Shown: positions 1 through 64,000 of the stretch, piece by piece
Layout of the letters: the number at the start of each line of letters is the position of its first letter
How positions within the stretch are numbered: the stretch's first letter is position 1
Source of the DNA: a virus
Taxonomy: Duplodnaviria > Heunggongvirae > Uroviricota > Caudoviricetes
Virus record (IMG/VR): IMGVR_UViG_3300037466_001997
Location: 1-64,000 of that record
Direction: 5' to 3' (one strand)
Length of the DNA: 64,000 nucleotides
Program-made: the position numbers and the translations under genes
Notes under the pieces: model-generated
The model's database searches: none
Seen by the model: the letters and a program-made list of their open reading frames with translations, nothing else
Told to the model about the DNA's origin: nothing

Positions 1-387
1 GACGCCGGGGCGATCTTCAAACGCCATGAATACCGGACCGAACATAGCTTCGATTTCATCAAGCATTTCCGACTTGACTTCCCAGTCAGGACGATTGTCT
101 TTCGACTTGCGCATGAACATAGGATCAGAACGAAGTCCCTGCTTGCTAAGCCAATTTGCCGTTAGTTCCCGTTCATCCTCGGAACGGGCCGTCATCTTGA
201 CCATCAAAGCATCAGGCATGGCGTCCAATGCGTGATAGATGTACTTGGTCTGCGCAATCGGTTCGTCATGCTGCGAAGCCTTGATGAAGGCTGGCCAGTT
301 CTTGGGCTTTTCTTTGATCATGTGTAACCGCCAAGCGGTATCGGATAGCGTACCGTCGATATCCCAAACGATAATTTTCTTTTCCAA
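1..387 (-). CDS. HAD-superfamily phosphatase/nucleotidase, 3' end cut by window edge
   Basis: Minus-strand translation gives LEKKIIVWDIDGTL (HAD motif I DxDGT). TTG start about 387 follows an AGAGGAAA RBS. No stop inside window. Confidence 0.5.
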   Translation of the reverse strand, partial: MEKKIIVWDIDGTLSDTAWRLHMIKEKPKNWPAFIKASQHDEPIAQTKYIYHALDAMPDALMVKMTARSEDERELTANWLSKQGLRSDPMFMRKSKDNRPDWEVKSEMLDEIEAMFGPVFMAFEDRPGV

Positions 388-397
388 AAATTTCCTC

Positions 398-424
398 TAA
401 AAAATTTGGGGACCGGAGTCCCCG
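398..424 (-). terminator. rho-independent terminator for the 425..1051 gene
   Basis: Hairpin GGGGACCGGAGTCCCC followed on minus strand by AAATTTTTT. Confidence 0.5.
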
Positions 425-1051
425 TTAGTCAACGATTTCGTAGTGCTTATCGAGCGTGTAGTTCTTCAAGTTCAACTGGACATGGCCGATGCCATGTGCC
501 CAGAAGACATTGTGCTTCTTGCGACCACGGCTTTCCCAGTCAACCTTGGTGAAGGTATCGGCCTTGCCGTGCTTGCCAAAGCCCAAAGCTTCCTTGAACT
601 TGATCTTGGTCCCGGCGACGATCTTCGGTCCCTTGGTCTTCGCCTTGTCAAGCAGGCAGTTTTCCCGCCACTTCTTGGCATTTTCAGCCGCCTGTCCACC
701 ACCAACAACCGGCGAGAGCATGGCGATCAGCTTGGCAGGCGCATCGAAGTAGTACGGCAGAGCCGACTCATCCATGTCCTTCCACATGAATTCACCCTTG
801 CTGGTCTTGGTGAGAATGACCGTACCAAACGTAACAGCGCCGTCAGCGTCCGGCTGAAAAACATCAGCCATGGGCTTGGCATTCTTGTACTTCTGTTTGA
901 CGGCGGCATAGACCGTGGTTCCACGCTTGGTCGCATAGACCACTTCGGACTTGACATTCTCGTTTTCGAATTCCCAGTCCTTCAAGACATAAGCCTTGGG
1001 ATCAGCAGGCTTGTGGTAAATTCCAGTCCAACCCATCAACGTGTTCTCCAA
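425..1051 (-). CDS. hypothetical protein; ATG at 1036 with GGAGAA RBS is the likelier start than the TTG at 1051
   Basis: 208-aa ORF with protein-like composition. Conserved promoter immediately upstream. Confidence 0.6.
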   Translation of the reverse strand: MENTLMGWTGIYHKPADPKAYVLKDWEFENENVKSEVVYATKRGTTVYAAVKQKYKNAKPMADVFQPDADGAVTFGTVILTKTSKGEFMWKDMDESALPYYFDAPAKLIAMLSPVVGGGQAAENAKKWRENCLLDKAKTKGPKIVAGTKIKFKEALGFGKHGKADTFTKVDWESRGRKKHNVFWAHGIGHVQLNLKNYTLDKHYEIVD

Positions 1052-1062
1052 TTTCTGATTTC

Positions 1063-1091
1063 TATATAATCAGAATATTCGAGAATGTCAA
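1063..1091 (-). promoter_or_regulatory. sigma70-like promoter, TTGACA-17-TATATA
   Basis: Minus strand reads TTGACATTCTCGAATATTCTGATTATATA. Member of the recurring cassette. Confidence 0.5.
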
Positions 1092-1290
1092 CCTTCTATC
1101 AGAACATAATCCCTATCTTTTTCGAAGGTAATGTAATGTACCGACTTGGAATAGTCCCGAACAACCATGAAACCAGTAGGTAGCATGGCGGTCGCTATCG
1201 CCATGCGGATTCGCTTGAACATATTCATTAGGTTCCTATTTCTCCGAACTCGACCAATACTAGAGCATTATCCAGTGATTGTCAACCACT

Positions 1291-2082
1291 TCAATTGACA
1301 GCACAATGAAAATTTCCGGCATCCGTCTTGCACACGTCCGGAAGGTTATCAACAAGCCATTTATCGATCAATGCGTGGTCAACAAGCTGACTTGTTCCAT
1401 CATAGAACAAAATCTTTTTGCCGCCGATGACGGCGGTATTCAGGGTCATCACGACAGGCCGCTTGTCGATATATCCAACGGTTTCCATCAGCCCGACATT
1501 GTTCGATTCCCAACTGATTTGGCGACCTTCCTTGCTGTAATGCCACTTTTCCCAGAGCATAAAGCGCTCATTGCTGGTCGCCTCGACCATATATTCCACA
1601 TCTTTCAGGAAAGCGACCATCTGTTCATCGGTTCGCTTCAAAGACGGTTCCTGCTTGGGCGGCTTTCTGTTTTTGGAAGGCCCTTTGCGATATTTGGCAT
1701 CGATCTTGCCGAAATATACCAAGCACCGATGGAATTCACCATCTTTGTATATGTCAACATTGTCGTCCAGATAGAAAGCGTTGATGTCGGGTTCATCCTC
1801 CGGAAGCCACGCCAGAACTTCGGCCACAGAAGGCTTGAACAATCCATAATAGGCGCACGGAAAATCGACGTGGAACACCCGGATATGTTCAAATTTGGCT
1901 TCGGGAATAGGGGCACCATAAAAACTTGGTTCCCAGAGCATCGATTGTTTTCGAGGATGTACCGGATCGAACTTCCGCAATTGACCATTCTTCATGATCA
2001 GCGGTGTGATCTTCGGAATCAGGCTCATTAGCCGATCTTCGGAAATTTTTGTGGCAGTTCCCTTGCCTTCAATCCAGTTCAT
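1291..2082 (-). CDS. hypothetical protein
   Basis: 263-aa ORF with AGAGG-type RBS. No recognisable motifs. Confidence 0.55.
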   Translation of the reverse strand: MNWIEGKGTATKISEDRLMSLIPKITPLIMKNGQLRKFDPVHPRKQSMLWEPSFYGAPIPEAKFEHIRVFHVDFPCAYYGLFKPSVAEVLAWLPEDEPDINAFYLDDNVDIYKDGEFHRCLVYFGKIDAKYRKGPSKNRKPPKQEPSLKRTDEQMVAFLKDVEYMVEATSNERFMLWEKWHYSKEGRQISWESNNVGLMETVGYIDKRPVVMTLNTAVIGGKKILFYDGTSQLVDHALIDKWLVDNLPDVCKTDAGNFHCAVN

Positions 2083-2146
2083 GCGAACCTCTATGCGATT
2101 CTAACAAAATGGGGAGACAGTCAACCTATCTCCCCTGTGCCGGGTT

Positions 2147-2320
2147 GTGTTTCAGGCTAGCCTGTTACATCAGCTAATCAAAACCATTTACAAACATGGG
2201 GCAAACGCCTTTCACCGTGCGGTATTCGACCGCTTCAAATCAAAAATCTCTTGCGTCGGGTTTTCGGAACGTTTCAGGCAGTGCCTGTTACGTCAGCTAA
2301 GTGAAACCATTTACGAACAT
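2147..2320. repeat. two ~50-bp imperfect direct repeats (2147-2196 and 2270-2320), each with a CAGGC..GCCTG palindrome
   Basis: gtttcaggctagcctgttacatcagctaatcaaaaccatttacaaacat versus gtttcaggcagtgcctgttacgtcagctaagtgaaaccatttacgaacat. Confidence 0.6.
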
Positions 2321-2428
2321 TTCCGTACCTCTTTAGAAGAATTTTTAGGTCAATTTTTCTTTAAGGCGCTAAACTCGACGGGAATGATCTTCGCTACATG
2401 GCCGTTCTCTCTTAACTCGCTGTTGTGG

Positions 2429-2529
2429 AAGGGTGACTAAAAGGTTTCAAACACTTCTTTCCCAAGGTGCCCACCGGCAAATGGATTTGGTTGCCGCCAA
2501 ACTTGAAACCTTTTAGTCACCCTTCCCTT
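2429..2529. repeat. perfect 24-bp inverted repeat ggaagggtgactaaaaggtttcaa around a 53-nt loop
   Basis: 2429-2452 is the exact reverse complement of 2506-2529. Confidence 0.7.
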
Positions 2530-2660
2530 TCCTAGTCAAAGACAGGCGATAATTGGCGGTCATAGCCGACTGGCTGTTCACCATTATTCGCTGCTCGCAC
2601 CGGTCGTCACCGTCTGGCTGTTCAGTGCTTCGCTCTTTCTGTCTCCTTCCTACATTTACG

Positions 2661-2688
2661 AATATATACACATTCTAGAGGATGTCAA
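2661..2688 (-). promoter_or_regulatory. sigma70-like promoter cassette copy firing leftward into the 2100-2650 noncoding region
   Basis: tacatttacgaatatatacacattctagaggatgtcaa; minus strand TTGACA-16-TATATT. Confidence 0.5.
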
Positions 2689-2698
2689 CAGCCTTTTT

Positions 2699-3247
2699 TC
2701 AAAAAGATACGATTTCTTCGATAATGCTCCAAATTTCTTCATCAGACATTTTTTTGGAAAACGGGCATACCGATGGCGCTTCCTTGTGTTTGATGACATG
2801 GGCGAATTCCTTGACGATTTCACCACGGGTTAGCAGCGTGATCGTTGGAACCGGATATCTGATTTTGTGGAACATGTAGTGAGGGAGTGCATAGGAATCG
2901 CCAGCCGAGCATGAGAAGCTACAAACTTTGTATGGCTCGACTTCATGAAGGTATTGCGGCGGTTTGCCAGCGTCTTCCTTTTTACAGGAAACCTCCACCA
3001 GTTCATAATCGGCAAAAAACAGACGCTGGTAATCGTAAATTTCGTTTTCCAAACGACCTTTGATGATTTTTGAGACAAAATCATATCTGTGATCGTGGAT
3101 TTCGTCTTCATCCAAAATTGGCATAATTTCCGGATGATAGAAATGAAGTCTTGTTTCGGGAGTTATTTTCAACTGGATAAAACCAAGACCAAAATAGTAT
3201 GGTGTTCCCAGTGTTTTCAGAGTGTTGATATCGAGATAATCTGTCAT
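2699..3247 (-). CDS. hypothetical protein with His/Asp cluster (HFYHPE...HDHRYD), possible metal-dependent enzyme
   Basis: 182-aa ORF; no confident family. Confidence 0.5.
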   Translation of the reverse strand: MTDYLDINTLKTLGTPYYFGLGFIQLKITPETRLHFYHPEIMPILDEDEIHDHRYDFVSKIIKGRLENEIYDYQRLFFADYELVEVSCKKEDAGKPPQYLHEVEPYKVCSFSCSAGDSYALPHYMFHKIRYPVPTITLLTRGEIVKEFAHVIKHKEAPSVCPFSKKMSDEEIWSIIEEIVSF

Positions 3248-3370
3248 TAGTTTATCAAAAATGCTAAGAGAATTAACCAGCCATATCCGCTAACTTGTGG
3301 AGCTAATATTCCCCAAACTGTAGCACAAACAACAAGTATTATAGTAAGTATTAATCTGTCTTCTTTTTCC
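3248..3370 (-). CDS. small hydrophobic membrane peptide, 40 aa (MEKEDRLILTIILVVCATVWGILAPQVSGYGWLILLAFLIN)
   Basis: AGGAAA RBS, single predicted TM. Below track size cutoff. Confidence 0.3.
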
Positions 3371-3387
3371 ATTTATTTCCTTAAAAG

Positions 3388-3420
3388 TTAATGTGGCGAG
3401 ATTTCTCCCGCCACATTTTT
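3388..3420. terminator. hairpin terminator AATGTGGCGAGATTTCTCCCGCCACATT plus TTTTT; first copy of a duplicated terminator
   Basis: Perfect stem with T-run. 22-nt core is identical to the hairpin at 43925-43950. Confidence 0.5.
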
Positions 3421-4063
3421 AGTTGTTCACTACCAACTTTAAATCCGGAACATTTGAGTTTGCTGCCGGATTCTTCGGTTTCTGTATGATCAGTTTATCC
3501 TCTGTAAAGTGAGGTAGAAACTGAACCCATGACTCGTCGTCAATGATCATTGGATGCCGTGAACGGATATCCAACATCTGGTAGAACGTTGGTTCGAAAA
3601 TTTTCTTCTTCGGCTTCCAACGACCGACCGGCAACGAGTCCTTCTTGATGGCGTTACAATCCGCACAAGAAGCCACGATGTTTTCCCATTTCGTTGCACC
3701 ACCCTTAGAGATTGGTACAACATGGTCCCTTGTGACGCTGTTTGGCTGATGTTCCTTGGTAGTCAAAGGCATATCACACCAGAAGCACATACCGCCTTCA
3801 CGGTAGTACAGGGTATCGTCGGTCAGTTTGACCTTATCCATGAACTTTTTGCCATTTCCTCTACGGATGGCAACCACAGAAGGCCAGTAAAGATCGGTTC
3901 TTGATGGTGTTAAGATTGGTCGATCATAACAACTGACAATGTTGTATTTGCCAAGAAAATAGCCATGGATAGCCTTTGTCGCATTGACACAGGACAGCGG
4001 GAATACCGATTCCGGCATATAGTTCTTGTTCAATACCAGTGTACGCAACTCAATCTGTGACAC
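3419..4063 (-). CDS. HNH homing endonuclease
   Basis: RDHVVPISKGGATKWENIVASCADCNAIK is a canonical HNH motif. Confidence 0.75.
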   Translation of the reverse strand: MSQIELRTLVLNKNYMPESVFPLSCVNATKAIHGYFLGKYNIVSCYDRPILTPSRTDLYWPSVVAIRRGNGKKFMDKVKLTDDTLYYREGGMCFWCDMPLTTKEHQPNSVTRDHVVPISKGGATKWENIVASCADCNAIKKDSLPVGRWKPKKKIFEPTFYQMLDIRSRHPMIIDDESWVQFLPHFTEDKLIIQKPKNPAANSNVPDLKLVVNN

Positions 4064-4380
4064 GACTTCAATCCTTCCTTTTGTGTCAATACCCCTACCA
4101 TAATAAAGAAACTAATAGAATCAGTCAAGTAGCAAATTGTTACAATTTGTGAATTGACACTACCAGCCGGAACATGTTAGGGTCGTCTTTATATCCCATA
4201 GTGATTCATAGAGTCTTTTAAGGACTCATGGTTCTTCGCTCATTTCATTCGCTTCGAATGATCTTCGATCAAACTTAGTTATTTTACTCTATAGAGTCTC
4301 TGTAACCAGTTTGGTTTTTGGTGATAAGTCCGTTTTCTTATAAATACGATGATATCCCACACCGTATTTAGAAAGCTAAA

Positions 4381-6219
4381 ATGGCCTCTTTCCGAAAATT
4401 TCTTACAGAAGCTTCATTCAAAGAAACCGATATGCCGGAAATCATCAAGAAGGTTTCCAGTATCGTATCCAAACGCCTTGGTCAAGAACTTTTTCCATGG
4501 AATAAGAACGGTTTACAAGAGCTACAGGCTGACGGCAAAACCTACAAGTGCTACCTGTTTTTCCTGAAATCCACCAAGGCTGTCCGCTTCAACACCATCA
4601 ACGGAACCTTCGATTCTATAGAAGTTTGGAAGAAATATCGAATCAGCCCATCGAACCTTCTACCAAAATCAGATTTCACCATCCGCCTCGATGGAATGAA
4701 TATCATGAAAGTTATAGATTCTGTCGTGGACCTTATTGACAAACCACAGGAGGGAACCCATAAAGTACCTGTGAATGAAGAACTTTTGATGGAGTCAAGA
4801 GCGGCGGACGAAGCGGCAAGAATGGGTTTAGACAATCTTGGTTACGGTCGCTATGGTCGCCGTGGTCCAGATGGTGAAGAACACGTAACCCATAAGGTCG
4901 ATAAGGTTCATGACCGCCTAGTGGAATTTGAGCCTGTGTCACAGATAGAGCGCAAGCGTCATATTAAAGACCCTCATGAATGGCACCGCATGGCCATTCA
5001 GACCTTTGGCGATCATAAAAATCTTGCTCGCCTGTCATGGTCTGATGTGGAAGTGATCGCTGCCAAGCATGGTGTGTCGATTCCGGGTTGGGTTCGTGCT
5101 TCTGGCACGGGCAAGGGCAAGAACAAAACGTTCACGTCCATCCCTTCGGCACACTTGAAGCCAGCGCAATCGGTGAATGATGCTGCCAAGGCCAAGGGAA
5201 CCGATTATTTCATCAAGGTTTCTCCCCGTGATCCTGTGACCAACAAATTTTCGTCGGTCAAGGATGACGAAGAAGGCTTGCGCATCCTCGCCACGATGAA
5301 AGCGCATCTGGAATCGCCATCACGTGATGTGATGGAAGACGAAATGCTTGATCCGAATACCAAGTTCGGACGCATGTCGGACCTTATCAATCTGGTGGTG
5401 AAGGGCGTTTCGCCTTCGCTGTTCATTTATGGCGGTCCCGGCATCGGTAAGTCGTTCGTCACCAACAAGACGTTGAAAGACGCCGGGTTGAAAAAGAACA
5501 AAGATTATTACGTCATCAAGGGTAAGATCACCCCGATTGCGCTGTACAATACGCTGTACACGCACCGTAACGATAATACCATGCTGGTATTCGATGATGC
5601 TGACTCCGTGTTCAGAAATGAAGATGGTGCCAACATGTTGAAAGCCGCTCTGGACTCGTATGAAGAACGTGAAATTTCGTGGTCTTCACGTAACACTGTC
5701 AATGTGGACAAGTGGACCATGGAAAAGCGTGAAAAGTACGAAAACCAGATCGATACCCGCTTGGCTTCGATTGGTGATGATGTGCCAGACGAAGAAGAAG
5801 ACGATGATGTCAAGGATGACGATTCAGACGAAGATTCTGGCGGCAAGAGAAAGAAAAAGAATAAGGAAAAAGAGCTACCTACCAAGTTGCCGGGCAAGTT
5901 CCTGTTCAATGGTAAGGTCATCTTTATTTCCAACCTTGCCAGAGAAGATGTTGAAGACGCTATTCTAGATCGTTCATATAAGATAAATATGGACTTGACG
6001 GCGCAACAGCGCTTCAAGCGCATGGAATCGCTTCTTGATGACATCGTTCCGGAAGTTCAGGATAAGGAATTGAAGGTTCGTGTTCTGAATGCGATCAAGG
6101 CCCACTTCAAGGCTGGCACGTTCGGTAACTCACTGCCTTCGATGCGTATGTTCGAATCGGGTATCAAGATTGCCAACTCTGGTATGCCTAATTGGACCGA
6201 GCTTCTTGAGTACGTCTAA
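4381..6219 (+). CDS. AAA+ ATPase with large N-terminal domain of unknown function and acidic/lysine-rich insert
   Basis: Walker A GGPGIGKSF, Walker B VFDDADSV, AILDRSYKI sensor-like. Only long plus-strand gene in this region. Confidence 0.7.
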   Translation: MASFRKFLTEASFKETDMPEIIKKVSSIVSKRLGQELFPWNKNGLQELQADGKTYKCYLFFLKSTKAVRFNTINGTFDSIEVWKKYRISPSNLLPKSDFTIRLDGMNIMKVIDSVVDLIDKPQEGTHKVPVNEELLMESRAADEAARMGLDNLGYGRYGRRGPDGEEHVTHKVDKVHDRLVEFEPVSQIERKRHIKDPHEWHRMAIQTFGDHKNLARLSWSDVEVIAAKHGVSIPGWVRASGTGKGKNKTFTSIPSAHLKPAQSVNDAAKAKGTDYFIKVSPRDPVTNKFSSVKDDEEGLRILATMKAHLESPSRDVMEDEMLDPNTKFGRMSDLINLVVKGVSPSLFIYGGPGIGKSFVTNKTLKDAGLKKNKDYYVIKGKITPIALYNTLYTHRNDNTMLVFDDADSVFRNEDGANMLKAALDSYEEREISWSSRNTVNVDKWTMEKREKYENQIDTRLASIGDDVPDEEEDDDVKDDDSDEDSGGKRKKKNKEKELPTKLPGKFLFNGKVIFISNLAREDVEDAILDRSYKINMDLTAQQRFKRMESLLDDIVPEVQDKELKVRVLNAIKAHFKAGTFGNSLPSMRMFESGIKIANSGMPNWTELLEYV

Positions 6220-6229
6220 AGGGACCAGA

Positions 6230-6263
6230 AAAGGGCCGGGAAATTTCCCGGCCCAATTTTTTC
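6230..6263. terminator. bidirectional rho-independent terminator
   Basis: GGGCCGGGAAATTTCCCGGCCC followed by TTTTTT, with A-run on the other side. Confidence 0.65.
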
Positions 6264-6276
6264 AAGAGTAAAAAAT

Positions 6277-6522
6277 TTACGGCTTCTTTTTCTCTGCCTC
6301 TCGAATGACCGCTTTGGCATATCCCAGACAGCCGCCGATATAGAAGGCACCATCGGGGTCTTTCTTTATCCACAAGCGCATGGCGGTATCCATCACGGCA
6401 CCATAACCAAGCCGTTCGCACATTTCCCTGATTTCTGCATCACGGGAATCGTTGACTCGCCGTGTGCGAAGTTCAGCTTCCGCCACGGCGATTCGGATGT
6501 GTTCAAGCGGTGTGTCTGTCAT
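6277..6522 (-). CDS. hypothetical protein (track ORF 6277..6561; internal ATG with AAAGGA RBS preferred)
   Basis: Protein-like composition, coupled to upstream gene. Confidence 0.45.
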   Translation of the reverse strand: MTDTPLEHIRIAVAEAELRTRRVNDSRDAEIREMCERLGYGAVMDTAMRLWIKKDPDGAFYIGGCLGYAKAVIREAEKKKP

Positions 6523-6523
6523 G

Positions 6524-6736
6524 CTATGTCCTTTGCCTTCGGTAATATGCCAGAATTTCATCCCGATTGATGTTCAGAAATTCCATAAATCCATCCAGCC
6601 CAAGACCGCCCGGCCTGCCGTTCATATATCGTTTGTAAGCAGCTTTAAGGTCCAAAACTACTTGATGTTCGTTTGCTTCCTCGGAAGTAACAAACACTTC
6701 GCCATCATCGGTCTGGAAAACAGTCTTAACCGGCAT
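6524..6736 (-). CDS. hypothetical protein, about 71 aa (C-terminal part of track ORF 6524..6928, starting MPVKTVFQTDDGEVFV)
   Basis: Start abuts the stop of the 6738..6938 ORF. Confidence 0.4.
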   Translation of the reverse strand: MPVKTVFQTDDGEVFVTSEEANEHQVVLDLKAAYKRYMNGRPGGLGLDGFMEFLNINRDEILAYYRRQRT

Positions 6737-6737
6737 T

Positions 6738-6938
6738 TTAGTTACTTTTCGAACACTTTGGGCAATATGCCTTCGTTTTGTCTCTGTTAAATTTCCAGCC
6801 ACGCTCACGGGCTTGCTTGATGCAATCGCCTTCCGTGTGACCGGTAAACTGCGAAACTTTTGTATAACCAGCCGCATCGGACTTTTCACAAGGTCCGTCG
6901 CAATACAAATCCAACGTATAACAACCAACGACAGCCAT
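6738..6938 (-). CDS. small Cys-rich putative zinc-ribbon protein
   Basis: CDGPC...C...CPKC cysteine pattern, 66 aa. Confidence 0.45.
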   Translation of the reverse strand: MAVVGCYTLDLYCDGPCEKSDAAGYTKVSQFTGHTEGDCIKQARERGWKFNRDKTKAYCPKCSKSN

Positions 6939-6940
6939 GT

Positions 6941-7159
6941 TTATCCCTTCGCCATTTCGTCATGAATTTCCTGATTGATCTTCTGGATTTCTTTGAAAGC
7001 CTCCAAAGCCAATCCTTGAAGATTGTCGGGATGGACATTTGTGGTCATGGCGATGGCTTTCAGGTATTTTTCAGCCACAGTCAGCTTGCGTTCGATTTCG
7101 TCGCCTCTATGGCAGACCGGGCAAACTTCGCCGTTATGAATGTCGTCACCGTACTTCAT
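6941..7159 (-). CDS. small CxxC protein (CPVCHRGDE), hypothetical
   Basis: 72-aa ORF. Confidence 0.5.
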   Translation of the reverse strand: MKYGDDIHNGEVCPVCHRGDEIERKLTVAEKYLKAIAMTTNVHPDNLQGLALEAFKEIQKINQEIHDEMAKG

Positions 7160-7320
7160 TCTTCTGTCCTTTAATTATCTCATTGATCTTGTCACGGTTT
7201 TCCAGAAACCAGATGCAAGCATCAAGATTGTTTTTCACAAAATCCGTGTCACTCTCGGAATACATAAACCCATAGGTTGAGTGATCGTAAAGTCGCCGCT
7301 TCTTAACCTTTGGGATTCGC
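7146..7320 (-). CDS. hypothetical 57-aa protein (MRIPKVKKRRLYDHSTYGF...)
   Basis: Found by manual translation. Below track size cutoff. Confidence 0.3.
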
Positions 7321-7488
7321 ATCTTCCCTCCGTTTCAAACCTTTTTCCGCCAACTTGAACCCACCTTCGATTTCTTTCAGGCGATTCGTTGACAAGGCAG
7401 AGTAGGTTTCCCACAGTTTCAGCCACTTCCATGGCTCTGGGTCGCTGTATTCCATCAAGCGATGGATTATGGCGTTTCTATCTACCAT
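7303..7488 (-). CDS. hypothetical protein, 61 aa
   Basis: Sits directly downstream of promoter 7495-7522. Confidence 0.45.
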   Translation of the reverse strand: MVDRNAIIHRLMEYSDPEPWKWLKLWETYSALSTNRLKEIEGGFKLAEKGLKRREDANPKG

Positions 7489-7494
7489 AACCCC

Positions 7495-7522
7495 AATATA
7501 ACGAAAATGTAGAGAATGTCAA
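7495..7522 (-). promoter_or_regulatory. sigma70-like promoter TTGACA-16-TATATT
   Basis: aatataacgaaaatgtagagaatgtcaa. Confidence 0.55.
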
Positions 7523-7523
7523 G

Positions 7524-7895
7524 TCACCATGCACCGTTAAGAAAAATTTCCCACGATGCAACTTGATTGTTCAGAAAATTATTGAAATCCACTTCGACCA
7601 TCCGGTTGCGTCTAATAATTTCGTTGGCTTCGCCAACGTTATCGCAAACTAGTCTAATGGACTTAGCCAGAATGTAGCCTTCGTCCTCTTTCTTTTCGTT
7701 ATAGATGATGTGAACTTTTTCATCATCTTTCCAAATTGTCTTCAAGCTTGCCAGAAACACTCGGCTATGTGCCAAACTTGTAATCAGGCGGGGCTTTACA
7801 TAGGTTGGAAAAATAAAGGGACCATCCTGAAAACATATCTTTCCGATATGATCTTCTGTCAGGCGCTCGACTGGCTTTTTGAATACTTGTACCAT
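7524..7895 (-). CDS. hypothetical protein
   Basis: 123-aa ORF. Confidence 0.55.
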   Translation of the reverse strand: MVQVFKKPVERLTEDHIGKICFQDGPFIFPTYVKPRLITSLAHSRVFLASLKTIWKDDEKVHIIYNEKKEDEGYILAKSIRLVCDNVGEANEIIRRNRMVEVDFNNFLNNQVASWEIFLNGAW

Positions 7896-7901
7896 GATGC
7901 T

Positions 7902-7930
7902 AACATAATGAAAAATGTATAGTTTGTCAA
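7902..7930 (-). promoter_or_regulatory. promoter-like TTGACA-17-TATGTT
   Basis: aacataatgaaaaatgtatagtttgtcaa. Confidence 0.4.
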
Positions 7931-7957
7931 GCCCTTTGAGTTATGGGTGGTTAATCG

Positions 7958-8398
7958 TCACCTGATACAATTTTTCAAGGATTCGAACCACTGAGACACG
8001 GCGGCATCACACTGCTTGGCTACCTTGTCTGGTTTTGTGTTTCCATATCGCCATTCTCTGGCTTCCGTGTGCCGCCACAGCGCAAGCGACCTATCATAGG
8101 CCACAGCTTTGGACCAGTGAATGAAGAACACAGGTGACCAGTGATAGGTTGCGGCTTTGTCCAGATTGTAGATATATTCTGGAAATATACCATCGGGACT
8201 ATTGCCGAAAAATTCTATCCAATTGAACAAAGCACCATCTGCCCGAACAAAAGTCCAAAGCTTCTGCTGTTCATTGAAGACCGGCTTCCACCATGGAAAC
8301 GTCTTGGTTTCCAGAAGTTTCCGTTCTTTCTCGGAACTGAAATGATAGAACAATTGTTCTTCATCAAAGGCGTATCTGGGGCGATCATATAATTTCAT
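7958..8398 (-). CDS. hypothetical protein
   Basis: 146-aa ORF. Confidence 0.55.
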   Translation of the reverse strand: MKLYDRPRYAFDEEQLFYHFSSEKERKLLETKTFPWWKPVFNEQQKLWTFVRADGALFNWIEFFGNSPDGIFPEYIYNLDKAATYHWSPVFFIHWSKAVAYDRSLALWRHTEAREWRYGNTKPDKVAKQCDAAVSQWFESLKNCIR

Positions 8399-8598
8399 GT
8401 CGATGCATACAGGATAGCTCTGGAAACCTGTGCTTCCAATTGCAATTTCAAGGCAAGTTTGAGCTTCACCGACAATGTGTCGGTTCTGTCTATGACCTTA
8501 TCCAGTTCATTGAGATTGCTGCGCATACAAATCAGCAATTCCAAAATCCTGTCATCTTTGGTCATTTCATCAGTGATGTTGGCTACTCTAACACTCAT
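8395..8598 (-). CDS. hypothetical protein, 67 aa
   Basis: Overlaps neighbour by 4 nt (coupled). Confidence 0.45.
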   Translation of the reverse strand: MSVRVANITDEMTKDDRILELLICMRSNLNELDKVIDRTDTLSVKLKLALKLQLEAQVSRAILYAST

Positions 8599-9023
8599 AG
8601 TTTAGTACCCCACCGTTTGTAGTAAGGAATTTTATGATCATTGGCTTTCAGAAACTGAATACCGGCTTCCGTGACTGGACGATATGTGCGTGGTGCGTGA
8701 CCATTGATGGAACTGCCATTTTTGTTGAGGGAGCCATCCCAATCTTTCCATCGAAAAAATTCCAAAAATTTGCCGATGAACTTTTTCGATGGAGTCCTTT
8801 GCCTTATTGGACCCAAATGGCCATCCTCTAGAAGGCGCTGAATGTCTGGATCATCCATCGACATACCGCCTTCACAATGGAAATAAACACCACCAGACAA
8901 AGGCTTAATGCGAGCAAGAGCCTCAATAGTTACATATTGTTCTACATAATGCGAATAACATCCCACCGCACCACGTAAAATTTGTATGCGTCTGGCAAGA
9001 GATTTTTGTTTGTCGGCACTCAT
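8595..9023 (-). CDS. hypothetical protein
   Basis: 142-aa ORF. Confidence 0.55.
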   Translation of the reverse strand: MSADKQKSLARRIQILRGAVGCYSHYVEQYVTIEALARIKPLSGGVYFHCEGGMSMDDPDIQRLLEDGHLGPIRQRTPSKKFIGKFLEFFRWKDWDGSLNKNGSSINGHAPRTYRPVTEAGIQFLKANDHKIPYYKRWGTKL

Positions 9024-9445
9024 GACTGCATTTTCCTAAACTCAAGATCGATTTCGTGTGTCGGCCTATTCCAATCGAAAGACGGCATACCGGCAAGATG
9101 TTTATCGCCGTTATCTTCTCGAAATCGCCAACTTGGATGATCCCAACGAATCAATATGTCGGTATCGTGATCGCTGGAATTTTCTTCGAAAAATTTGATA
9201 GCGGCTTTTTCCACATCATCCGTTGTGTTGAAACGAATCGTCGTGTCGCCAGCTTCCCATGGGTAATCACCAACGCCGTCTTTTTGGGACAAGTATTCCG
9301 CTTCTACAGCATCAATCTCTCGGCGCAATTCACGTTGTTCACCAAAGCCATTCCTGCCTTGACCATTACAAATTCTAATATTTCCGTAGTAGTGTTCACC
9401 ACCAATAGCAGAGCGATAGTGAGAAATTGACAAAATATACAGCAT
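9020..9445 (-). CDS. hypothetical protein
   Basis: 141-aa ORF. Confidence 0.55.
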   Translation of the reverse strand: MLYILSISHYRSAIGGEHYYGNIRICNGQGRNGFGEQRELRREIDAVEAEYLSQKDGVGDYPWEAGDTTIRFNTTDDVEKAAIKFFEENSSDHDTDILIRWDHPSWRFREDNGDKHLAGMPSFDWNRPTHEIDLEFRKMQS

Positions 9446-9460
9446 TTTCCCCTCGAAAAT

Positions 9461-9492
9461 TTTGGGGTTCCAACTTTCGCCAGAACCCCAAT
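9461..9492 (-). terminator. hairpin GGGGTTC..GAACCCC plus T-run on minus strand
   Basis: Downstream of the 9505..9918 gene. Confidence 0.45.
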
Positions 9493-9504
9493 GGTTCAGC
9501 GAAA

Positions 9505-9918
9505 TCAGCCGATCTTGCGAACGGCTTCCGGACGCTGCACAGGCTTGGTGGCGGCATCCTGCATCATCTGCATATCTGCCGTCATCTTGGCCATGCTGGT
9601 TTCCAGCGTTCCGATACGCCCAAAGGCATCGTCCAGCCGCTGCATCAACGCCTGATACGCTTCCTGTGTCAGTTTGGGAGCCTTCACCTTGGTAGAATAG
9701 TTGCCGAAAATCTGGCGGCGATTGTATGCCACCGTACCTTCGTTCATCTTGAATTCGGCGGCGATCTTGGCGTCATTCCATCCGGCTTTGTAGTCCGCCG
9801 TGTGGTTTTCCGCATTGATGTTCATCACCGATTCGAGACGATTTGCCAACTTGTGGCGTTCACGCATCGTCAGACGATTGATGGTTTTTTCTGCCTTTGG
9901 CTTGGTAGCTGTTGCCAT
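9505..9918 (-). CDS. hypothetical protein
   Basis: 137-aa ORF under promoter 9964-9993. Confidence 0.55.
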   Translation of the reverse strand: MATATKPKAEKTINRLTMRERHKLANRLESVMNINAENHTADYKAGWNDAKIAAEFKMNEGTVAYNRRQIFGNYSTKVKAPKLTQEAYQALMQRLDDAFGRIGTLETSMAKMTADMQMMQDAATKPVQRPEAVRKIG

Positions 9919-9963
9919 GTTCTCATGTTCTCCGGTGTCTGGAAGGTTGGTATTTACAATTTC

Positions 9964-9993
9964 CGAATATAATCAATAAATTCGGTATGTCAA
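9964..9993 (-). promoter_or_regulatory. sigma70-like promoter TTGACA-16-TATATT (cassette copy)
   Basis: ccgaatataatcaataaattcggtatgtcaa. Confidence 0.55.
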
Positions 9994-9994
9994 T

Positions 9995-10022
9995 AGAAAA
10001 AGGCCGGGAGTGAACCCGGCCA
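9995..10022 (-). terminator. rho-independent terminator GGCCGGG-TTCACT-CCCGGCC plus TTTTT
   Basis: Directly after the stop of the 10035..11000 gene. Confidence 0.6.
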
Positions 10023-10034
10023 ATTCGTTAATTT

Positions 10035-11000
10035 TTAAGCCTTTTCGGCATATTCCAGAGCAAGGTTCATGGCCTTGATCTTGAGAGTCTTGCCAGTGCC
10101 GAACCAAGCCTTGTTCAGGCGGGTTTCCGGCGTCCTGCCAAGCCTGTGGTCAGTCAGGAAGGTAACGGCATTGTAAGCCTGCCACCATGATCCTTCACCC
10201 AGTTCAGCGCCCGGCTGTGTTTCCAGCGTTTCGTAAGCCAGCACGGCATTTCGATGCTGTTTCTTTTCCTCGCCTTCCTCGACCTTGGCAACCGATGGGA
10301 AAAGCTGACCGAAGTATTCCTTGACCAAATCCTTTTTGTATTTCTTGGTCACCAGAAATTCAGCCCGTTCCCGATACTCGACCATGTTTTCGTGAGCGGC
10401 GAACATGGCTTCCTTCACCACTTCCGGATCGAACTTGGTAGAGTGCGAAACCTTCACCATGCGGGCCGATGCCTTCTGCAAGGCCATGGTGAGCGTGTTG
10501 TTGCACACCACACGAACCGCCGTTTGGTCCACACCGATTGACCAGCCATAGTCATGCGGGTTGTGAAGCAGAAGATAGTTTTCGATCACATCCTCGCCTT
10601 TGCCCTTGAAACGGAGCCGGAACTTTTCCTTGGTCTTGGCCAGTGCCCATACCCGCTTGCCATTCTGCAAAGAGCCTGCGGTGTGCATTTCCATTTCGCC
10701 CGCTTCGACAAATTCACAGAAGAACTGGAATGCATCCTTGTTCTGCAAAGGCTGCCAGTCGTCGGGCACGAACGTCAGGATGGAATTGTCGGAATCCCGC
10801 AACAGAGCGGTGTAGGTCGTCTTTCGAAGATCGAAGCCGTCTTCATCCTGTTTGAGATAGAGCGGATGCTTTGAAACGGTCCAATCCAGACCAGCCGCTT
10901 TCAGCATCTGATCCGGCGTCAAATCATTTGATACCGGCCTGCCCAAGCCATGCCACGGCGTTTCGCCTGCATAAGCCATCGTTTCAACGTTGTGTGCCAT
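10035..11000 (-). CDS. DUF932 / TIGR03299-like phage/plasmid-related protein
   Basis: N-terminus MAHNVETMAYAGETPWHGLG matches the conserved start of this family. AAAGGGAAA RBS. Confidence 0.6.
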   Translation of the reverse strand: MAHNVETMAYAGETPWHGLGRPVSNDLTPDQMLKAAGLDWTVSKHPLYLKQDEDGFDLRKTTYTALLRDSDNSILTFVPDDWQPLQNKDAFQFFCEFVEAGEMEMHTAGSLQNGKRVWALAKTKEKFRLRFKGKGEDVIENYLLLHNPHDYGWSIGVDQTAVRVVCNNTLTMALQKASARMVKVSHSTKFDPEVVKEAMFAAHENMVEYRERAEFLVTKKYKKDLVKEYFGQLFPSVAKVEEGEEKKQHRNAVLAYETLETQPGAELGEGSWWQAYNAVTFLTDHRLGRTPETRLNKAWFGTGKTLKIKAMNLALEYAEKA

Positions 11001-11036
11001 GCGATTTCCCTTTCGTTTCAGAGACTTAATGCCTCT

Positions 11037-11064
11037 TAGATAATCGAATTATTTTATTTGTCAA
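11037..11064 (-). promoter_or_regulatory. weaker promoter TTGACA-16-TATCTA for the DUF932 gene
   Basis: tagataatcgaattattttatttgtcaa. Confidence 0.3.
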
Positions 11065-11104
11065 GCACGAAAATGAAATCATTTGATTTTTTTCGAAAAA
11101 AAGT

Positions 11105-11160
11105 TGTGTTGACGGGGTTGACCACAAGTGTTGAAGGGGGTATCAACACCGCCACCACGA
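11105..11160 (+). promoter_or_regulatory. divergent regulatory region with inverted repeat GTGTTGA..TCAACAC and TTGAC repeats; possible plus-strand promoter
   Basis: gtgttgacggggttgaccacaagtgttgaagggggtatcaacac. Confidence 0.3.
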
Positions 11161-11190
11161 CAAAGGGTCGTGTGTTTTCAAGGAGTTAAC

Positions 11191-11514
11191 ATGACTGCTA
11201 AGATGAATGACGCCACGTTGGCGGCAGCAATGGCCGACTTTGCGATTGCCATGATGGCGATGGCTGATGTGAAGAAGAAGGCCGAAACGGCGTTGAACAC
11301 GATGAACCAGATCATCGGTCCGACTCTGAAACTCACCAACGAAAACGGGTGGTTGACGGAAGCCGGGCGGGCTGCATTGAGCAATTATTGGATGGCTGGA
11401 GTCCCGGCTACCGTGGCAGCGAAGATGATCGGCATTTCTGGCGGCGGCGCATGGCGCTGGTACAACCGCTGGAATAAGGAATGGAACGAACAGAACAAGG
11501 AAGCTTCGGCCTAG
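11191..11514 (+). CDS. hypothetical small protein with possible HTH (GVPATVAAKMIGISGGGAW)
   Basis: ATG at 11191 is preceded by perfect AAGGAG. Track ORF starts earlier at 11128. Confidence 0.5.
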   Translation: MTAKMNDATLAAAMADFAIAMMAMADVKKKAETALNTMNQIIGPTLKLTNENGWLTEAGRAALSNYWMAGVPATVAAKMIGISGGGAWRWYNRWNKEWNEQNKEASA

Positions 11515-11520
11515 TACAAA

Positions 11521-11553
11521 CAAAAAAAGACCCGGTTCAGAGGGAACCGGGCC
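11521..11553 (-). terminator. minus-strand terminator
   Basis: CCCGGTTC-AGAG-GGAACCGGG followed by T7 on minus strand. Confidence 0.5.
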
Positions 11554-11564
11554 AGAAAGTCACA

Positions 11565-11604
11565 GAAGCCGTGTGACGGACCAAAGTCACACGGCTATTT
11601 TTCT
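11565..11604 (+). terminator. plus-strand terminator
   Basis: AGCCGTGTGAC..GTCACACGGCT followed by ATTTTTCT. Confidence 0.5.
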
Positions 11605-11624
11605 ATCCGACAGTTTGAGCCTTG

Positions 11625-11996
11625 TCAACGGAAAGAAGCAAACTTCCAGCAAAAATTGGCCAGCCGAACGAATGAAGATCGCTGTTGCTTGGCCTTGGTT
11701 TCGAACACTTCCGAACCAGCCTGAGTGGACTCCACAATCTGAACGATCAGTCGGGCACTGTTCAAATCGACCAGAAGCGGTTCATAACCGGAAAAATTTT
11801 CAAAAAACTGAAAATTTCCTTTGGCGTCGAATTTTCCTTCGTTTTCCCAGACCAGATAGCCATGGCCGGTCCAGTTTTTCAGAAGGTCCAGACTTGGAAA
11901 ATGGCAGTTCTTCCATTTCTTGCCGACTGCCACTTGCATATCTCGATTTTCTTCAAGATACGTGCCGTACTCGACAGGATCAAGAACTTCTGTCAT
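11625..11996 (-). CDS. hypothetical protein (internal ATG with AAGGAAAAG RBS preferred over track TTG start at 12077)
   Basis: Protein-like C-terminal 123 aa. Confidence 0.5.
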   Translation of the reverse strand: MTEVLDPVEYGTYLEENRDMQVAVGKKWKNCHFPSLDLLKNWTGHGYLVWENEGKFDAKGNFQFFENFSGYEPLLVDLNSARLIVQIVESTQAGSEVFETKAKQQRSSFVRLANFCWKFASFR

Positions 11997-12126
11997 TTTG
12001 CTTTTCCTTGCGAGCCTCGGCGTCTTTGGCGTCTTCACGATCATAAAATTTGACCATTTCTGCCCGAAATTCTTCAAGGCTTATCCAGCCACGAACGTAC
12101 CGATTCCTAATCTGTTCCTCGGTCAT
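11980..12126 (-). CDS. hypothetical 48-aa protein (MTEEQIRNRYVRGWISLEEFRAEMVKFYD...)
   Basis: ATGA start/stop overlap with upstream gene. Found manually. Confidence 0.3.
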   Translation of the reverse strand: MTEEQIRNRYVRGWISLEEFRAEMVKFYDREDAKDAEARKEKQNDRSS

Positions 12127-12326
12127 TCTTCGTCATCCTTGAAGGTGGCATCCCATTCCTCTGGTGTGATGCCAGATTTGTAGAATTCTCGTTCTGCATT
12201 AGACAGATTCGGGAAGGCATTCTGTAGCAGAACGCCAGAATTGTATGCAGCAATCTGCATTAGCGTGATCGGCAGGAACATGGTGTGGACCTTGCCGGAA
12301 ATCATGGATTTGCGAGTGACTAACAT
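12123..12326 (-). CDS. hypothetical protein, 67 aa
   Basis: ORF. Confidence 0.45.
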   Translation of the reverse strand: MLVTRKSMISGKVHTMFLPITLMQIAAYNSGVLLQNAFPNLSNAEREFYKSGITPEEWDATFKDDEE

Positions 12327-12619
12327 CAGTAATACTCCACCAGCTTGGCCTTGATGACCGTGCTAGTCTTGTTCTTGAACGACCAAACCGAAATGCAATC
12401 CGGAAGTTCCGCATAGGGATGCTTTTCAGCGATGGTCACTTCGTTCTTGCTGAACGCCAATCCCATCTTGGTCTTAACATCCTTCTTGATCTTCACCAGC
12501 ACATAATCATTGAACTTGCCCGCATACTGGGGATACTGCGCCATCGAAGCCGCTGCATCGGACTTCAAACTTTCAAGAACATGATCAAGCACGGGAAAAC
12601 CTTTCATTTCCAGAACCAC
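12326..12619 (-). CDS. hypothetical protein, 97 aa
   Basis: ORF under promoter 12627-12654. Confidence 0.55.
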   Translation of the reverse strand: MVLEMKGFPVLDHVLESLKSDAAASMAQYPQYAGKFNDYVLVKIKKDVKTKMGLAFSKNEVTIAEKHPYAELPDCISVWSFKNKTSTVIKAKLVEYY

Positions 12620-12626
12620 ATTCTCT

Positions 12627-12654
12627 ACATATGCTAGCTATTAGATAATGTCAA
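12627..12654 (-). promoter_or_regulatory. promoter-like TTGACA-16-TATGTA
   Basis: tacatatgctagctattagataatgtcaa. Confidence 0.4.
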
Positions 12655-13221
12655 GCCCATTCTAGCACGTGTTTCATCCATGGCGTTCATGGCCGATGTG
12701 AAAGCATATAGATTGTAGTTTGCCTTGTGCTTTTTGGCACTCTTGCTGGTTTTGCCGGTTTTCAGATTTTTATGTTCCCCGCCGTCAAGCACCCAGTAAG
12801 CCTCTGCCATCATATTCCAATATCTGCGACCACGCTTTTCGTGGCAAGTTCCGGTTTTAGCGAGAATGCCAAACTTGGAATTTAGATGATTTTTGACGAT
12901 TTCATGAAACAATTCGAATTCCTTGGAACCCCGCTTGTTGTTGCATCGGGCACAAGAGATTTTCAAATTGTCGAGAATGTCTTTCCCGCCATGGGATTTA
13001 GGAACAACATGTTCCCTTGTTGCCAGCAATCCACTGATGCAATGTGCGGAATCAAGAAACATTTTGCGTTTACAGAAGCAACATAAGCCTCTCTGTTGAA
13101 GGTATAGCCTTCTCTTACGCTTGTGCTTTCGAGCCTGTTTCTTGTCACCCTCGGCTCTTAACTGGGCAACTCTGGCTTTATTCGCTAGCAGGCTTTTCCG
13201 GTACGAAAACGGTTGGGTCAT
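12634..13221 (-). CDS. HNH homing endonuclease (track ORF 12634..13422; start probably internal at MTQPFSYRK)
   Basis: CCFCKRKM...REHVVPKSHGGKDILDNLKISCARCNNKRG is an HNH motif. Confidence 0.7.
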   Translation of the reverse strand: MTQPFSYRKSLLANKARVAQLRAEGDKKQARKHKRKRRLYLQQRGLCCFCKRKMFLDSAHCISGLLATREHVVPKSHGGKDILDNLKISCARCNNKRGSKEFELFHEIVKNHLNSKFGILAKTGTCHEKRGRRYWNMMAEAYWVLDGGEHKNLKTGKTSKSAKKHKANYNLYAFTSAMNAMDETRARMGLTLSNS

Positions 13222-13531
13222 TATCGCTCTGTTTATATCGCATAAAATGTAGGATAGCTTTGGTCGGCTGAATACCAAAATGAGTGTCGAATTTACCTCT
13301 GGCCCGGAATACTTGTTGCAATGTCGATAGTGAGTTTCTGTCGTTGGTGTCTTGCCAGAGCGCTTCAATGGCCTTGTCCAAGAGCGCATTAAAATCTGAT
13401 GTGATGGCAGCGTACCGATCATTATCAGTTACGTCACTGACCATGGCCCAATACTCTGCTTCTGCCTTTTGCACTTCCGGCAAAATGGCTAGCGTATGTT
13501 CCCAAGTCAACTCTCTTACCATCATGTTCAT
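13178..13531 (-). CDS. hypothetical protein
   Basis: 117-aa ORF. Confidence 0.55.
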   Translation of the reverse strand: MNMMVRELTWEHTLAILPEVQKAEAEYWAMVSDVTDNDRYAAITSDFNALLDKAIEALWQDTNDRNSLSTLQQVFRARGKFDTHFGIQPTKAILHFMRYKQSDNDPTVFVPEKPASE

Positions 13532-13574
13532 GTCCTAGCTCCGGTTCCCGAACCATACCCCTTTCCATATAGAT

Positions 13575-13602
13575 CATATAGGCTAACTTATTGAAATGTC
13601 AA
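13575..13602 (-). promoter_or_regulatory. sigma70-like promoter TTGACA-16-TATATG
   Basis: catataggctaacttattgaaatgtcaa. Confidence 0.5.
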
Positions 13603-13604
13603 TA

Positions 13605-13633
13605 GTAAAAGAAAAAGGGGCACTAGGCCCCTT
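13605..13633 (-). terminator. rho-independent terminator
   Basis: AGGGGCACTAGGCCCCT followed by TTTTTCTTTT on minus strand. Confidence 0.5.
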
Positions 13634-13650
13634 TACCTACGTCTTTCGAC

Positions 13651-13911
13651 TTAGGCCATTCCGATTGCCGCCTTATAAAGGTCGAGGATGCTTTCTTCCT
13701 CTTGGCGTTCAGCCTGATCTTTCTTGCGCAGACGAATGATCGTTCGAATGGCCTTGGTGTCAAACCCGGTTCCCTTGGCCTCGGCGTAAACGTCCTTAAT
13801 GTCCTCTGCAATCGTAGTCTTTTCTTCTTCCAAGCGCTCGATACGTTCGATGAGCGCCTTAAGCTGGCCAGCAGCTACGGTCTGGCTGGTTTCTGTAGCG
13901 GTATCTGTCAA
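13651..13911 (-). CDS. gapR: GapR-like nucleoid-associated protein (DUF2312/UPF0335)
   Basis: [49 protein letters not shown] is near-identical in pattern to Caulobacter GapR. TTG start after GAGGAA RBS. Confidence 0.8.
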
Positions 13912-14063
13912 TTATTCCTCAATGATTCTCTGGCTATTCGATAGATATCAGAGCGTGAAATTCCGATGTCTGATAGTTCCTTGTTCGAAAGGCCGCTTAA
14001 TTCGTTAACTGTTTGTCTGTAAATGCTGCGATATTTCAGGTAATTCTTGATTCTGTTAATCAT
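13908..14063 (-). CDS. DUF1127 small protein ([46 protein letters not shown]...)
   Basis: [15 protein letters not shown] motif typical of alphaproteobacterial DUF1127 (YjiS-like). 51 aa, below track cutoff. Confidence 0.55.
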
Positions 14064-14146
14064 GTAGTTGTTTATCTCTTAGTGTTGCGATGCACTATAT
14101 TTACACTGCACTGCAACATGAGTCAAACTACATTTGTGCATAGCTC

Positions 14147-14764
14147 CTATGTTCTATTTTTAATTTGTTCAATAGCGGAATGAAGTGGACTACTCTTGCC
14201 AATGATATCCCAATGATCAAGATTGGCAGTGCGCCACGATTTAAATTTGTTGTTGGCGCTCAAACCATCGGTAATTCCTCTACCCATGGCACGGATAGAG
14301 TTTTCAGGTGAAATGCCACCAACACCAGTTCCCATTCCCGAGAAACAGATTGAAACGATACCTTGCCACACAGCCTCACGGATTGCGGCACGTGTCGCTA
14401 GATAGACATTAGAGGCATCCGGCAAACGCATTGGAACACGCATGGTTGGTGCTACAACTAGATAGGGAATTGTTTTGTGGGTTGATTCCACGACCAATGC
14501 ATTCCCCACCAGCAATTCATTGAATTCCGTACATGCTGCGATTCCGTCCTGTACAATGTTTTGGATGTTTGGCATGTTTTCGGCAAAGTGATAATCAATA
14601 CCACCATCCATGAAGCCGAAGCTGTTGGCCGGGCTAACAACGGCATCAACCGGCGTATCCAAGGGAGAACCGATCCCTATATCAACTTCGGCTTTAAGGA
14701 AATCTTCGTTTGTTGCCGCTCTATCAACCAATGCCTGATTGCGATCACGAAAATAAATTTTCAT
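14147..14764 (-). CDS. macro domain protein (ADP-ribose binding/processing)
   Basis: VVSPANSFGFMDGGID and CFSGMGTGVGGISPE match the macrodomain NAAN..GGGVD and G-I-Y-G signature regions. Confidence 0.7.
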   Translation of the reverse strand: MKIYFRDRNQALVDRAATNEDFLKAEVDIGIGSPLDTPVDAVVSPANSFGFMDGGIDYHFAENMPNIQNIVQDGIAACTEFNELLVGNALVVESTHKTIPYLVVAPTMRVPMRLPDASNVYLATRAAIREAVWQGIVSICFSGMGTGVGGISPENSIRAMGRGITDGLSANNKFKSWRTANLDHWDIIGKSSPLHSAIEQIKNRT

Positions 14765-14962
14765 TTAATACCTTGGATAAAAAGATTGCATTGAAATGGG
14801 TGCACCCACGATCATTGTACAGCGGATGCAATGGTGAAGGTCTTCTTCATGGGAATATAAAGAAGCCGGGATAAAACTATTCGACGTTTTTGAAGATGGC
14901 CGCATGAACTTACCGCAATTGTGGCACTGAATCTGGTTAGAACACCGAATAAAACGACGCAT
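14765..14962 (-). CDS. small Cys-containing ORF, possible zinc ribbon (CHNCGKF...CIRC)
   Basis: 65-aa ORF; weak support. Confidence 0.3.
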   Translation of the reverse strand: MRRFIRCSNQIQCHNCGKFMRPSSKTSNSFIPASLYSHEEDLHHCIRCTMIVGAPISMQSFYPRY

Positions 14963-15043
14963 TTAGAAAAACTCCTGCTTTTAGTGGAAGCAAGAGTAGA
15001 TCATATAGATACTTATGTCAAGTTGTATTTTTGCACTATACTT

Positions 15044-15553
15044 TTATACATCTAGATCAATTATGTTATTATGTTTGATATTGAAGATATCTAGAGCTTT
15101 AAAATATTCTTTGATAGTCAAACCATCGTCATATTTCGTCAGAATCAAACGTTCATTGCTGAATGTGAAGGCGAAATCGTCAAAACAAATCCAGTCGCAT
15201 TCTTCATCCCGAGCAAGGTTCCCGGCAATCCACTCATTGATGGCATCATACCGGTTTCCCCAGTCCACCTTGCCATATGTGGTGCGCCAGTTTTTGTGGA
15301 ACAGTTCCTCTGGAAACCCAGAATTGATCATGGCTGAACGAAGGCTGGAAGCCGGAAAATGTGGGTAGCCTTCGTCTTCCAAATAATTGTGGCTGGTATT
15401 CATCACCACCTTGGAACCCGTCTTCTTGGCGAGATTTGCCAAGATGGCCAGAGCCGATGGTGAGAAAACACGCTTGAAGGCGGCGTTACGGTCTACAAAA
15501 AACATCGATCCGGGGATAAGCACCCCGTCAACGTCACAAAAAATAATTCTCAT
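15044..15553 (-). CDS. HAD-superfamily hydrolase (phosphatase/nucleotidase)
   Basis: MRIIFCDVDGVL motif I. Start at internal ATG with GGAAAAG RBS. Confidence 0.65.
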   Translation of the reverse strand: MRIIFCDVDGVLIPGSMFFVDRNAAFKRVFSPSALAILANLAKKTGSKVVMNTSHNYLEDEGYPHFPASSLRSAMINSGFPEELFHKNWRTTYGKVDWGNRYDAINEWIAGNLARDEECDWICFDDFAFTFSNERLILTKYDDGLTIKEYFKALDIFNIKHNNIIDLDV

Positions 15554-15791
15554 CACTTTTCCATCTTTCCTTCCATGCTTCCTCATCAATCCGCTGTGAA
15601 ATCAAAAGGGCTTCCACTGCGGCTTGTGCGCATTCTTTTTCATAGTCAGTGTTAGGGAAAATTTTCCCCGCTCTATAGCATGTTTCGACTCGATCAGTGG
15701 CGATATCGAAACATCGCTTGCGTTCATCGGCAACACCTTTGTCATATGCGCTTTGTGTCAATTTAACTAAATCAGACTCTTTTTCAGTCAT
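15534..15791 (-). CDS. hypothetical protein, 85 aa
   Basis: ORF. Confidence 0.5.
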   Translation of the reverse strand: MTEKESDLVKLTQSAYDKGVADERKRCFDIATDRVETCYRAGKIFPNTDYEKECAQAAVEALLISQRIDEEAWKERWKSDENYFL

Positions 15792-16258
15792 GCGAACATC
15801 CTAATTTCATGGCGTTCTGCCATTATAATTTTTCCGAGTTTATTCTTGCCAACACCATTGCAGACTCCCCAATAGGTGTCGCCCCATGTGTTGCCTTCAA
15901 TCAATTCGGCATCGTCGGTTGCCAGAAGCTTTTCCCGCATATCGGGAGCTTTGTATTTTATCTTTGTGAGACGTGCCATAACAGGGTCTCTGATTATGTC
16001 CCAGTTTCGACGAAGCTCAATCGTCTGGCCCCACGCTTTAACCTCTGATGGTTTAGCGTGTAGAAACGGAACATCGCCCCTTTTGAACGTCTTCACCGTC
16101 ATGTATTTGACTAGATGCAGCGTGACTTCGGCATTTGGCAGTTTATAGAACTGGTAGCCATGCTCCACCGTTGGCCAGATGACTTCACCATCTGGTACGG
16201 GCGAATACCAGAAATTGGATAGCCAGCGATATTCGCCGGAAAAACTATCAATCTTCAT
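15788..16258 (-). CDS. NADAR (YbiA/DUF1768) domain protein
   Basis: FSGEYRWLSNF...VEHGYQ...GDTYWGVCNGVGKNKLGKIIM matches NADAR family hallmarks. Confidence 0.75.
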   Translation of the reverse strand: MKIDSFSGEYRWLSNFWYSPVPDGEVIWPTVEHGYQFYKLPNAEVTLHLVKYMTVKTFKRGDVPFLHAKPSEVKAWGQTIELRRNWDIIRDPVMARLTKIKYKAPDMREKLLATDDAELIEGNTWGDTYWGVCNGVGKNKLGKIIMAERHEIRMFA

Positions 16259-17466
16259 GCGTCAGCCATGGTGTTGGTTTCGTCGGCGTTTCCGTGGAAC
16301 CAATGGGTAGCAGTTCGAACATGGTCCGCCCGCACATACTTCCCGACATTATTACGAAAATCTCGCCAACCGAAATTCCTCCGGTTTCGCATAACGAATC
16401 CTTCAACTCGTTCTGTGTCCATATTTTTAATGATGTCTTGGACGACTCGTTCGTCATAAATTCCCTCATACAGGACAGGCACTGATTTGATTCCGAGTAA
16501 GTTGAACCACTCTATCGTGTCGTCCCACGACAAGCATTCCAGACCATTCCAGACCGAAAAACCAAGGAAAAAAGAAGGAAGATTTCCATAGGCTATCGAG
16601 TGTTTGGCAAACAAATTTTCACCACAAACCCGCCAGTCTTCCGGCAAGTCATATGCAAAATTCTGTGCAAAATTTTTCGCCCAATCCCGTGACCAATGAT
16701 TGCGGCCATCGATGGAACGGGCGTGTAGATAACCATCCGAATAGATCGTTGTGTTTTCGCCGTCCATCTTTTCAGTGATAACCACTTGATTTCCCTCGAA
16801 AATCTGCATCGAAGAAATCATGCGGTCATCATCATTCATGCCGGGCGAAAACGGCAGATGGTAGGTTCTCGGATATTTCATGCGGTTGGTGTATAGGTCG
16901 AGAACACCACCTTCCCGCAAAATTTTTTGAACTGATTCGTCGCTGAACAATTCGCCACGGAGTCGCTGTCCGTTCTCTAGGACTATATCACCCCATTTGG
17001 TGTACACGACATCGGAATAGAAATGTTCGGGCAGGACCGGTTTGGTGATACCGGCATATTCACGAATTTGCTCTACCGATATAAGGGTCTTCTCGCACTC
17101 GATATGGTGAACACCGCAAACGGTAGCGCCATTGTCAAGGTAATAACCGCCATCAGCGAAAAGCCTTCGCTCTAGGATGTGATGTGCGTCTTGACCAACA
17201 CCACCACACACGACACATGCATGACGGTCCCTCGCAAAAACGCCTTCACGGAATTCATCCCTTGTTAACAGCTTTGACATGACTTTATCCAAAATAGATG
17301 GAAGGCGGATTTCTAGCGAATCAGAATGCCATCCTATCGCCGTACTTTCCGCCTTCCACTTCTTGTACTGGCATGTACAAGAAGGTTCTTTCGAGGAACG
17401 ATAAATCACCCACGACTCTATGTAGTGCCATGAGAGACATGGACATGTGTCGAACCCTCTAGACAA
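16255..17466 (-). CDS. fusion protein: N-terminal Cys cluster, HNH nuclease motif, ligase/capping-type nucleotidyltransferase domain (motif I KMDGEN)
   Basis: HACVVCGGVGQDAHHILER...CGVHH is HNH. KYPRTYHLPFSPG and TEKMDGENTTIY are the NTase motif I region. Track start is TTG; first in-frame ATG (MSKLLTRDEF) lies at about 17280. Confidence 0.55.
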   Translation of the reverse strand: MSRGFDTCPCLSWHYIESWVIYRSSKEPSCTCQYKKWKAESTAIGWHSDSLEIRLPSILDKVMSKLLTRDEFREGVFARDRHACVVCGGVGQDAHHILERRLFADGGYYLDNGATVCGVHHIECEKTLISVEQIREYAGITKPVLPEHFYSDVVYTKWGDIVLENGQRLRGELFSDESVQKILREGGVLDLYTNRMKYPRTYHLPFSPGMNDDDRMISSMQIFEGNQVVITEKMDGENTTIYSDGYLHARSIDGRNHWSRDWAKNFAQNFAYDLPEDWRVCGENLFAKHSIAYGNLPSFFLGFSVWNGLECLSWDDTIEWFNLLGIKSVPVLYEGIYDERVVQDIIKNMDTERVEGFVMRNRRNFGWRDFRNNVGKYVRADHVRTATHWFHGNADETNTMADA

Positions 17467-17513
17467 CTATTTGAGGCACTTTTTCGTTGTCCTTCCGTCA
17501 ATATGGCGGATAT

Positions 17514-17993
17514 TTAATAAGAAGTCAAGGGCTTAATTTTCTTCAATTGTTCAAGACTGGATTTGGCGCTGGTGTGAACAATGAAGATACCGCCTGCATC
17601 TTCCCACAATTTTTGATATTTGGTTCTGTCATCGATCAGAACATCACCCGGTAAGCAATACAGATGCTTTTCCTTGGCCTTGGTGACTACCATCGGCACA
17701 GAAGGTATCCACAGATGACCCCATTTCCATTTCTGGATATCAGCCCAGTGGACAGGGGAGCCGGTTAGGATAGCCGGATCATATCCGTTGGCTTTCAGAC
17801 CATCTATCAGGTCCAGCGCATCAGGCATCAGTTCCAAGCGTTCGAAGAAATAAGGATCGACTTGGCGAACCTTCTCCCACAGCTTTTCTTTGCCTAGCTG
17901 TTCCCGCATGGTGTGTGGGTCTTTATCAAAAACCCAGAACCACCGCTTATTGAAATCCGCTACGACTCCATCGGAGTCAACATATATTCTCAC
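17514..17993 (-). CDS. 5'(3')-deoxyribonucleotidase-like HAD enzyme (NT5C family)
   Basis: MRIYVDSDGVVADF motif I, size 159 aa. Confidence 0.7.
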   Translation of the reverse strand: MRIYVDSDGVVADFNKRWFWVFDKDPHTMREQLGKEKLWEKVRQVDPYFFERLELMPDALDLIDGLKANGYDPAILTGSPVHWADIQKWKWGHLWIPSVPMVVTKAKEKHLYCLPGDVLIDDRTKYQKLWEDAGGIFIVHTSAKSSLEQLKKIKPLTSY

Positions 17994-18154
17994 TAGTCTT
18001 CACCTAAAGTGTTTGTGCCTTTGATCAATCCTTTGTATATAAGGATTTTGAGAACGATATCTTCAACCTCATATTCTTTCATGAGTTGTTCACGAAGATT
18101 CTCGACTTGGTTTTCTAGTTGTTCGATACGATATAGCAGAGCGTCTGTATCCAT
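17993..18154 (-). CDS. hypothetical 54-aa coiled-coil peptide (MDTDALLYRIEQLENQVENLREQL...)
   Basis: AGGATAA RBS. Below track cutoff. Confidence 0.3.
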   Translation of the reverse strand: MDTDALLYRIEQLENQVENLREQLMKEYEVEDIVLKILIYKGLIKGTNTLGED

Positions 18155-18236
18155 GGTTATCCTGCCTGTTACCTAATGTATCTATAGGTATTATCTGATT
18201 GGAATTCAAGGGGAAATTTTTAGAAAGGTTAAGGAA

Positions 18237-18346
18237 TGGTGCGAGGGGTAGGACTTGAACCTACAAACGACCGGCTCTAGCTAGAAGCCTTTTAAAGGTC
18301 GCACCAGCATCCCGGCTGGCGTGGCTACCAATTTCACCACCCTCGC
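18237..18346 (-). tRNA. tRNA-like gene, 110 nt, Leu-like acceptor/D-arm but irregular anticodon loop (6 or 8 nt) and a ~39-nt variable region containing palindrome TCTAGCTAGA
   Basis: Acceptor GCGAGGG/CCCTCGC with ACCA; T-arm GTAGGTTCAAGTCCTAC. Confidence 0.35.
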
Positions 18347-18354
18347 AAAGGTTT

Positions 18355-18446
18355 TGGCGGAAGCGGTTGGATTTGAACCAACGGAACTTTTGAGGGTTCG
18401 CCTGTTTTCGAGACAGGTACAATAAACCAGACTCTGCCACGCTTCC
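18355..18446 (-). tRNA. tRNA-Ser (anticodon CGA), type II
   Basis: Acceptor GGAAGCG/CGCTTCC, anticodon stem CCTGT/ACAGG, loop CTCGAAA, long variable arm, T-arm GGTTCAAATCC, CCA encoded. Confidence 0.65.
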
Positions 18447-18453
18447 TAAACTT

Positions 18454-18531
18454 TGGTGCCGCCCCACGGGATCGAACCGATGAACCTTCTGTGCTTCAAA
18501 CAGATGTGCAGACCAACTACACCAAGGCGGC
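18454..18531 (-). tRNA. tRNA-Phe (anticodon GAA)
   Basis: Acceptor GCCGCCT/GGGCGGC, loop TTGAAGC. T-stem is imperfect in manual fold. Confidence 0.55.
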
Positions 18532-18589
18532 AGGCGTGTTATCAGCATCAAACACAGTAGCTCACCACTAAACTAGGTGACAGTAACTT

Positions 18590-18665
18590 TGGTGCCGGTT
18601 GCAGGAATCGAACCCACGACATCCTGATTACAAAACAGGCGCTCTACCGTCTGAGCTAAACCGGC
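18590..18665 (-). tRNA. tRNA-Thr (anticodon UGU)
   Basis: Acceptor GCCGGTT/AACCGGC, D-arm TAGCTCAGACGGTAGAGC, loop TTTGTAA with U-U at 31-39. Confidence 0.55.
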
Positions 18666-18678
18666 GACAGTGATACTA

Positions 18679-18706
18679 TTTATACACTAACTAGATATAA
18701 TGTCAA
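18679..18706 (-). promoter_or_regulatory. promoter for the tRNA cluster, TTGACA-16-TATAAA
   Basis: tttatacactaactagatataatgtcaa. Confidence 0.5.
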
Positions 18707-18708
18707 CA

Positions 18709-18752
18709 GAAAAAACAAAAAGGCCGAACTTTTTATCGCCCGGCCTTTTTGT
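18709..18752. terminator. bidirectional terminator
   Basis: AGGCCG..13nt..CGGCCT flanked by A-run and T-run. Confidence 0.5.
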
Positions 18753-18764
18753 TATAGGAACGGC

Positions 18765-19333
18765 TTAGTTCTTGCCGTGTCCGTTGCCGCCAGCGTTGCC
18801 ACCAGCGTTGCCACCGTGCGATGGGCCGGGAGCGCCATCGTGGTTTCCACCAGCGTTTTCAGCGTTGTTGTGATCTTCCGAATGGCCCGGCGCATTCTGA
18901 TCACCATTGCCATAACCATTGTTGTTGTGGCCGGTATCTCCACCGGAGCCACCACCATTGTTGTGGCCGGTATCTCCACCGGAGCCACCACCATCACCAC
19001 CAGAGCCATCGCCGCCGCCATCGGAACCACCACCGCCGTCACCACCGCCAGAGTCGCCTCCACCAGAGCTTCCGCCACCGCCGCCAGTGTTTCCACCGCC
19101 ACCACCAGTGTTTCCACCGCCACCACCAGTGTTTCCACCGCCACCACCAGTGTTGCCACCGGAATGATCGGAAACAGAATGCGTGTTGTTAGCGCCGCAT
19201 TGGGTCCAGATTGTTGATTGTGTGGTATTGTATTCACAATGTCGGAATGGTGCCGCATGAGCGACCCCATAGCCGTTCGAAAGAAGGATCAGCACAGATG
19301 CACTGGCCCTTAGCGCTAGATATAGATTTTTCA
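18765..19333 (-). CDS. secreted glycine-rich tandem-repeat protein (signal peptide, then GGNTGGGGG repeats)
   Basis: MKNLYLALRASASVLILLSNGYGVAHA is a signal peptide. Four or more exact 18-nt tandem repeats encode NTGGGG. ATG at 19333 follows AAGGGG RBS; track TTG extension overlaps the promoter. Confidence 0.55.
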
Positions 19334-19372
19334 TCCAAAGCACCCCTTGTGCGTTGCCTAAGTTACCACTCA

Positions 19373-19400
19373 CATATAAGTGATTCCTACGGAAAGTCAA
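19373..19400 (-). promoter_or_regulatory. promoter TTGACT-16-TATATG
   Basis: catataagtgattcctacggaaagtcaa. Confidence 0.4.
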
Positions 19401-19432
19401 TAGGGGCTTGGAATTATTAGAATATTAGCGAA

Positions 19433-19729
19433 TTACCATAGACCGTAATTGGTGAGATTGAATTCCTCACCACGGGTATGTTTGACGATATACACGTTGC
19501 CAAGCGAAGTCGGCGTGATGCAGTAGGTGAATTCACCACCAATAGCGCCCAATTCTTCATCAGGCAGGGAAACACGCTTGACCCATTCCTTGAAATTGAC
19601 CAGTGTGTCCTTATCAACCTCGATTTCGAACCCACAAAAATCCATCGTGGTTTCATTCTTCATAAGATTTTCGACTTTCAGGCGATGTTGGTCGAAAATA
19701 TCCTGCAATTGTTTCGAATCGATGTTCAT
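19433..19729 (-). CDS. hypothetical protein, 98 aa
   Basis: ORF. Confidence 0.55.
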   Translation of the reverse strand: MNIDSKQLQDIFDQHRLKVENLMKNETTMDFCGFEIEVDKDTLVNFKEWVKRVSLPDEELGAIGGEFTYCITPTSLGNVYIVKHTRGEEFNLTNYGLW

Positions 19730-19740
19730 AACAAAGCTCC

Positions 19741-19773
19741 ATAAAACAAAAGAGGACAGCGAACTATCCTCTC
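19741..19773 (-). terminator. hairpin AGAGGA..TCCTCT plus TTTTGTTTTAT on minus strand, downstream of tRNA-Gly genes
   Basis: Stem-loop with U-run. Confidence 0.4.
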
Positions 19774-19895
19774 TATCAGTGAATTTGTGAGCCTTTCGGT
19801 TGGAATTCTCTTAGACCATCCCGATTGGACTCTTTCTATCGCTCTATCCCAGTTTCTTAGTAATCGGAGGGACCGAACGATAGAAATCTAAACTT

Positions 19896-19970
19896 TGGAG
19901 CGGGAAACGGGATTCGAACCCGTACTTTTACCATGGCAAGGTAATGTGCTACCGTTAACACCATACACGC
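19896..19970 (-). tRNA. tRNA-Gly (anticodon GCC), possibly a pseudogene: two acceptor-stem mismatches
   Basis: Anticodon stem TTACC/GGTAA, loop TTGCCAT, T-arm ACGGGTTCGAATCCCGT. 5' GCGTGTA does not fully pair with 3' TTCCCGC. Confidence 0.4.
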
Positions 19971-19978
19971 TTAAGCTT

Positions 19979-20054
19979 TGGAGCGGGTAGCCGGACATCG
20001 AACCGGTCATCTTCTGCTTGGAAGGCAGTGGCTCTACCTTTGAGCTATACCCGC
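19979..20054 (-). tRNA. tRNA-Gly (anticodon UCC)
   Basis: Acceptor GCGGGTA/TACCCGC, D-arm TAGCTCAAAGGTAGAGC, loop CTTCCAA, CCA encoded. Confidence 0.6.
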
Positions 20055-20074
20055 TTACAAAGCTTATTTATACA

Positions 20075-20103
20075 TATTTAGATCATTTTAGGTTTCTTGT
20101 CAA
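20075..20103 (-). promoter_or_regulatory. tRNA promoter TTGACA-17-TAAATA
   Basis: tatttagatcattttaggtttcttgtcaa. Confidence 0.45.
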
Positions 20104-20108
20104 GAACT

Positions 20109-20300
20109 TTATTGATCGCCGGGCCAAATTAATGCATCGGCCCGGCCTGTAAAGACCAACCATGCGGCCTTGATCCGGTATCGAAGTGATGGATATCCTT
20201 CACATCTGGCCGGATGCCATGTCACCGAATCCTTGGATTTGTGTACATGGTTCACAGAATACACCACATCATCAACAGTTATGATGGAAGGGTATTTCAT
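20109..20300 (-). CDS. hypothetical protein, 63 aa
   Basis: ORF. Confidence 0.4.
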   Translation of the reverse strand: MKYPSIITVDDVVYSVNHVHKSKDSVTWHPARCEGYPSLRYRIKAAWLVFTGRADALIWPGDQ

Positions 20301-20524
20301 TCTGTTTTATCAATAAACGCTGCGTAAAGGTTAAGGATTGCGCCAATAACGCATAGGACAGTTGTCACGAATGGAAGTGACCCAAGCAGGAAAATACCGG
20401 CTAGGATAACACTATTCAAAACAAGATATCTCTTATCCTTTGAAAGTGATTTAAAATATGCGATAATAGGATCAAGCATTTGATACAAATTCCTCTGCTT
20501 CTTCTTTGGTGTGGAATACACCAA
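20297..20524 (-). CDS. small membrane protein, 75 aa
   Basis: Two hydrophobic segments. Confidence 0.45.
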   Translation of the reverse strand: MVYSTPKKKQRNLYQMLDPIIAYFKSLSKDKRYLVLNSVILAGIFLLGSLPFVTTVLCVIGAILNLYAAFIDKTE

Positions 20525-20660
20525 CTACTTGCCACTTCAAATCGATTTCTTCATCGATCTTGACGGCTGTCATGCTCCAAACATTGAACTTTCCATCGTG
20601 ACGTTCTGCAATGTCCATTGGAAGGTTGTCTGTAAACCAATTTGATTGAATGTTACTCAT
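20472..20660 (-). CDS. hypothetical protein, 62 aa
   Basis: ORF. Confidence 0.45.
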   Translation of the reverse strand: MSNIQSNWFTDNLPMDIAERHDGKFNVWSMTAVKIDEEIDLKWQVVGVFHTKEEAEEFVSNA

Positions 20661-21859
20661 TGGTATTCGGTAGTCTCGCCTTTTCTATTCAGATAATCTT
20701 CGGATACGTATTTTAGAATGATACGACCCAGTTCAGGATGACTTCCCTCATGCGAGGGAGTCGCTACCAGACCTTCACGGATGTTCGAACCTTCACCCAA
20801 ACTGGTGCGGCCATCAATGTAGGGCAGGATTTCGTCTTCTTTTTCCACCACGGCTATGACGGGCACCGTCTGGAAATTGGCATTCTCTAAAAATTCATAT
20901 TTGCCTAGGGCGAACACATATTCGCCACCGAATTTCACGTCAAAGGCACGGAATTCCGGCTTTTCCAGACCGTAATGCAAATCCTGAACGCCCTTGCCGA
21001 AAATTTCACCGAAAACATAATATTTTTTCTCACGCTCTATGTTTTCGGAGTACATGGAAATTTCGGTAATCAGATACGCCAGCTTTTCAAATAGCTTGTT
21101 TTCCATGACCGTGCGAACATAGAGATTGTTCCTGATGTTGCCTTGGTTATGTTTGAACACCAATCCCTTGGCACCCAGACCTTTGGAAAATACGATGAAT
21201 GAACCATCAAAATCCGGTAGCGTGAATAGTTCCGGATGTTTGAAACCCTGAACGAACCCGATGCCGCAAAACGTGCCATGCAGCTTTTCTGTCAGAAAAA
21301 TGGAACGGCCTGTGCCATTCAACACACCCGGAAATTTTTTGGCATTCTCGATATCGTAGTGACCAATCTTGTCCTGTCCGATGTACAGAAGATCGCCAGC
21401 CATGTTGGCCGGAAGAACCGGTTCATATTTCGTGATACCAAGGAATTCCGAGACATCATCACCCAGACAGAAACAATCGGTGTCCGTCTCATTCTGGACG
21501 ATGCAATCCATTTCGAAATAATCAACATTCCGAATGGTCGGGTGACCAAACATGATGCCTTCGGAAGTGATGCCACGCAATTTGATTGGCTTCACTCTAT
21601 CGCCATGTTTACCAGAAAGAATGCCCATGCCCTTGTTATCATCCCAGAAACCTTGTCTTAGAAGATATTCCGGAACGATAGAGTCGGACTGAACATAGAT
21701 TACCCAGTCGTTCTTTTTGTAGCGATGCGAGCCGTCTTCAAGTTTGGCGGATACAATCTTGTAGTCGTATCCTTTGAGCTTGACGATTGACAGACGGTCG
21801 GCGTTAGGGTGGTCGGTAGATGACTCCACCGCCATAATACGAGATTCAAATTTTGACAC
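20657..21859 (-). CDS. ATP-dependent RNA ligase (Rnl2/Rnl5-like motifs) with N-terminal OB/tRNA-binding-like domain
   Basis: Motif I KLHGTF, motif III FGEIFGKG, motif IV REGLV, motif V ILKYV. N-terminal HPNADRLSIVKL resembles the Myf/EMAP tRNA-binding fold. Confidence 0.6.
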   Translation of the reverse strand: MSKFESRIMAVESSTDHPNADRLSIVKLKGYDYKIVSAKLEDGSHRYKKNDWVIYVQSDSIVPEYLLRQGFWDDNKGMGILSGKHGDRVKPIKLRGITSEGIMFGHPTIRNVDYFEMDCIVQNETDTDCFCLGDDVSEFLGITKYEPVLPANMAGDLLYIGQDKIGHYDIENAKKFPGVLNGTGRSIFLTEKLHGTFCGIGFVQGFKHPELFTLPDFDGSFIVFSKGLGAKGLVFKHNQGNIRNNLYVRTVMENKLFEKLAYLITEISMYSENIEREKKYYVFGEIFGKGVQDLHYGLEKPEFRAFDVKFGGEYVFALGKYEFLENANFQTVPVIAVVEKEDEILPYIDGRTSLGEGSNIREGLVATPSHEGSHPELGRIILKYVSEDYLNRKGETTEYQ

Positions 21860-21861
21860 AA

Positions 21862-22095
21862 TTACTTTTTTCTAAGACTACGCTTACGTTCGTTAATTTC
21901 CATTGAAGCAATGCATTGAATATATTCTTCTTCGCTCTTGAAACGGAGCCAAGATAAAAATTGTTCTTTGGTTTTAACTTGATAGTTGATAATAGGATCG
22001 AATAAAAAATCAGTATGTTGTAGAACTGCTCGAATTTCAGGCTTTACTAATTTGTCATACGTCCGGAGAATGTACGCTGGATGACTCGAACCCAC
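21862..22095 (-). CDS. hypothetical protein, 77 aa
   Basis: ORF. Confidence 0.45.
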   Translation of the reverse strand: MGSSHPAYILRTYDKLVKPEIRAVLQHTDFLFDPIINYQVKTKEQFLSWLRFKSEEEYIQCIASMEINERKRSLRKK

Positions 22096-22634
22096 TAGAT
22101 TTCCAAAAATTTCCTTACACTTGTTACAACGTCTCTGTTCATTAATATTTCAAAATGATTTGAGGGTACTTCTATATAGTTGGCTTTTTCGATGGCTTTC
22201 TGACTGGTTACAGATATTATTCCATCGTTTTGTATCAACAGCCACGGATTGTTTCCGCCCGTTGAAATGTAGCACTGATGTTCTACACTGATGGTCTTTG
22301 TCAGCCGATTCAGTGTTCTGATTTCAGCGCCTAAAGTCTTTGGCGGCCACCATGGTCCAAGCCCGCCGAACGGGGAAGACATGGTGACTATTTTGTTGGT
22401 TGGCAGACCAATATTGGACAGAGCGACGGCTATCACCCCGCCAAGCGAGTGGCCGATTATATTAACCGGCTCTTTCGTTCTTCTCTGTATTCGGCTCTTG
22501 ATTTCTTCGGTAATTTTTACCAAATCACCATTTGCATCATATTCTATTATTACTTCCGCTCCCCAATCACGGGAGCTTCTGAAAAAATTGAACGAATCAC
22601 GTGCCGAATATGCTCCCGGTAGCCATACGATCAT
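22095..22634 (-). CDS. alpha/beta hydrolase (lipase/esterase-like)
   Basis: GHSLGG nucleophile elbow. Confidence 0.6.
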   Translation of the reverse strand: MIVWLPGAYSARDSFNFFRSSRDWGAEVIIEYDANGDLVKITEEIKSRIQRRTKEPVNIIGHSLGGVIAVALSNIGLPTNKIVTMSSPFGGLGPWWPPKTLGAEIRTLNRLTKTISVEHQCYISTGGNNPWLLIQNDGIISVTSQKAIEKANYIEVPSNHFEILMNRDVVTSVRKFLEI

Positions 22635-23690
22635 CTAGTATTTAGGCGTCGGGATCATGTTCTGAATTATACGCTCTGCCTGTGTTTGACGAACATCAAA
22701 ATCCGCATTTAGGATGCATTCGAAGTTCTTGCCGTATTCCTTTAACTTGCCGACAAGCTTGTCATAGAATTGCCAGCGAGTTTCTTCCACTTCCATAACA
22801 CGAAATCCATCCTGAATCCATGGTACAGATGGGGCTAGAACAATGTATTTGTCGATATGTTGTTCTTTTGCAACATCATAGAATTCCGAATTATCTTCAC
22901 CCGGAAACCAGATATCGGCATACATGGCAGTAATCAGCGCTTCCGTGTCCGAGACGATGATTGGAAAATTTGCGTTTTCCTTCGTCTGGTCAATCAGGAA
23001 TTGCTGTGTGCGCTGGATAATCCGGAAGTCTTCCCGGTCCAGTTCGTTCTTGCGATTCACAGACAGGATGCGACCGTATTCGGGGAGTGTGTCATAGAGC
23101 TTGGACAGCTTCTTGATCATGGTGGACTTGCCACAGGATTCCGGCCCGACAATCGCCACCGTCTGCACCAAGTCGTGCTTGGTGTATTCGGGCAGAGATT
23201 TGAACATGGAATAAAAATTATTTCGGACCATCGTGCCCGAAATCGACTTCATTTCCCTGTCCGGATCAACCGGAACCCAACGTGCGTGAAGCTCTTTGGC
23301 GATACGTTCACCGTAAAGATCGGATGTGAACACAATATCGATTTTTTCGAGCGTTGATGGCCCAAATTCATTGGTCAAAATTTCACGAGTGGAGGCAAGC
23401 CAAGCCTGCCAATATGATTCATCCGTGATTGTACCGTTTTCATCCTTGTCGGCGTGTTTGTCCAATTCCGGCTGTGGTAAAATGAACAGGGTACAAAATT
23501 CTTCCTGTTCGCCAATTGCCTTTTCAACCCATTCTTTTCTTTGTTCGAAAGAGAACGGATCATCTGGCGTTGTGCCAATCAGCACAATCAATTCATCGCA
23601 GTTTTTGGCGGCAACTTTAAGCAGAAGTTCATGCCCCTTATGCAGGGGCAAAAACTTTCCTAGCGTAAAACCAGTTCTATAATAATCCAC
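22635..23690 (-). CDS. nadR: NadR-like bifunctional NMN adenylyltransferase / ribosylnicotinamide kinase (no HTH domain)
   Basis: N-terminal GFTLGKFLPLHKGHELLL (HxGH nucleotidyltransferase); C-terminal VAIVGPESCGKSTM Walker A. Confidence 0.75.
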   Translation of the reverse strand: MDYYRTGFTLGKFLPLHKGHELLLKVAAKNCDELIVLIGTTPDDPFSFEQRKEWVEKAIGEQEEFCTLFILPQPELDKHADKDENGTITDESYWQAWLASTREILTNEFGPSTLEKIDIVFTSDLYGERIAKELHARWVPVDPDREMKSISGTMVRNNFYSMFKSLPEYTKHDLVQTVAIVGPESCGKSTMIKKLSKLYDTLPEYGRILSVNRKNELDREDFRIIQRTQQFLIDQTKENANFPIIVSDTEALITAMYADIWFPGEDNSEFYDVAKEQHIDKYIVLAPSVPWIQDGFRVMEVEETRWQFYDKLVGKLKEYGKNFECILNADFDVRQTQAERIIQNMIPTPKY

Positions 23691-23692
23691 AA

Positions 23693-24412
23693 TTACCGTC
23701 CGTAATGAATGGGTTCAGCTTTCCGCTGTCTATCGAGATACCAGAGGGTATAACCATAGACCACGTTACACAGGAACAAGGCGTACTGTGCGGCCCATAG
23801 GAAGAAGCCTGACTTGTAGTACACATAGACCGAAATCACGTTCACAGCGGCCCAGAATACCCAACTGATAGGCTTTTTCTGGTTACATAGATACTGTGCA
23901 ATGATTGACAGCATCAGAATGCCGACATCGAACGTTGTGTAGGAGGATTGGAAGTAATTGTACACCTGAACGATGATATACCACGATACAACACCAACAA
24001 TGGCCATCATGATATATTCGAATGGTTCAAGCGTTCGTGAAACTGGAAGATCGGTTCTGCCTTCGCCACCAAATTTCCAGTTATACCAACCCACGAATTG
24101 TGCCGGGATAAAGTATGCCCATTGCAGGGTCATTGAGGCTTTCAGATTGCCATGATAGGCGAGCGCACCAAGGAAGACAACGGCAACGATGCCGAGCGGC
24201 CAATTGGCGTTCTTCTGTCTCGATACGAGATACACACAGGCATAGTTCAGGACCACGCCAATGACTTCCACACCTAGCCAGAGTGGTGAGTCGGTATAGG
24301 CTTTTGCGAAATCCCACCAACCAAATTCTTGGCCGACGAAATAACTTGCGAATGTCAGCACTATACCGACAAGAAGACCCTCACAGGTATCGAGAAAAAA
24401 TTTCATTATCAA
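23693..24412 (-). CDS. pnuC: PnuC-like nicotinamide riboside transporter
   Basis: 239-aa multi-TM protein with Trp-rich helices immediately upstream of nadR (classic pnuC-nadR pairing). Confidence 0.6.
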   Translation of the reverse strand: MIMKFFLDTCEGLLVGIVLTFASYFVGQEFGWWDFAKAYTDSPLWLGVEVIGVVLNYACVYLVSRQKNANWPLGIVAVVFLGALAYHGNLKASMTLQWAYFIPAQFVGWYNWKFGGEGRTDLPVSRTLEPFEYIMMAIVGVVSWYIIVQVYNYFQSSYTTFDVGILMLSIIAQYLCNQKKPISWVFWAAVNVISVYVYYKSGFFLWAAQYALFLCNVVYGYTLWYLDRQRKAEPIHYGR

Positions 24413-24463
24413 TCACCATTCTTATCCAGTTTCTTCTCATATAATCATGGGGTTGGAGAAAAG

Positions 24464-24910
24464 TCAAGGGTAAAGATTGAATGTTCCCGTGATGGAAGTC
24501 ACATCAAACTTGTTCTTGTCCCCAAATACAAAGCCTGTGGTAACGAGTGGAACAAGATGTGTGATTGAACCATCCTTAACCGGATAGGAAGGATCAAGGA
24601 TGGCACCATAGACAATCGGACGACTGTCTTCCCAGTTGAAGCGATGATCGCCTTGCTCGATATTCAGCTTTTCCAGCACATAGGCTGGCACTTCAAGTGT
24701 GATCGTGACGCCGAAACCACGGTCGCCAGCCCAATCAGCCCAAAGTTCCCGTAGCTTGGTAAAGCGCTTGGAATCGGGACCATTGGCGATGAAGGTCTGT
24801 GCGGCATTGGCAGCGTGTGCCGCCTGTGCCGCCAGCTTGCCCGGATTAAGCGATTCTAGATCGTTTCGAGCAAGAATATACAGATATGGTTGCGGCAATC
24901 TTTTTGTCAT
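24464..24910 (-). CDS. peptidyl-tRNA hydrolase, PTH2 family
   Basis: LNPGKLAAQAAHAANAA motif, size 148 aa. Confidence 0.7.
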   Translation of the reverse strand: MTKRLPQPYLYILARNDLESLNPGKLAAQAAHAANAAQTFIANGPDSKRFTKLRELWADWAGDRGFGVTITLEVPAYVLEKLNIEQGDHRFNWEDSRPIVYGAILDPSYPVKDGSITHLVPLVTTGFVFGDKNKFDVTSITGTFNLYP

Positions 24911-25872
24911 CTAAAACCAACTTTTTGTGTTTCTGGTTTTACATAGTTCGGATTTGTCAGTTTGGCAAGGGTAATAGTTTCTGATCTATCCATTTCTGGC
25001 ATTGGCAGACCCATGGCCTGTGCGGCGGCTTCTGCCTCGGTTTTCGTGAAAGCCCGGAAATCCAGAACGTCAAAGCAGCGACCGGGGCGGATAAGAGCGT
25101 GGTCGGTCTGGTTAAGCGTGTTGTATTCCAGATTGGCTGTAAAAATAATTTTTTTCGTATTTTTCATCAAGCCGTCTGAAATGTTCAGAAGCTTCGACAT
25201 GGTTTTGTTTCCAGCCTGTTCACGGGAAAGCAGCATTGTATCAGCATCTTCCATGATCAGAATATCTTGGTCATCCGTAATCAAGTCGATATAGAGCTTG
25301 TCGGAATTCATCAGATGTTCTTCATAGGTGATCATTGCCTCTAGGTTGTTACGAACCAGAAGTTCACGAATGAATGTGGTCTTTCCAGTTCCCGGCTCAC
25401 CCAGAAGAATCAGGATATTGGCTTCCGATTCCAGATAGCGCTTGAAATATGCTTGAACACCATCGTTAATCCACGGATACATCGCATCATGGACAGGATG
25501 TTTTTGTTCGATATCGATAGTCTTGGTTTCGGTTCGGCCTTCGTTCAGGAAGTACCACTTGATAGTTGGATTGTTTTTGATTGGCTGGCGAAGTGCATCG
25601 CAAATGGCAGAGACTTCTGCCTGTGCACCAGAAATGCGGATATAGAATCCGGCTTTGGTTGGTTCAAAGATGTCGCCGGAATAGTTTACCCGTCGAGAGA
25701 TACGGGCGAATACCAGAGCAACCATCTTACTCAAAGAAGTATCATATACTTCAATGTAGAAGGCGTTGTTTTCGAAATGTTCAATGATTGTTTTATAGCC
25801 AAGATCACGGATTGTCCGTGCGATCTTCATTTCTTCTTCAATCTGCTTGCCATCGTAATTGTATTCAAGCAT
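24907..25872 (-). CDS. classic-clade AAA ATPase (track ORF 24907..26085; its N-terminal extension would overlap tRNA-Glu, so internal start assumed)
   Basis: Walker A LLGEPGTGKTTF, Walker B IMEDAD, second region of homology ALIRPGRCFDV. Confidence 0.6.
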   Translation of the reverse strand: MLEYNYDGKQIEEEMKIARTIRDLGYKTIIEHFENNAFYIEVYDTSLSKMVALVFARISRRVNYSGDIFEPTKAGFYIRISGAQAEVSAICDALRQPIKNNPTIKWYFLNEGRTETKTIDIEQKHPVHDAMYPWINDGVQAYFKRYLESEANILILLGEPGTGKTTFIRELLVRNNLEAMITYEEHLMNSDKLYIDLITDDQDILIMEDADTMLLSREQAGNKTMSKLLNISDGLMKNTKKIIFTANLEYNTLNQTDHALIRPGRCFDVLDFRAFTKTEAEAAAQAMGLPMPEMDRSETITLAKLTNPNYVKPETQKVGFR

Positions 25873-26024
25873 TGAAACAAAGAAATCTTGCTTGATGGTC
25901 TTGGAAAATTCTGTAAGTTTTAGTCCATAGTGTGAAAAGTCATCGTCCGAAACGTGATAGTTCAGATTATGCTGCAAAATCAAAGCCTTGATAATAGTAA
26001 AACGAAAGGGTGAAGGGTGAAAAT

Positions 26025-26099
26025 TGGTACTCCCGAACGGTATCGATCCGTCTTCTCCGCCTTGAAAGGGCAGCGTTCTAGCCACTAAACTACGGGAGC
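26025..26099 (-). tRNA. tRNA-Glu (anticodon UUC)
   Basis: Acceptor GCTCCCG/CGGGAGT plus ACCA, loop CTTTCAA. T-loop is atypical (ATCGATA). Confidence 0.5.
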
Positions 26100-26164
26100 T
26101 TAAAGTCTAGTTGTTTAGACTAGACTGGCCTTCATTTGATATCCCGCAAAGCCAATGCGTGTTT

Positions 26165-26250
26165 TGGTGGGCGCAGAAGGAGTCGAACCTCCACAGCCGA
26201 AGCCGCTGGTTTACAGCCAGTTAGTCTCGCCACATGACTAGTGTGCGCCC
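26165..26250 (-). tRNA. tRNA-Tyr (anticodon GUA), type II
   Basis: Acceptor GGGCGCA/TGCGCCC, loop CTGTAAA, long variable arm, T-arm GGAGGTTCGACTCCTTC, CCA. Confidence 0.65.
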
Positions 26251-26306
26251 AAATTGGTTGAACGATGTTTCAAGCGGGCACACCGTTCAAAGCCCTACAT
26301 GGTTTA

Positions 26307-26335
26307 TATTTATACCAGATATCTGGTAAAGTCAA
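26307..26335 (-). promoter_or_regulatory. tRNA promoter TTGACT-17-TAAATA
   Basis: tatttataccagatatctggtaaagtcaa. Confidence 0.4.
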
Positions 26336-26342
26336 CAACTTT

Positions 26343-27281
26343 TTACGAAAAAGTTGAAGTTTCTGTGTTTGCCGAAACTTCTGGTGCTGCGGCAGGAACA
26401 GTGATCTTCACAACCGGAACCATAGCAGTACCATCCCACTGTGTCAATACACCAGCGATGTGTCCTTCCACAGAAGGAACGGCAGATGCATCAACAGTTG
26501 TTTCATCAACAACTTCTGATGTGTGTGCTGGTGTGTAATCCACAGGTGTTACAGGAACAACCGGTGCTGGTGTTGGTTCAGCTACAGGCGCTGGCGCTTC
26601 CACAGGTGCTGGCGCATCGACCGGAGCCGGATCAGCAACTACAGGGGCGTCAACTGGTGCCGGTGCTGGTGCGTCAACCGGAGCTTCCACAGGGGCAGGG
26701 TCCGCAACTACCGGCGCATCAACTGGCGCAGGCGCATCAACTGGTGTTTCAGGTGCTGGCGCTGGTGCGTCAACAACTGGTGTTTCGACCGGTGCCGGTG
26801 TTTCTGGGGCAGGGTCTGCTACAGGCGCTGGTGCATCAACTGGTGCTGGTGCTGGTGCATCAACTGGGGCTGGTGTTTCTACCGGAGCCGGGTCAGCAAC
26901 TACAGGGGCAGGATCAGCAACTGGGGCAGGATCAGCGGCTGGCGCTGGTGTTTCTGCCGGTGCAGGATCAGCTACGGGTGCCGGGTCAGCGGCTGGCGCT
27001 GGTGTAGGGTCTACAGGTTCTGGGGCTGGCGCTGGTGCGTCTTCCACAGGTGTTGGTGCAGGCTCTGCCGGTGTTTCTACCGGTGCCGGTGCATCTTGTG
27101 CTGGCGCTGGTGCGTCTACCGGTGCTGGTGCATCGACAGGGGTTTCTACTGGTGCTGGTGCGTCAACTGGCGCAACAACTTCGTCAGCGAAGAATTTTTC
27201 AATATCTTCGACTACTTCTTTTTCGATTTCTTCGAATTTTTCAACGATATCATCGATGATTTCTTTTGGGTTCTTGGCCAA
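26343..27281 (-). CDS. Pro/Ala-rich tandem-repeat protein (DAPAPV/ETPAPV repeats) with ordered N- and C-terminal ends
   Basis: Over 200 aa of (D/E)(A/T)PAPV-type repeats; highly repetitive DNA. Confidence 0.5.
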   Translation of the reverse strand: MAKNPKEIIDDIVEKFEEIEKEVVEDIEKFFADEVVAPVDAPAPVETPVDAPAPVDAPAPAQDAPAPVETPAEPAPTPVEDAPAPAPEPVDPTPAPAADPAPVADPAPAETPAPAADPAPVADPAPVVADPAPVETPAPVDAPAPAPVDAPAPVADPAPETPAPVETPVVDAPAPAPETPVDAPAPVDAPVVADPAPVEAPVDAPAPAPVDAPVVADPAPVDAPAPVEAPAPVAEPTPAPVVPVTPVDYTPAHTSEVVDETTVDASAVPSVEGHIAGVLTQWDGTAMVPVVKITVPAAAPEVSANTETSTFS

Positions 27282-27383
27282 TATAGTGTCCTCAAGGAAT
27301 AGGGGGTGAACTTCACAGTCCTATTTATAAATCCCGATTCCTATAAAGGCCCTAGTTTAGCCAATTCTAACATTACAAATTTT

Positions 27384-27683
27384 TTATTTTTTGATTTTGT
27401 CTGCTAGAGACTTCAACTTTTCTTTACCGGCTTCTGTCAAAGCATCCAAGTCCGGCTTGTGTGCCTGAACTGATGTCGTGATCGCTTCGCCGGTTTCTTT
27501 GGCTTTCTCTTTGGCGGCTTCTGCCGCTTCCTTGGTCTTCTCGTAGAGATTGCCGCCAAGTTCAGCCGCTTTGTCGAGAATCTTGGATTCCTCGATCTTG
27601 TCTTTCATGGCCTCGCCAGCTACAGAAGCCTTTTCCTTGGTCCAATCCCAAGCATTCTTCCAGTCAGATATCTTGAAGCTCAT
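27384..27683 (-). CDS. hypothetical helical Lys/Glu-rich protein (CsbD/YtxH-like composition)
   Basis: 99-aa ORF. Confidence 0.5.
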   Translation of the reverse strand: MSFKISDWKNAWDWTKEKASVAGEAMKDKIEESKILDKAAELGGNLYEKTKEAAEAAKEKAKETGEAITTSVQAHKPDLDALTEAGKEKLKSLADKIKK

Positions 27684-27693
27684 AATATATTCC

Positions 27694-27936
27694 TTAGTTC
27701 AAGCGTTTTCTATAGCCAGCAAACGACCGACCAAGACGATAAATTGAATTTAATGTCTCGATTGTGTCGTCATTGATCTTCACGATAAGTGAAGTGAGTT
27801 GAAGTTTCCCATTGGTACAGTTAGGATGATCCTTGATGTTACCCATGAGAAACAAGGTTCCTTTGGCATCTGGTGGCTGGAAAAAACCTCTTTTGTCAAC
27901 TATCGCCCAATTCTCTATCTTGTACTCTGGTTTCAT
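27694..27936 (-). CDS. hypothetical protein, 80 aa
   Basis: ORF. Confidence 0.45.
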   Translation of the reverse strand: MKPEYKIENWAIVDKRGFFQPPDAKGTLFLMGNIKDHPNCTNGKLQLTSLIVKINDDTIETLNSIYRLGRSFAGYRKRLN

Positions 27937-28189
27937 TGGGCAAATTTTTCCTTAGCTCTATAAGGTCACTGGCTTTCCATTTAAGGCGTTGTATATTTTG
28001 AACTTGACCGGCTGTCAAGCGTTTTCCACGATACTTTTCATTAAGCCAATTCACTTCGGCGTAAATTTTGTCAATTTGTTCCGTTAATTCTTGCCGGGTC
28101 ATCGCATGTATGTCTTTAACCGCTTTGTTGAAGGCATCAACAACTCGTTTGTTTTTGGCTAATTCGACAGCCTTTTTAGGGTCCATCAT
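27896..28189 (-). CDS. hypothetical protein, 97 aa
   Basis: ORF. Confidence 0.5.
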   Translation of the reverse strand: MMDPKKAVELAKNKRVVDAFNKAVKDIHAMTRQELTEQIDKIYAEVNWLNEKYRGKRLTAGQVQNIQRLKWKASDLIELRKNLPNETRVQDRELGDS

Positions 28190-28209
28190 CCTAATTCCTC
28201 GGCCCGGAT

Positions 28210-28245
28210 GTACAAAAGAAAATCCCCGACACAGTGGCCGGGGAG
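28210..28245 (-). terminator. terminator downstream of tRNA-Val
   Basis: CCCCGACACAGTGGCCGGGG followed by ATTTTCTTTTG on minus strand. Confidence 0.45.
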
Positions 28246-28277
28246 GGACATGAATAAATTCATGTCGTTGAAGATTT

Positions 28278-28352
28278 TGGTAGGCGATGATGGAATCGAA
28301 CCACCGACATTCTCCGTGTAAAGGAGGCGTTCTACCGCTGAACTAATCGCCC
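28278..28352 (-). tRNA. tRNA-Val (anticodon UAC)
   Basis: Acceptor GGGCGAT/ATCGCCT, D-arm TAGTTCAGCGGTAGAAC, loop TTTACAC, T-arm GGTGGTTCGATTCCATC, CCA. Confidence 0.6.
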
Positions 28353-28362
28353 ATCAATCTAT

Positions 28363-28650
28363 TTAGTCGAGAATACCAAGAATATCATCTTCTGTCAAGA
28401 TAAAATATTCATTTCCTTCAACAGAAATCTTGGTAGCTGAATTTGGAGCAATCAAAACTTGATCGCCAACCGTGACATTCATCAAAATTGGCTGGCCTGA
28501 TTTGTTTGTTCCGCCCGGCCCAACCGCTACAACTTCGCCTTCAAGAGGCTTGCGCTGTGCATTTTCTGGTAGAAGAATGCCGCCCGGCGTTCTGGTGGCG
28601 GCTTCCTTTTGCTTGACCAATACTCGATTGCCAAGTGGTGTAAAGTTCAT
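28363..28650 (-). CDS. groES: GroES co-chaperonin (Hsp10)
   Basis: Full-length match to GroES pattern: PLGNRVLVK...GGILLPE...GEVVAVGPG...GDQVL. Confidence 0.85.
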   Translation of the reverse strand: MNFTPLGNRVLVKQKEAATRTPGGILLPENAQRKPLEGEVVAVGPGGTNKSGQPILMNVTVGDQVLIAPNSATKISVEGNEYFILTEDDILGILD

Positions 28651-28668
28651 GTGTGTTCCCTGTGTCTG

Positions 28669-28744
28669 TGGCGACCCCGGCTGGATTCGAACCAGCGACC
28701 TCTAGCTTAGAAGGCTATTGCTCTATCCTCTGAGCTACGGAGCC
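28669..28744 (-). tRNA. tRNA-Arg (anticodon UCU)
   Basis: Acceptor GGCTCCG/CGGGGTC, D-arm TAGCTCAGAGGATAGAGC, loop CTTCTAA, T-arm GCTGGTTCGAATCCAGC, CCA. Confidence 0.6.
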
Positions 28745-28797
28745 GAGATTATTTAGACAGGATATATGAAAAGGTTCAAAAAGTCTAGCGAAATCTA

Positions 28798-29025
28798 TCA
28801 ATAACCATCAAGTTTCACGAATTGAGACTTCGCCACGGTTTGCAGATAGACGCCGCATCTGTACCATGCACGGGAAACAAGCCTATCGGTTCGATTCGCC
28901 TGCACCGATTCGGCCTTCGACATGGCGACATCGGAAACGCCTTCCATAAAATTCACCAGACCGACTTCATTGATGATGGCTTCGATGGTAAATTTTTCCT
29001 CGACAGTCATTTTTCGATTATTCAT
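28798..29025 (-). CDS. hypothetical protein, 75 aa
   Basis: ORF. Confidence 0.45.
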   Translation of the reverse strand: MNNRKMTVEEKFTIEAIINEVGLVNFMEGVSDVAMSKAESVQANRTDRLVSRAWYRCGVYLQTVAKSQFVKLDGY

Positions 29026-29285
29026 TCATCCATCCCCAGTGCGTTACGAATCACCCGTTGAGTCGAAGTGATCCCGTAGTCCATACCAGCGTCATAAATC
29101 TTTTTGACGGCCCATTCAACCGCCTTATCAAGAGCGATTGCTGAAAAGTCGATTTCGACGTGATGCACGGGATGGTAGAATTCCGCATCAGAATCCTTGA
29201 TATGGGAAAAGCCGAGCGGTTTCAGCACAGCGTTCAGTTGCCGAAGCTGCATTTCCTTCATGGCTTCCGTGCGAGTGTCCTTCAT
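29022..29285 (-). CDS. hypothetical protein (ATG with AGGAGAAG RBS; track ORF extends to 29333)
   Basis: ORF. Confidence 0.5.
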   Translation of the reverse strand: MKDTRTEAMKEMQLRQLNAVLKPLGFSHIKDSDAEFYHPVHHVEIDFSAIALDKAVEWAVKKIYDAGMDYGITSTQRVIRNALGMDE

Positions 29286-29295
29286 GCTTCTTCTC

Positions 29296-29544
29296 CTATA
29301 CCTGAACCTGAACTTCCCTATAACGAACAACACATTCCTGATAATCGTTCGTAGCGTCGTTGGGTATCCAACGTTCCTTCACATACTGATGTTCGTGAGC
29401 GACCAAAGCCCTATAGTTCAGTGCTTCTTCTCTGGTCGGAAATGGTTCGAATTTGTATTCATCCACTTCCTGTCCATACTGATCCACATTTATCCAACAT
29501 ACCCGCCATTCACAACGATACGTCTTAAAAGTGAAACCAGTCAT
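29296..29544 (-). CDS. hypothetical protein, 82 aa
   Basis: Sits under promoter 29569-29596. Confidence 0.5.
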   Translation of the reverse strand: MTGFTFKTYRCEWRVCWINVDQYGQEVDEYKFEPFPTREEALNYRALVAHEHQYVKERWIPNDATNDYQECVVRYREVQVQV

Positions 29545-29568
29545 CGGTCAAACTCCAATTACAAATCG

Positions 29569-29596
29569 AATATAATCGAAATCTAGAGAATGTCAA
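29569..29596 (-). promoter_or_regulatory. sigma70-like promoter TTGACA-16-TATATT (cassette copy)
   Basis: aaatcgaatataatcgaaatctagagaatgtcaa. Confidence 0.55.
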
Positions 29597-29597
29597 G

Positions 29598-29625
29598 CAG
29601 AAAAAAGGGAGCCGAAGCTCCCTTG
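29598..29625 (-). terminator. rho-independent terminator
   Basis: GGGAGCCGAAGCTCCC followed by TTTTTTCTG on minus strand. Confidence 0.55.
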
Positions 29626-29642
29626 ATTCTAAGTTTTTAAAT

Positions 29643-30536
29643 TTATTGTGCCGGTTTTGGCTGTTCTTTGAGCATGTCGCCGGTATTGAGTAGGAACCCA
29701 AGCCCGCCATTGCCGCTGGTGATCTTGGACAGGATACCATCCCACTTCTGAACAAGCTGGTACTGGATAAGCTCCGGTGAAATCGATTGGGCAAGAACCT
29801 TGTTGGCTTCTGCCTGTGCCTGTGCCTGTAGTCTGGTCGATTCTGCAAAGCCCTTGGCTTCCTCGACTTTCTTTTGTGCTTCCGCTCTTGCGGTCGCCAC
29901 TTCGTTTTCACGCTGTTGCGCCATCTGGGTAGCCTGTAGCTTGGCGTTTATGGCGGCGGTCACTTGTTCGGGCAAGCGGAGCGGCCCAATCCAGTAGAGC
30001 TTTTCGACAATGATTCCGATAGGCTCGACTTGTTTCTTCACATCTTCCGTGACACGGTTCATCAGGTCGGCCCGCTTCTCACCATACACGTCATCGACAC
30101 GCAAGGTGGAGCTTTCCGTAACCAGAGCATCACGAACCATGTTGCGAAGATAAATGTCCGTGATTTCTTCCACACCACGACGATATTTCTGGAATACCAA
30201 GGAAACCTTGTCGGGTTCGATGTGATAAGAAATACCAACATCGGCAGAAATAGTCATGCCTTCCGATGATTGGAATTGCAATTCTTCATCATTTGGCGAA
30301 CCCTCTGTAGAAGCTTTCGTCCAGCTATAGTTCTGGGTGAAAGTCGGGAATACAAACAAGTCCTGATTCCACGTGATCATATACCGGCCCGGTCCTAGCA
30401 CGTCATGATCAACGCCCTTGGAACCACCAAGCAGATTGACACGGATGCCAACATTGCCAGCGGGCACCTTTCCACATGCGGACACACCAAATGCCATAAG
30501 GCAGAGCGCCGCAAACATTACAAATTTTCTGAACAT
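29643..30536 (-). CDS. SPFH/band-7 (prohibitin/HflK-like) lipoprotein
   Basis: Signal peptide with lipobox (AFGVSAC); Ala/Gln/Glu-rich SPFH C-terminal helix. Confidence 0.65.
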   Translation of the reverse strand: MFRKFVMFAALCLMAFGVSACGKVPAGNVGIRVNLLGGSKGVDHDVLGPGRYMITWNQDLFVFPTFTQNYSWTKASTEGSPNDEELQFQSSEGMTISADVGISYHIEPDKVSLVFQKYRRGVEEITDIYLRNMVRDALVTESSTLRVDDVYGEKRADLMNRVTEDVKKQVEPIGIIVEKLYWIGPLRLPEQVTAAINAKLQATQMAQQRENEVATARAEAQKKVEEAKGFAESTRLQAQAQAEANKVLAQSISPELIQYQLVQKWDGILSKITSGNGGLGFLLNTGDMLKEQPKPAQ

Positions 30537-30539
30537 AAT

Positions 30540-30758
30540 TTATGCAGTTTCCTTGAATTTGTTGATGACCGTCTGGCCTTCAACGGTTGTGGTCCATTTC
30601 TTGATGATCCTATAAACCGCATAGATCGTGAACGGGAATACAAGGAAACCCACCACAACCGATACGGAAGAAGTTGCGGATACGAGTGTTGGACCTAGAA
30701 GACCGCAACCCGCAACGAATACGAATACGACAGCAATGCCGTACAAAAGCGAAGTCAT
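30540..30758 (-). CDS. small two-TM membrane protein
   Basis: 72-aa hydrophobic ORF. Confidence 0.5.
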   Translation of the reverse strand: MTSLLYGIAVVFVFVAGCGLLGPTLVSATSSVSVVVGFLVFPFTIYAVYRIIKKWTTTVEGQTVINKFKETA

Positions 30759-30791
30759 GTTTTTAAACCCTCAATTAAAATTTGAATGAAT

Positions 30792-31970
30792 CTACAGAGT
30801 GGCTATCAGATTGTCAATCCACTCTGAACGTCTTTTCTTAAGTTCTTTTCCCAGTTCTGGGCCGGGCTTAAAACCTTCTGTCATTAGATCACTAGCATTG
30901 ACTGGCCAAGGACGAATTTCCCAACTTGCTGTTTTGCCGGGGAAATCGGAAGTGAAAAATTTATCCCACTTTTCCCAATCCTTGGTTCTTTTCAGTTTAA
31001 CAAGGTCCATCACGAACATGCACAGGAAATCATTCTTGTAGCAGTGTGACAGGATTTCGAAATTTGTTGTTCTCGAATGGTTCATCATGAAATAGGTCTT
31101 GACAAACTCTATCTCATAGGATGGTGCACGAAACCGATTCGTCATCGCATTCAGGATACGATGTTCGTTGTAGTCAAACAGTGCAATCAGTTTCAGCATC
31201 CACCATTCCTCATGGTTGAAATCCTTCACCATGGGATGATGCGGCACCGGAATGCCCAGTTGCGGCCCGATGTAATTTACCAGAAGGCGAGCAATGGTGA
31301 TGCACTTTGGCTGTGACAGAATTTTGTGCAGTTCTGCCCAAATGCGTTCGCCGGAAATTTTATCCAGACCGTGGCAAGTATCCTGAATCACCTTCATGTT
31401 TGCGTCGAAGGTGGCATCAAAGTTCACTGTTTTCATGCGACCAAGGAAGCGAAAATAGCGAAGGATTCGCAGATAGTCTTCCTCGATACGATCACGGGCA
31501 TTGCCGACAAACCGCACAACGCAATTTTTCAGATCGTCCGCACCGTTGAAATAGTCATAGACCGTGCCATCCTTGTCCATGAACATGGCATTAAACGTGA
31601 AGTCACGCCGGGCTGCATCCAATTCCCAGTCAGTATGGAATTCGACTTCGGCGTGACGACCGTTCGTTTCCTTGTCGATTCGGAGAGTCGTGATTTCGAA
31701 TGGTTCACGGCCCACCATGACCGTAACCGTGCCATGTTGTAGGCCAGTCGGAATGACGTTATATCCAAGAGCTTCAAACTCCTGAATGGTCTGTCCCGGC
31801 CTTGCCGTAGTGGCAATGTCTATGTCTTTTGGGTCTTTGCCAAGTAGAAAGTCACGAACAGCACCACCAGCGATGCGAGCTTCGAAGCCTGCATCCTCTA
31901 GAATCGTCATAACTTTCGTGGCGTTCTCATTCATATTATCTGAAATACCAAAAGAAATAGGAAATGTCAA
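30792..31970 (-). CDS. cca: tRNA nucleotidyltransferase (CCA-adding enzyme), class II
   Basis: GGAVRDFLLGKDPKDIDIATTARP head motif plus HD-like body, 392 aa. Confidence 0.8.
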   Translation of the reverse strand: MTFPISFGISDNMNENATKVMTILEDAGFEARIAGGAVRDFLLGKDPKDIDIATTARPGQTIQEFEALGYNVIPTGLQHGTVTVMVGREPFEITTLRIDKETNGRHAEVEFHTDWELDAARRDFTFNAMFMDKDGTVYDYFNGADDLKNCVVRFVGNARDRIEEDYLRILRYFRFLGRMKTVNFDATFDANMKVIQDTCHGLDKISGERIWAELHKILSQPKCITIARLLVNYIGPQLGIPVPHHPMVKDFNHEEWWMLKLIALFDYNEHRILNAMTNRFRAPSYEIEFVKTYFMMNHSRTTNFEILSHCYKNDFLCMFVMDLVKLKRTKDWEKWDKFFTSDFPGKTASWEIRPWPVNASDLMTEGFKPGPELGKELKKRRSEWIDNLIATL

Positions 31971-32249
31971 TCATGCATATTCCTGTAGATCGTCATTAAA
32001 ATGGGTTACAAGAATTTTCATCAAATCGGTAAAGGTTGGAGCATGGATGGTGTAGAAACCAACTGGCGTTCTGGGATAGCATTGCAACGACCACAGTTCA
32101 TCCTCAACACAGGCTTTCAGATAATCGTCTTGTGAAGCCCATTCGTGGGGATCAAACTCCCCAACAAATTGTTCTACCGTGTCATAATACATCTTATGAT
32201 CGTTATGACTGATGGTAATTCCCAGATGTTTTGGTAGAATTACACTCAT
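31971..32249 (-). CDS. hypothetical protein, 92 aa
   Basis: ORF. Confidence 0.5.
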   Translation of the reverse strand: MSVILPKHLGITISHNDHKMYYDTVEQFVGEFDPHEWASQDDYLKACVEDELWSLQCYPRTPVGFYTIHAPTFTDLMKILVTHFNDDLQEYA

Positions 32250-32605
32250 TCTGATACTTCCATTTCTTCAATTATGGGAATTTTACAGGGAACCAAGTCT
32301 TTTCGAAGATCGATACGAACGTTTTCGGGAGTGCTTGACAGGATAATAACTAGGGTTATTCCTCTGCCTCTTGCTTTTCGAGCTTCACTGAAACAATGAA
32401 TAGTCGCTCTACTTTTCGTTCGGAATCTACCGAGTCCGATTTTCTCTATGCCAACATAATCCGGAATTTTTTGTGCCATTTCAGAAAAGAAATCAGCACC
32501 TTCACGAACCGTCTCGGCGAAAATTACAAAATGACATCTGTCTGGCTTAGTACAGAGCAAAACCGACAGGTAGTCGATAATTGTCTGTCTAGTCATGTTT
32601 GTCAT
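32246..32605 (-). CDS. hypothetical protein, 119 aa
   Basis: ORF. Confidence 0.5.
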   Translation of the reverse strand: MTNMTRQTIIDYLSVLLCTKPDRCHFVIFAETVREGADFFSEMAQKIPDYVGIEKIGLGRFRTKSRATIHCFSEARKARGRGITLVIILSSTPENVRIDLRKDLVPCKIPIIEEMEVSE

Positions 32606-32856
32606 TTATCGGCCCAAGACTTGCCACGATATTCCACCTTGGAACAACGCCACTGGCTGACATGACTGGAATACTTTTCATCTTCAATTTGAGTGTTCCA
32701 CTCTAGATCGAAAATGTATTCGCCATCATCAGCAGTGCGAATATTAGCGATCTTGCCACGTCTTCCATGTGCACCAATGATTTTATCATTGAGTTTGATT
32801 GTGGAGGGATCGATTTCAGAAAGAAATTTCTTGGCTTTTGGAAGTGTTCTTTGCAT
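32602..32856 (-). CDS. hypothetical protein, 84 aa
   Basis: ORF. Confidence 0.5.
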   Translation of the reverse strand: MQRTLPKAKKFLSEIDPSTIKLNDKIIGAHGRRGKIANIRTADDGEYIFDLEWNTQIEDEKYSSHVSQWRCSKVEYRGKSWADK

Positions 32857-32866
32857 TTAATTACCT

Positions 32867-33208
32867 TTATTGTTTACAGTTTTCTACCCAAATGATGTTA
32901 CGGAACCATGAGAAGAATGGGATACGCCACCCGGCAACCAAGACCTTTTCACAGGTTGTGCCCTTGGTAATCTGTCTGTGCACGTCGCCCGTGTCGAACT
33001 TCAAGAACGACCATTCATCGACATTTTCAAAGGTTTCGTCGGATGCGTATTCTAGGAACCGACAATCAGTGCCTTCGGTGTTACAGCGTTCCTCGCCATC
33101 TTTGATGAAATGAACATTCACCAGAGTTTCAGACCATACAACCCGGTAGACCTTGACGCCGCCCCACAGCACAGCAAGAACACCAGCGGCAATCAGAAAT
33201 TTTTTCAT
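32867..33208 (-). CDS. secreted or membrane-anchored hypothetical protein (start at MKKFLIAAGVLAVLWGG)
   Basis: N-terminal signal/anchor. Track ORF extends to 33355. Confidence 0.45.
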   Translation of the reverse strand: MKKFLIAAGVLAVLWGGVKVYRVVWSETLVNVHFIKDGEERCNTEGTDCRFLEYASDETFENVDEWSFLKFDTGDVHRQITKGTTCEKVLVAGWRIPFFSWFRNIIWVENCKQ

Positions 33209-33209
33209 G

Positions 33210-33710
33210 TCAAAGTCCCTGTAGAAAATCCGATAGATTCTTTCTATCGGTATCGTTGAAAAGATTGTAGATAGGAATTTCTTTTTCCATGGCCAGACGC
33301 ATGGCTTGACCGGTTCCACCAGAAGCCTTGCCGTCAGAAGTCCAGCATATGACAAATTTTACTGGAATTTGCAAGCCTTTTCCTAAGATTTGATGGCAGT
33401 TTCGAGCATGTAGCTTTCTGGCACCCTCTTTTAAATTTCTCCAATTTGGGTGAAGGCGCTTTGCCAGAATATAAGCGTCGTCTTCAATGGGAAGAAATGG
33501 AACAGTGGAATTGTTGAAACCCGGCCATGGTAGCCAAATTTCCTTCAAACCGCCAGCACCCTTTTCGAAAGCCATATCGGCACCATCGGCACCGCCCGAG
33601 CGTAAAATATATTTTTTTGTTCTAAGAAAAGATGCAATGCGTGTAAATTGCTGACAGATGGGTTCGGGAGTCTCTCGACTCCCTATTCCCGCATAATATT
33701 CATTCTGCAA
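33210..33710 (-). CDS. DprA/Smf-like Rossmann-fold (SLOG superfamily) protein
   Basis: YAGIGSRETP...ILRSGGADGADMAFEKGA pattern. Confidence 0.5.
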   Translation of the reverse strand: MQNEYYAGIGSRETPEPICQQFTRIASFLRTKKYILRSGGADGADMAFEKGAGGLKEIWLPWPGFNNSTVPFLPIEDDAYILAKRLHPNWRNLKEGARKLHARNCHQILGKGLQIPVKFVICWTSDGKASGGTGQAMRLAMEKEIPIYNLFNDTDRKNLSDFLQGL

Positions 33711-34065
33711 AGTGGTCTTCTAGCCTATCGATAATTGCACCAGAAAAATTGTCGGGATGAAACACGGAGTCCGGGGTGGAACCATTGTCCACCCATGGTG
33801 ACATGGTGTGGGGATTGTCTTCATTCCACAGACCATAGGAATTGCGAATCCAGCGACCCAGTTCCCAACGGGAAAATGCGTTTGGGTCGAACCCTGTCGC
33901 CTTGATCGCTTCTTGATCGCTTTCCTTGGCGGCAAATTTATTTTTCAACAATTCCCGCACATCATCAGTGAGACGATTTGCGATCATATCGGCAAGGATT
34001 TGTTTATTATCCATATAGGAACCGTCTGGATTACGGTTGATGTTCGGATTGTTAGGCATGTTCAT
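33700..34065 (-). CDS. hypothetical protein, 121 aa
   Basis: ORF. Confidence 0.5.
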   Translation of the reverse strand: MNMPNNPNINRNPDGSYMDNKQILADMIANRLTDDVRELLKNKFAAKESDQEAIKATGFDPNAFSRWELGRWIRNSYGLWNEDNPHTMSPWVDNGSTPDSVFHPDNFSGAIIDRLEDHFAE

Positions 34066-34504
34066 ACTCTATTGTGTTGACATCGGGCAGCTTTGCCCAG
34101 AATCTACGTTTACAGCCCTTTGGGAGCGTTCCGCCATCTTTTTTGTGCATGAGTGCCAGATTTGGGCTTGATACTAGCTGAAAGGTCACAGACGAATAGT
34201 CGTCGGCACCTTTACGGATGTAAATCCTATCGATTTTCAGGACAGTGCCAGAGACAAGCTGAACCGGAAAATTTACAGTCGAATCATTCGGATATGTATC
34301 GTAATCCGAATTCGGATTATCCCGCCATTCTCGGAGAAGCTTCCAATGTTTTTCCCACTTGGCTTCCAACACCTTTTCGATATTGGGGTATATGCCTTTC
34401 ATCGCCTCGATAAAATCCGAATTGCGACGTTCGGAATAGAGCGGAAAATTCCAATCTTTGGTGAGTAGGATTGCATCACCGATTTCAGGGATGTATAATT
34501 TCAT
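34052..34504 (-). CDS. hypothetical protein, 150 aa
   Basis: ORF. Confidence 0.5.
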   Translation of the reverse strand: MKLYIPEIGDAILLTKDWNFPLYSERRNSDFIEAMKGIYPNIEKVLEAKWEKHWKLLREWRDNPNSDYDTYPNDSTVNFPVQLVSGTVLKIDRIYIRKGADDYSSVTFQLVSSPNLALMHKKDGGTLPKGCKRRFWAKLPDVNTIEYEHA

Positions 34505-34868
34505 TTTTCGCTTTCTTCATGGCGTAAAGTTCACGGCGACGTGCATTCACCTTATCACGTTTTCGTTGTGCAGCGCCAGCAAACCATGCTTTTCTCAATT
34601 CTGGTGCATCACATGGTTCTTTGGTGCCGGGCTTGTATCCATGAACCTCTTGCTGGTAGACTTTCCATGCTACTCCACAGTAAATGCATTTATATGCATA
34701 TCGAGTGACATCGGCTCTATAATAGGTTCTGGTAAATTTACCTTCTGTATATTTTGTGTCGGTTTCCGGGTCTACAGGAAGTTTGTCATAAATGCGTCTG
34801 TTTTTCTCTAACCGACGATAATCACGCCGTCTGGCATTTCTGATAGATCGCAGAAATGAGTCAGTCAT
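34485..34868 (-). CDS. hypothetical basic protein, 127 aa
   Basis: ORF. Confidence 0.5.
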   Translation of the reverse strand: MTDSFLRSIRNARRRDYRRLEKNRRIYDKLPVDPETDTKYTEGKFTRTYYRADVTRYAYKCIYCGVAWKVYQQEVHGYKPGTKEPCDAPELRKAWFAGAAQRKRDKVNARRRELYAMKKAKNEIIHP

Positions 34869-35188
34869 TCCGAAACTTTCTTGTAGTTGGCACAGACGAT
34901 ATCAACCCACGTTTCGATGATTTCGTTTCTGATATCTTCATCGATATTGTACCATTCGCCACTGAGTCCTCTGCGGTCGGTCAAGTCATCAATGATGCCG
35001 TCCACGGCCAAACGGGCACGTTGTTCTATGGTAAACGTCTCTGCCATGGTATCGGCCTTACTGGTAGCGTGTTGAAAATGTTCTGAAAGTTGTTCCGCCA
35101 CCATTCGTGCGTGTGGCGTCATTGATTGTTCAAGCTGTTTCAGGCGCTTCTTGGCCTGTCGCTTGTAGCCTTCACTGTACTCAACCAT
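34865..35188 (-). CDS. hypothetical protein (start MVEYSEGYK with AAGGA RBS; track extension would overlap tRNA-Ser)
   Basis: ORF. Confidence 0.5.
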   Translation of the reverse strand: MVEYSEGYKRQAKKRLKQLEQSMTPHARMVAEQLSEHFQHATSKADTMAETFTIEQRARLAVDGIIDDLTDRRGLSGEWYNIDEDIRNEIIETWVDIVCANYKKVSE

Positions 35189-35200
35189 AATAATCCTTTT

Positions 35201-35292
35201 TGGCGGAAACGGGAGGATTCGAACCTCCGGACCCCTTTCGGGGTCGCTGCGATAGCAATGCAGTGCAATAAGCCAGACTCTGCCACGTTTCC
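35201..35292 (-). tRNA. tRNA-Ser (anticodon GCU), type II
   Basis: Acceptor GGAAACG/CGTTTCC, D-arm TGGCAGAGTCTGG, loop TTGCTAT, T-arm GGAGGTTCGAATCCTCC, CCA. Confidence 0.6.
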
Positions 35293-35304
35293 TGCTTAAC
35301 AATT

Positions 35305-35391
35305 TGGTACGGGTGAGAGGAGTCGAACCTCCACGCTACTAAGAGCGTCGGAACCTAAATCCGGTGCGTCTACCAGTTTCGCCACACCCGC
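35305..35391 (-). tRNA. tRNA-Leu (anticodon UAG), type II
   Basis: Acceptor GCGGGTG/CACCCGT, D-arm TGGCGAAACTGGTAGA, loop TTTAGGT, CCA. Confidence 0.55.
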
Positions 35392-35398
35392 ACACTAG

Positions 35399-35614
35399 CT
35401 AACCAATCTTCTTGTTAGCTATAAACCTACCAACAACAGAAGTCAATAGACCACCTGAACCAAACAGCAACAATATGAGATTGACAATCGTATCAATCTT
35501 TCCCGCATCAAGCATTTGTCCGAAACCGAGCAAATACATTAGCAGCGATATTGCAGTTACGACAGAACCCCAAATAGTTTTGGACTGCCACCAAGGTTTT
35601 GTATCTTCTTCCAT
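35399..35614 (-). CDS. small two-TM membrane protein (possible holin-like)
   Basis: 71 aa with two hydrophobic helices and a charged C-terminus. Confidence 0.4.
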   Translation of the reverse strand: MEEDTKPWWQSKTIWGSVVTAISLLMYLLGFGQMLDAGKIDTIVNLILLLFGSGGLLTSVVGRFIANKKIG

Positions 35615-35654
35615 TGTTCAACTCCCTAAACAGACTTATCTATTTAGGAAATTT

Positions 35655-35731
35655 TGGTGCCCGGAGAGGGACTCGAACCCCCAACATTCGGAGTTTGAAA
35701 CCGACGACTCTACCAATTGGCCTATCCGGGC
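35655..35731 (-). tRNA. Trp-like tRNA with anticodon loop TTTCAAA (anticodon UCA, opal-reading) in one fold, or CAA in an alternative fold
   Basis: Aligns closely to E. coli tRNA-Trp (AATTGGTAGAG, TGTTGGGGGTTCGAGTCC) but loop reads UUUCAAA instead of CUCCAAA. Anticodon/D stems are imperfect. Confidence 0.4.
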
Positions 35732-35739
35732 ATTGTGTA

Positions 35740-35768
35740 TATTTAGCAAAGTTCTAGAAGGAAGTCAA
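35740..35768 (-). promoter_or_regulatory. tRNA promoter TTGACT-17-TAAATA
   Basis: tatttagcaaagttctagaaggaagtcaa. Confidence 0.45.
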
Positions 35769-35771
35769 GAA

Positions 35772-36053
35772 TTAATTTCCTTCTAGATATCCTAGCATGA
35801 TACCCATCAGGAGTATGAAACCCAGAACGAAAAGGGCAGCACCCCAAGCGGCACCAACGGTGGCATAGCTACCGACTAGCAGACCCATACCCAAGGCAAA
35901 AATTATGCTTGCAATTAAAAACCACATGTTCGCCTCAATAGAAAATTGTGGAAAGACCCATGGAGTCGATGTTCCGGGGAAGTTCACGGGAAGCGTCGAA
36001 ATCGTGTAGCGCTTCTTCACCCGATTGATCGGAAATGGCCAAGGCCAGTGCAA
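35772..36053 (-). CDS. membrane protein (hydrophobic C-terminal half)
   Basis: ORF; start may be the internal MWFLIAS. Confidence 0.45.
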   Translation of the reverse strand: MHWPWPFPINRVKKRYTISTLPVNFPGTSTPWVFPQFSIEANMWFLIASIIFALGMGLLVGSYATVGAAWGAALFVLGFILLMGIMLGYLEGN

Positions 36054-36231
36054 ACCCGATCATCGGCCCATTTTTGCCGTCCGTGACGATGCCAGCGGTG
36101 ATCTTGCCGAACATGCCACGACCGGAATAATCATCCCGCAATTCAGCCTCGATACCCATGTTCTGTAGCTGATCGACAATCATTTCTGCGATTTCAAGCT
36201 TCATTTCAACCTCCGTCAATGGCAGATTCAT
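35935..36231 (-). CDS. hypothetical protein, 98 aa
   Basis: ORF. Confidence 0.45.
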   Translation of the reverse strand: MNLPLTEVEMKLEIAEMIVDQLQNMGIEAELRDDYSGRGMFGKITAGIVTDGKNGPMIGFALALAISDQSGEEALHDFDASRELPRNIDSMGLSTIFY

Positions 36232-36457
36232 GCATCACGGTAAAACCGGACGCCTTTTCCATGGTTTTGATGACCGTATTGGCATCTTCACAAAGCATTT
36301 GCCGTAGTCCAGCCGAATAGCGGTCGAAGCTCTTAGCGGTCGCCTTATGGCGAACCATGTAGAGCGCCCGAGCAAGCTCATAGGCGGGTTCATTCGGTTC
36401 GAAATACAGTTCCCTGCTCATAGATGCGTGTCCAATCCGGTCTGTGCCGTGAAGCAC
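36206..36457 (-). CDS. hypothetical protein, 83 aa
   Basis: ORF. Confidence 0.45.
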   Translation of the reverse strand: MLHGTDRIGHASMSRELYFEPNEPAYELARALYMVRHKATAKSFDRYSAGLRQMLCEDANTVIKTMEKASGFTVMHESAIDGG

Positions 36458-36729
36458 TCTTGCAACATGTCATCATAAATGTTGTCGTCGGTGGCAACGA
36501 TCTTGTATTCGAGCTTCCGCATCTTGCCGTACTCGACATCGTAAAGGTCCAGTCCGTTCAGCGTGATCTTGACCTTGTTGATGCCGTTCTTGGCCTTGGG
36601 AAGCTGGAACGCCAGCCCATTGGGCAGACTGATGAAGTTCTTGGCACCCGTCATAGCGATGAACTTGTTTCCGCCAAGCTGTTGAAGGATGGTCAGTGCA
36701 ACGGGCGGGATCGGTTTCTGTGCGGCCAT
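36418..36729 (-). CDS. hypothetical protein, 103 aa
   Basis: Sits under promoter 36760-36788. Confidence 0.5.
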   Translation of the reverse strand: MAAQKPIPPVALTILQQLGGNKFIAMTGAKNFISLPNGLAFQLPKAKNGINKVKITLNGLDLYDVEYGKMRKLEYKIVATDDNIYDDMLQECFTAQTGLDTHL

Positions 36730-36759
36730 TTCCGGTTCCTCTCAATCTCTACATTTACG

Positions 36760-36788
36760 AATATAATCGAAATCTAGAGAATGTCAAC
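36760..36788 (-). promoter_or_regulatory. sigma70-like promoter TTGACA-17-TATATT (cassette copy, overlaps stop of the HD-domain gene)
   Basis: catttacgaatataatcgaaatctagagaatgtcaa. Confidence 0.55.
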
Positions 36789-37247
36789 AGCTTTTAATGC
36801 GGTATCGATTTTATGGTAGGTTTTAACGTATTTTTCTATACGTTTCATATCCTTATCGGTCACGCCTTTGAGCCTGCGAAGGTCCATATTATGACGAAGA
36901 TCGATCTTTTTCGCCCGCATGGCATCGATGTTTCCCATAATTCCATCGATATATTCATCATATGGAATTTCTTTTTTTCTGGTGAGAAGTCGAACCGCCG
37001 TGATGATTCGTGGTGTCATACCGATAGCATGAAGCGCTGCAAACCCGGCTTCATGGTCGTTCGGGAAACAATCCTCCACCACATCATGAAGAACGGCGAT
37101 TGCCATCAATTCTTCGTCATCGGTTTTCATAAGGTACATGACCTTCAACGGATGAAGAATATAGGCATGGCCAGCTTTGTCGAACTGGCCATAATGATGC
37201 TTGACGGCGAACGCCAGAGCGTTTGATAAAATTTCTTGTTTTTTCAA
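36774..37247 (-). CDS. small alarmone hydrolase: SpoT/RelA-type HD domain, (p)ppGpp hydrolase-like
   Basis: HHYGQFDKAGHAYILHP...AIAVLHDVVED matches the RelA/SpoT HD hydrolase signature. Confidence 0.7.
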   Translation of the reverse strand: MKKQEILSNALAFAVKHHYGQFDKAGHAYILHPLKVMYLMKTDDEELMAIAVLHDVVEDCFPNDHEAGFAALHAIGMTPRIITAVRLLTRKKEIPYDEYIDGIMGNIDAMRAKKIDLRHNMDLRRLKGVTDKDMKRIEKYVKTYHKIDTALKAVDIL

Positions 37248-37552
37248 TCAACTGGTTCCTGTGGTCTGTGTGGTTCAATAGCGGCAAGGGCCATTTCGAG
37301 CGTTTCGTATGACCCAAAAACTGGTGCTGGCTTGCCATCCCTGAAATGCTGATCGCCAGCGGCTTCAACATCCCGTACCCGGTAATACACATCTGCATTC
37401 CGGTCTTTGTCGTACATGCGAACGGAAATGATTGCGAAGCGATGTCGGAACCCCTCCGGAAAACAACGCTCCAATTCAGTACCCTTGACCCAACGCTTGG
37501 GATCATTGCCGGAAACAAGCGTGTACCAATCAAGCATTAAAGCTTTTCCCAT
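37244..37552 (-). CDS. hypothetical protein, 102 aa
   Basis: ORF. Confidence 0.5.
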   Translation of the reverse strand: MGKALMLDWYTLVSGNDPKRWVKGTELERCFPEGFRHRFAIISVRMYDKDRNADVYYRVRDVEAAGDQHFRDGKPAPVFGSYETLEMALAAIEPHRPQEPVD

Positions 37553-37749
37553 TCCTTGTATTTTTCTTCGGCCTTAGCCAGAAGCTTATAGTATTCGGCT
37601 GAATACCCATACTTGTGGAATTCGAAGTCGGCTTCTAGAATAATGTCCGCATATTCGTTGTATTTGTCGTTCTTGATGCGAGCTTGCTTATCCATCAGTC
37701 GAACACCTTGGCGATCTTGCCTTCGGCCTTGTCCCAACCGTCCTGCCAA
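37537..37749 (-). CDS. hypothetical protein, 70 aa
   Basis: ORF. Confidence 0.4.
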   Translation of the reverse strand: MAGRLGQGRRQDRQGVRLMDKQARIKNDKYNEYADIILEADFEFHKYGYSAEYYKLLAKAEEKYKEWEKL

Positions 37750-37898
37750 GCCTGATACTTTTCCAGAAGATCAAGAGCCGGTAAAGGATGTTGCGCAAAT
37801 ATCTGGGCTTCATAGGGATTGGTGGCCTGCCCTTTGTTCCGGGCATGAATACCATCCGTGTAGACTTCCCAGAGCGCCGTTCCAATCTGATACTTCAT
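37695..37898 (-). CDS. hypothetical protein, 67 aa
   Basis: ORF. Confidence 0.45.
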   Translation of the reverse strand: MKYQIGTALWEVYTDGIHARNKGQATNPYEAQIFAQHPLPALDLLEKYQAWQDGWDKAEGKIAKVFD

Positions 37899-37923
37899 GT
37901 CTCAATCCCCTGATTACATTTCG

Positions 37924-37951
37924 AATATAATTGATTCCTACGATATGTCAA
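37924..37951 (-). promoter_or_regulatory. sigma70-like promoter TTGACA-16-TATATT
   Basis: gaatataattgattcctacgatatgtcaa. Confidence 0.55.
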
Positions 37952-37952
37952 G

Positions 37953-37984
37953 CAAAAAGAAAGGCGGGGATTTCTCCCCGCCCG
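37953..37984 (-). terminator. rho-independent terminator
   Basis: GGCGGGGATTTCTCCCCGCC followed by TTTCTTTTTG on minus strand. Confidence 0.55.
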
Positions 37985-38006
37985 GCACGACTACACGATA
38001 GCGGCC

Positions 38007-38897
38007 TTACTTTCCGAACTTGTCTTGGATGCCCGACTTGGCACGGTTGACGTAGGTCACAAGATCGTCATATGCCTTGTCGTCAATGCGATCCGGATTG
38101 ACATACACACCAGCGAGCCACGATACCGACTCACGCTTGCCGCCGAAGAACCCCTGCAAATTCTTGTAGGTGCGAGGAATGTCCACGAATTCGTAAAGCG
38201 GCTTGCCACGGATATCCAGAGCGTTGTTGAAGCTCCAATCCGATGCTTCCGCCATGACCAGTGTGTCGGAATAGTTGTCGTTGGCTTCCTGCATGGTGGA
38301 ATTGTTCAAACCAGCCGCCACCAACATGCATGTGGTGTCACCAGAGGAAACGGAAGACAGCGCCCGCTTGTCGGATTCATTCTTGGTTGGCACAGAAGCG
38401 TACTTCTGCTTTCCCTGAATGAAGTTCTGCCAAATCACCCATGCGCCGGAACCTTCCTTGCCGACATTGAGCGAATAAGCGCCGCCAGCATCCTTGCCGC
38501 CCGGAAGCTGCTTCAAGTCGGTGACGCCAGACTCCTTGTTGCACAGAATTTGCAGATATTCACGGTGCAACTGGCCGATCTGTTTGAGCGGCAAGGATGG
38601 ATTCTTGCGCTTGGCGAATACCAAGGCATCCGGTTGGCCGATGAAAGCCTGACAGGCAGTCGGGTCGTTTGCGTCAACCTCGACCGTGCGGCGGATATTA
38701 TCCACCGAACCCGTCGATTCATCGACCACGATGTTGACATTTGGCGAACCCTTGGACGCATCGGCAATCATATGGCCAGCGACGTTGTAGGGGAACCCGG
38801 CAGAGCCTGTGCACAAATGCACAGTCTGTGCACCGGCCATTGCAGGGAATGCCAGTGCCATCGAGGCAGCGGCCATCAGGAAGATACGCTTGATCAT
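38007..38897 (-). CDS. secreted periplasmic solute-binding-protein-like protein (TAXI/PhnD-like pattern)
   Basis: Signal peptide MIKRIFLMAAASMALAFPAMAGA; TGSAGFPYNVAGHMIAD resembles TAXI-family SBPs. Confidence 0.45.
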   Translation of the reverse strand: MIKRIFLMAAASMALAFPAMAGAQTVHLCTGSAGFPYNVAGHMIADASKGSPNVNIVVDESTGSVDNIRRTVEVDANDPTACQAFIGQPDALVFAKRKNPSLPLKQIGQLHREYLQILCNKESGVTDLKQLPGGKDAGGAYSLNVGKEGSGAWVIWQNFIQGKQKYASVPTKNESDKRALSSVSSGDTTCMLVAAGLNNSTMQEANDNYSDTLVMAEASDWSFNNALDIRGKPLYEFVDIPRTYKNLQGFFGGKRESVSWLAGVYVNPDRIDDKAYDDLVTYVNRAKSGIQDKFGK

Positions 38898-39349
38898 GTT
38901 GTTTCCTTTGTCAGAAGGGTTTTGGCGATGCTGGAAGCGATTGCGCCGTCATAAAGGTTCGGGTGATTCTTTTTGAGAACACCCATGATACCACCCATGT
39001 TGGCATGACCATCATCAATCGCATCTTGAATGATTTTGGTCAATTCTTCATTGGAAAGCATTTGAGGAAGGTATGCTGATAGCACAACTTTCTCGTTCTG
39101 CAATTTGGTGTCATCTGGCACAATTGCAAGGCTTTCGTCAATACCTTTTATAAATTTTTTGATGGTAGACAAAGCCAGTTCATTGGAAATCACCTTTTGG
39201 CCGTCCACCATGACAGCTTTGGATGACATTTCGCCCAATGCGGTTGAGAGAATGAGAGCTTTTGCGTTGTCTCTTTCCTTACGGGCTGTGGTAAGGTCGG
39301 ACTTCATTTGATCGAAGATCATCACGGGTTCCATAATTTTGGCGGACAA
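38894..39349 (-). CDS. GatB/YqeY domain protein
   Basis: C-terminal GGIMGVLKKNHPNLYDGAIASSIAK is typical of the GatB_Yqey family. Confidence 0.65.
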   Translation of the reverse strand: MSAKIMEPVMIFDQMKSDLTTARKERDNAKALILSTALGEMSSKAVMVDGQKVISNELALSTIKKFIKGIDESLAIVPDDTKLQNEKVVLSAYLPQMLSNEELTKIIQDAIDDGHANMGGIMGVLKKNHPNLYDGAIASSIAKTLLTKETT

Positions 39350-39414
39350 GACGGGAATTGAACCCGCTCAAACTGCTCGACAGGCAGGTATGCTAACCAT
39401 TACATCACATGTCC
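39340..39414 (-). tRNA. tRNA-Asp (anticodon GUC)
   Basis: Resembles E. coli tRNA-Asp (CCTGCCTGTC..GCAG, GCGGGTTCAATTCCCGT). One acceptor mismatch. Confidence 0.55.
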
Positions 39415-39469
39415 AGAGTAAGTGGCATGGTGCGCTGAAAACCAGCGTTGCCACTATTGTTGCACTTAT

Positions 39470-39928
39470 TTAGACATAATATGCGAATTTTCTGGAAACG
39501 TCAACAGATTTTTGAAGGATTCCAATGGTTAAATGAAATTTTTCGAAATCCGGTAGACCCAGAGATTTACGAATTTCTCGAATGTCATCGGAGTACACGT
39601 CGATGAACCAAAACAATCCTTTTTTCCGTTCCCAATTTTCGGTAGGATTGGGGATTGGGTTATCGCCAGAATATCGAATCAATCCTTCGTAGTGGAAGGT
39701 GATTTCCTTTTTGTCGAATTCCATTGGAACAAATGGATTAATTTTGGAAATCGTGATGTGCGCATTCCAAGATGGTTTCAACAATCCGATGTGGAGCGCC
39801 TGATTGGCGACATGCCGATAATACCGGGCAAGTTCTTCGTCCGCTGTAGCGGTGATCAAACAAGTCGTCTCGGAATTAATTTTTATAGGATTGGGAATGA
39901 CGTGAACCGTCGCTGTGGATGTAAACAT
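39470..39928 (-). CDS. 2H phosphoesterase superfamily protein (LigT/CPDase-like)
   Basis: Two HxT/S motifs, AHITISK and FHLTIGI, at the expected spacing. Confidence 0.65.
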   Translation of the reverse strand: MFTSTATVHVIPNPIKINSETTCLITATADEELARYYRHVANQALHIGLLKPSWNAHITISKINPFVPMEFDKKEITFHYEGLIRYSGDNPIPNPTENWERKKGLFWFIDVYSDDIREIRKSLGLPDFEKFHLTIGILQKSVDVSRKFAYYV

Positions 39929-40090
39929 GTGAAAAAATATTAGGTCTGTAGCCGGTACTTAACTGCCATACTGTATGTCTCGAACGAATCTCAATACAGC
40001 GTAAACAGGTGCAACCATCACTGCGGGGTATCAGGAAACCCATTCAATCGGTTTCTTCATCCTATTCGCTACAGACCCAATTTCTAAATT

Positions 40091-40181
40091 TTGGCGGAGA
40101 GTGAGGGATTCGAACCCCCGGACCTGTGACGGTCTTCCGCTTTCAAGGCGGACGCAATAAACCGGACTCTACCAACTCTCC
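40091..40181 (-). tRNA. tRNA-Ser (anticodon UGA), type II
   Basis: Acceptor GGAGAGT/ACTCTCC, loop CTTGAAA, long variable arm, T-arm GGGGGTTCGAATCCC, CCA. Confidence 0.6.
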
Positions 40182-40216
40182 AATCAGTTCTATTTAGCAG
40201 ACCTTTGATGAAAAGT

Positions 40217-40555
40217 CTACTTCTTTTCTTCTTTTTCTTTCAGCGGCGGGGTCAAACCGAGAAGATCGATGATGTAGAGAATGCCCAGACAAGCACAAAA
40301 CACCAGAGCGGCGACAGCAAACCCAAAAAACGGCCCGTGTTTGTCGATAGCATCCAAGAACATGAGCATCAGTTTACCACCAGCGATGATGGCCATGACA
40401 CACAAAGCCACACAACCAATGAACGCCGTCAAACCATAGATAAACTTAATCACTCCACACTCCCCGTCATTGCGAGCCAAAAGAGGCGAAACGCATGACC
40501 AGTCTGTGCGGGATAATAGATGATCATCACCGCAAGGAATAACCAGACTACCCAA
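40217..40555 (-). CDS. multi-TM membrane protein, 112 aa
   Basis: Hydrophobic ORF. Confidence 0.5.
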   Translation of the reverse strand: MGSLVIPCGDDHLLSRTDWSCVSPLLARNDGECGVIKFIYGLTAFIGCVALCVMAIIAGGKLMLMFLDAIDKHGPFFGFAVAALVFCACLGILYIIDLLGLTPPLKEKEEKK

Positions 40556-40592
40556 CCCATCTTCGGCATGTTCTGCCTCCTATCTGGGTTCT

Positions 40593-40620
40593 ATATAATC
40601 TAATTATTCGAAAATGTCAA
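40593..40620 (-). promoter_or_regulatory. sigma70-like promoter TTGACA-16-TATATA
   Basis: tatataatctaattattcgaaaatgtcaa. Confidence 0.5.
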
Positions 40621-40894
40621 TAGGCGTCACTTCGAATTCCAAACCGCAAGGTGTTCCAAGCAAAGTTCTCAAATCCCGGCATTCGTAGCGAACGCCTTCA
40701 TAGACGGTATCGACTGGCGGATCATCATTTTCCAGTTCGATTTCGTTGCCATTTTCGTCAAGAAATTTGTTCAGTTCACCAGTAAAAAGGCAAGATTCGC
40801 AGATGTGCTTGCGAAGTTCCGTGACCAATTCTGCCTCTGTCTGGAATTCCTTTTTCCAGCCGGGAACCGAACACTTATGCAAAGTGATAATCAT
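40604..40894 (-). CDS. hypothetical protein, 96 aa
   Basis: ORF. Confidence 0.5.
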   Translation of the reverse strand: MIITLHKCSVPGWKKEFQTEAELVTELRKHICESCLFTGELNKFLDENGNEIELENDDPPVDTVYEGVRYECRDLRTLLGTPCGLEFEVTPIDIFE

Positions 40895-41184
40895 GCGTCG
40901 TCTTCTGATCCGAAAATTTCGCTGTTCATATCGATCACTTCCATGTCGTGGATATCAAAATGTTTTGTCACCTTGATATATTTCCCCAGAAGATCGAATT
41001 TGCATTGCTCACACAAATCCAGAGTCAGGCTATCCATATCTCGGAAGTGTTTACCGAAATACCCAACCTGATCCTGATAGGTCAACCATTCGTCAAGATA
41101 TTCTTGACGGTCTTCCTTCTTTTCACAGGAGTCGCAAATTCGTGCGACTACTGCATCAATTGTTTTCTTGCCCCAGATGCGCAA
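40891..41184 (-). CDS. hypothetical protein, 97 aa (CxxC..CxxC)
   Basis: ORF. Confidence 0.5.
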   Translation of the reverse strand: MRIWGKKTIDAVVARICDSCEKKEDRQEYLDEWLTYQDQVGYFGKHFRDMDSLTLDLCEQCKFDLLGKYIKVTKHFDIHDMEVIDMNSEIFGSEDDA

Positions 41185-41386
41185 CGCAAATATCCAATAT
41201 TTTTTGAGCGATTTCTAGTTCCATGCGGCGGGCTTCGATTATGCCGGGCTTCGTTCTTTGCATATAGGCTTGCTCGATACGGGCGTAACCGAATGAAAAT
41301 TCTTGGCGAATTTTATTCAGGACCGACTCGGATTGCAACTCTGCAACCACTTCGGAGTCTGTGAGTGTTTTAATGTTCCGTGTCAT
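41156..41386 (-). CDS. hypothetical protein, 76 aa
   Basis: ORF. Confidence 0.45.
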   Translation of the reverse strand: MTRNIKTLTDSEVVAELQSESVLNKIRQEFSFGYARIEQAYMQRTKPGIIEARRMELEIAQKILDICVAHLGQENN

Positions 41387-41630
41387 ATCGAGTTTTGAAC
41401 CTTCTGCCTATCAACATTTCCGTTCGTGTCGGTCTTAGAGATTCTGTAAAAGAGCCGTCACCCCGATAAATTTTCAGCGGAACGTATGGATGGAAAACCT
41501 CTAGACCAGACTTGTATCGGAGGTATGTGCCGATAAACCGGTCATCCGAATCAAAATGTTCAACTCTGGATTCAACACTGTTCACGATGGTTTCGAACAG
41601 GTTCAATAGATCGTCAACATCATCGGTCAT
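41370..41630 (-). CDS. hypothetical protein, 86 aa
   Basis: ORF. Confidence 0.45.
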   Translation of the reverse strand: MTDDVDDLLNLFETIVNSVESRVEHFDSDDRFIGTYLRYKSGLEVFHPYVPLKIYRGDGSFTESLRPTRTEMLIGRRFKTRYDTEH

Positions 41631-41656
41631 TGGGTTGTTTCAAAAAAAGAGGGAAT

Positions 41657-41732
41657 TGGAGCCTCATGATGGATTCGAACCACCGACCAATTGCTTCGTA
41701 GGCAAATGCTCTGTCCACTGAGCTAATGAGGC
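41657..41732 (-). tRNA. tRNA-Arg (anticodon ACG)
   Basis: Acceptor GCCTCAT/ATGAGGC, D-arm TAGCTCAGTGGACAGAGC, loop CTACGAA, T-arm GGTGGTTCGAATCCATC, CCA. Confidence 0.65.
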
Positions 41733-41741
41733 ATTACCAAT

Positions 41742-41942
41742 CTATTTAGCAGCTTCGTCCGTCTTTGTCAACATATTTTTAATTTGTTCGATTGGCCATG
41801 TGATAGGCCGGAAGAACAACCATACGACAAGGCAAACTATGTCCACAAATTTTTCACCATATGCCGCAATCAGAGCGGGCAAGAGCATTAGCGCAATTGC
41901 CGGGACAATGATGGCAATCGACGTGAGAACAGACATCAACAT
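41742..41942 (-). CDS. small membrane protein, 66 aa
   Basis: Hydrophobic ORF. Confidence 0.4.
   Translation of the reverse strand: MLMSVLTSIAIIVPAIALMLLPALIAAYGEKFVDIVCLVVWLFFRPITWPIEQIKNMLTKTDEAAK
41743..41771 (-). promoter_or_regulatory. tRNA promoter TTGACA-17-TAAATA
   Basis: tatttagcagcttcgtccgtctttgtcaa. Confidence 0.5.
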
Positions 41943-41957
41943 TTTAAATATTTCCTG

Positions 41958-42254
41958 TTAAGAATAGTTCACGTAAGAATGAAATTTCATAAATCCAGCG
42001 CCGTTTTTTAGCCGCCGAAAATAATCAACGATCAATGGTGGCGTATCTTCGGTTATAGTGTCGAAGATGTCAATACCTATTTGAAAATATTCATCGATTT
42101 GACAATCTTCGATCATTTCAGCTTTGAATGATTCTTCATTCTCGGCCCAACCGACATAAAAAATTTGTGTGAAACCTTCACCAGTAGCAAAGTAGTCCAT
42201 AATACCGTAGTATCGTTTATACTCGCTTTCTGTTTCAGACATTACCGCTTCCAA
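41958..42254 (-). CDS. hypothetical protein, 98 aa
   Basis: ORF. Confidence 0.5.
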   Translation of the reverse strand: MEAVMSETESEYKRYYGIMDYFATGEGFTQIFYVGWAENEESFKAEMIEDCQIDEYFQIGIDIFDTITEDTPPLIVDYFRRLKNGAGFMKFHSYVNYS

Positions 42255-42697
42255 ACCATTGTGAACTTGACTGGTGGCTTTTCAACCTTAACCAGATATG
42301 CGAGAGGGAAGATACCCCAGACAGTTTCTGGATTGATTTCCAGACGATTGGCAACTTCTGTCTTGGCTTCCTTTTCGGAAGTGTACTGCATAGCGCCAGC
42401 TTCCAGATTGATTTTATGACTACCATCAGCATCTGGAATCATTGCAAATACAAGAAAAATATCGTTCTTACCGTTCACGGTAGACCCTTCTTCAATTACA
42501 AAAAAATTTTTAGCATTAAACCAAGCGTTCTGGGAAAAGCCATACATGTTATCATGATTACGGATTTTCTTCAAACGAATATATGTGGTTCCACCGCTAA
42601 CTTTAAGGTCAATTACTTCTAATTTATCGTTGAACCCGACAGTCTGATGTTGCGAATATACATCTGGGTTCTTTTTTACAATATCGCCAATTTCCAA
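42242..42697 (-). CDS. hypothetical protein, 151 aa
   Basis: ORF. Confidence 0.5.
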   Translation of the reverse strand: MEIGDIVKKNPDVYSQHQTVGFNDKLEVIDLKVSGGTTYIRLKKIRNHDNMYGFSQNAWFNAKNFFVIEEGSTVNGKNDIFLVFAMIPDADGSHKINLEAGAMQYTSEKEAKTEVANRLEINPETVWGIFPLAYLVKVEKPPVKFTMVWKR

Positions 42698-42714
42698 ATT
42701 TTATTTCCTGTGGA

Positions 42715-42791
42715 TGGTAGGCCCGGTCGGATTTGAACCGACGACCTTCCGCTTAAGAGGCGGCTGCTCTTACCGCTGTAGCTACGGGCCT
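42715..42791 (-). tRNA. tRNA-Lys (anticodon CUU)
   Basis: Acceptor AGGCCCG/CGGGCCT, loop CTCTTAA, T-arm GTCGGTTCAAATCCGAC, CCA. Confidence 0.55.
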
Positions 42792-42819
42792 ATGGGTTGT
42801 ATTTATACTTCATTTATAT

Positions 42820-42909
42820 TGGAGGACCGGGTGGGATTTGAACCCACGTGGAGCTTGCGGCTCGTTCGATTAAAAGTCGAATCCCTTCGACCAACTTGGA
42901 TACCGGTCC
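42820..42909 (-). tRNA. type-II (long variable arm, Tyr-like D-arm) tRNA with anticodon loop CUUUUAA, i.e. anticodon UUU: non-canonical body/anticodon combination
   Basis: Acceptor GGACCGG/CCGGTCC, anticodon stem TTCGA/TCGAA perfect, variable arm GAGCCGCAAGCTC hairpin, T-arm GTGGGTTCAAATCCCAC, CCA. Confidence 0.45.
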
Positions 42910-42913
42910 TTTT

Positions 42914-42990
42914 TGGTAGACTCTCCGGGACTCGAACCCGGAACCCCCGACTTAAAAGGCCGGTGCTCTAACCAATTGAGCTAAGAGTCC
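42914..42990 (-). tRNA. tRNA-Lys (anticodon UUU)
   Basis: Acceptor GGACTCT/AGAGTCT, D-arm TAGCTCAATTGGTTAGAGC, loop CTTTTAA, T-arm CCGGGTTCGAGTCCCGG, CCA. Confidence 0.6.
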
Positions 42991-43271
42991 TAAACGAATA
43001 TTTCATGCGGCGCAGTGGCTACCAATCCAAGACAAGCATTGGTTAATGCAATGCATGAATACGAATAGCCGTGCGATTCCAGAATTTCACGTGTTTTTCG
43101 CCTTGTGTCAAGCTCGACAATATAAGCGACAAACCCGATTGGTACATCCTTCCCGATTAAATCTACCGGACCGGGAGCGGCGGCGATACCACGAATAGTA
43201 CCATGCAAATGGTCAAGAGTGGAATTGGTTCCATAAATCTCAACAATATCGCCTTCTTGAAAATGTCGCAT
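42990..43271 (-). CDS. hypothetical protein, 93 aa
   Basis: ORF. Confidence 0.45.
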   Translation of the reverse strand: MRHFQEGDIVEIYGTNSTLDHLHGTIRGIAAAPGPVDLIGKDVPIGFVAYIVELDTRRKTREILESHGYSYSCIALTNACLGLVATAPHEIFV

Positions 43272-43453
43272 CAGAATGACCTACACCATGTTTCGTTCAG
43301 AACCCAACCAAGCTCGATCAATTCTTTCGCTTGCTCTGATTCTATCGGTATCTCTTTATCCGAGACATTAGACCGAACGATTCCACATTGCAAGCGATAT
43401 TTGGCGTCTGGTTTAAATTTTTCGATAATGTAAAAAGATTTTTCGTATTTCAT
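43271..43453 (-). CDS. hypothetical protein, 60 aa
   Basis: ORF. Confidence 0.4.
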   Translation of the reverse strand: MKYEKSFYIIEKFKPDAKYRLQCGIVRSNVSDKEIPIESEQAKELIELGWVLNETWCRSF

Positions 43454-43497
43454 GTTGGAATCTCCGCTCTGTACACGGATAATTCACCATGAAATGC

Positions 43498-43908
43498 TTA
43501 ATTTTTCCTTAACGTCTGCCAAATGACGTAGCGCATACGAAGGATACCGACGAAATAGACCAAGGAAACGCCTAGCAGGCAATACATGCGGAATGCGAAA
43601 GTTTCGAAGCCGTTGAACTGGAAAATTTGAGCGGCACCGACAAGACAAACCCAATCACCCAAATTATAGAAAATCCAAGTTTTGCCTTCTTTGTCAAGTT
43701 CATCTTTCTTGTTAAGAATGGCTGTTCGAAGATAGCTAGACCAAAGTGTTACGGATAGAAGAATTAGAAAGACAGCAACAAGGTACGAACCAACCATCAC
43801 AGATAAAGGAATAACTGAAAGCATACCTACTGTATCGTAACCATATACCACGGCATAGATCGACAAAAAGAACAATGCACGTGATAAAAGGTATTGAGAA
43901 CTAAACAA
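43498..43908 (-). CDS. multi-TM membrane protein, 136 aa
   Basis: Hydrophobic ORF. Confidence 0.5.
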   Translation of the reverse strand: MFSSQYLLSRALFFLSIYAVVYGYDTVGMLSVIPLSVMVGSYLVAVFLILLSVTLWSSYLRTAILNKKDELDKEGKTWIFYNLGDWVCLVGAAQIFQFNGFETFAFRMYCLLGVSLVYFVGILRMRYVIWQTLRKN

Positions 43909-43924
43909 ATTTATACTCCAAAAA

Positions 43925-43950
43925 GCGGTGGCGAGATTTCTCCCGCCACC
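43925..43950. terminator. second copy of conserved terminator hairpin (GTGGCGAGATTTCTCCCGCCAC)
   Basis: 22-nt core identical to the 3391-3417 hairpin. Confidence 0.45.
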
Positions 43951-43959
43951 AAAGTTAGA

Positions 43960-44634
43960 CTACTTGATACTCATTTTTTCAGTATCAAGAAAATTCGCTG
44001 ATACCGAATCGTTTGTAGAATAATATCTCATTGTCGAACTAGCCATAGCAACCGCTGTCTGTTGGAACTTGTTCGGGTCGTAGCTATTCAACGTTCCCTT
44101 TGACGACACGATCTTAGCGCCACCCTTGAATGCCTCGATATTGGCACCAAGGTAGACAACCGGCCAATTTTTCTTCGCAAATTTTGCAAGAATTTTTTTG
44201 GCATCGTTCAAATCATTGGATATCGATGTGTTTTCGTCGCCATCCGTGAGAATGATGAACTGAACCAAATCGTCCTTTTTCAGTCCGTGCGCCTTTGGCA
44301 GGGAACCGAACTGAACAATAGCATCATACAGGGGAGTGGAGCCACGGGGCGCAATCGAAACATCTGATGCCGATAACGGGGTCCATTCACTCGATTTCAC
44401 ATAGCGATGCTGCAAAATGGAATCATGGTAGGCGGTCGTGGCAAACGTGCCAGAAAATACGTTCGTAAAAGGCTGTGATTCTCTGTCAAAGAATGCGAGG
44501 TTAACCTTGAACGGAACCTTTTCTTTGTTGAGTCTGGCAACATATTGATTCAGTGTGCTGATCGTTTCGGACCAGTGTGCCAGCATTGAGTATGAACGGT
44601 CTACAAGAATGTAAAGATGAAGTAATTTATCCAT
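43960..44634 (-). CDS. von Willebrand factor A (vWA) domain protein
   Basis: MIDAS motif ILVDRSYSM, GSTPLYDAI and ILTDGDEN segments. Confidence 0.65.
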   Translation of the reverse strand: MDKLLHLYILVDRSYSMLAHWSETISTLNQYVARLNKEKVPFKVNLAFFDRESQPFTNVFSGTFATTAYHDSILQHRYVKSSEWTPLSASDVSIAPRGSTPLYDAIVQFGSLPKAHGLKKDDLVQFIILTDGDENTSISNDLNDAKKILAKFAKKNWPVVYLGANIEAFKGGAKIVSSKGTLNSYDPNKFQQTAVAMASSTMRYYSTNDSVSANFLDTEKMSIK

Positions 44635-44671
44635 GCGGTAGTTATAAAAATCCTTAATGTAATAGAAAATT

Positions 44672-44709
44672 AGACAAAAATAAAGGGAGGGGCTAGATTC
44701 ACCCCTCCC
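44672..44709 (-). terminator. strong rho-independent terminator at the 3' end of the ORF-free transcript
   Basis: GGGAGGGG-TGAATCTAG-CCCCTCCC followed by TTTATTTTTG on minus strand. Confidence 0.6.
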
Positions 44710-46045
44710 GTGACAGTCTTTGATTGGATTATGGTTTGGGTGCTAGCCAAACTTTCCCAACGTATCCACTTCCTTTTGGGAAGTAACTGCTAAGACTTCT
44801 TTGTATTCGACATTTGCAACTTACTCGGCACATTCTTTTCTGAATGAACTAGCTAGGCTCACACTAGAACTTCCTGTACCAAACCAACGTACCTTGCGGG
44901 CTTGCTGGCACCAGATTACCTTTCGGTTCTGGCATTAAGTCCCTTCGTTGCAAACCGGAACGGTCTTTGCGTTTTTTGTGACATCGCAGGAATTGCACCT
45001 ACACTGTCAGCTCCTGAAAGCTGATGCCCTACTATTAGGCAAGATGAACCCACTAAGACGTGCCGTTCCAGTTGTTTCATTACCTTTTGGGTAACGAAAT
45101 GCAACACGCCTCTTGCTTTCGACTTGCGGTCTACTCACCGATTTTCAGGATTCTGTCCCTTTCGGTCCAGTGCCCTTCATTCTGGATATAGCTCTTGCCT
45201 GCCGGGCTTGAACCATATTCCTATACGTTGACATTCGCCCCTCTGTTAGTTGCATTGGCTGCATTGGATTTGCGGTCCAATTTAGGTGGCAATGCTTATC
45301 CACCATATCGCCCTTTCGGGGACGACAACCTCTAACATTAAGGACTAGCTCCGGTTCCACCGAAGCACCCTCGACAAGGGTTAGTCCGTACTTGCTTGGC
45401 TTCATCCATCTTGCGATGAACGGGGAGTCTTATGGGAAGAACATCCCTCTGCTACCGGTTGCCCGATGCAGTGCCCCAAGCGGCAATTCGTTAAACTGGC
45501 TACCGGGGTTGGATTCGATACCAACATACACCCTCTAAACGAGGGTGGCTTTAACTTAAGCTACCCGATAATAGAACTTTCAGGACAGGTGTCTTATCCG
45601 TTTGACGGGATTGTTAGACGACGATGTTTTTCGACGTGGACCGATTAGGGACGAACCTTTGTCTCTACCAGCATCTACTTATCGGATGGACATTTAAGCC
45701 TAGTTGTTCTTTTCAATGGGTTCCAACGCCACTGCTAGTTTACAACACTCATTTCCTGTTATCAGTTTGGGAAAGGAACTTGGTGAAGTTCATTACCGAA
45801 GCTGATTTTTGTACTCTACTCTTTTATATATCTCCTGTCAACACTTTTTTTCGTTTTCTTCGAACTTTTTCTAAGGAACTACCGAAAGAATTTCGAACTT
45901 CTTTCCCCCTGTTCCCCGCTCACTTCCGAACGCCAGAAATGAACTGTTCAAACGATACCTTTATGATCTATTATCGGTTCAAAAAGGTTGTCAAGCCTTT
46001 TCTTTGGGGATATAGACTGTGGTTGACCGCCACCGGTTCGTTGTT
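44710..46045 (-). ncRNA. candidate large (~1.3 kb) structured noncoding RNA with its own promoter and terminator
   Basis: No ORF of convincing quality in any frame over 1.35 kb in an otherwise gene-dense genome. Consensus promoter at 46050-46078 and terminator at 44672-44709 on the minus strand. Several GAAA-loop hairpins, e.g. ACC-GAAA-GGT. Confidence 0.45.
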
Positions 46046-46049
46046 TGAA

Positions 46050-46078
46050 TATATAGGCGGCTCACGATTTCCCGTCAA
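46050..46078 (-). promoter_or_regulatory. sigma70-like promoter TTGACG-17-TATATA driving the ORF-free transcript
   Basis: Minus strand reads gcTTGACGggaaatcgtgagccgccTATATAttc. Confidence 0.5.
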
Positions 46079-46120
46079 GCCGTCTTTTCGTATTTTTAGG
46101 ACTTTTTTTCCTGTGGATAA

Positions 46121-46558
46121 CTAGGTCATCCGGCTTGCGGTATAGCAATCGATACCGGCTTCACGCATGACGGCGGCAAAAGCGTGGCAGTAGGCTTCCT
46201 TCTTCTGCATCGATTGCGAATTCTCCCGTGCGCTCATGTAGTGGCAACGCCGGTAGTCGTCGTAACGACCGTAGCCGTTTTCCTTCATCCAAGTAGCGAT
46301 ACCGCCACGGGAAGGACGAATCTCGACCCAAGCAAGACCGCAAACGCCATCCTCGACGTAATATGTGGGCCTCGAATAGTCGATTTCGTTGGAAAACAGA
46401 CCCTTTGCATCACCGACGATCATCGGAGTCGGGCGACATGCCGCAATCGCAGCCTGTCCAGCCGCATCGGCCTTGGCAAACAGAGCCTTGCACTCACGCT
46501 TGCCCATCGGCACAGCCTTGGCCCGTGCCTTCTTGCCGAACTTGTCCATATCAATCAT
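46121..46558 (-). CDS. hypothetical protein, 145 aa
   Basis: ORF. Confidence 0.5.
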   Translation of the reverse strand: MIDMDKFGKKARAKAVPMGKRECKALFAKADAAGQAAIAACRPTPMIVGDAKGLFSNEIDYSRPTYYVEDGVCGLAWVEIRPSRGGIATWMKENGYGRYDDYRRCHYMSARENSQSMQKKEAYCHAFAAVMREAGIDCYTASRMT

Positions 46559-46586
46559 TCCAGAACTCCCTTGTTCCTACTTTTCG

Positions 46587-46615
46587 AATATATGAAAAAT
46601 GTAGGATAATGTCAA
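46587..46615 (-). promoter_or_regulatory. sigma70-like promoter TTGACA-17-TATATT
   Basis: aatatatgaaaaatgtaggataatgtcaa. Confidence 0.5.
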
Positions 46616-46624
46616 TGGGAGATT

Positions 46625-46957
46625 TTAATCATCCCAATTTTTTCGTAGGGAGCCTGTCTGGAAATAGGTTTCCGGTAGGAAGGATACAACCTGATGTCGC
46701 TGGTTATCATAGACAACCGGCATAGAACAGTTATTCATCGTCACCGAAAAGACAGACACTCGATTGGTCTGTCTTTCCATAAATTGCGCTGTGCCTTCCT
46801 GAATCTGGTTCTTGATACCGTTCAAGTCGGAATTGGATAGGTGCAGTCCGTAGCGTTCTTCCGCCCGCAATTTTGCATGGTGCCGTTGCGCTACTTCCTT
46901 GCTCTTAAGCTTTTTGGATTTCTTGCGAGGATTGCCCGATTTCTTCATAAGGATCAT
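46625..46957 (-). CDS. hypothetical protein, 110 aa
   Basis: ORF. Confidence 0.5.
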   Translation of the reverse strand: MILMKKSGNPRKKSKKLKSKEVAQRHHAKLRAEERYGLHLSNSDLNGIKNQIQEGTAQFMERQTNRVSVFSVTMNNCSMPVVYDNQRHQVVSFLPETYFQTGSLRKNWDD

Positions 46958-47363
46958 TCTTTCCAGACAACGTTAGCATAGCTGAATGACAGCCTTCCAG
47001 AACGTCATCTTCTGACATCTTGAATTTATCACACAAATAAGCGACGAATTGGCTAGAACTGAAAGAATTGTATTTGTATTTCCACAACTCGTATTCAATA
47101 TAGCATTTCAACGGAAAAGGATCGTTGGAATAGTAAAGAAAATCAGTTCTTACGTCTCTGAGTCGAAGGTATTCAAAAAATGGAAACCAACGCCACTTAA
47201 TACTAACCACATCTACCATACGTCCGTCAAGAGCTTTTTCAAACTTGGTTCTAACTTTAGACCCAAAGAATGGAAGTTTTACCCAACGGTATTTACGGAA
47301 TACGGAAAATGAGAATATTAGAAATAATGTAGAGTTTCGCAGCGGAATTTTAATCTGTTTCAT
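46905..47363 (-). CDS. hypothetical protein, 152 aa
   Basis: ORF. Confidence 0.5.
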   Translation of the reverse strand: MKQIKIPLRNSTLFLIFSFSVFRKYRWVKLPFFGSKVRTKFEKALDGRMVDVVSIKWRWFPFFEYLRLRDVRTDFLYYSNDPFPLKCYIEYELWKYKYNSFSSSQFVAYLCDKFKMSEDDVLEGCHSAMLTLSGKNDPYEEIGQSSQEIQKA

Positions 47364-47653
47364 GTCACCTTTTTGAATTTACGAATGAAGGTTTCTTCAT
47401 CGTATATATCAATCCGGCCATTTTCATCACGAACAAGCCATCCTGTCGGTTCAACTTTTTCGATGACCGAACCATCAGCCGAAAAATACCAAATGCAATC
47501 GTCTTCCACTCGGATACAATCCCGTGGCGTGTAATCGAAGCCACCAGTCAACAGATCGAGTAGCCATTTTGGTGTGGACGAAAAATCTCTCACACCATCC
47601 ACAATATTGTATTGAACGGCTTCAACCGTGTCGGGACGCTTTTCGTAAATCAT
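47360..47653 (-). CDS. hypothetical protein, 97 aa
   Basis: ORF. Confidence 0.5.
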   Translation of the reverse strand: MIYEKRPDTVEAVQYNIVDGVRDFSSTPKWLLDLLTGGFDYTPRDCIRVEDDCIWYFSADGSVIEKVEPTGWLVRDENGRIDIYDEETFIRKFKKVT

Positions 47654-48057
47654 TTCTTATTCTTTGGATTGTTAGGACATGATGTGACATGCAAGCGAAC
47701 GCCATCCCGTGCGCCGCAACGTTCGCAACGCTTTTTCAGAAATGATGAACTTTTCATTTGCCGGTAAACCAAGGTCTGGATGTTGCGCTCTGCCTCGATA
47801 TCGGTTAGGCCATGCACAATCAGGACGCCTTGGATGAAACCAAGCCAGCGAGATTTCTTGTCAATCGAGTGGTGAGCCTGTGCCGGATGCATCTGGTGTT
47901 GTGCCATCCATCGGCAATGTGAGAGTTGAGAGTATTTTGGAAGTTTCGAAAAATTCTGATCAGAAAAATTTCCGGGTGGGATGCCTTTAGCGGCAATCAT
48001 ATTGTTGTAGCGAGCAAAGGCAGCTTGTGTAGCTTCGTCAATCGTTAGGTGTGTCAT
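47650..48057 (-). CDS. hypothetical protein, 135 aa
   Basis: ORF. Confidence 0.5.
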   Translation of the reverse strand: MTHLTIDEATQAAFARYNNMIAAKGIPPGNFSDQNFSKLPKYSQLSHCRWMAQHQMHPAQAHHSIDKKSRWLGFIQGVLIVHGLTDIEAERNIQTLVYRQMKSSSFLKKRCERCGARDGVRLHVTSCPNNPKNKK

Positions 48058-48174
48058 TCAAAGGGTGCAACTTCGTCCTAATGGAAATGAATTATTGCGT
48101 AAGCTATAAAAAGAAAAGAGCCTGCAAATACTAGGCCGGGAATTATCCATTTTAGCATTTGCAAGCTCTTGTGT

Positions 48175-48251
48175 TGGTCTGGGTGGCAGGCTACGACCCT
48201 GCGACCCCCTGCTCCCAAGGCAGGTGCGCTACCAGACTGCGCTACACCCAG
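48175..48251 (-). tRNA. tRNA-Pro (anticodon UGG)
   Basis: Acceptor CTGGGTG/CACCCAG, D-arm TAGCGCAGTCTGGTAGCGC, anticodon stem CCTGC/GCAGG, loop CTTGGGA, CCA. T-loop is atypical (GTCGTAG). Confidence 0.6.
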
Positions 48252-48300
48252 ATACTTTGTCTAAATACGTTTGGATATCAATTAGGAACCCAAACTGTTT

Positions 48301-48741
48301 ATGCATACTACGAAAATTTGTACCAAATGTCAAGCAGAAAAATCAATGACCGAATTCAGAAATCGCAAAGATTCAAAAGACGGTAAAGTTTCATGGTGTA
48401 AACCCTGTTTCCGTCAACATGAAAAAGATTATTGGAAATCAAATTCAGAGAGACGGCAGAAATCAAGAGAAAGAAGCATAGCAACAGCACAGAAAGTTCG
48501 TAACTTTGTATTTAGTTATCTTCTAGAACATCCTTGCGAAAAATGTGCAGAAAATGATCCAGTAGTATTAGAATTTGATCATCTAGACCCAACCGACAAG
48601 TTATTCAACATATCAGAGGGATTGACTCGCAACGGTCTAGCGACAGTACAGAAAGAAATAGCCAAATGTCGTGTGCTGTGTGCAAACTGTCATCGTCGGC
48701 ACACAGCACAGCAACAAGGTTGGTGGATAGCTAGTCAATAA
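48301..48741 (+). CDS. HNH homing endonuclease
   Basis: CTKCQ...CKPC zinc cluster plus EFDHLDP...CANCHRRHT is an HNH motif. Confidence 0.7.
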   Translation: MHTTKICTKCQAEKSMTEFRNRKDSKDGKVSWCKPCFRQHEKDYWKSNSERRQKSRERSIATAQKVRNFVFSYLLEHPCEKCAENDPVVLEFDHLDPTDKLFNISEGLTRNGLATVQKEIAKCRVLCANCHRRHTAQQQGWWIASQ

Positions 48742-48745
48742 CCCT

Positions 48746-49336
48746 CTACCAAAAATTATCCGGTTTGTGGTTCACAAATTCATTACGCAACTGGCGATAT
48801 GTGTATTGCCATTGTACGCCATGATGTTTTCTTTCAGTTGCAAATGAACTTCGGATGAAATCCACAGAGTAAGAATGGTATGTCTCTGGGATCGTCACCG
48901 CTCCACCGTGTTTCTTGGTGCACTCATGCATGTTCACCACCGCATGAGCCATTTCATGGCAGAGAACAACCGCCATGACATGTTTCCAAGAAATCGGATG
49001 TTCAATCGAACCAATTTCAACGTCTTTGTAGATATGGTCGTATTCGTGGAAGCCGGTTAGTGTGTATTCCGTGATATAGGGAATAGAGATATCTACGCAC
49101 GGAATGTATTCATCATTGATTCTTCTTACGCCACCTTTACATCCTGAGTTTTTCGTAGTCACTGAAAGTTTTGTTACTGGAAAGTCTCGGTATATTGCAG
49201 TTTCGTCAATAAAGACCGCCATTTGCTTAATTGACGATTTTGCATAGCCCCGTACTATCCAATCCGCTAGGGATTGAACGCCCATTTCTCCTGCCTCATT
49301 ATTTGCCTCTATGTAACCAAGAGTCATGTCTCGCAC
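48746..49336 (-). CDS. putative zinc metallopeptidase (HEMAH motif, SprT/Wss1-like?)
   Basis: VVLCHEMAHAV is an HExxH motif. Confidence 0.45.
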   Translation of the reverse strand: MRDMTLGYIEANNEAGEMGVQSLADWIVRGYAKSSIKQMAVFIDETAIYRDFPVTKLSVTTKNSGCKGGVRRINDEYIPCVDISIPYITEYTLTGFHEYDHIYKDVEIGSIEHPISWKHVMAVVLCHEMAHAVVNMHECTKKHGGAVTIPETYHSYSVDFIRSSFATERKHHGVQWQYTYRQLRNEFVNHKPDNFW

Positions 49337-49504
49337 ATCAAGCTCTTGGTTACAGCTATTAGTTTAGCTGAACGTTTGTGCCTGTCAAACCGATTTTGGT
49401 AGGACCAACGACAAAAATGACGGTTTCGTAACAATTTTTTGGTTGACAGGATAAATTAGACACACCGACTCGAAGTCTATTAGCTGTCCCTAATTAACTT
49501 TTGT

Positions 49505-50620
49505 TTAAACGTCTCTTTTTCCACCATAGAGATGTTTAATGACGCCAAACCTAGGAATTCCGTCCGGCGTGTAGTTCTGGAATCGACAGAGCGCATCGCC
49601 GCCGATAAACTTTTCCTTGGTCGCCAGCCGTTCCCGGTTTTTATCCATGGAACCGTCAATGCCGGATTTGAATGTTCGACCATCGGGTAGGCGCAACACA
49701 ACCTTCTTGGCGATGCCTTCCCAGTTGCCGATACCCGACTCGATATCGACCACTTCGAATTCCTCTGTCTGAAAGCTCTTGTGCTTCATAAGGTGTTTCG
49801 AACGCTTATGCTCGTATGGGCCTTCCGGAGTGCGAAGCATGATGCCTTCGTAGCCAGCTTCCGCATATGCGCCATGGGCTTCGTCCAGTTCAGCAAGCGA
49901 ATCCATGAATCCAGTCGGGACAAGCTTGATATTGTCACCGATGAAAGCGCCCTTGGCGTTCAAATCGGTTAACAGAGCGTGACGCTGAACGAATGTCAGT
50001 TCCGGGCGGGCGGGCACGAACACATCGTAAATGTGATACTCGACCTTCTCTCGGATTTCCGATTTCTCTGCCTCGGAAAGCTCGTCATATTTCTGTTGCC
50101 GGATCATCGACACCAGCTTGTCGAAATCCTCTTTCAGGTCGTGATTGTAAAGCTCACCATCAAAGATCACGTCATCAGACGATAGCTGTTCCTGAATATG
50201 TCCGGTCGTGAAGAACGGCTTCCCCTCACGGGAAAATGCGCCTTCCGGTTTCAGGATGCAGCGAACGCCGTCCAGCTTGGGCTGATGAAAATATTGTCCG
50301 TCTTTGGTGTTGCCGGGCTTGTAGGTCGCCGCTAGCATGGGTTGGAAGATATTGGAGCGGGAAGCCGTTTCGAGCGTGTCAGAATATTTTCTGGCCAGCT
50401 TTTTTTCGTATTGCGCCAGCACTTCGGCTAGGGCTTGCTGTTCCGGCGTCGTGGCATTGGCCTTGCCAATATTTTTACCTTCAACCGTAGTCCACTCCGA
50501 TGTGACCAGATTTCCGTCCAAGATACCGGATGTGGTTCGATACCGGTTGTTTTCGGTTTCCATGTACCAGACACGAATCTTTCCCTTGGAATCGATGTTA
50601 TAGAGTTGTTTATGAAGCAA
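49505..50620 (-). CDS. ATP-dependent DNA ligase
   Basis: Motif I KLDGVRCIL, about 370 aa, typical phage ligase size. Confidence 0.75.
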   Translation of the reverse strand: MLHKQLYNIDSKGKIRVWYMETENNRYRTTSGILDGNLVTSEWTTVEGKNIGKANATTPEQQALAEVLAQYEKKLARKYSDTLETASRSNIFQPMLAATYKPGNTKDGQYFHQPKLDGVRCILKPEGAFSREGKPFFTTGHIQEQLSSDDVIFDGELYNHDLKEDFDKLVSMIRQQKYDELSEAEKSEIREKVEYHIYDVFVPARPELTFVQRHALLTDLNAKGAFIGDNIKLVPTGFMDSLAELDEAHGAYAEAGYEGIMLRTPEGPYEHKRSKHLMKHKSFQTEEFEVVDIESGIGNWEGIAKKVVLRLPDGRTFKSGIDGSMDKNRERLATKEKFIGGDALCRFQNYTPDGIPRFGVIKHLYGGKRDV

Positions 50621-50771
50621 AAATTAACTTTCTGTTAGCAAAGTCCATCACAAGGAAGGCCCATAATGTGACCTTGCAAAAGTAATAGAAAAAAGAATGA
50701 ATATGGAAGTGCAAGAAGGAATGCTATGACCGACATGCCAAATACACCAATGAGTATTCCATAAAATATTT

Positions 50772-51473
50772 TCATGGTTTCTTATAGATCATAAGCGCCG
50801 AATTGGAAATTTTGGATTCAACGCCTTCTGAACTTGTGACAATCGTCCAAATTTCCGTTCGACGTGAGTCCACGGAAGCTTTGAATTCCTTGATCGTGCC
50901 GTGGCAAAGTTCCATGCCGGAACCATAGCGGGCATTGATGTAGATTACCGGATCACCAATTGACAAAAGTTCGCCGTCAATATCGTATTGATCAGGATTT
51001 TTTAGAACTTCGGTTTTGGCGGCTTTGTGATCGAATAAGGCCCATACGGTCGGACCAGTGTAGTTGGGAAGGAAAACCGTGTCTCTGTGAGGGAGATTAA
51101 CCTGAACTTGGTTCTTGCGCTTGATATCAGTCCACGTGGCGAACGTATAGAAACGGTCATTCTCGATATAATATGGTGCGTCTCTGTTCCAAGAATTGTA
51201 TCGACAATAAACTTTCGCTTTCCTAGCGGCATTGTCACCAAAAGTTTTCCTGTTTGGAACTACCTTGGCAATTGCGCCCTTTCTATCACCATCAATCCAT
51301 TTGATGTATAGAGTACCTTCAAGCAACTTATCGATTAGTGTGTGTTGTGCTTCAATATATTCTAATACTTTAGGGTCGTTTTCATCTGCGAAACCATTAT
51401 AATATGGTGCTTTTAGTTGAAATTCATCTGGTAGAGTCGTCAATATAAATCCAGTCTTCTGTAAGATGTTCAA
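50772..51473 (-). CDS. hypothetical protein, 233 aa
   Basis: ORF. Confidence 0.5.
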   Translation of the reverse strand: MNILQKTGFILTTLPDEFQLKAPYYNGFADENDPKVLEYIEAQHTLIDKLLEGTLYIKWIDGDRKGAIAKVVPNRKTFGDNAARKAKVYCRYNSWNRDAPYYIENDRFYTFATWTDIKRKNQVQVNLPHRDTVFLPNYTGPTVWALFDHKAAKTEVLKNPDQYDIDGELLSIGDPVIYINARYGSGMELCHGTIKEFKASVDSRRTEIWTIVTSSEGVESKISNSALMIYKKP

Positions 51474-51717
51474 CGAAATCTTGGTCCAATTCCATCAGAT
51501 AGATATCCACACCGACAAGACCCAATTCTTCATCCTCTGCATATTCTTGGTACAGAGCAAGAAAATCTTCATCGGTAGGCTTTTTCCAATAGGCGGTCCA
51601 AGCCAGCATAGGGCGGGGCCATTCGCTGTTATCATCAGGAACGGCAGCAATGCCAAACGTTGGCTTTTCAGGCATCGTCAGAATTTTTTGGTGTGTCGTG
51701 AATACTGCCATTGGCAA
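51424..51717 (-). CDS. hypothetical protein, 97 aa
   Basis: ORF. Confidence 0.45.
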   Translation of the reverse strand: MPMAVFTTHQKILTMPEKPTFGIAAVPDDNSEWPRPMLAWTAYWKKPTDEDFLALYQEYAEDEELGLVGVDIYLMELDQDFVEHLTEDWIYIDDSTR

Positions 51718-51843
51718 TGATGTCAGCCGACTCGGCGTCTGACTTCTGGATTAGATGGCGAAAATAGAGGAAGGCGGCAGTAAGAATGGCGATAGCGCCA
51801 ATGATAACAATGATATCCATAATTAATTTTCCAAAAAAGGGGA

Positions 51844-51972
51844 TGGTCGATAGGGTTGGAATTGAACCAACTTGGGAGTTTTCTTAGTTTTTATCCGGCT
51901 ATTACACTAATACTAGCTTGATCCACTGACACCCCTTCTGTAGGGCCGCTTCACCAGTAAGCTACACTATCG
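51844..51972 (-). ncRNA. tRNA-like element, 129 nt, with CCA end and T-arm but about 50 extra nt (irregular tRNA or tRNA-derived ncRNA)
   Basis: T-arm GTTGGTTCAATTCCAAC, acceptor 3' CCTATCG-A-CCA, 5' CGATAGT, D-arm-like TAGCTTACTGGTGAAGC. Confidence 0.3.
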
Positions 51973-51985
51973 ATATTAAAAATGT

Positions 51986-52077
51986 TGGCTGGATTGGGAG
52001 GGATCGAACCTCCGCCACACTTTCGTATGGGCCTCCGGTTAACAGCCGGGCGCAAATTACCACTCTGCCACAATCCA
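51986..52077 (-). tRNA. type-II tRNA (Ser-like GCAGAGTGG D-arm) with anticodon loop CUGUUAA, i.e. anticodon GUU: non-canonical combination
   Basis: Acceptor TGGATTG/CAATCCA, T-arm GGAGGTTCGATCCCTCC, CCA encoded, long variable arm. Confidence 0.4.
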
Positions 52078-52290
52078 ACACTCCGGTTTAGGGGACCGCA
52101 CCTGTCTTAGCGATCTACCGGCTTAGGGTTTAAACGGACTCCCTCACCTGTGACTCTGGCGATGCTTGTTACCTCGGCTACATGCCCTTTCCATGGATTC
52201 GGGCAGCGGTTCGTTCAGGCTCTACCAGTTACACAATCGTCTCTTTCGAGACAGTCACGAATGCAATATGTTCTATTTAGTCAGGAATGT
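52078..52290 (-). other. structured noncoding segment adjacent to irregular tRNAs (hairpins GACTGTCTCGAAAGAGACGATTGTG etc.), function unknown
   Basis: No ORF; stem-loops; TGTCAA plus TAAATA elements at 52271-52293 with non-canonical spacing. Confidence 0.25.
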
Positions 52291-52432
52291 CAAGGCTAAA
52301 TGTGGAACAGATGCAAAAATATTGCAGTGAAAATGCTGATATCAATTCCAACGATGCCAGCGATGATCATAGGATCAACCCACCAATATGGGTCTGGTAT
52401 ATACAGATTAGTTCCCTTGAAGTACCGTGGTT

Positions 52433-53140
52433 TCATGCGAACGATTCCCTAGCTTCCCTTCTCATGTCTTCAATTGTGTATGGTCGATAATTGGCAAAAT
52501 AGCTATGGTATACAGCCACATATGAAAGGAAGCTAAGTTGCCTCCCCGGCGCATATGGATGATGCCACCAATGATGCCAATCAGAGTCCGACCATTCTAA
52601 CGGAGGTTGTTGTTGATACATGTGAAGTTCGGATAAGTCTGCATCAACCCATCGCAACGCTACCGGAATATATATCGCCAAATTTACTTCTGACTTATAG
52701 TGTTCCATCATTTTTTGGCGTCTGAACCGCATCCGTTCGGCAATAGAATCCACAACAAATATTTGGGACTCTCGTGACATTCCTATGATACCATTATCGT
52801 GAACAATCCCACGTGGATAAATCTTATGCCGCCATCGATCTGAAGTCACCCCAACTTTATCAGAACCACCCGGCTTTATCCGCATTTCTGTTCTGTTCGA
52901 ATACGGAGCCGTGACAAACAAATCCGGGTGGCGATCAATGAACATATTGTTCAATCTTCGATACAGATTTGCTCCAACTTTCGAATGCAATCTAATATCG
53001 TCACCAAACATCATCTTGCGCCACTCTGGCACAGAAGGATGCATCTGTATTTGCGGTTTCGGAAAGGCGATTGCGGGTATGGGTAGAGTCGTGGCGGCAA
53101 CCGTCGCCGTAGCCCCTACCAGAAAATCACGGCGTTTCAT
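52433..53140 (-). CDS. Tat-signal secreted protein (paralog of the 53866..54480 gene)
   Basis: MKRRDFLVGATATVAATTLPIPAIA is a twin-arginine signal; AGGTGGA RBS. Confidence 0.6.
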   Translation of the reverse strand: MKRRDFLVGATATVAATTLPIPAIAFPKPQIQMHPSVPEWRKMMFGDDIRLHSKVGANLYRRLNNMFIDRHPDLFVTAPYSNRTEMRIKPGGSDKVGVTSDRWRHKIYPRGIVHDNGIIGMSRESQIFVVDSIAERMRFRRQKMMEHYKSEVNLAIYIPVALRWVDADLSELHMYQQQPPLEWSDSDWHHWWHHPYAPGRQLSFLSYVAVYHSYFANYRPYTIEDMRREARESFA

Positions 53141-53450
53141 ACTTCTTCATCCACCTAGAAGCTTGTTCTTCGATAAATTTCGGTAAATCATTTTCCAGAG
53201 CATCCAATGCATTCAGCATGGCTTCTGGAATCGTGTCACCCCAAGCACCGTTCGTATATTTTCCGTGATCCGGTCGGAATGAGACGAAAGGGCAAACGGG
53301 TTCAGTCATGCAATATGAAATATTCATATTCCAATCGGTGTGTGTTCTTTCCCACATACCGCCCATGACTTCCTGAACCCGTTTGAACGCTTCTTCAAAC
53401 GGCACATCTTTGTGCGGTTGTTGGGTCAAGCCGGTAACCCCTTGGCCCAT
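53127..53450 (-). CDS. hypothetical cytoplasmic protein, 107 aa
   Basis: ORF between Tat-protein genes. Confidence 0.5.
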   Translation of the reverse strand: MGQGVTGLTQQPHKDVPFEEAFKRVQEVMGGMWERTHTDWNMNISYCMTEPVCPFVSFRPDHGKYTNGAWGDTIPEAMLNALDALENDLPKFIEEQASRWMKKYETP

Positions 53451-53851
53451 CTGTCAAGCAAGCGAGCGGTCTTCAACATTTCATCCATGTTATCTGCACA
53501 TGGTATGTTGTTGTACATCAGCTTATCAACCTGTGCCGCTGTTCTGCGAACGATACGGGCACTCACTTCGTTTTCGTTGGACCCCATTTTCGGAATTTCC
53601 GGGTCGGCGTCTTCTCTGATCAAATAATTTCTTGACCATTGCGACTTCAACAGAGAACCCTTTTTCGTATCTGTTTCGGCACTCATGACACGCATCACGG
53701 CAAATCCATGCGCCAGTTTCATGAACAGAACGAAAATTTTCTTTTCTGCTACAACTGGCTTGGCCACTGGCATTGCGATAGCCGGTAGAGCCGGGACCAC
53801 GGAAGCAACTGCCAGAGCCGCCGCACCAGTCAAAACATCACGCCGTTTCAT
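53426..53851 (-). CDS. Tat-signal secreted protein
   Basis: MKRRDVLTGAAALAVASVVPALPAIA; AAAGGAAA RBS before the ATG at 53851. Confidence 0.55.
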   Translation of the reverse strand: MKRRDVLTGAAALAVASVVPALPAIAMPVAKPVVAEKKIFVLFMKLAHGFAVMRVMSAETDTKKGSLLKSQWSRNYLIREDADPEIPKMGSNENEVSARIVRRTAAQVDKLMYNNIPCADNMDEMLKTARLLDRWAKGLPA

Positions 53852-53865
53852 GATCAGATTTCCTT

Positions 53866-54480
53866 TCAAACGATTTCGGTTATAGGCCGAAAGCCTTGTT
53901 GCTTGGCGGTTCCTTGGCAGACCACTGGATAACGATCATTGCCGAATCGGCTTTTGAACCCGATGGTTGGAATAAACGTTGCCGGATCGACATAGCGCAC
54001 CGGCATGAGCGGTACATAGAATACCATGTCAATATCCGGCTTGGATTTCTGAAATTTTTCGAATTCTAAACCGGCTTCTACCGCCAGAATGTTGACCATT
54101 TCAGCTTTGCTATCCAAACCACAGACAGCGGCTAAATCTTGTGCCAATTCATAATTATATGTCATGTGCATAGCCTTGGAATGCGCAACAACGGTATAAG
54201 GACCGTGTTCCGGATGTTCCCGGCGCTCCACATAATGGAACATCTGCTTGTGTCTGAACAGATGTGGGTAATCTCGTATCAGACGAGCATTCACGTCCTT
54301 CGCCGTATCGAGAATACCGCCTTCTGCACTTGGATAATAACTCGGCAAAATTTTATCCATCAGATGGTCTTGCCAATCCCGCAAAGTGGGTTCGGCTGGA
54401 CGCATGAAGGCGAGAGACGGTTTCGCCAGAATGGTTGCGAACGCTGCTACAGCCGTTGTCAGAAAGGTGCGGCGCTTCAT
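53866..54480 (-). CDS. Tat-signal secreted protein
   Basis: MKRRTFLTTAVAAFATILAKPSLAF; AAAGAGGA RBS. Shares the YVPLxxRYVD segment with the 52433 gene. Confidence 0.55.
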   Translation of the reverse strand: MKRRTFLTTAVAAFATILAKPSLAFMRPAEPTLRDWQDHLMDKILPSYYPSAEGGILDTAKDVNARLIRDYPHLFRHKQMFHYVERREHPEHGPYTVVAHSKAMHMTYNYELAQDLAAVCGLDSKAEMVNILAVEAGLEFEKFQKSKPDIDMVFYVPLMPVRYVDPATFIPTIGFKSRFGNDRYPVVCQGTAKQQGFRPITEIV

Positions 54481-54594
54481 GGTATCCTCTTTAGCTAAAC
54501 AAGGCCACAATCTTTGGCCCATGGACTATCAATTGGCCAACCACGACACCCATTAGTGTCCAGAACCACCACCATTTGTCTTTCCAAAATGGGG

Positions 54595-55443
54595 TCATCG
54601 GCGCACCGGGTATTCTTCGGCACCCAAGGCGTTCAACCGACTCGGATGCTTATCGAATGCATATTCCAAGGCAATGACCAACTTTTGCACATCCCCGGCA
54701 TAAAATCCAGAGGAATTTATCGTGTTGATTTCCACAATTTTCATTCCTTCCGGAGTTTCACACACGTCGATTACAAAGGCATCATCTGGTTTCCATCCCG
54801 CAAGACGTTCGGGAAAGCCACCAAAGATTGTATAGCCGAAATCAATGAAGCGTCTATCAACATTGTTTGAATAGACCACTCTAGAGCCGACTTTATAGAC
54901 CGACGCCGTAACAATGTGTCTGTTCACGACCCATAGTCGCACTTCCTGATAGATTGTTTTGGGTTCGCAAATCTGTATCAGCGTGTCTGGCGACAGGGAA
55001 CTGCCGAAATCAAGATTCAGGTCGCAAACATCGGTCTGCCACTTGTGGAATTCATCCGGATCGAACACCTTGCCAGCAAAATATTTCGAATCATCGATTG
55101 GTCTGATGAACTTCGGTTCAGTCAGCTTGGCATCCTTGAACGCCACGATTGTTGAATCATAGTTCAACATCCGGTCGCCCCAGTGCTTCTTCTGCACCAG
55201 AAAATTTTTGTCGAAAAGGTCGAACACACCCGGATACCAGTTCTTGGCCTTGGCGGCGTGACGCATGGAATAGGAACCGAAACAGATTACCGGTCCTTCC
55301 GGATTGATGTCCGGTTGAAGCTCCCCGATGAACGGCACGACTTTATGTGTGGAATACGGGATAGATAGTCGGTCAAGCGTGTCAACCAACCGGTTCCAAC
55401 CATCTTCCTGAAAAATATTTTCTTGCAAAACCCAATGCATCAA
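54595..55443 (-). CDS. ATP-grasp-like enzyme (tentative)
   Basis: C-terminal FVIDVCETPEGMKIVEINTINSSGFY resembles ATP-grasp strand-loop motifs. Confidence 0.4.
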   Translation of the reverse strand: MMHWVLQENIFQEDGWNRLVDTLDRLSIPYSTHKVVPFIGELQPDINPEGPVICFGSYSMRHAAKAKNWYPGVFDLFDKNFLVQKKHWGDRMLNYDSTIVAFKDAKLTEPKFIRPIDDSKYFAGKVFDPDEFHKWQTDVCDLNLDFGSSLSPDTLIQICEPKTIYQEVRLWVVNRHIVTASVYKVGSRVVYSNNVDRRFIDFGYTIFGGFPERLAGWKPDDAFVIDVCETPEGMKIVEINTINSSGFYAGDVQKLVIALEYAFDKHPSRLNALGAEEYPVRR

Positions 55444-55868
55444 TCAGCCTTGTCGAAATAAAATTGACCATCATCATACCGTTTCAGGAATTCCGTTTCG
55501 TCTTCCGGATTCTTGAAACGAAAATAATGCCATGGCCAATCGTCTGATGTAGTATATGCCGAAGTAGTTTTCAGCCATGCATAAAAGGCATCATAATCAA
55601 GTCCGATGCCTCTGCACCCATATGTAGGCAAGCCATCTTTGGTGAAAACGCCGTTAATGATGGTGCCAAAATGTCGTGAAAATCCTATTGTCATCATGGC
55701 ACCCAGAATGGATGGTGTGAAAAGATGGAACATGTCATGGCGACATGAAAAACAAAAATTTTTGCCGAGAAAACCAGCATCATTTGTGAAATAATCTCTT
55801 GTATTCTGAATTTGGGAGATAGTGCCAATCACCAGATGGCGTTTCAAAACGCCAAGCAGGATAGCCAA
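55440..55868 (-). CDS. hypothetical protein, 142 aa
   Basis: ORF. Confidence 0.5.
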   Translation of the reverse strand: MAILLGVLKRHLVIGTISQIQNTRDYFTNDAGFLGKNFCFSCRHDMFHLFTPSILGAMMTIGFSRHFGTIINGVFTKDGLPTYGCRGIGLDYDAFYAWLKTTSAYTTSDDWPWHYFRFKNPEDETEFLKRYDDGQFYFDKAD

Positions 55869-56019
55869 GAAGCTGCAAATACCACGGAACCGGCCATAGA
55901 GCCAAAGGTGAGGGATATTTCATTTCCTGATCCTTGATTGCTTGATCACGCAAGGCGATCATCTGTTCATGATTCATAAATCCAGTTGCCGGGTCAGGTC
56001 TGTTGTGCGGGTCCAGCAT
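55780..56019 (-). CDS. hypothetical protein, 79 aa
   Basis: ORF. Confidence 0.4.
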   Translation of the reverse strand: MLDPHNRPDPATGFMNHEQMIALRDQAIKDQEMKYPSPLALWPVPWYLQLLGYPAWRFETPSGDWHYLPNSEYKRLFHK

Positions 56020-56272
56020 TTTCTTTTTCTTTTTCTCTGGCTATTCGAAGTGCGGCCCGAAGAACTTGAAGACTGTTGAACACTCTGTCTTCCTCTTTCT
56101 GTGCCTCAAAGCTCTGTTCATTGATCCTGTAAAGGTCCATCTGATAACCACTTAGAGCATCCAAACGTCTGGCAATCTCTTTGGCAGTATAGATGCTTGC
56201 CAGATATTCCGACCTTTGGGCATTTGTGAAGTTATTGTATTCTTCACGTGAAATTGTTGGCTTATTTTCCAT
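55994..56272 (-). CDS. hypothetical protein, 92 aa
   Basis: ORF. Confidence 0.45.
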   Translation of the reverse strand: MENKPTISREEYNNFTNAQRSEYLASIYTAKEIARRLDALSGYQMDLYRINEQSFEAQKEEDRVFNSLQVLRAALRIAREKEKENAGPAQQT

Positions 56273-56681
56273 ACATTATCCAATGCGGTTCGATTGCAAG
56301 ATAGGCAGGGTGACCATAGGGTTCGATATGTCCCCAGTCTTCTGTATAGATTTTCCAGCCTTGACGAGTCGAACCATCGATATCTGGCGAACCGGGAAGA
56401 TTACGGTTCGCTTCAAGGTCTTTCATCCACATTTCGATGAAGACCGCCAAGAAATCTGGCGTGGCCTTGCCGGGAAATTTTGTCATCTTATCGTGAGGAT
56501 ATTGGAACAAGACCATGCGATGAACACGTTCATTGTCGTCTTCACGAATATCGAGCGCATAACCAATGGCAGGACCACCGGGCGCTAACGACAATGCCTT
56601 GATCAAGCGTTCTTTCGATTTGCCATTGATCTGGAAAATCGGCCAATCGCCCGTTTCAAGCGTATCGACAGTGAGTGTCAT
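56262..56681 (-). CDS. hypothetical protein (start at internal MTLTVDT; track extension would overlap tRNA-Trp)
   Basis: ORF. Confidence 0.5.
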   Translation of the reverse strand: MTLTVDTLETGDWPIFQINGKSKERLIKALSLAPGGPAIGYALDIREDDNERVHRMVLFQYPHDKMTKFPGKATPDFLAVFIEMWMKDLEANRNLPGSPDIDGSTRQGWKIYTEDWGHIEPYGHPAYLAIEPHWIMYGK

Positions 56682-56699
56682 TGGAAACTTTCTGGAATT

Positions 56700-56764
<65 letters not shown>

Positions 56765-56774
<10 letters not shown>

Positions 56775-57025
56775 AGATATGTGCCTTTGATGATTCTCAC
56801 GATATCCTGTGAACTAACCATCGTACATTTGGCTTCAATTTCCGATATCCTACGCTTTGGGATGTCGTAGTGATTTTTGTGAAACCAGCATCTTTTTATA
56901 TTTAGCATATCTGCCATTCGATGCAAGTTCTTTTTTGAGTAGGGAAGACAGACTAGGTGTCTTTTTCCGTCTGTGTAGAACGTGATGGATTCTTGATCCG
57001 GTCCATTTCCTGTCTCACATGCCAT
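56765..57025 (-). CDS. hypothetical protein, DUF4031-like (tentative)
   Basis: KRHLVCLPYSKKNLHRMADMLNIKRCWFHKNHYDIPKRRISE resembles the DUF4031 core. Confidence 0.35.
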
Positions 57026-57183
57026 CGAAATTCTTCATTGCCTTCCAAAAAATCAGCGACAATCTGTGTGACATACGGACCGGTTCCACCGATTAGACCG
57101 GAATCAAGCTCCCGCTGGCCATACGCCTTGATGTGCGTAATACATTCTTCGGCGGTAATCGGGTACTGTAGAATGTTTCTCAT
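56953..57183 (-). CDS. hypothetical protein, 76 aa
   Basis: ORF. Confidence 0.45.
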   Translation of the reverse strand: MRNILQYPITAEECITHIKAYGQRELDSGLIGGTGPYVTQIVADFLEGNEEFRWHVRQEMDRIKNPSRSTQTEKDT

Positions 57184-57194
57184 GTGTTCCTCGA

Positions 57195-57236
57195 ATCAAA
57201 TGGGCGGGTACGCACTACCTTTCCCGCCCATTTTTC
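57195..57236. terminator. hairpin GGGCGGG..CCCGCCC with flanking T-run, possibly bidirectional
   Basis: aatgggcgggtacgcactacctttcccgcccatttttc. Confidence 0.4.
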
Positions 57237-57238
57237 TT

Positions 57239-57267
57239 AACTTACACTAACTCTATGAAAATGTCAA
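57239..57267 (-). promoter_or_regulatory. promoter-like TTGACA-17-TAAGTT
   Basis: aacttacactaactctatgaaaatgtcaa. Confidence 0.4.
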
Positions 57268-57752
57268 GGTACAGTTATGTCTGTGTGTGGTTTTTCTTCA
57301 TCTTGTTGGTTCTGCAACGGGAAGGTTGATGGTGCGCCTTCCGAATACATTCCATGTCCGTTTGCCACACCCGGAATTTCCATTCCAAGTTGCATCTGTT
57401 GCTGTTGTGCCTCGACAAGCGCATTAGCCGTCTTGTCAGACCATGGGATATGGCATACACGGGTTCCACCGTAAGCCATATCGTTGAACATGATGTCGAT
57501 TTTTTTCAAAGGTTCTGGAAAAAAACCGAGAACCGTAAATTTTTTTGTTGGTGCCGTGATGCCCGGAACGCAAGGCGGTGATACGCCAGCGCCGACAAAG
57601 AGCGCTGCGAACGACAATGCTGATCCGAGAAAAAAGGCAACCACGGACAGAGTCCGTGGTCTATTGTTACCGGTTCTTGCCCAGATAGCAAAATGGGCAA
57701 GAGCGGCGAAAATGATCGTTAAAAGAAACCATGCGAAATAAACGTAAATCAT
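57264..57752 (-). CDS. membrane protein with N-terminal TM helices, 162 aa
   Basis: Hydrophobic N-terminal 60 aa. Confidence 0.5.
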   Translation of the reverse strand: MIYVYFAWFLLTIIFAALAHFAIWARTGNNRPRTLSVVAFFLGSALSFAALFVGAGVSPPCVPGITAPTKKFTVLGFFPEPLKKIDIMFNDMAYGGTRVCHIPWSDKTANALVEAQQQQMQLGMEIPGVANGHGMYSEGAPSTFPLQNQQDEEKPHTDITVP

Positions 57753-58312
57753 GGCAATTTATCCTTGTAGACCAGTGGTCGGTAAATTTTCAAAACCGAA
57801 CCGTCCACTAGATGTCCGTCCTTATCGAGCCGAAAGCTGATGGCGGTCACTTCTTCTTTCTGATGATGCAAAGTGACAGTTCCACTGGCGATCTTTATGA
57901 CTGTGCCAGAGGCAGTGTTCAGCCGGACTTCGTATTGAACATCCTTTGGGAACCCCGTGTTAATGTTGAAGGCAAACACATTAATGATATATTCGCCTTC
58001 TGGCGTACCACGGGTAAACGCATTTTCGTAGTTCAGGCCGGTTTCATCGGCGGCTGTTCCTAGATCGTCTCGCAACAAATTCCAGACTTCACCATCCTTG
58101 TTGGTGAAACCGATTGGCTTCTTTTCTTGCGGGCCGAAAAGCCACAAATCAACGTCATCATTACCTTGCGGCCATGTGATGGTGACGATGATGTTACCGG
58201 GCGGCTTGATAGCGTCCTGTGTTGTTACAGGATTTTGATTTGATATCATCACAATGCCTAGCAAAGTAAGCAAAAGTGCCAACATCAAATCTCGGAATAC
58301 CCATTGAATCAT
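57749..58312 (-). CDS. single-pass TM protein with periplasmic domain (ExbD/TolR/MotB-like partner candidate)
   Basis: N-terminal TM LMLALLLTLLGIVMI, then a soluble domain; sits downstream of the MotA/ExbB-like gene. Confidence 0.4.
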   Translation of the reverse strand: MIQWVFRDLMLALLLTLLGIVMISNQNPVTTQDAIKPPGNIIVTITWPQGNDDVDLWLFGPQEKKPIGFTNKDGEVWNLLRDDLGTAADETGLNYENAFTRGTPEGEYIINVFAFNINTGFPKDVQYEVRLNTASGTVIKIASGTVTLHHQKEEVTAISFRLDKDGHLVDGSVLKIYRPLVYKDKLP

Positions 58313-58827
58313 CCGTTAATATGCTTCACGTCTTCAAGATACGTGCTGGTAGCCGTTTCGATCATGGAAAAATTTATCCACAACCACAAACCGGTTACAG
58401 AGCCTACCAGAGTTGCGCCGAACGCAACGCCAAGGCCAGCAATGATGCTTTGGGCTAGTTGTGCAGTGTCAGCGCCAGCGGCGCTATTCAGCATGATAAA
58501 GAAACCAAGGATGTTTCCAATCAGGCCCAGAACTGCTAGGTATTCTGAAATTCTGTAAAGATGAAGGTTTTTAGCAGGCATCTTGAATGCCTTTAGTTTA
58601 TCCACGGGCTTACCCTCAATAAGCTCGTTTTTGGCCTTGCTTACTTTGTAAGCTCTGATACAAGATGATATCAGGCCAATAGCAAACAATGCTATGATGA
58701 CATAACAGAACCCTACAGGGTCACGATCAAAAACTTTGTGGATGAAGCCTATACTGTAGGCCCAAATAACCGCTATAAAACCCAAACCATTAGCAAGCAA
58801 GAATCGATACAGTAATAGATTGTCCAA
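58309..58827 (-). CDS. MotA/TolQ/ExbB-family proton-channel protein
   Basis: Three TMs with C-terminal AGLGVAFGATLVGSVTGLWLWINFSMI, characteristic of MotA_ExbB. Confidence 0.55.
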   Translation of the reverse strand: MDNLLLYRFLLANGLGFIAVIWAYSIGFIHKVFDRDPVGFCYVIIALFAIGLISSCIRAYKVSKAKNELIEGKPVDKLKAFKMPAKNLHLYRISEYLAVLGLIGNILGFFIMLNSAAGADTAQLAQSIIAGLGVAFGATLVGSVTGLWLWINFSMIETATSTYLEDVKHING

Positions 58828-58898
58828 ATAAATTCTTTCTAAAGTGGGTAATTCAAAGTATTATCGGTATGCAGTATTATATATTACACAAAAATTAC

Positions 58899-58977
58899 TG
58901 GTTGCGGAGGCAGGATTTGAACCTGCGTAGATCGCCTTATGAGGACGTGCTGGGACCGGACTCCAGTCTACTCCGCA
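58899..58977 (-). tRNA. tRNA with CAU anticodon (Met or Ile2)
   Basis: Acceptor TGCGGAG/CTCCGCA, loop CTCATAA, T-arm GCAGGTTCAAATCCTGC, CCA. D-arm is irregular. Confidence 0.5.
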
Positions 58978-59128
58978 ATATGTGGCATTAATACCACGTA
59001 ATTCCCCAGAGCCGTTCGAACCAATCGTCCGACGTGTTGTTGAAGATTGCGTTCTTCTTCGTATCGGGCTTCTTGACGGGTTGTGGCTTCTGTGTCTTCT
59101 TCATATTGTAGATATTACATGATAGTAT

Positions 59129-59602
59129 TTAGTCTGTCAATATCGATATGCCAAATTTTTCTGTAAGTTTTTCAATTGTTTTCTGTGCTTCCTCGATTTC
59201 TTTTTTGGCCTTGGCAAGCTCTTTCTCACGCCGCTTGCTTATAGCAGCCTTGGCGGAAGCCGAACGGCGCTCATAACCTTCGACACGGGCGGCATATTCC
59301 GTTTGATTTTCGGTTCGCAAACCCTGCCACGTCAAGGTCAATACAGGATCACCAAAACTATCAGCCCGAACCTTAACCCATAAACTGATAGTGTCTGGCT
59401 TGCATCCTCTAGCCACCATTTCGTTGTATTGGTTCTGAATCACTGCAAAATCGACAACTTCGTCCACAGAACCGTAGCGGGCACCTTCCTCGAAAACTTC
59501 GGAAAATTCGTGGATATCCTGAAACTCGTAAATTTTTTCTTTTTTAGTCGCAGCCATAATGTTCCGTCCAAGGCTTCGTTTTTGCCTGTTCCTTAGCAGC
59601 AT
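59129..59602 (-). CDS. hypothetical coiled-coil protein, 157 aa
   Basis: ORF. Confidence 0.5.
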   Translation of the reverse strand: MLLRNRQKRSLGRNIMAATKKEKIYEFQDIHEFSEVFEEGARYGSVDEVVDFAVIQNQYNEMVARGCKPDTISLWVKVRADSFGDPVLTLTWQGLRTENQTEYAARVEGYERRSASAKAAISKRREKELAKAKKEIEEAQKTIEKLTEKFGISILTD

Positions 59603-60254
59603 CCACGACTTCTTTCCAGTATATCGGGGAGTCTGTTGCTAAAAGAGAATTGATCGCAAACATGTGTGCGTCAAATTCTTGTGGCAATTCATTGTATTTG
59701 CGTGGGTTCTGATGCATCAAATTTACATTGGCTTTTCCGTCTTGAAACGAATGTTTCCAGTACGTCCCAACAGCGGTGAAGCGAAGCCAACCAAAATTGA
59801 TTTGCATGACGTGACGAAGCTCATGAAGAATGATGAACTGGAAGTCACCCCATGTCTCTGGACCGCCCATTCTATCGCCTCGATAATTGAGAGACTTCGT
59901 ATTAAAATACGGGTCACAGGTTACGCAATCAATTTTCGGATTGCGAAGTAATTCATACTTCGACACATCGATTCCGTAATAATCGATGGTTTCGATTAAG
60001 AATTGGGTAAACCTAGCCGAAAATGCTAACCTGACGGTTGAACAGACTTCCTTGAATTTTCCTCTAAGGTTCATATACTGTTCATGTCGCATCGGTTCAT
60101 AGTCTGGAAAGGACACGGGTTCGGTTTTGATGTCATATCTAGATAGAAGACGCTTTAAATCATCAAGCTTTTGCTTGATGTCTGTAGCGGTCTTTTCTTC
60201 CACCAAAGGATACGCATAATCTACAATTTTGATGTTACCGATTTCAAAAGCCAT
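59544..60254 (-). CDS. putative metallopeptidase (HELRH motif)
   Basis: FIILHELRHVMQ is an HExxH motif. Confidence 0.4.
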   Translation of the reverse strand: MAFEIGNIKIVDYAYPLVEEKTATDIKQKLDDLKRLLSRYDIKTEPVSFPDYEPMRHEQYMNLRGKFKEVCSTVRLAFSARFTQFLIETIDYYGIDVSKYELLRNPKIDCVTCDPYFNTKSLNYRGDRMGGPETWGDFQFIILHELRHVMQINFGWLRFTAVGTYWKHSFQDGKANVNLMHQNPRKYNELPQEFDAHMFAINSLLATDSPIYWKEVVDAAKEQAKTKPWTEHYGCD

Positions 60255-60804
60255 AATTTTTCGTCCCTTTACGGCACTTCACTTGCCAATCGGCGTTCAG
60301 CCCATCCTTGTAGCAGAACTTCAATGGCGCTTTCGGATTTTTCAACACGATACCTTCATCGATATCATCTGTCAAGCTGTCATAGAGCTTCTTGAACCCA
60401 CTGGTATAGGTTTCTGCAATGATGATACCCTTACCGGAAGGAAATTTGTGAATTTTTTCGAGACGGTCTGACAAGGAAACGCCCACGAAATCGTCGCCAG
60501 CCATTTCCAGAACGTCGAAGATATAGAGCGTATCCTTCACAGACACGTGCTTGTTGTGGAGCAATTCCGCCACGATGACAGAGCTTGGAAACTGGCGAAA
60601 ATATTTGATGATGTGGTCTGGTGCCGTCCAAGCCTTGTGCAATTCTTGGTGGCGATTCCAGAAGGTCGGTGTACCGTTTTCGTCCGTATCGATCACGGTA
60701 CACGAACCATTCTTTTTGATTTGAGCGATGTACCCCATCTTTTCAAAGGCAGGGATCATCACAGGCGGGATGGCCTTTTCCGGTCTAGGCGGAAACAGGA
60801 ACAT
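60244..60804 (-). CDS. minimal ligase-type nucleotidyltransferase domain protein (motif I KKNG)
   Basis: YIAQIKKNGSC is a KxNG adenylylation motif. 186 aa lacks an OB domain. Confidence 0.45.
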   Translation of the reverse strand: MFLFPPRPEKAIPPVMIPAFEKMGYIAQIKKNGSCTVIDTDENGTPTFWNRHQELHKAWTAPDHIIKYFRQFPSSVIVAELLHNKHVSVKDTLYIFDVLEMAGDDFVGVSLSDRLEKIHKFPSGKGIIIAETYTSGFKKLYDSLTDDIDEGIVLKNPKAPLKFCYKDGLNADWQVKCRKGTKNYGF

Positions 60805-61096
60805 TTTCCGCCTTCTGTTTTTCCATCAGCTTGCGGATGCCATCGATACCATAACAGATGACCAATTCAGCACGGCGCTTGGCGAGATTCCAAGCGTCTT
60901 CCTCGCTTTTGATGGTCTTGCCATCGGCACGAACATCCGCACCGGCAACAAATTTGCCGTTCTCATAGACAGACCAGCTAACGAAATCACCGTCGCAATC
61001 ATACAGTTTGGCGACGATTTCGACGCCGCCAACCGTTTCGGTGAATTTGGAAGCGTCGTAGTCGAAGTGACCTTTGATCCGTTTCCACCCCGCCAT
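60785..61096 (-). CDS. hypothetical protein (start MAGWKRIKGHFDYD; track N-terminal extension is out of frame with the overlapping basic tail of the 61098..61841 gene)
   Basis: ORF. Confidence 0.45.
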   Translation of the reverse strand: MAGWKRIKGHFDYDASKFTETVGGVEIVAKLYDCDGDFVSWSVYENGKFVAGADVRADGKTIKSEEDAWNLAKRRAELVICYGIDGIRKLMEKQKAENVPVSA

Positions 61097-61097
61097 G

Positions 61098-61841
61098 TTA
61101 CGCCGCCTTCGCTTTCTTGGCGTCCCGCTTGGCCTTTTCCTTCGCAGCCTTCTTGGCGGCTTCTTCCTTTTCCTTTTCTTCGGCCAGCTTCTGGCTTTCT
61201 TCGGCGGCAACCACGAACTGCTTGGCTTCTTCAAGCGCTTCGGCCAGCGTCCCCTTGTACTGTGCCTTGATGGCCAGCGTGGCGACGATATCGAGCAGCT
61301 TGTCAGCAAGGCCCTTGGCGAACACAGCCTCGACCGATTCGGTGGTGGCGACCGGAACCGACTCTTCCTCCTGATAAAGCAGGAAGTCTTCCGGAAGACC
61401 CTTCATCTTTTCGACCAGAGCATAGTGCTTCGGGTTGACGAAATAGCCTTCCTGCTTGGTGACACGGGTTCCATAAGGAATTTTGTGCCGATCAAGGATG
61501 GCGGTTTCTTCCGGTTCCAGAACCGAATTCCAGTTCCGCACCCGGATTTCGCACGATGCTTCGGCTTTGTTGCCGTCCGTACCCCGGAAGTTCGGTGGAC
61601 GCTTGGTGGTCATGTTGTCACGCTTCTTGGAAGCGTCGATAAACACCTTGACCATTTCGTTCTTGGCCAGTCCGGCGAACGTCTCTTTGAGAGCGCCATA
61701 GCCCTTCACAACGGCATCAACCATTGCGTAATTGGCAAGGCCCGGAACGGCAAAAGTCGGCTGTTCAGCCTGCTTTTTGGCTTCCTTGGTGGTTTTCGGA
61801 AGCTTTGGGGCGGTATCAAAAACTGACATCTTGTTCCTCAT
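61098..61841 (-). CDS. hypothetical protein with Lys/Ala-rich histone-H1-like C-terminal tail
   Basis: C-terminus EEKEKEEAAKKAAKEKAKRDAKKAKAA; sits under promoter 61859-61886. Confidence 0.55.
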   Translation of the reverse strand: MRNKMSVFDTAPKLPKTTKEAKKQAEQPTFAVPGLANYAMVDAVVKGYGALKETFAGLAKNEMVKVFIDASKKRDNMTTKRPPNFRGTDGNKAEASCEIRVRNWNSVLEPEETAILDRHKIPYGTRVTKQEGYFVNPKHYALVEKMKGLPEDFLLYQEEESVPVATTESVEAVFAKGLADKLLDIVATLAIKAQYKGTLAEALEEAKQFVVAAEESQKLAEEKEKEEAAKKAAKEKAKRDAKKAKAA

Positions 61842-61858
61842 TTCCTGATTACAAATCG

Positions 61859-61886
61859 AATATAATCAATCTGTAGGAAATGTCAA
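61859..61886 (-). promoter_or_regulatory. sigma70-like promoter TTGACA-16-TATATT (cassette copy)
   Basis: aaatcgaatataatcaatctgtaggaaatgtcaa. Confidence 0.55.
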
Positions 61887-62065
61887 CAAGGAATTTTCAG
61901 CCTAGCCGGGACAGGAAAGCGTCTGGAAACAGCACGGGCAGGACACTACCAGCACCTTTCCAGACTTGGTTTTGACGATTTCCGCTTCCGAGCGGAAAAA
62001 CTTGATGACCGAATCGCATGACTGGCAACGAATTCGGTACTCTTGAACTTGATTTTGATTTGGCA

Positions 62066-62608
62066 TTAAGCTTCGTTCGTTGATATCGGACCAGAAGAAT
62101 TCAACATAATTCGTCTGACATTGGTTGGCTGTGCATTATATGGTGGACGGCGAGCATCATATAGGCGGTTCTTGGCGATTCTGGTGATGTTGACAGAATC
62201 AGACTGATTGCCACCAAGACAATGGTAGTTTGCAGAATCTTCGCCAATGTACATGGTCACGTGACCACCGCCGTTGCGCTGGAATGTGAGAATGTCGCCA
62301 AGCATAGGTGTTGGTGTATGTGAACCGACTTTTGCCCAGTTCAGCGCCCACAACATATTATCGTTGCGAAGTCCGGCTGGTAGCGTCTTTCCAGCACGTG
62401 TGTAGATGGTTAGCATGAATAGACCACACCATGGCACGGAGTCATGTGTGTATACTCGATTCAGACCCAATTCCTTGGCCCATCCCAGAATGACCGGGGA
62501 ATCGGCATCGTTAGGCATTTCGAGCGTTCCATAGAGCTTCAAAGCCTCTTGAAGCATCTTTGGGCCGGGTTCGTTGTTAAGGAATTGATATTGTGTAGGA
62601 AGTGACAA
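62066..62608 (-). CDS. CHAP-like cysteine peptidase (TIGR02594-type cell-wall hydrolase candidate)
   Basis: Conserved Cys (PWCGLF) and His (GGHVTMYIG) spaced as in the CHAP/NlpC-P60 fold. Confidence 0.55.
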   Translation of the reverse strand: MSLPTQYQFLNNEPGPKMLQEALKLYGTLEMPNDADSPVILGWAKELGLNRVYTHDSVPWCGLFMLTIYTRAGKTLPAGLRNDNMLWALNWAKVGSHTPTPMLGDILTFQRNGGGHVTMYIGEDSANYHCLGGNQSDSVNITRIAKNRLYDARRPPYNAQPTNVRRIMLNSSGPISTNEA

Positions 62609-62655
62609 ATTTCTCTCCTGTGTGAGGTACAGGGGTATTTAGAGAAATTTGCCTC

Positions 62656-62683
62656 TTGACTTTTCGTAAGGAATGAATATATT
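62656..62683 (+). promoter_or_regulatory. plus-strand sigma70-like promoter TTGACT-16-TATATT
   Basis: cctcttgacttttcgtaaggaatgaatatattcgg. Confidence 0.45.
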
Positions 62684-62689
62684 CGGGGT

Positions 62690-62800
62690 GACTGGACGGC
62701 AGACAAGGCCGTCCCCCGTGTTGGAGCGGGACACTCCAACCCCCTAGTCTTGGGAGGGGAGGCACCCAAGACACCGAGTCGAAGCGGTAATCTTCGACAA
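62690..62800 (+). ncRNA. candidate small RNA (~110 nt) with 3-4 consecutive hairpins
   Basis: Hairpins GGACGGC..GCCGTCC, GTTGGAG..CTCCAAC, GTCGAAG..CTTCGAC downstream of the plus-strand promoter. No ORF; convergent with the 62804..63238 gene. Confidence 0.3.
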
Positions 62801-62803
62801 AAA

Positions 62804-63238
62804 CTATTTCAGTTTGGCTAGATCAACGCTTTCAGAGTAATAGCCGTTCGATGAACCAAACCAGCGGATATCAACGTATCCCTTGATGGTCGCCAGTTTG
62901 TAGAAAGTCCAAGTGTAGGACTCTGCATGGTATTCACGTTCTGGTGGCGGACCTAGATCGCTTTCCTCTTTGGTTCCGTCATAATCGTCTCTGCCGGAAG
63001 AAGACACTTCCTCTGCAACTAAAATCGGATTGCCAACAAGGTCTTCTAGATCACCAACAATATCCTCTACATTGACTGACTCACAACAATCTTGTGAATG
63101 ATACAACTTATAGTGTTCACCATCATCAGTTTCGAAATGAATTTCATCGTCGCCATTGTTACTGCACATGTAGACTTTAGTAAAAACTTTACCTAGTAGT
63201 GTATTAAATTCAAGACGTTCGTAATATTCGTAACCCAT
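62804..63238 (-). CDS. hypothetical acidic protein, 144 aa
   Basis: ORF. Confidence 0.5.
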   Translation of the reverse strand: MGYEYYERLEFNTLLGKVFTKVYMCSNNGDDEIHFETDDGEHYKLYHSQDCCESVNVEDIVGDLEDLVGNPILVAEEVSSSGRDDYDGTKEESDLGPPPEREYHAESYTWTFYKLATIKGYVDIRWFGSSNGYYSESVDLAKLK

Positions 63239-63822
63239 TATTTCTTCTCAAATGAATATGTCAATCTTGGTGGATTATTATCCCAGTTCGGACCCCATGT
63301 GTACCATGAATAGTTATGTCTTGGTGATCCTGTAGAATCGGCCACCCAACGTGGACGCCAAAGCAGGACACGCTTTTCCAGAAAGTTGGGACAATCTCTA
63401 AAAAATTTGGCACGACATTTTGCCGAATCCAGTTCATTACGGGCGAGCAATGAACAATGAACACCCTTCTTAACCCAGAACTGAACACGTTCCATGAATT
63501 TATCAATTTCGTCGCCATATGGCGGGTTGGTGATAATCCACGTGAAAAGTTCATCGGGTTCGTATGTGTAGAAATCGGCCTTGGTCGCACCTTCCATCAT
63601 TGGATGGATGTCAGTGCTAATGACCTTTGAAAAATGTTCGGCCAATACATTCGACATCGCACCGTCGCCGCAAGCGGGTTCCCAGACGGCTTGCAATGTT
63701 GGTGTACCAAACCAATCTACAGTCTCGAATATGGCTTCTGTAGCAGTGCGTGGTGTGGGGTAAAAATCACGTTCAATTCGATCATAACCAGAAGTACCCA
63801 ACATAGACGGGTCTTCTCTCAT
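63238..63822 (-). CDS. N6-adenine DNA methyltransferase
   Basis: Motif I EPACGDGAM and motif IV NPPYGD. Confidence 0.75.
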   Translation of the reverse strand: MREDPSMLGTSGYDRIERDFYPTPRTATEAIFETVDWFGTPTLQAVWEPACGDGAMSNVLAEHFSKVISTDIHPMMEGATKADFYTYEPDELFTWIITNPPYGDEIDKFMERVQFWVKKGVHCSLLARNELDSAKCRAKFFRDCPNFLEKRVLLWRPRWVADSTGSPRHNYSWYTWGPNWDNNPPRLTYSFEKK

Positions 63823-64000
63823 TCCGGGTATTGTCCCCTTCCGTATTTCGCACCTTTGCGAAATTTTCTCTTTTTCTTGTGTTTGCGATATTCCGCCAAA
63901 TCGACTGGCGGCAGATTTTTATACCGGTCACTGTTCAAGTCACGCCGAATCGCTGCGAAGCGCCATAGCTCGTCATTGCATACATGCATGATGACGTTGC
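63819..64000 (-). CDS. hypothetical protein, C-terminal part only (5' end beyond window)
   Basis: In-frame ORF ending with ATGA overlap onto the methyltransferase start; basic C-terminus. Confidence 0.4.
   Translation of the reverse strand, partial: NVIMHVCNDELWRFAAIRRDLNSDRYKNLPPVDLAEYRKHKKKRKFRKGAKYGRGQYPE

Follow-up and report, generated by a model that had tools for sequence, protein, structure and literature searches.

Bacteriophage T4 mends tRNA cut by the PrrC anticodon nuclease with Pnkp and Rnl1/Rnl2. RNA-repair systems that use "Swiss Army Knife" (SAK) HAD/2H domains, among them a KptA-2H-Macro branch, were reportedly described from phages and cells by Burroughs and Aravind in 2016. 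I know of no experimental test of NADAR-containing systems of this SAK class, and of no description of the gene order ligase-NADAR-HAD-Macro with two small conserved ORFs, which is the subject of this study. The genes lie in a stretch of 64,000 nucleotides (hereafter the window) of a phage genome of roughly 196 kb. They share with the T4 system the logic of a HAD-type 3′-phosphatase and an ATP-dependent RNA ligase for cut tRNA. In contrast to the T4 system, the cluster has no kinase domain, its ligase is of a different family, and two ADP-ribose-processing enzymes are added.

Jumbo phages are known to have HNH-Rnl fusions, a SAK HAD serving as a 3′-phosphatase, and 2H and Macro proteins that process KptA products (PMC7824862, PMC9503650). 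The present cluster resembles these systems in that an HNH-fused PF09414 ligase, a stand-alone SAK HAD, a Macro protein, and a NADAR protein occur together in a tRNA-rich large phage, but neither KptA nor a kinase was seen in the 64-kb window. All parts of the cluster are of known kinds, and the operon type is already predicted by bioinformatics. Few NADAR and stand-alone Macro proteins have an established physiological substrate, and their tested phage roles are only anti-DarT1 (AdfN) and anti-DarT2 (AdfM). NADARs remove ADP-ribose from guanosine in RNA but not from phosphate ends, while MacroD-type macrodomains do the reverse (PMC11833690).

Layout and conservation of the cluster

As shown in Table 1, the cluster consists of six minus-strand genes: HNH-RNA ligase, NADAR, an 85-aa ORF, a SAK-family HAD, a 65-aa zinc-ribbon-like ORF, and Macro. 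An initial annotation had named three of these as Macro, HAD phosphatase, and NADAR. The three predicted ORFs are present at exactly its coordinates on the minus strand, and its domain calls were right. The Pfam matches are far beyond chance (PF01661, 42.8 bits with the cut-off at 22; PF18143, 51.9 with the cut-off at 27.5; PF08719, 60.4 with the cut-off at 35.1), and catalytic-type residues are present in the Macro (N47, D57), the NADAR (E32, K39, E121), and the HAD (D19, D21). The HAD gene does lie between the Macro and NADAR genes, as it had stated, but three ORFs (65-aa, HAD, and 85-aa) intervene.

Table 1. Coordinates of the cluster genes and of related features in the window
Feature	Position	Strand	Evidence
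Stand-alone Macro, YMR087W/Appr-1″-phosphatase-like family, 205 aa	14147..14764	-	PF01661 E 5.7e-11
65-aa Cys-rich, zinc-ribbon-like ORF	14765..14962	-	conserved in L001-L003 and L007
HAD phosphatase, SAK RNA-repair family, 181 aa	15044..15589	-	PF18143 HAD_SAK_2 E 1.3e-13
85-aa conserved ORF	15534..15791	-	homologous ORFs at the corresponding position in L001-L003
Predicted NADAR (YbiA-fold) N-glycosidase, 156 aa	15788..16258	-	PF08719 E 3.3e-16
HNH-like domain fused to RNA ligase, 340 aa, first cluster gene	16255..17277	-	Pfam RNA_ligase PF09414 E 1.1e-31
NT5C-like HAD 5′(3′)-deoxyribonucleotidase	17514..17993	-	PF06941 E 4.6e-9; phrog_2643
tRNA genes Ser-CGA, Phe, Thr, just upstream	18355..18665	-	ARAGORN; Rfam
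Second RNA ligase, DraRnl/DRB0094 type, N-terminal OB domain	20657..21859	-	PF09414 E 1.4e-13; PHA02142 OB; TIGR02306 E 4e-35
NadR-like NMN adenylyltransferase/ribosylnicotinamide kinase + PnuC	22635..24412	-	CTP_transf_like + AAA_28; NMN_transporter E 1.6e-35
CCA-adding enzyme/tRNA nucleotidyltransferase	30792..31970	-	PolyA_pol head domain E 1.5e-33
Candidate 2H phosphoesterase	39470..39928	-	two H-x-T/S motifs, HITIS and HLTIG, read from translation

The stop and start codons of the ligase and NADAR genes overlap by 4 nt, as do those of the NADAR gene and the 85-aa ORF, and the zinc-ribbon-like ORF abuts the Macro start. Thus, the cluster is compact and same-stranded, and part of it looks translationally coupled. 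The gene order is kept, with insertions, in related phage contigs (L001-L003) with a Macro identity of 60-79%. A megablast search with the cluster found no match among 50,697 phage records, indicating that the phage has no close cultured relative. An alphaproteobacterial host is suggested by GapR, by DUF1127, and by the best matches among phages. The scan for promoters and terminators gave no firm operon boundaries; the count of promoter-like sites was no better than in shuffled sequence. The HAD gene and the zinc-ribbon-like ORF are separated by a terminator-like hairpin (14997-14971), which counts against reading the whole cluster as one RNA-repair operon. The NT5C-like gene lies immediately upstream of the ligase gene, and L003 and L007 likewise have it 5′ of their ligase gene. 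This conserved neighbour possibly belongs to the transcription unit of the cluster.

The ligase heading the cluster matches phrog_24030 'RNA ligase' (E 3.8e-134) and HNH phrogs. The mechanical ORF extends to a TTG at 17466, but the start was placed at the ATG at 17277 because the L003 homologue begins with MSKLLTRDEF. In an alignment of 35 sequences, neither the ligase motif K170-x-D-G nor C21, C24, H32, H33, N49, and H58 of the HNH domain vary. Thus, an RNA ligase with the KxDG motif, which ligase-based RNA repair requires, is present in the cluster. A PDB search with the single ligase sequence gave no match, and the match of a profile of the 35 sequences was confined to the HNH part, a region similar to the HNH of IscB.

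The HAD has the DxD nucleophile motif as D19-V-D21, and its translation probably begins at one of two ATG codons, at 15553 or at 15586. The gene is kept in L001-L003, and HAD_SAK_2 also adjoins NADAR in L051 and L225. The 85-aa ORF had no match in the Pfam and PHROG searches, and all zinc-ribbon matches of the 65-aa ORF were sub-threshold. The assignment of the HAD to the SAK RNA-repair family, the ligase gene, and the compact conserved six-gene context had been missed in the initial annotation.

A Macro protein resembling a yeast tRNA-splicing phosphatase

I found 5506 homologues of the Macro protein. Its AF2 model has a pLDDT of 91, and more than 100 macro structures match the model at E ≤ 1e-3 in Foldseek. 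The motif SPANSFGFMDGGID, containing N47 and D57, is invariant, and the GMGTGxG loop is also present. Among 40 homologues, the ADP-ribose-binding residues N47, G54, D57, G143, and G149 are invariant, while G55, G145, and G147 are shared by 90% or more of them. The Macro profile matched 2dx6 (E 3e-15), then a designed variant of 2dx6, and then 1njr (E 2e-12) in the PDB. Foldseek ranked 1njr first (E 2.7e-8). The 1njr alignment spans the whole profile (positions 1-178), taking in both the macro core and the N-terminal extension. Judging from the sequence profile and the predicted structure, the closest characterised relative is the yeast tRNA-splicing ADP-ribose-1″-monophosphatase YMR087W/Ymx7 (1njr) of the Macro_Appr_pase family. 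The two proteins share an SP(A/G)NS-x-G-x-x-GG-x-D motif and a PT motif after strand 5, and YMR087W is linked to tRNA ligation chemistry. They differ in that the identity is about 19% and the yeast protein is longer (284 aa). With Macro_2 (PF14519), the window Macro reaches 20.4 bits and so falls short of the cut-off of 27, while many close homologues carry a precomputed PF14519 match.

It had been proposed from the sequence that the NADAR reverses guanine ADP-ribosylation by DarT1 while the Macro reverses thymidine ADP-ribosylation by DarT2. Both proteins occur here, each with what looks like an intact catalytic site for its family, and phage macrodomains countering DarTG2 do exist, namely AdfM (PMC13309987). 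Like DarG2 and AdfM (PhiKZ gp104, PhiPA3 gp108), the window Macro has a macro fold and a conserved Asn equivalent to N22. However, the catalytic lysine of DarG/TARG1 (K80 in FPTKKHW of Thermus aquaticus DarG; K78 in AdfM of PhiKZ) aligns opposite the invariant M108 (APTMRVP) in the profile alignment, and the Macro has the GG[IV]D Asp of the MacroD/YMR087W type, which is missing in DarG. DarG matched the Macro profile at E 3e-6 and 1.5e-4, about 10^9-fold more weakly than 2dx6 and about 10^6-fold more weakly than 1njr, and DarG structures appeared at Foldseek ranks 15 and 35. A weak match to the PADLOC DarG profile (E 5.8e-5, 20.7 bits) covers positions 7-121 of 329, which is the macro part, and the C-terminal DarT-binding domain of DarG2 is absent from the 205-aa protein. 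In addition, PhiPA3 carries the window Macro type (gp271) as a separate paralogue beside its DarG2-like AdfM, gp108 (PMC13309987). Thus, the assignment of the Macro as a thymidine-ADP-ribose hydrolase of the DarG2/AdfM type is not supported, and the dual-eraser proposal as a whole is extremely doubtful. This Macro, which lacks the DarG catalytic lysine, is a warning that phage macrodomains should not be labelled DarG-like counter-defences by default.

I also analysed the neighbours of 80 cellular Macro homologues. NADAR, KptA, ligase, and HAD_SAK were found in none of the 80 loci, and neither DarT/DUF4433 nor ART nor SIR2 was among the 25 of 154 neighbour families listed, which also speaks against the dual eraser. 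On this tally, I rejected the view that the Macro forms part of toxin-antitoxin pairs in cells. The cellular homologues are stand-alone, housekeeping-like genes.

The NADAR protein and DarT1

E. coli YbiA (PDB 2b3w) matches the NADAR protein (E 6e-13). The catalytic Glu and Lys of (S/T)xEHxxQxxK and the acidic residue of the last strand are present. E32, K39, E121, and D127 are invariant in the NADAR alignment, and the first three are equivalent to E43, K50, and E125 of a Phytophthora NADAR, whose residue roles are known (PMC11543638). The protein encoded by bas32_0066 of Escherichia phage IrisVonRoten (AdfN-Bas32) is 42% (tblastn) to 46% (MAFFT) identical over 98% of the length. In 2025, AdfN-Bas32 was shown to neutralise DarT1 without other phage factors, and three phages were rescued from DarTG1 (PMC11825919). 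Since the window NADAR is homologous to AdfN-Bas32, the idea of an anti-DarT1 NADAR is already published. The two proteins have the same domain, length class, and E/K/E catalytic set, and both lack an N-terminal extension; the window NADAR has an insertion of roughly 15 residues. Their genomic settings differ. The AdfN-Bas32 gene sits among RNR, DHFR, thymidylate synthase, and RNase H genes, while the window NADAR gene overlaps the RNA ligase gene.

From its sequence, the NADAR is plausible as an anti-DarT1 enzyme, and this half of the earlier proposal gains from the homology to AdfN-Bas32, although the features of DarG1 are absent. The last strand is of the Glu type (LIEGN) rather than having the Asp of DarT1-associated, BC4488-type DarG1. 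The protein starts at the core fold, without the basic, ssDNA-binding N-terminal extension of the DarT1-linked DarG1 antitoxins. A search of the window ORFs gave no DarT1 next to the NADAR gene, nor any other ART family. It is also known that E. coli YbiA and the T4 NADAR hydrolyse guanosine-linked ADP-ribose in vitro but give no protection against DarT1 in cells (PMC11125620). Thus, competence in vitro does not fix the role in vivo.

The NADAR might be regarded as an AdfN-type orphan antitoxin that strips the guanine ADP-ribose made by DarT1 from phage DNA, with the ligase, HAD, and Macro genes being incidental neighbours or members of a shared counter-defence island. A Sinorhizobium fredii DarT1-NADAR was among the constructs tested earlier (PMC11543638), in keeping with the alphaproteobacterial host indicated for the window phage, and the full-length identity and the catalytic residues fit as well. 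I consider this explanation possible but rather unlikely. It does not account for a NADAR gene overlapping both the RNA ligase gene and the 85-aa ORF, or for at least three independent NADAR lineages (L007/L051, L049, L022) adjoining homologues of the cluster HNH-ligase. Nor does it account for the tRNA-binding domains that, in phages carrying this Macro family, are fused to NADAR or encoded next to it. Among the 80 loci of the closest NADARs, however, none had this Macro, and only 8 had a PF09414-type ligase, which counts against the RNA-repair explanation considered below.

Proposed RNA repair and its genomic context

In unrelated viral loci with this Macro family, NADAR lies within 6 kb on the same strand in 11 of 77. 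KptA/Tpt1 (PF01885, E about 1e-50) follows the Macro gene by 0.3-0.7 kb in four distinct loci (L208, L214, L222, L228). In L214, a tRNA-binding domain (PF01588) is fused to NADAR, and free tRNA_bind ORFs adjoin NADAR or Macro in L228 and L236. In L225, SmpB and a 205-aa ORF are followed by Macro, HAD_SAK_2, and NADAR side by side. Most phage loci of the Macro family, however, have unrelated neighbours such as tail-fibre genes, which counts against the RNA-repair explanation. A single fixed phage context for the family was rejected, as the neighbours range from tail-fibre to replication genes; the Macro neighbourhoods of PhiM12 and RHph_TM16 contain hypothetical proteins only.

Accessory genes may pool in plastic regions rich in tRNA genes, which could account for the linkage and counts against RNA repair. 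Relatives of each gene mostly occur without the others, and the promoter-like sites do not exceed the shuffled count, as would suit independent genes that came together in such an early region with no functional coupling. Such a chance assembly is very unlikely in view of the overlapping stop and start codons, the order kept at 60% identity despite insertions, the recurrence of the pairings across unrelated lineages, always on the same strand, and the NADAR-tRNA_bind fusion.

I favour, with about as much belief as doubt, that the cluster is an operon for the repair of RNA, chiefly tRNA, of a tRNA-rich large phage, in which the Macro and the NADAR deal with adducts or by-products of ADP-ribose. 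The tRNA would be cut or modified by anticodon nucleases of the host or by toxins that target RNA. The HAD may take the 2′/3′-phosphates off the broken RNA end, and the RNA ligase would seal the healed tRNA. Where repair proceeds via a 2′-phosphate, this would be removed by a KptA/Tpt1 that is host-encoded or lies outside the window. The Macro, being of the Appr-1″-phosphatase type, might then clear the ADP-ribose-1″-phosphate and/or phosphate-linked ADP-ribose left by the KptA/Tpt1 route. The NADAR may cut N-glycosidic bonds between ADP-ribose and bases on nucleic acid. For this step, there is a precedent in the AdfN-Bas32 homologue, which removes ADP-ribose from guanine in DNA (PMC11825919), and in other NADARs, which act on RNA. 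That the closest assayed NADAR homologue acts on DNA against DarT1, amid the nucleotide-metabolism genes of Bas32, counts against the RNA-repair explanation.

The operon may alternatively be dedicated to the reversal of ADP-ribosylation of RNA, above all tRNA, as a counter to RNA-targeting ADP-ribosyltransferase defences or toxins. The NADAR would strip base-linked ADP-ribose from tRNA (compare the fusion in L214), the Macro would clear RNA phosphate ends of ADP-ribose, and the HAD and ligase would then finish the broken ends. I regard this as unlikely; if true, NADARs unrelated to DarT would gain their first physiological role, in the repair of RNA. The cluster offers a concrete case, open to cloning, for examining what bioinformatics has long predicted, namely that NADAR and Macro proteins serve RNA repair. 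The case rests on the NADAR/ligase overlap, the NADAR-tRNA-binding fusion in a locus of related type, and the occurrence of the Macro family beside KptA.

A further explanation takes the NAD+-related genes of the window into account. The NadR and PnuC pair represents NAD+ salvage of the NARP3 type (PMC13464706) and lies 6.4 kb upstream. The Macro and the NADAR, perhaps with the HAD, may degrade soluble ADP-ribose-derived signals or toxic metabolites from NADase/TIR/SIR2 defences alongside NadR-PnuC, the ligase being separate. Iyer et al. proposed this as the main role of phage Macro and NADAR proteins and found that the two co-occur in viral genomes above chance (PMC9503650). A Tad2-like gene adjoins the Macro at one locus of the family, and the stand-alone, housekeeping-like cellular Macro homologues also suit such a role. 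It is nevertheless quite unlikely, as it leaves unexplained the NADAR/RNA ligase overlap, the SAK-family HAD inside the cluster, and the linkages with KptA and tRNA-binding domains in other phages, and such a signal-degrading activity is without precedent in this Macro or NADAR clade. Processing of ADP-ribose or NAD+ breakdown products had been offered in the initial annotation as a fallback, and it comes closer to the RNA-repair explanation favoured here than the anti-DarT module does.

No KptA/Tpt1 was found in the 64-kb window, which covers about a third of the genome, and no polynucleotide kinase (PNK) among its about 120 ORFs at E ≤ 1e-4; both results count against the RNA-repair explanation. 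The candidate 2H phosphoesterase matches PF22547 2H-SAK with E 1.4e-4 and 22.6 bits, below the cut-off of 27. In favour of the RNA-repair explanation, the window has 22 tRNA genes, all on the minus strand (ARAGORN, Rfam), and encodes PTH2 besides the second RNA ligase, the CCA-adding enzyme, the weak 2H candidate, and the NadR-PnuC pair.

Composition of the cluster

The macrodomain (Macro), HAD and NADAR genes described in the initial annotation were borne out by the ORF calls and by Pfam matches, all above the curated thresholds (see the table). In a PHROG search, the three proteins each matched a family without an assigned function. The HAD had been described simply as a HAD phosphatase. The HAD assignment holds, and the family is PF18143, whose Pfam name is 'HAD domain in Swiss Army Knife RNA repair proteins' (SAK). 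The RNA-repair setting, namely this SAK-family HAD and an RNA ligase gene overlapping the NADAR gene, had been overlooked. The stop of the HNH-RNA ligase gene and the start of the NADAR gene overlap by 4 nt. With two further small conserved ORFs of 85 and 65 aa, these genes form one compact cluster of six genes on one strand, from 17277 to 14147, in which the junctions overlap or abut. All the parts fall into families already described. For the HNH-RNA ligase family, IMG/VR contains more than 150 relatives. In a comparison of a 35-sequence profile with solved structures, the HNH part resembled the HNH of IscB, while no solved-structure relative of the ligase part was detectable even by this profile.

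Features of the window and of the viral loci compared (L-numbers)
Feature	Location	Strand	Remarks
Macro PF01661	window 14147-14764	minus	205 aa, E 5.7e-11
HAD_SAK_2 PF18143	window 15044-15589	minus	181 aa, E 1.3e-13
NADAR PF08719	window 15788-16258	minus	156 aa, E 3.3e-16
HNH-like domain + RNA ligase fusion	window 16255-17277	minus	PF09414 E 1.1e-31; phrog_24030 'RNA ligase' E 3.8e-134
Second RNA ligase, DraRnl type	window 20657-21859	minus	Pfam survey
NadR-like NMNAT/RNK + PnuC	window 22635-24412	minus	Pfam survey; adjacent genes
PTH2 peptidyl-tRNA hydrolase	window 24464-24910	minus	Pfam survey
CCA-adding enzyme	window 30792-31970	minus	Pfam survey
2H-SAK candidate, weak	window 39470-39928	minus	two HxT/S motifs
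KptA/Tpt1 PF01885	L208 7242-7775 (=L210)		0.3-0.7 kb downstream of Macro; E about 1e-50
KptA/Tpt1 PF01885	L214 6886-7425		0.3-0.7 kb downstream of Macro; E about 1e-50
KptA/Tpt1 PF01885	L222 7329-7880 (=L223, L224)		0.3-0.7 kb downstream of Macro; E about 1e-50
KptA/Tpt1 PF01885	L228 5954-6490		0.3-0.7 kb downstream of Macro; E about 1e-50
NADAR + C-terminal tRNA-binding domain PF01588	L214 4483-5286		fused
Free tRNA_bind ORFs	L228 883-1230, 3653-4009; L236 6970-7281		beside NADAR or Macro
ADP-ribosylglycohydrolase	L222		just upstream of NADAR
SmpB, 205-aa ORF, then Macro, HAD_SAK_2, NADAR	L225 4526-7754	one strand	contiguous

Macro and NADAR proteins in relation to DarT

The Macro is one of a large family (5506 homologues) whose members stand alone and are about 185-200 aa long; N47 and D57 within SPANSFGFMDGGID, an APTMRVP motif and a GMGTGxG loop are invariant in it. 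Against the family profile, TTHA0132 (2dx6) matched at 3e-15 and yeast YMR087W/Ymx7 (1njr) at 2e-12, the latter aligned along the entire profile, N-terminal extension included. When the AF2 model of the window Macro (pLDDT 91) was used as the Foldseek query, YMR087W ranked first (E 2.7e-8) and TTHA0132 third. YMR087W, the yeast ADP-ribose-1''-monophosphatase of tRNA splicing, is the nearest characterised relative. The DarG macrodomains matched more weakly (3e-6 for M. tuberculosis and 1.5e-4 for T. aquaticus) and stood at Foldseek ranks 15 and 35. In an alignment of DarG sequences from the PDB search to the family profile, the catalytic Lys80 of DarG (FPTKKHW) lies opposite the invariant Met108 of the window family. 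The Asp of GG[IV]D, as in MacroD and YMR087W, is retained in the family and absent from DarG. The PADLOC DarG model matched weakly, and only in the macro part.

PhiPA3 (HQ630627.1) encodes a separate protein of the window Macro type, gp271 (246683-247060). Its gp108 is a DarG2-like AdfM, that is, a phage macrodomain factor against DarT2 (PMC13309987). Since both are encoded, the two macro types seem not to be redundant. Around Macro homologues in 80 bacterial and archaeal genomes, no NADAR, KptA, PF09414 ligase or HAD_SAK_2 lay within 6 kb, and DarT, ART and SIR2 were not among the neighbour families listed for these 80 loci (the best 25 of 154). A DarG-like identity, as proposed in the initial annotation, is not supported, given the replacement of Lys80 by Met108, the distant DarG matches, the PhiPA3 paralogue and the cellular neighbourhoods. 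In temperate enterobacterial phages (L241-L248 and other viral loci; Gifsy-1 and SEN4/SEN5), members of the family lie between Collar tail-fibre and Caudo_TAP tail-fibre-assembly genes and are sometimes annotated as a tail protein. At one locus, a Tad2-like (anti-Thoeris) gene is a neighbour.

The best PDB match of the NADAR, which lacks an N-terminal extension, is E. coli YbiA (6e-13). The catalytic residues E32, K39 and E121 are present; they correspond to Phytophthora NADAR residues E43, K50 and E125, which have been shown to matter (PMC11543638). The last strand has a Glu, as in the YbiA type, in contrast to the Asp of DarT1-linked antitoxins and the His of T4 gp30.3 (PMC11125620). The cultured phages with the best-matching NADARs are T5-like. 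One tested homologue, bas32_0066 of IrisVonRoten (AdfN-Bas32, a phage NADAR factor against DarT1), is 42-46% identical over the full length. It neutralised DarT1 in uninfected cells and rescued three DarTG1-sensitive phages, but was inactive against DarTG2 (PMC11825919). On the other hand, YbiA and the T4 NADAR hydrolyse G-ADPr in vitro, yet do not protect cells from DarT1 (PMC11125620). Guanosine-ADPr on RNA (PMC11833690) and cytidine-ADPr (PMC12945103) are likewise removed by NADARs.

By homology, an anti-DarT1 capability of the window NADAR is plausible, a concept already published for phage NADARs (PMC11825919); macro counter-defences against DarT have been published as well (PMC13309987). 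A lesser but real possibility is that the NADAR serves mainly as an anti-DarT1 factor of the AdfN type and that its neighbourhood is incidental. The dual eraser of DarT1 and DarT2 marks suggested in the initial annotation is extremely improbable: its NADAR half is plausible by homology to AdfN-Bas32, and its Macro half is not supported.

Gene neighbourhoods in other phages

The related contigs share the order ligase, NADAR, homologue of the 85-aa ORF, HAD, Zn ORF (65 aa in the window), Macro and GapR; L003 has three additional small ORFs in the cluster and a Macro identity of 60%. Among 80 loci with HNH-ligase homologues, a NADAR was found within 10 kb in eight and HAD_SAK_2 in six. The NADARs beside these ligases belong to at least three lineages. 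The window type is found in L007 and in L051, where HAD_SAK_2 lies between ligase and NADAR; L049 has another type beside the ligase, and the type in L022/L023 is extended at its N-terminus.

In unrelated viral loci with the window Macro family, a NADAR lies within 6 kb in 11 of 77, always on the same strand and in 10 of the 11 upstream of Macro. The crude expectation, obtained by combining the NADAR frequency reported for myoviruses with a span of 12 kb in a genome of 150 kb, would be about 2%. KptA/Tpt1, an RNA 2'-phosphotransferase, follows Macro in four of the tabulated loci (L208, L214, L222 and L228), all with a NADAR upstream. The Macro-HAD-NADAR trio recurs without the ligase in the unrelated contig L225, which also has a gene for SmpB, the partner of tmRNA.

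Conversely, among the 80 closest NADAR loci not one has the window Macro type and just eight have a PF09414-type ligase, while at many loci the Macro family occupies tail-fibre 'moron' positions or replication regions. Because of these 80 NADAR loci and the many unrelated Macro neighbourhoods, the linkage is not the rule, although it is recurrent and specific in kind. It is very unlikely that the cluster is a set of unrelated accessory genes.

Burroughs and Aravind reportedly made a bioinformatic prediction of this kind in 2016. Other bioinformatic work likewise predicts that Macro and NADAR are associated with RNA ligases, SAK HAD/2H domains and KptA (PMC9503650, PMC7824862). No description was found in the literature of the ligase-NADAR-HAD-Macro operon in this form, of a NADAR fused to a tRNA-binding domain, or of tight Macro-KptA pairing for this Macro family. 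With these three arrangements, a putative RNA-directed NADAR function becomes directly testable.

Proposed function and phage setting

There is about an even chance that the cluster is an operon for the repair of RNA, mainly tRNA, with Macro and NADAR acting on ADP-ribose chemistry. The HAD would heal 2'/3'-phosphate RNA ends and the ligase would seal them, in line with published jumbo-phage RNA repair with HNH-Rnl fusions and a SAK HAD as linear phosphatase (PMC7824862). Macro may clear ADP-ribose-1''-phosphate arising downstream of KptA, or alternatively strip phosphate-linked ADP-ribose from RNA ends; this role is proposed because the nearest characterised relative is a tRNA-splicing Appr-1''-phosphatase and because KptA adjoins Macro in other phages. 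MacroD-type enzymes, but not NADARs, remove phosphate-linked ADP-ribose from RNA ends (PMC11833690). The NADAR would cut base-linked ADP-ribose. Domain identities, conserved residues, the packing of the genes, synteny and the linkages across lineages are observations; the substrates, targets and order of action are inferred. That the cluster is devoted specifically to the de-ADP-ribosylation and repair of tRNA/RNA is unlikely. The repair reading and its rivals are not fully exclusive, as an RNA-acting NADAR could also protect DNA.

The source of the window is a large phage, and an identical Macro protein is on record from a metagenomic contig of 196 kb. No near relative was found among cultured phages; IMG/VR contigs IMGVR_UViG_3300037466_002112 (256 kb) and IMGVR_UViG_3300038443_000660 (242 kb) are relatives. 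The host is probably alphaproteobacterial, because the cluster is closely followed by GapR and DUF1127 genes and, among cultured phages, those of Rhizobium, Sinorhizobium, Rhodobacter and Ochrobactrum give the best matches. All 22 tRNA genes of the window are on the minus strand, and three of these adjoin the cluster directly on its upstream side. Among about 120 ORFs surveyed with Pfam, GroES and DNA ligases were also recognised, while KptA/Tpt1, polynucleotide kinase and ADP-ribosyltransferase were absent from these ORFs (about one third of the genome). A NadR-like (NMN adenylyltransferase + ribosylnicotinamide kinase) and PnuC pair was described in August 2026 as 'NARP3', an NAD+-rebuilding counter-defence of Enterobacteriaceae phages (PMC13464706); here a pair of this type occurs in a phage whose host is probably alphaproteobacterial. 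That the cluster degrades soluble ADP-ribose signals alongside these nearby salvage genes is quite unlikely.

A full-length GOLLD RNA, a large ornate non-coding RNA, lies within the tRNA-rich region at 44689-45112 (-) (Rfam RF02032, E 1e-42; 158.8 bits, gathering score 150) and contains a tRNA-like element (44977-45049) missed by ARAGORN. The ORF at 18765-19400 (-) has a signal-peptide-like N-terminus and then long Gly-rich GGGNTGGGG-type repeats, owing to which all six frames are open; it is kept in L003 (676-1398). The ORF at 26343-27281 (-), of 312 aa with no family assigned, consists mostly of Pro/Ala/Val/Asp repeats (APAPVDAPAPV...). Other minus-strand ORFs are weakly SLOG/DprA-like (33210-33710, GIGSRxTP...SGGAxGAD), HD_4, RelA/SpoT-type hydrolase-like (36774-37247), and minimal ligase-like but sub-threshold for DNA_ligase_A_M (60244-60804, 186 aa). 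Besides the ligase-borne HNH domain, the window has at least three separate genes for HNH endonucleases, at 12634-13422 (-), 3419-4063 (-) and 48301-48741 (+).

What the first reader, a model, noticed from the sequence alone, without database searches (positions are those of the whole stretch)
29569..29596. Highly conserved 35-40 nt promoter cassette repeated across the window
At least eight intergenic sites (for example 2661-2688, 9964-9993, 29569-29596, 36760-36788, 37924-37951, 61859-61886) share not just -35 TTGACA and -10 TATATT. They share a longer near-identical block: CGAATATAATCGAAATCTAGAGAATGTCAA on the plus strand, which reads TTGACATTCTCTAGATTTCGATTATATTCG on the minus strand. Conservation of the spacer and flanks suggests recognition by something beyond host sigma70. 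Candidates are a phage transcription factor or modified RNAP as with T4-type early promoters, or sites that drive recombination and mosaicism.
Basis: seen in the sequence. Interest (0 to 1): 0.55.

Follow-up and report, generated by a model that had tools for sequence, protein, structure and literature searches.

The report
Repeated early-promoter cassettes in jumbo phage
The repeated block is a family of strong, host-type (sigma-70-like) promoters that start small gene clusters in the tRNA-rich region of an uncultivated ~200-260 kb phage. It is real and conserved in related phages, but it is a known kind of thing, closest to the early-promoter and terminator-promoter cassettes of T4-type phages.

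Summary
TTGACA-N16-TATATT occurs 7 times, all on the minus strand, against 0 expected. An eighth copy has a 17-nt spacer, and about 5 looser relatives exist. The quoted 30-mer is exact at only two sites (29567-29596 and 36758-36787); the other core sites differ from it at 5-8 of 30 positions.

The core sites still share far more than the hexamers: 15.2 of 32 non-hexamer positions against 8.1±0.55 for random intergenic sets. Each of the 12 minus-strand sites points with the genes. Eleven lie 22-77 nt upstream of a start codon and one precedes a ~580-nt stretch with no ORF. Four directly follow a terminator hairpin. The flanking genes are not paralogues, so segmental duplication is excluded.

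Related metagenomic jumbo-phage contigs (57-86% protein identity) keep promoters at the same loci, with consensus TTGAC(A/T)-T-t-y-y-C-T-A…A-T-TATATT. A relative at 52% identity does not.

Site 29596 is a chimera of two other cassette types, and one variant sits at different loci in two genomes. Cassettes are therefore occasionally copied between loci.

Best reading: host-RNA-polymerase early promoters with a clade-specific extended consensus, resembling T4 early promoters and PeSL cassettes. A factor that reads the spacer is not excluded. This is a new member of a known kind, of modest interest.

The parts
29557..29596 (-). Cassette promoter, the flagged site: -35 TTGACA 29591-29596, 16-nt spacer TTCTCTAGATTTCGAT, -10 TATATT 29569-29574, then CGATTTGTAAT. 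Start codon of an 82-aa ORF at 29544.
   Evidence: A chimera: 30 of 30 identical to site 36787 on the -35 side, 17 of 17 identical to site 61886 from the -10 onward.
29605..29624 (-). Terminator hairpin (AAGGGAGC-TTCG-GCTCCCTT plus a T-run) ending 8 nt upstream of the -35 of cassette 29596.
36748..36787 (-). Cassette promoter, identical 30-mer to site 29596. Overlaps the 3' end of the HD-phosphohydrolase gene. Start codon of a 103-aa ORF at 36729.
   Evidence: Orthologues at L010:6901, L011:5415 and L015:4576.
37912..37951 (-). Cassette promoter (spacer TATCGTAGGAATCAAT). Start codon of a 67-aa ORF at 37898.
   Evidence: Orthologue at L010:5832.
37962..37983 (-). Terminator hairpin (GGGCGGGGA-GAAA-TCCCCGCCT plus a T-run) immediately upstream of cassette 37951.
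61847..61886 (-). Cassette promoter (spacer TTTCCTACAGATTGAT). Start codon of a 243-aa ORF at 61829.
   Evidence: Orthologues at L007:9944 and L009:6784 keep the hexamers and the downstream block; the spacer differs at 4-6 of 16 positions.
9954..9993 (-). Cassette promoter (spacer TACCGAATTTATTGAT). Start codon of a 137-aa ORF at 9918. Preceded by a terminator hairpin at 10002-10021.
   Evidence: Orthologues at L137:10997 and L138:11054.
7483..7522 (-). Cassette promoter (spacer TTCTCTACATTTTCGT; -10 followed by GG rather than CG). Lies 1 nt after the stop of the upstream gene.
2649..2688 (-). Cassette promoter (spacer TCCTCTAGAATGTGTA). It precedes about 580 nt with no ORF, possibly a non-coding RNA.
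   Evidence: The orthologues L137:16986 and L138:16350 keep the -35, the -10 and the box AATGTAGG, but have unrelated spacers.
46575..46615 (-). Cassette promoter with a 17-nt spacer (TTGACATTATCCTACATTTTTCATATATTCGAAAAGTAGG). Start codon of a 145-aa ORF at 46558.
   Evidence: The same variant (37 of 54 positions identical, as two exact runs of 16 nt each) sits at a different locus in relative L137:2606.
40580..40620 (-). Sub-class with a 17-nt spacer and -10 TATATA (TTGACATTTTCGAATAATTAGATTATATA). Start codon at 40569.
   Evidence: Orthologues at L010:2394 and L011:724.
1051..1091 (-). Sub-class with a 17-nt spacer and -10 TATATA (TTGACATTCTCGAATATTCTGATTATATA). Start codon at 1036.
   Evidence: Similar copies occur twice in L011 (3865 and 11567) and in L015 and L016.
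19361..19400 (-). Weaker family member (TTGACT, spacer TTCCGTAGGAATCACT, -10 TATATG).
   Evidence: family D15.
62656..62695 (+). The only plus-strand family member (TTGACT-N16-TATATTCG). It points into a hairpin-rich intergenic stretch.
   Evidence: Conserved in L007 at 9169 on the minus strand of that locus.
13563..13602 (-). Sigma-70-like promoter (TTGACA-N16-TATATG) after a terminator at 13615-13633. Its spacer is not of the family type; listed for contrast.
   Evidence: Its own spacer is conserved in the orthologues L137:7619 and L138:7230.

Best explanation
These are promoters used by the host RNA polymerase with its main sigma factor (sigma-70 type). They start short, rightly oriented transcription units of small genes in the accessory, tRNA-rich region of a large uncultivated phage, so they are most likely early promoters.

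Each unit reads as follows: an A- or T-rich tract, which in four cases is the T-tail of the preceding terminator; -35 TTGACA followed by T; a 16-nt (sometimes 17-nt) spacer that starts pyrimidine-rich with an almost invariant TA 22-23 nt upstream of the predicted start; A-T then -10 TATATT; CG; four or five A/T; G-T-A-purine at the predicted start; a ribosome-binding site; and a start codon about 18-40 nt after the predicted start.

I attribute the similarity beyond the hexamers to two causes. First, a clade-specific optimised consensus inherited vertically; parts of it fit known polymerase contacts, such as G two bases after the -10 and a pyrimidine-purine step at the start. Second, occasional copying or crossing-over between cassettes at different loci, which made the two identical 30-mers and the chimeric site at 29596.

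Shown: anatomy, statistics, conservation in relatives, chimerism. Inferred: that transcription starts here, that host polymerase is used, and that timing is early.
For: - Statistics: 7 exact TTGACA-N16-TATATT, all on the minus strand, against 0 expected. They are the three top-scoring promoter matches in 25-45 kb.
- Position: all 12 minus-strand sites lie at the 5' ends of minus-strand units. The -10 to start-codon distance is 22-49 nt for ten of them, 77 nt for 19400, and 2688 precedes 578 nt without an ORF. Four follow hairpin-plus-T-run terminators.
- Extended similarity: z = 12.8 over 32 non-hexamer positions.
- Not a duplication: no paralogy among flanking genes, and similarity is confined to about 40-50 nt.
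- Relatives: contigs L007/L010/L137 (70-86% protein identity), L009, L011, L015, L016 and L138 (57-67%) keep promoters at the same loci. Hexamers are nearly invariant, and T at -28, TA at -23/-22 and AT at -14/-13 are present in 14-18 of 18 sites.
- Copying: the chance that two independent family members share the 30-mer is about 5e-8. Site 29596 equals 36787 on the left (30/30) and 61886 on the right (17/17), while its own orthologue L010:12360 matches at only 15 of 32 non-hexamer positions. Published PeSL crossovers map between the -10 and the ATG and yield chimeric cassettes (PMC2839356).
- Precedent: T4 early promoters show consensus beyond the sigma-70 elements (PMC2988021).
Against: - No transcription start has been mapped; the phage is known only from metagenomes, so promoter activity, timing and the polymerase used are inferences.
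- The invariant TA and the pyrimidine run in the spacer have no established polymerase contact that I can cite.
- A 16-nt spacer is one shorter than the E. coli optimum, and there is no TGn extended -10.
- Only 4 of 13 sites have an adjacent terminator.
- Most gene indels between the window and L010 do not abut a cassette, so recombination at cassettes is at most occasional.
- The host is unknown.
Confidence: 0.68

Rival explanations
1. The extra conserved positions (TTYYCTA in the spacer, CG-W4-GTAR at the start) are the binding site of a sequence-specific factor acting at these promoters. This could be a phage repressor that shuts off early genes, an activator, or a phage-modified polymerase as with Alt in T4. 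On this reading the hexamers alone do not explain the cassette.
For: Some spacer positions persist across a clade in which synonymous sites are saturated: TA at -23/-22 in 17-18 of 18 sites and T at -28 in 16 of 18. A second promoter-like class in the same window (CTAAATA/TATAAATA before tRNAs) lacks these features, so promoter classes could be regulated differently. Alt stimulation of T4 early promoters depends on sequence outside the hexamers (PMC2988021).
Against: - Between orthologues the spacer changes at 4-7 of 16 positions, about the same as the 20-30% divergence of neighbouring DNA.
- L137:16986 and L138:16350 keep the hexamers at the 2688 locus with unrelated spacers.
- There is no consistent dyad or direct-repeat symmetry.
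- The spacer word TTYYCTASA hardly occurs away from TTGACA: 4 of 6 minus-strand copies are in cassettes.
- No sequence-specific DNA-binding protein was found among the 40 window proteins scanned; the only DNA binder is a GapR-like nucleoid protein. The regulator could still be encoded outside the window.
Confidence: 0.17
2. The cassettes are chiefly recombination linkers (PeSL-type). Their near-identity is kept by frequent exchange between copies, which shuffles small gene modules, and promoter activity is secondary to that role.
For: - Two exact 30-mers 7.2 kb apart, which cannot be explained by the family consensus alone (P about 5e-8).
- The chimeric site at 29596.
- The 82-aa ORF 29296-29544, directly behind that cassette, is absent from L010, where the next gene follows the promoter.
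- Variant TTGACATTATCCTACA…TATATTCGAAAAGTA lies at different loci in the window (46615) and in L137 (2606).
- The HD-phosphohydrolase gene lies on different sides of a promoter-led module in the window/L010/L014 versus L011/L015.
Against: - About ten other indels between the window and L010 do not abut a cassette.
- For three of the four window cassettes whose L007/L010 orthologue was scored, the orthologue is the best or near-best match, so evolution is mostly vertical.
- No module flanked by two cassettes in one genome and replaced by a single cassette in another was found.
- The exact homology is only about 30 nt.
Confidence: 0.1
3. The repeats are left over from a recent local duplication, or are chance matches in AT-rich intergenic DNA.
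For: Two copies are identical over 30 nt.
Against: Zero matches are expected by chance. Similarity stops within about 50 nt and the flanking genes share no detectable similarity. The sites are spread over 60 kb and conserved at the same loci in contigs from other samples.
Confidence: 0.01
4. The sites are read by a phage-encoded sigma factor or polymerase rather than by the host's main sigma factor.
For: The phage is large; some jumbo phages carry their own polymerases (own knowledge).
Against: The hexamers are the canonical sigma-70 consensus (TTGACA, and TATATT with A at position 2 and T at position 6) at 16-17 nt spacing. No polymerase or sigma gene was seen in the window or in the Pfam lists for the fetched loci.
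Confidence: 0.04

Closest known systems
PeSL (promoter-early stem-loop) cassettes of T4-type phages RB49/phi1, T4/PST and KVP40/nt-1 (PMC2839356, PMC4122927)
   Same: Short composite units repeated in regions full of small unknown genes. Each has an AT-rich tract, a stem-loop just upstream of a near-consensus sigma-70-like promoter, then a Shine-Dalgarno sequence and start codon. In RB49/phi1 the hexamers are TTGACA…TATAAT. Crossovers between the -10 and the ATG give chimeric cassettes, which is the pattern seen at 29596. The region also carries many tRNAs, as in KVP40/nt-1.
   Different: Only about a third of the sites here have the stem-loop. The spacer is 16 nt rather than 17. The link to indels is weak in the comparisons possible here. 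Membership of the phage in the T4-like group is not established: its best protein matches are to assorted jumbo phages of Caulobacter, Ralstonia, Salicola and Sinorhizobium at 40-58% identity. Mini-circles cannot be tested.
T4 early promoters (the 'uber' UP/-35/TGn/-10 promoters reviewed in PMC2988021)
   Same: Many copies of a very good sigma-70 promoter with additional consensus positions outside the hexamers. They drive small prereplicative genes and are thought to out-compete host promoters.
   Different: There is no TGn extended -10 here (G-A-T precedes the -10). The -10 is TATATT rather than TATAAT. No Alt-like ADP-ribosyltransferase was identified in the window.
Operator-type sites dispersed over phage genomes, such as P1 C1 operators and the mycobacteriophage L5/Bxb1 'stoperators' (own knowledge, not checked in the library)
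   Same: Asymmetric conserved sequences of 13-17 bp, repeated many times in one orientation relative to transcription, some overlapping promoters.
   Different: Those sites also occur away from promoters and bind a known repressor. Here the conserved spacer word is practically confined to the TTGACA context, and no repressor candidate was found.

Membership tests
Sigma-70-type (-35/-10 class) bacterial promoter | -35 hexamer close to TTGACA and -10 hexamer close to TATAAT, with A at position 2 and T at position 6 | tested here: met
   TTGACA and TATATT are exact at 8 sites, 11 of 12 matches to the consensus.
Sigma-70-type (-35/-10 class) bacterial promoter | Spacer of 16-18 nt between the hexamers | tested here: met
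   16 nt at 7 sites and 17 nt at 46615, 40620 and 1091.
Sigma-70-type (-35/-10 class) bacterial promoter | Located upstream of, and oriented with, a transcription unit | tested here: met
   All 12 minus-strand sites precede minus-strand units. Ten have the -10 22-49 nt before a start codon, 19400 has 77 nt, and 2688 precedes a 578-nt stretch with no ORF.
Sigma-70-type (-35/-10 class) bacterial promoter | Transcription start 6-9 nt downstream of the -10, made by host holoenzyme | not testable with these tools
   No RNA data are available. A pyrimidine-purine step (T-G) lies 7-8 nt after the -10.
T4-type early promoter | Consensus positions in addition to the -35 and -10 | tested here: met
   15.2 against 8.1 of 32 non-hexamer positions shared. 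Clade-wide consensus.
T4-type early promoter | TGn extended -10 element | tested here: not met
   Positions -15 to -13 read G/C-A-T. The scan tool reports 'TG before second hexamer: no' for the three cassettes in 25-45 kb.
T4-type early promoter | A/T-rich UP element upstream of the -35 | tested here: inconclusive
   A-runs or T-runs lie 5-15 nt upstream of the -35 at most sites, but four of them are terminator tails.
T4-type early promoter | The phage belongs to the T4-like group | tested here: inconclusive
   The window carries a DNA ligase and RNA ligases, and T4-late-like TATAAATA/CTAAATA motifs. But the best protein matches are 40-58% identical and go to diverse jumbo phages. No structural genes lie in the window.
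PeSL cassette | Stem-loop immediately upstream of the promoter | tested here: inconclusive
   Present at 37951, 29596, 9993 and 13602 in the window, and at L010:12360 and L010:5832. Absent at the other sites.
PeSL cassette | Many well-conserved copies among small unknown genes in variable regions | tested here: met
   13 sites in 64 kb; most neighbouring genes are under 150 aa with no family match.
PeSL cassette | Shine-Dalgarno sequence and start codon at the 3' end of the unit | tested here: met
PeSL cassette | Insertions, deletions or replacements between related genomes lie at the cassettes; chimeric cassettes occur | tested here: inconclusive
   For: the chimera at 29596, an ORF indel behind it, and one variant at different loci. 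Against: most indels are not adjacent to a cassette.
PeSL cassette | Excised mini-circles formed by recombination between cassettes | not testable with these tools
   Needs inverse PCR on infected cells.
Dispersed repressor operator ('stoperator'-like) | The conserved word also occurs outside promoters, in one orientation | tested here: not met
   TTYYCTASA: 4 of 6 minus-strand copies directly follow TTGACA, and there is 1 plus-strand copy.

The most novel reading that the evidence does not exclude
The spacer signature (T at -28, a pyrimidine run, then invariant TA at -23/-22) and the CG…GTAR start block are read by a factor specific to this phage clade or its host. This could be an injected or early phage protein, or an unusual feature of the host polymerase. 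It would mark a regulated promoter class distinct from the CTAAATA class before the tRNAs. That would be a spacer-reading control mechanism at otherwise canonical sigma-70 promoters.
Probability: 0.15. Interest if true: 0.6.

Novelty: new member of a known kind. Interest (0 to 1): 0.3.

Why it matters
The result gives a usable promoter model, and a first transcription-unit map, for a clade of uncultivated jumbo phages of roughly 200-260 kb. Their accessory region is otherwise almost all unknown genes.

It also extends the terminator-promoter cassette idea, known from cultured T4-type phages, to an environmental lineage. It supplies a concrete example of a chimeric cassette consistent with exchange between copies.

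Near-consensus sigma-70-type promoters with a defined extended consensus could be tested as portable strong promoters. None of this changes current understanding of phage transcription.

Tried and rejected
- **DNA pattern scans of IMG/VR** gave only single, mostly chance hits. One (L001) turned out to be a true relative of the L011 type.
- **Single-protein search for related loci** on viral contigs found nothing.
None encoded several relatives of window proteins, so the genome-wide distribution of cassettes could not be obtained.
- **Exact-protein look-ups for the window's own 196-kb contig** failed. Only a 1.8-kb Logan contig was returned.
- **Dyad symmetry or operator idea.** A position matrix scored the reverse strand highly. 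On inspection the arms (ACAT.TCG / CGA.ATGT) are inconsistent between sites, and TCTAGA is not part of a longer palindrome, so I dropped it.
- **Start-stop mini-ORF idea.** ATGTAA or ATGTAG at the predicted start is not consistent across sites (TTGTAA, AAGTAG), so I dropped it.
- **Opposite-strand promoter.** A TATAAT on the plus strand inside the cassette has no -35 at a usable distance, so it is not a divergent promoter.
- **CTAG avoidance or enrichment.** CTAG is at expectation in the window (228 observed, 240 expected).
- **Rfam search** of the ORF-free region behind cassette 2688 found nothing meaningful.
- **Family scans of 40 window proteins** found no sigma factor, sequence-specific transcription factor or ADP-ribosyltransferase.

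Full report
**What the window is.** The 64-kb window (46% G+C) is transcribed almost entirely from the minus strand. It carries 22 tRNA genes, all on the minus strand, and about 119 mostly small ORFs. It also holds a GOLLD RNA.

Recognisable genes are accessory or host-takeover types. They include two RNA ligases, a CCA-adding enzyme, a DNA ligase, a NadR-like enzyme and a PnuC transporter. There are also Macro and NADAR domain proteins, a GroES homologue, a Band-7 protein, HNH endonucleases and a GapR-like DNA-binding protein.

No deposited phage is similar at the DNA level. Protein matches are 40-58% identical and go to jumbo phages of Caulobacter, Sinorhizobium, Ralstonia and Salicola. Identical or related proteins sit on metagenomic contigs of 196, 241, 242 and 261-262 kb. 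The source is therefore an uncultivated jumbo phage.

**Checking the observation.** All six example coordinates hold TTGACA-N16-TATATT on the minus strand. The pattern occurs 7 times, always on the minus strand, with none in 100 shuffles. Site 46615 has a 17-nt spacer. Allowing one mismatch, or using a position matrix, adds sites at 19400, 13602, 40620 and 1091 on the minus strand and 62656 on the plus strand.

The quoted 30-mer is exact only at 29567-29596 and 36758-36787. The other core sites differ from it at 5-8 of 30 positions. So 'near-identical block at eight sites' is too strong.

The sites do share much more than the hexamers. Mean pairwise identity over 32 non-hexamer positions is 15.2 against 8.1±0.55 for random intergenic sets, and no set among 20,000 exceeded 10.6. 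The 16-nt spacer alone gives 8.9 against 4.1. The repeat finder picks out the same sites as the only dispersed repeat families apart from tRNAs and repeats internal to genes.

**Anatomy.** Read on the minus strand, a typical unit has these parts:
- an A-run or T-run upstream;
- TTGACA followed by T;
- a spacer beginning T-Y-Y-C-T-A-S-A and ending A-T;
- TATATT;
- CG, then four or five A/T, then G-T-A-purine;
- a purine-rich ribosome-binding site and ATG.

Eleven of the 12 minus-strand sites lie upstream of a called minus-strand start codon. The -10 to start-codon distance is 22-49 nt for ten of them and 77 nt for 19400. Predicted leaders are mostly 16-43 nt. Site 2688 is the exception and precedes about 580 nt with no ORF.

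Sites 37951, 29596, 9993 and 13602 directly follow a G+C-rich hairpin with a T-run. Others overlap the last codons of the upstream gene. The genes downstream of different cassettes are unrelated, and similarity between copies ends within about 50 nt. A segmental duplication is therefore excluded.

**Relatives.** I fetched syntenic stretches from seven related contigs:

| Loci | Source | Protein identity to window |
|---|---|---|
| L007, L010, L137 | one JGI lineage | 70-86% |
| L009 | NCBI metagenome assembly | ~85% |
| L015 | JGI | 67% |
| L011 | JGI | 63% |
| L016, L138 | one ENA sample | 57-59% |
| L014 | JGI, 39% G+C | 52% |

Gene order is largely collinear, with many small indels.

Promoters are present at the same loci:
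- 61886 = L007:9944 = L009:6784
- 36787 = L010:6901 = L011:5415 = L015:4576
- 37951 = L010:5832
- 29596 = L010:12360
- 40620 = L010:2394 = L011:724
- 9993 = L137:10997 = L138:11054
- 2688 = L137:16986 = L138:16350
- 13602 = L137:7619 = L138:7230

Over 18 sites with a 16-nt spacer from the different genomes, the hexamers are nearly invariant. Counts for the other conserved positions are: T at -28, 16 of 18; T at -23, 17 of 18; A at -22, 18 of 18; A at -14, 14 of 18; T at -13, 16 of 18. A sub-class with a 17-nt spacer (TTGACA-TTCTCCAATATTCTCAT-TATATA) recurs in L011, L015 and L016 and resembles window sites 1091 and 40620.

L014, the most distant relative, has either no promoter or a generic one (TTGACA…TATAAA) at these loci. 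The extended consensus is thus clade-specific.

Between orthologues the spacer changes at 4-7 of 16 positions. This is close to the 20-30% divergence of the surrounding DNA. At the 2688 locus the relatives keep the hexamers and the downstream box with unrelated spacers. Most spacer positions are therefore not individually essential.

**Evidence for copying between cassettes.** Given the family's position frequencies, two independent members would share the 30-mer with probability about 5e-8. The identical pair therefore reflects copying.

Site 29596 is a chimera. From -34 to -5 it equals 36787 (30 of 30). From the -10 onward it equals 61886 (TATATTCGATTTGTAAT, 17 of 17). Its positional orthologue L010:12360 matches only 15 of 32 non-hexamer positions. 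The first ORF behind 29596 (29296-29544) is absent from L010, where the next gene follows the promoter directly.

The variant TTGACATTATCCTACA…TATATTCGAAAAGTA stands before unrelated genes at different loci in the window (46615) and in L137 (2606).

This is what was described for PeSL cassettes of T4-type phages. There, crossovers between the -10 and the ATG produce chimeric cassettes and delete or insert small ORFs (PMC2839356; PMC4122927).

Against a dominant recombination role, most indels between the window and L010 do not touch a cassette. For most sites the orthologue is the closest or near-closest relative.

**Mechanism.** The hexamers and spacing are the canonical recognition elements of the main bacterial sigma factor. 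The position and orientation are right, and terminator-promoter-RBS units before small accessory genes are typical of phage early regions. I therefore read the cassettes as early promoters used by unmodified, or little modified, host polymerase.

Several extra conserved positions have ordinary explanations from established knowledge of sigma-70 promoters (my own knowledge, not tested here):
- G two bases after the -10 contacts sigma region 1.2 and stabilises open complexes.
- A pyrimidine-purine step is favoured at the start site.
- A-tracts upstream act as UP elements.

The invariant TA and the pyrimidine run in the spacer remain unexplained. They could tune DNA shape for the host polymerase or be read by a factor. 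I found no dyad, no stand-alone copies of the spacer word and no candidate regulator in the window. A factor encoded elsewhere in the genome cannot be excluded.

**Comparison with known systems, and novelty.** The closest matches are T4 early promoters, for which extra consensus beyond the sigma-70 elements is documented (PMC2988021), and PeSL cassettes.

The differences are as follows. There is no TGn element. The spacer is 16 nt. Only about a third of the sites have the stem-loop. The link to indels is weak. The phage's membership in the T4-like group is unproven.

I file it as a new member of a known kind: repeated, strongly conserved early-promoter cassettes in a previously undescribed environmental jumbo-phage clade.

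**Verdict.** The feature is real, statistically solid and conserved in evolution, but functionally ordinary. The claim that something beyond sigma-70 must recognise the cassette is not supported by the evidence, though it is not excluded. Interest is 0.3.

Noticed in passing
window 44689-45112 (-), with an embedded tRNA-like match at 44977-45049: A GOLLD RNA (Rfam RF02032) scores 158.8 bits against a gathering score of 150, covering the full-length model. A terminator-like hairpin lies at 44685-44709.
   Followed up: no
window minus strand: 42807, 41749, 40197, 35746, 28756, 28366, 20072, 18684 (also 39473, 26314, 56905); plus strand 4339: A second promoter-like class, CTAAATA/TATAAATA. CTAAATA occurs 15 times on the minus strand and once on the plus strand, 16 in total against 5.8±2.1 expected. 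Eight copies lie 12-19 nt upstream of a tRNA 5' end, and several have TTGAC(A/T) about 17-18 nt upstream. The core equals the T4-type late promoter TATAAATA (own knowledge). A plus-strand TATAAATA sits about 35 nt before the only large plus-strand gene (4381-6219).
   Followed up: partly
window 2080-2650 (-); L137:16986-17547; L138:16350-17085: About 580 nt with no ORF lie behind cassette 2688, in the same position in two relatives. The stretch holds two copies of a roughly 50-nt box (ATGTTCGTAAATGGTTTCACTTAGCTGACGTAACAGGC…CCTGAAAC) that is also present in L137 and L138, and a long hairpin at about 2427-2526. This is probably a structured non-coding RNA. There is no Rfam family match.
   Followed up: partly
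window 62656-62800 (+): A cassette-type promoter on the opposite strand points into a hairpin-rich 110-nt intergenic stretch, convergent with the DUF7448 gene. It is conserved in L007, where a 76-aa ORF was called downstream. It may drive a small RNA or an antisense transcript.
   Followed up: partly
window 13651-13911 (-): A GapR-like DNA-binding protein (Pfam PF10073, E = 8e-35). GapR is a nucleoid-associated protein typical of Alphaproteobacteria (own knowledge), which hints at the host group.
   Followed up: no
window 14147-14764, 15788-16258, 22635-23651, 23693-24406 (all -): A set of genes related to NAD and ADP-ribose: a Macro domain protein, a NADAR domain protein, a NadR-like NMN adenylyltransferase/kinase and a PnuC NMN transporter. 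The L014 relative also carries NAD synthase. This may be a counter-defence or NAD-salvage module.
   Followed up: no
window 26510-27155 (in ORF 26343-27281) and 18778-19160 (in ORF 18765-19295): Two genes contain long, imperfect in-frame tandem repeats with periods in multiples of 3 (18, 21 and 24 nt). They encode low-complexity repeat proteins with no family match.
   Followed up: no
window 37951-36729 versus L011:3363-5778 and L015:2794-4926: The HD-phosphohydrolase gene lies after the promoter-led small-gene module in the window, L010 and L014, but before it in L011 and L015. This is a local module rearrangement, with promoters at two of the three junctions.
   Followed up: partly
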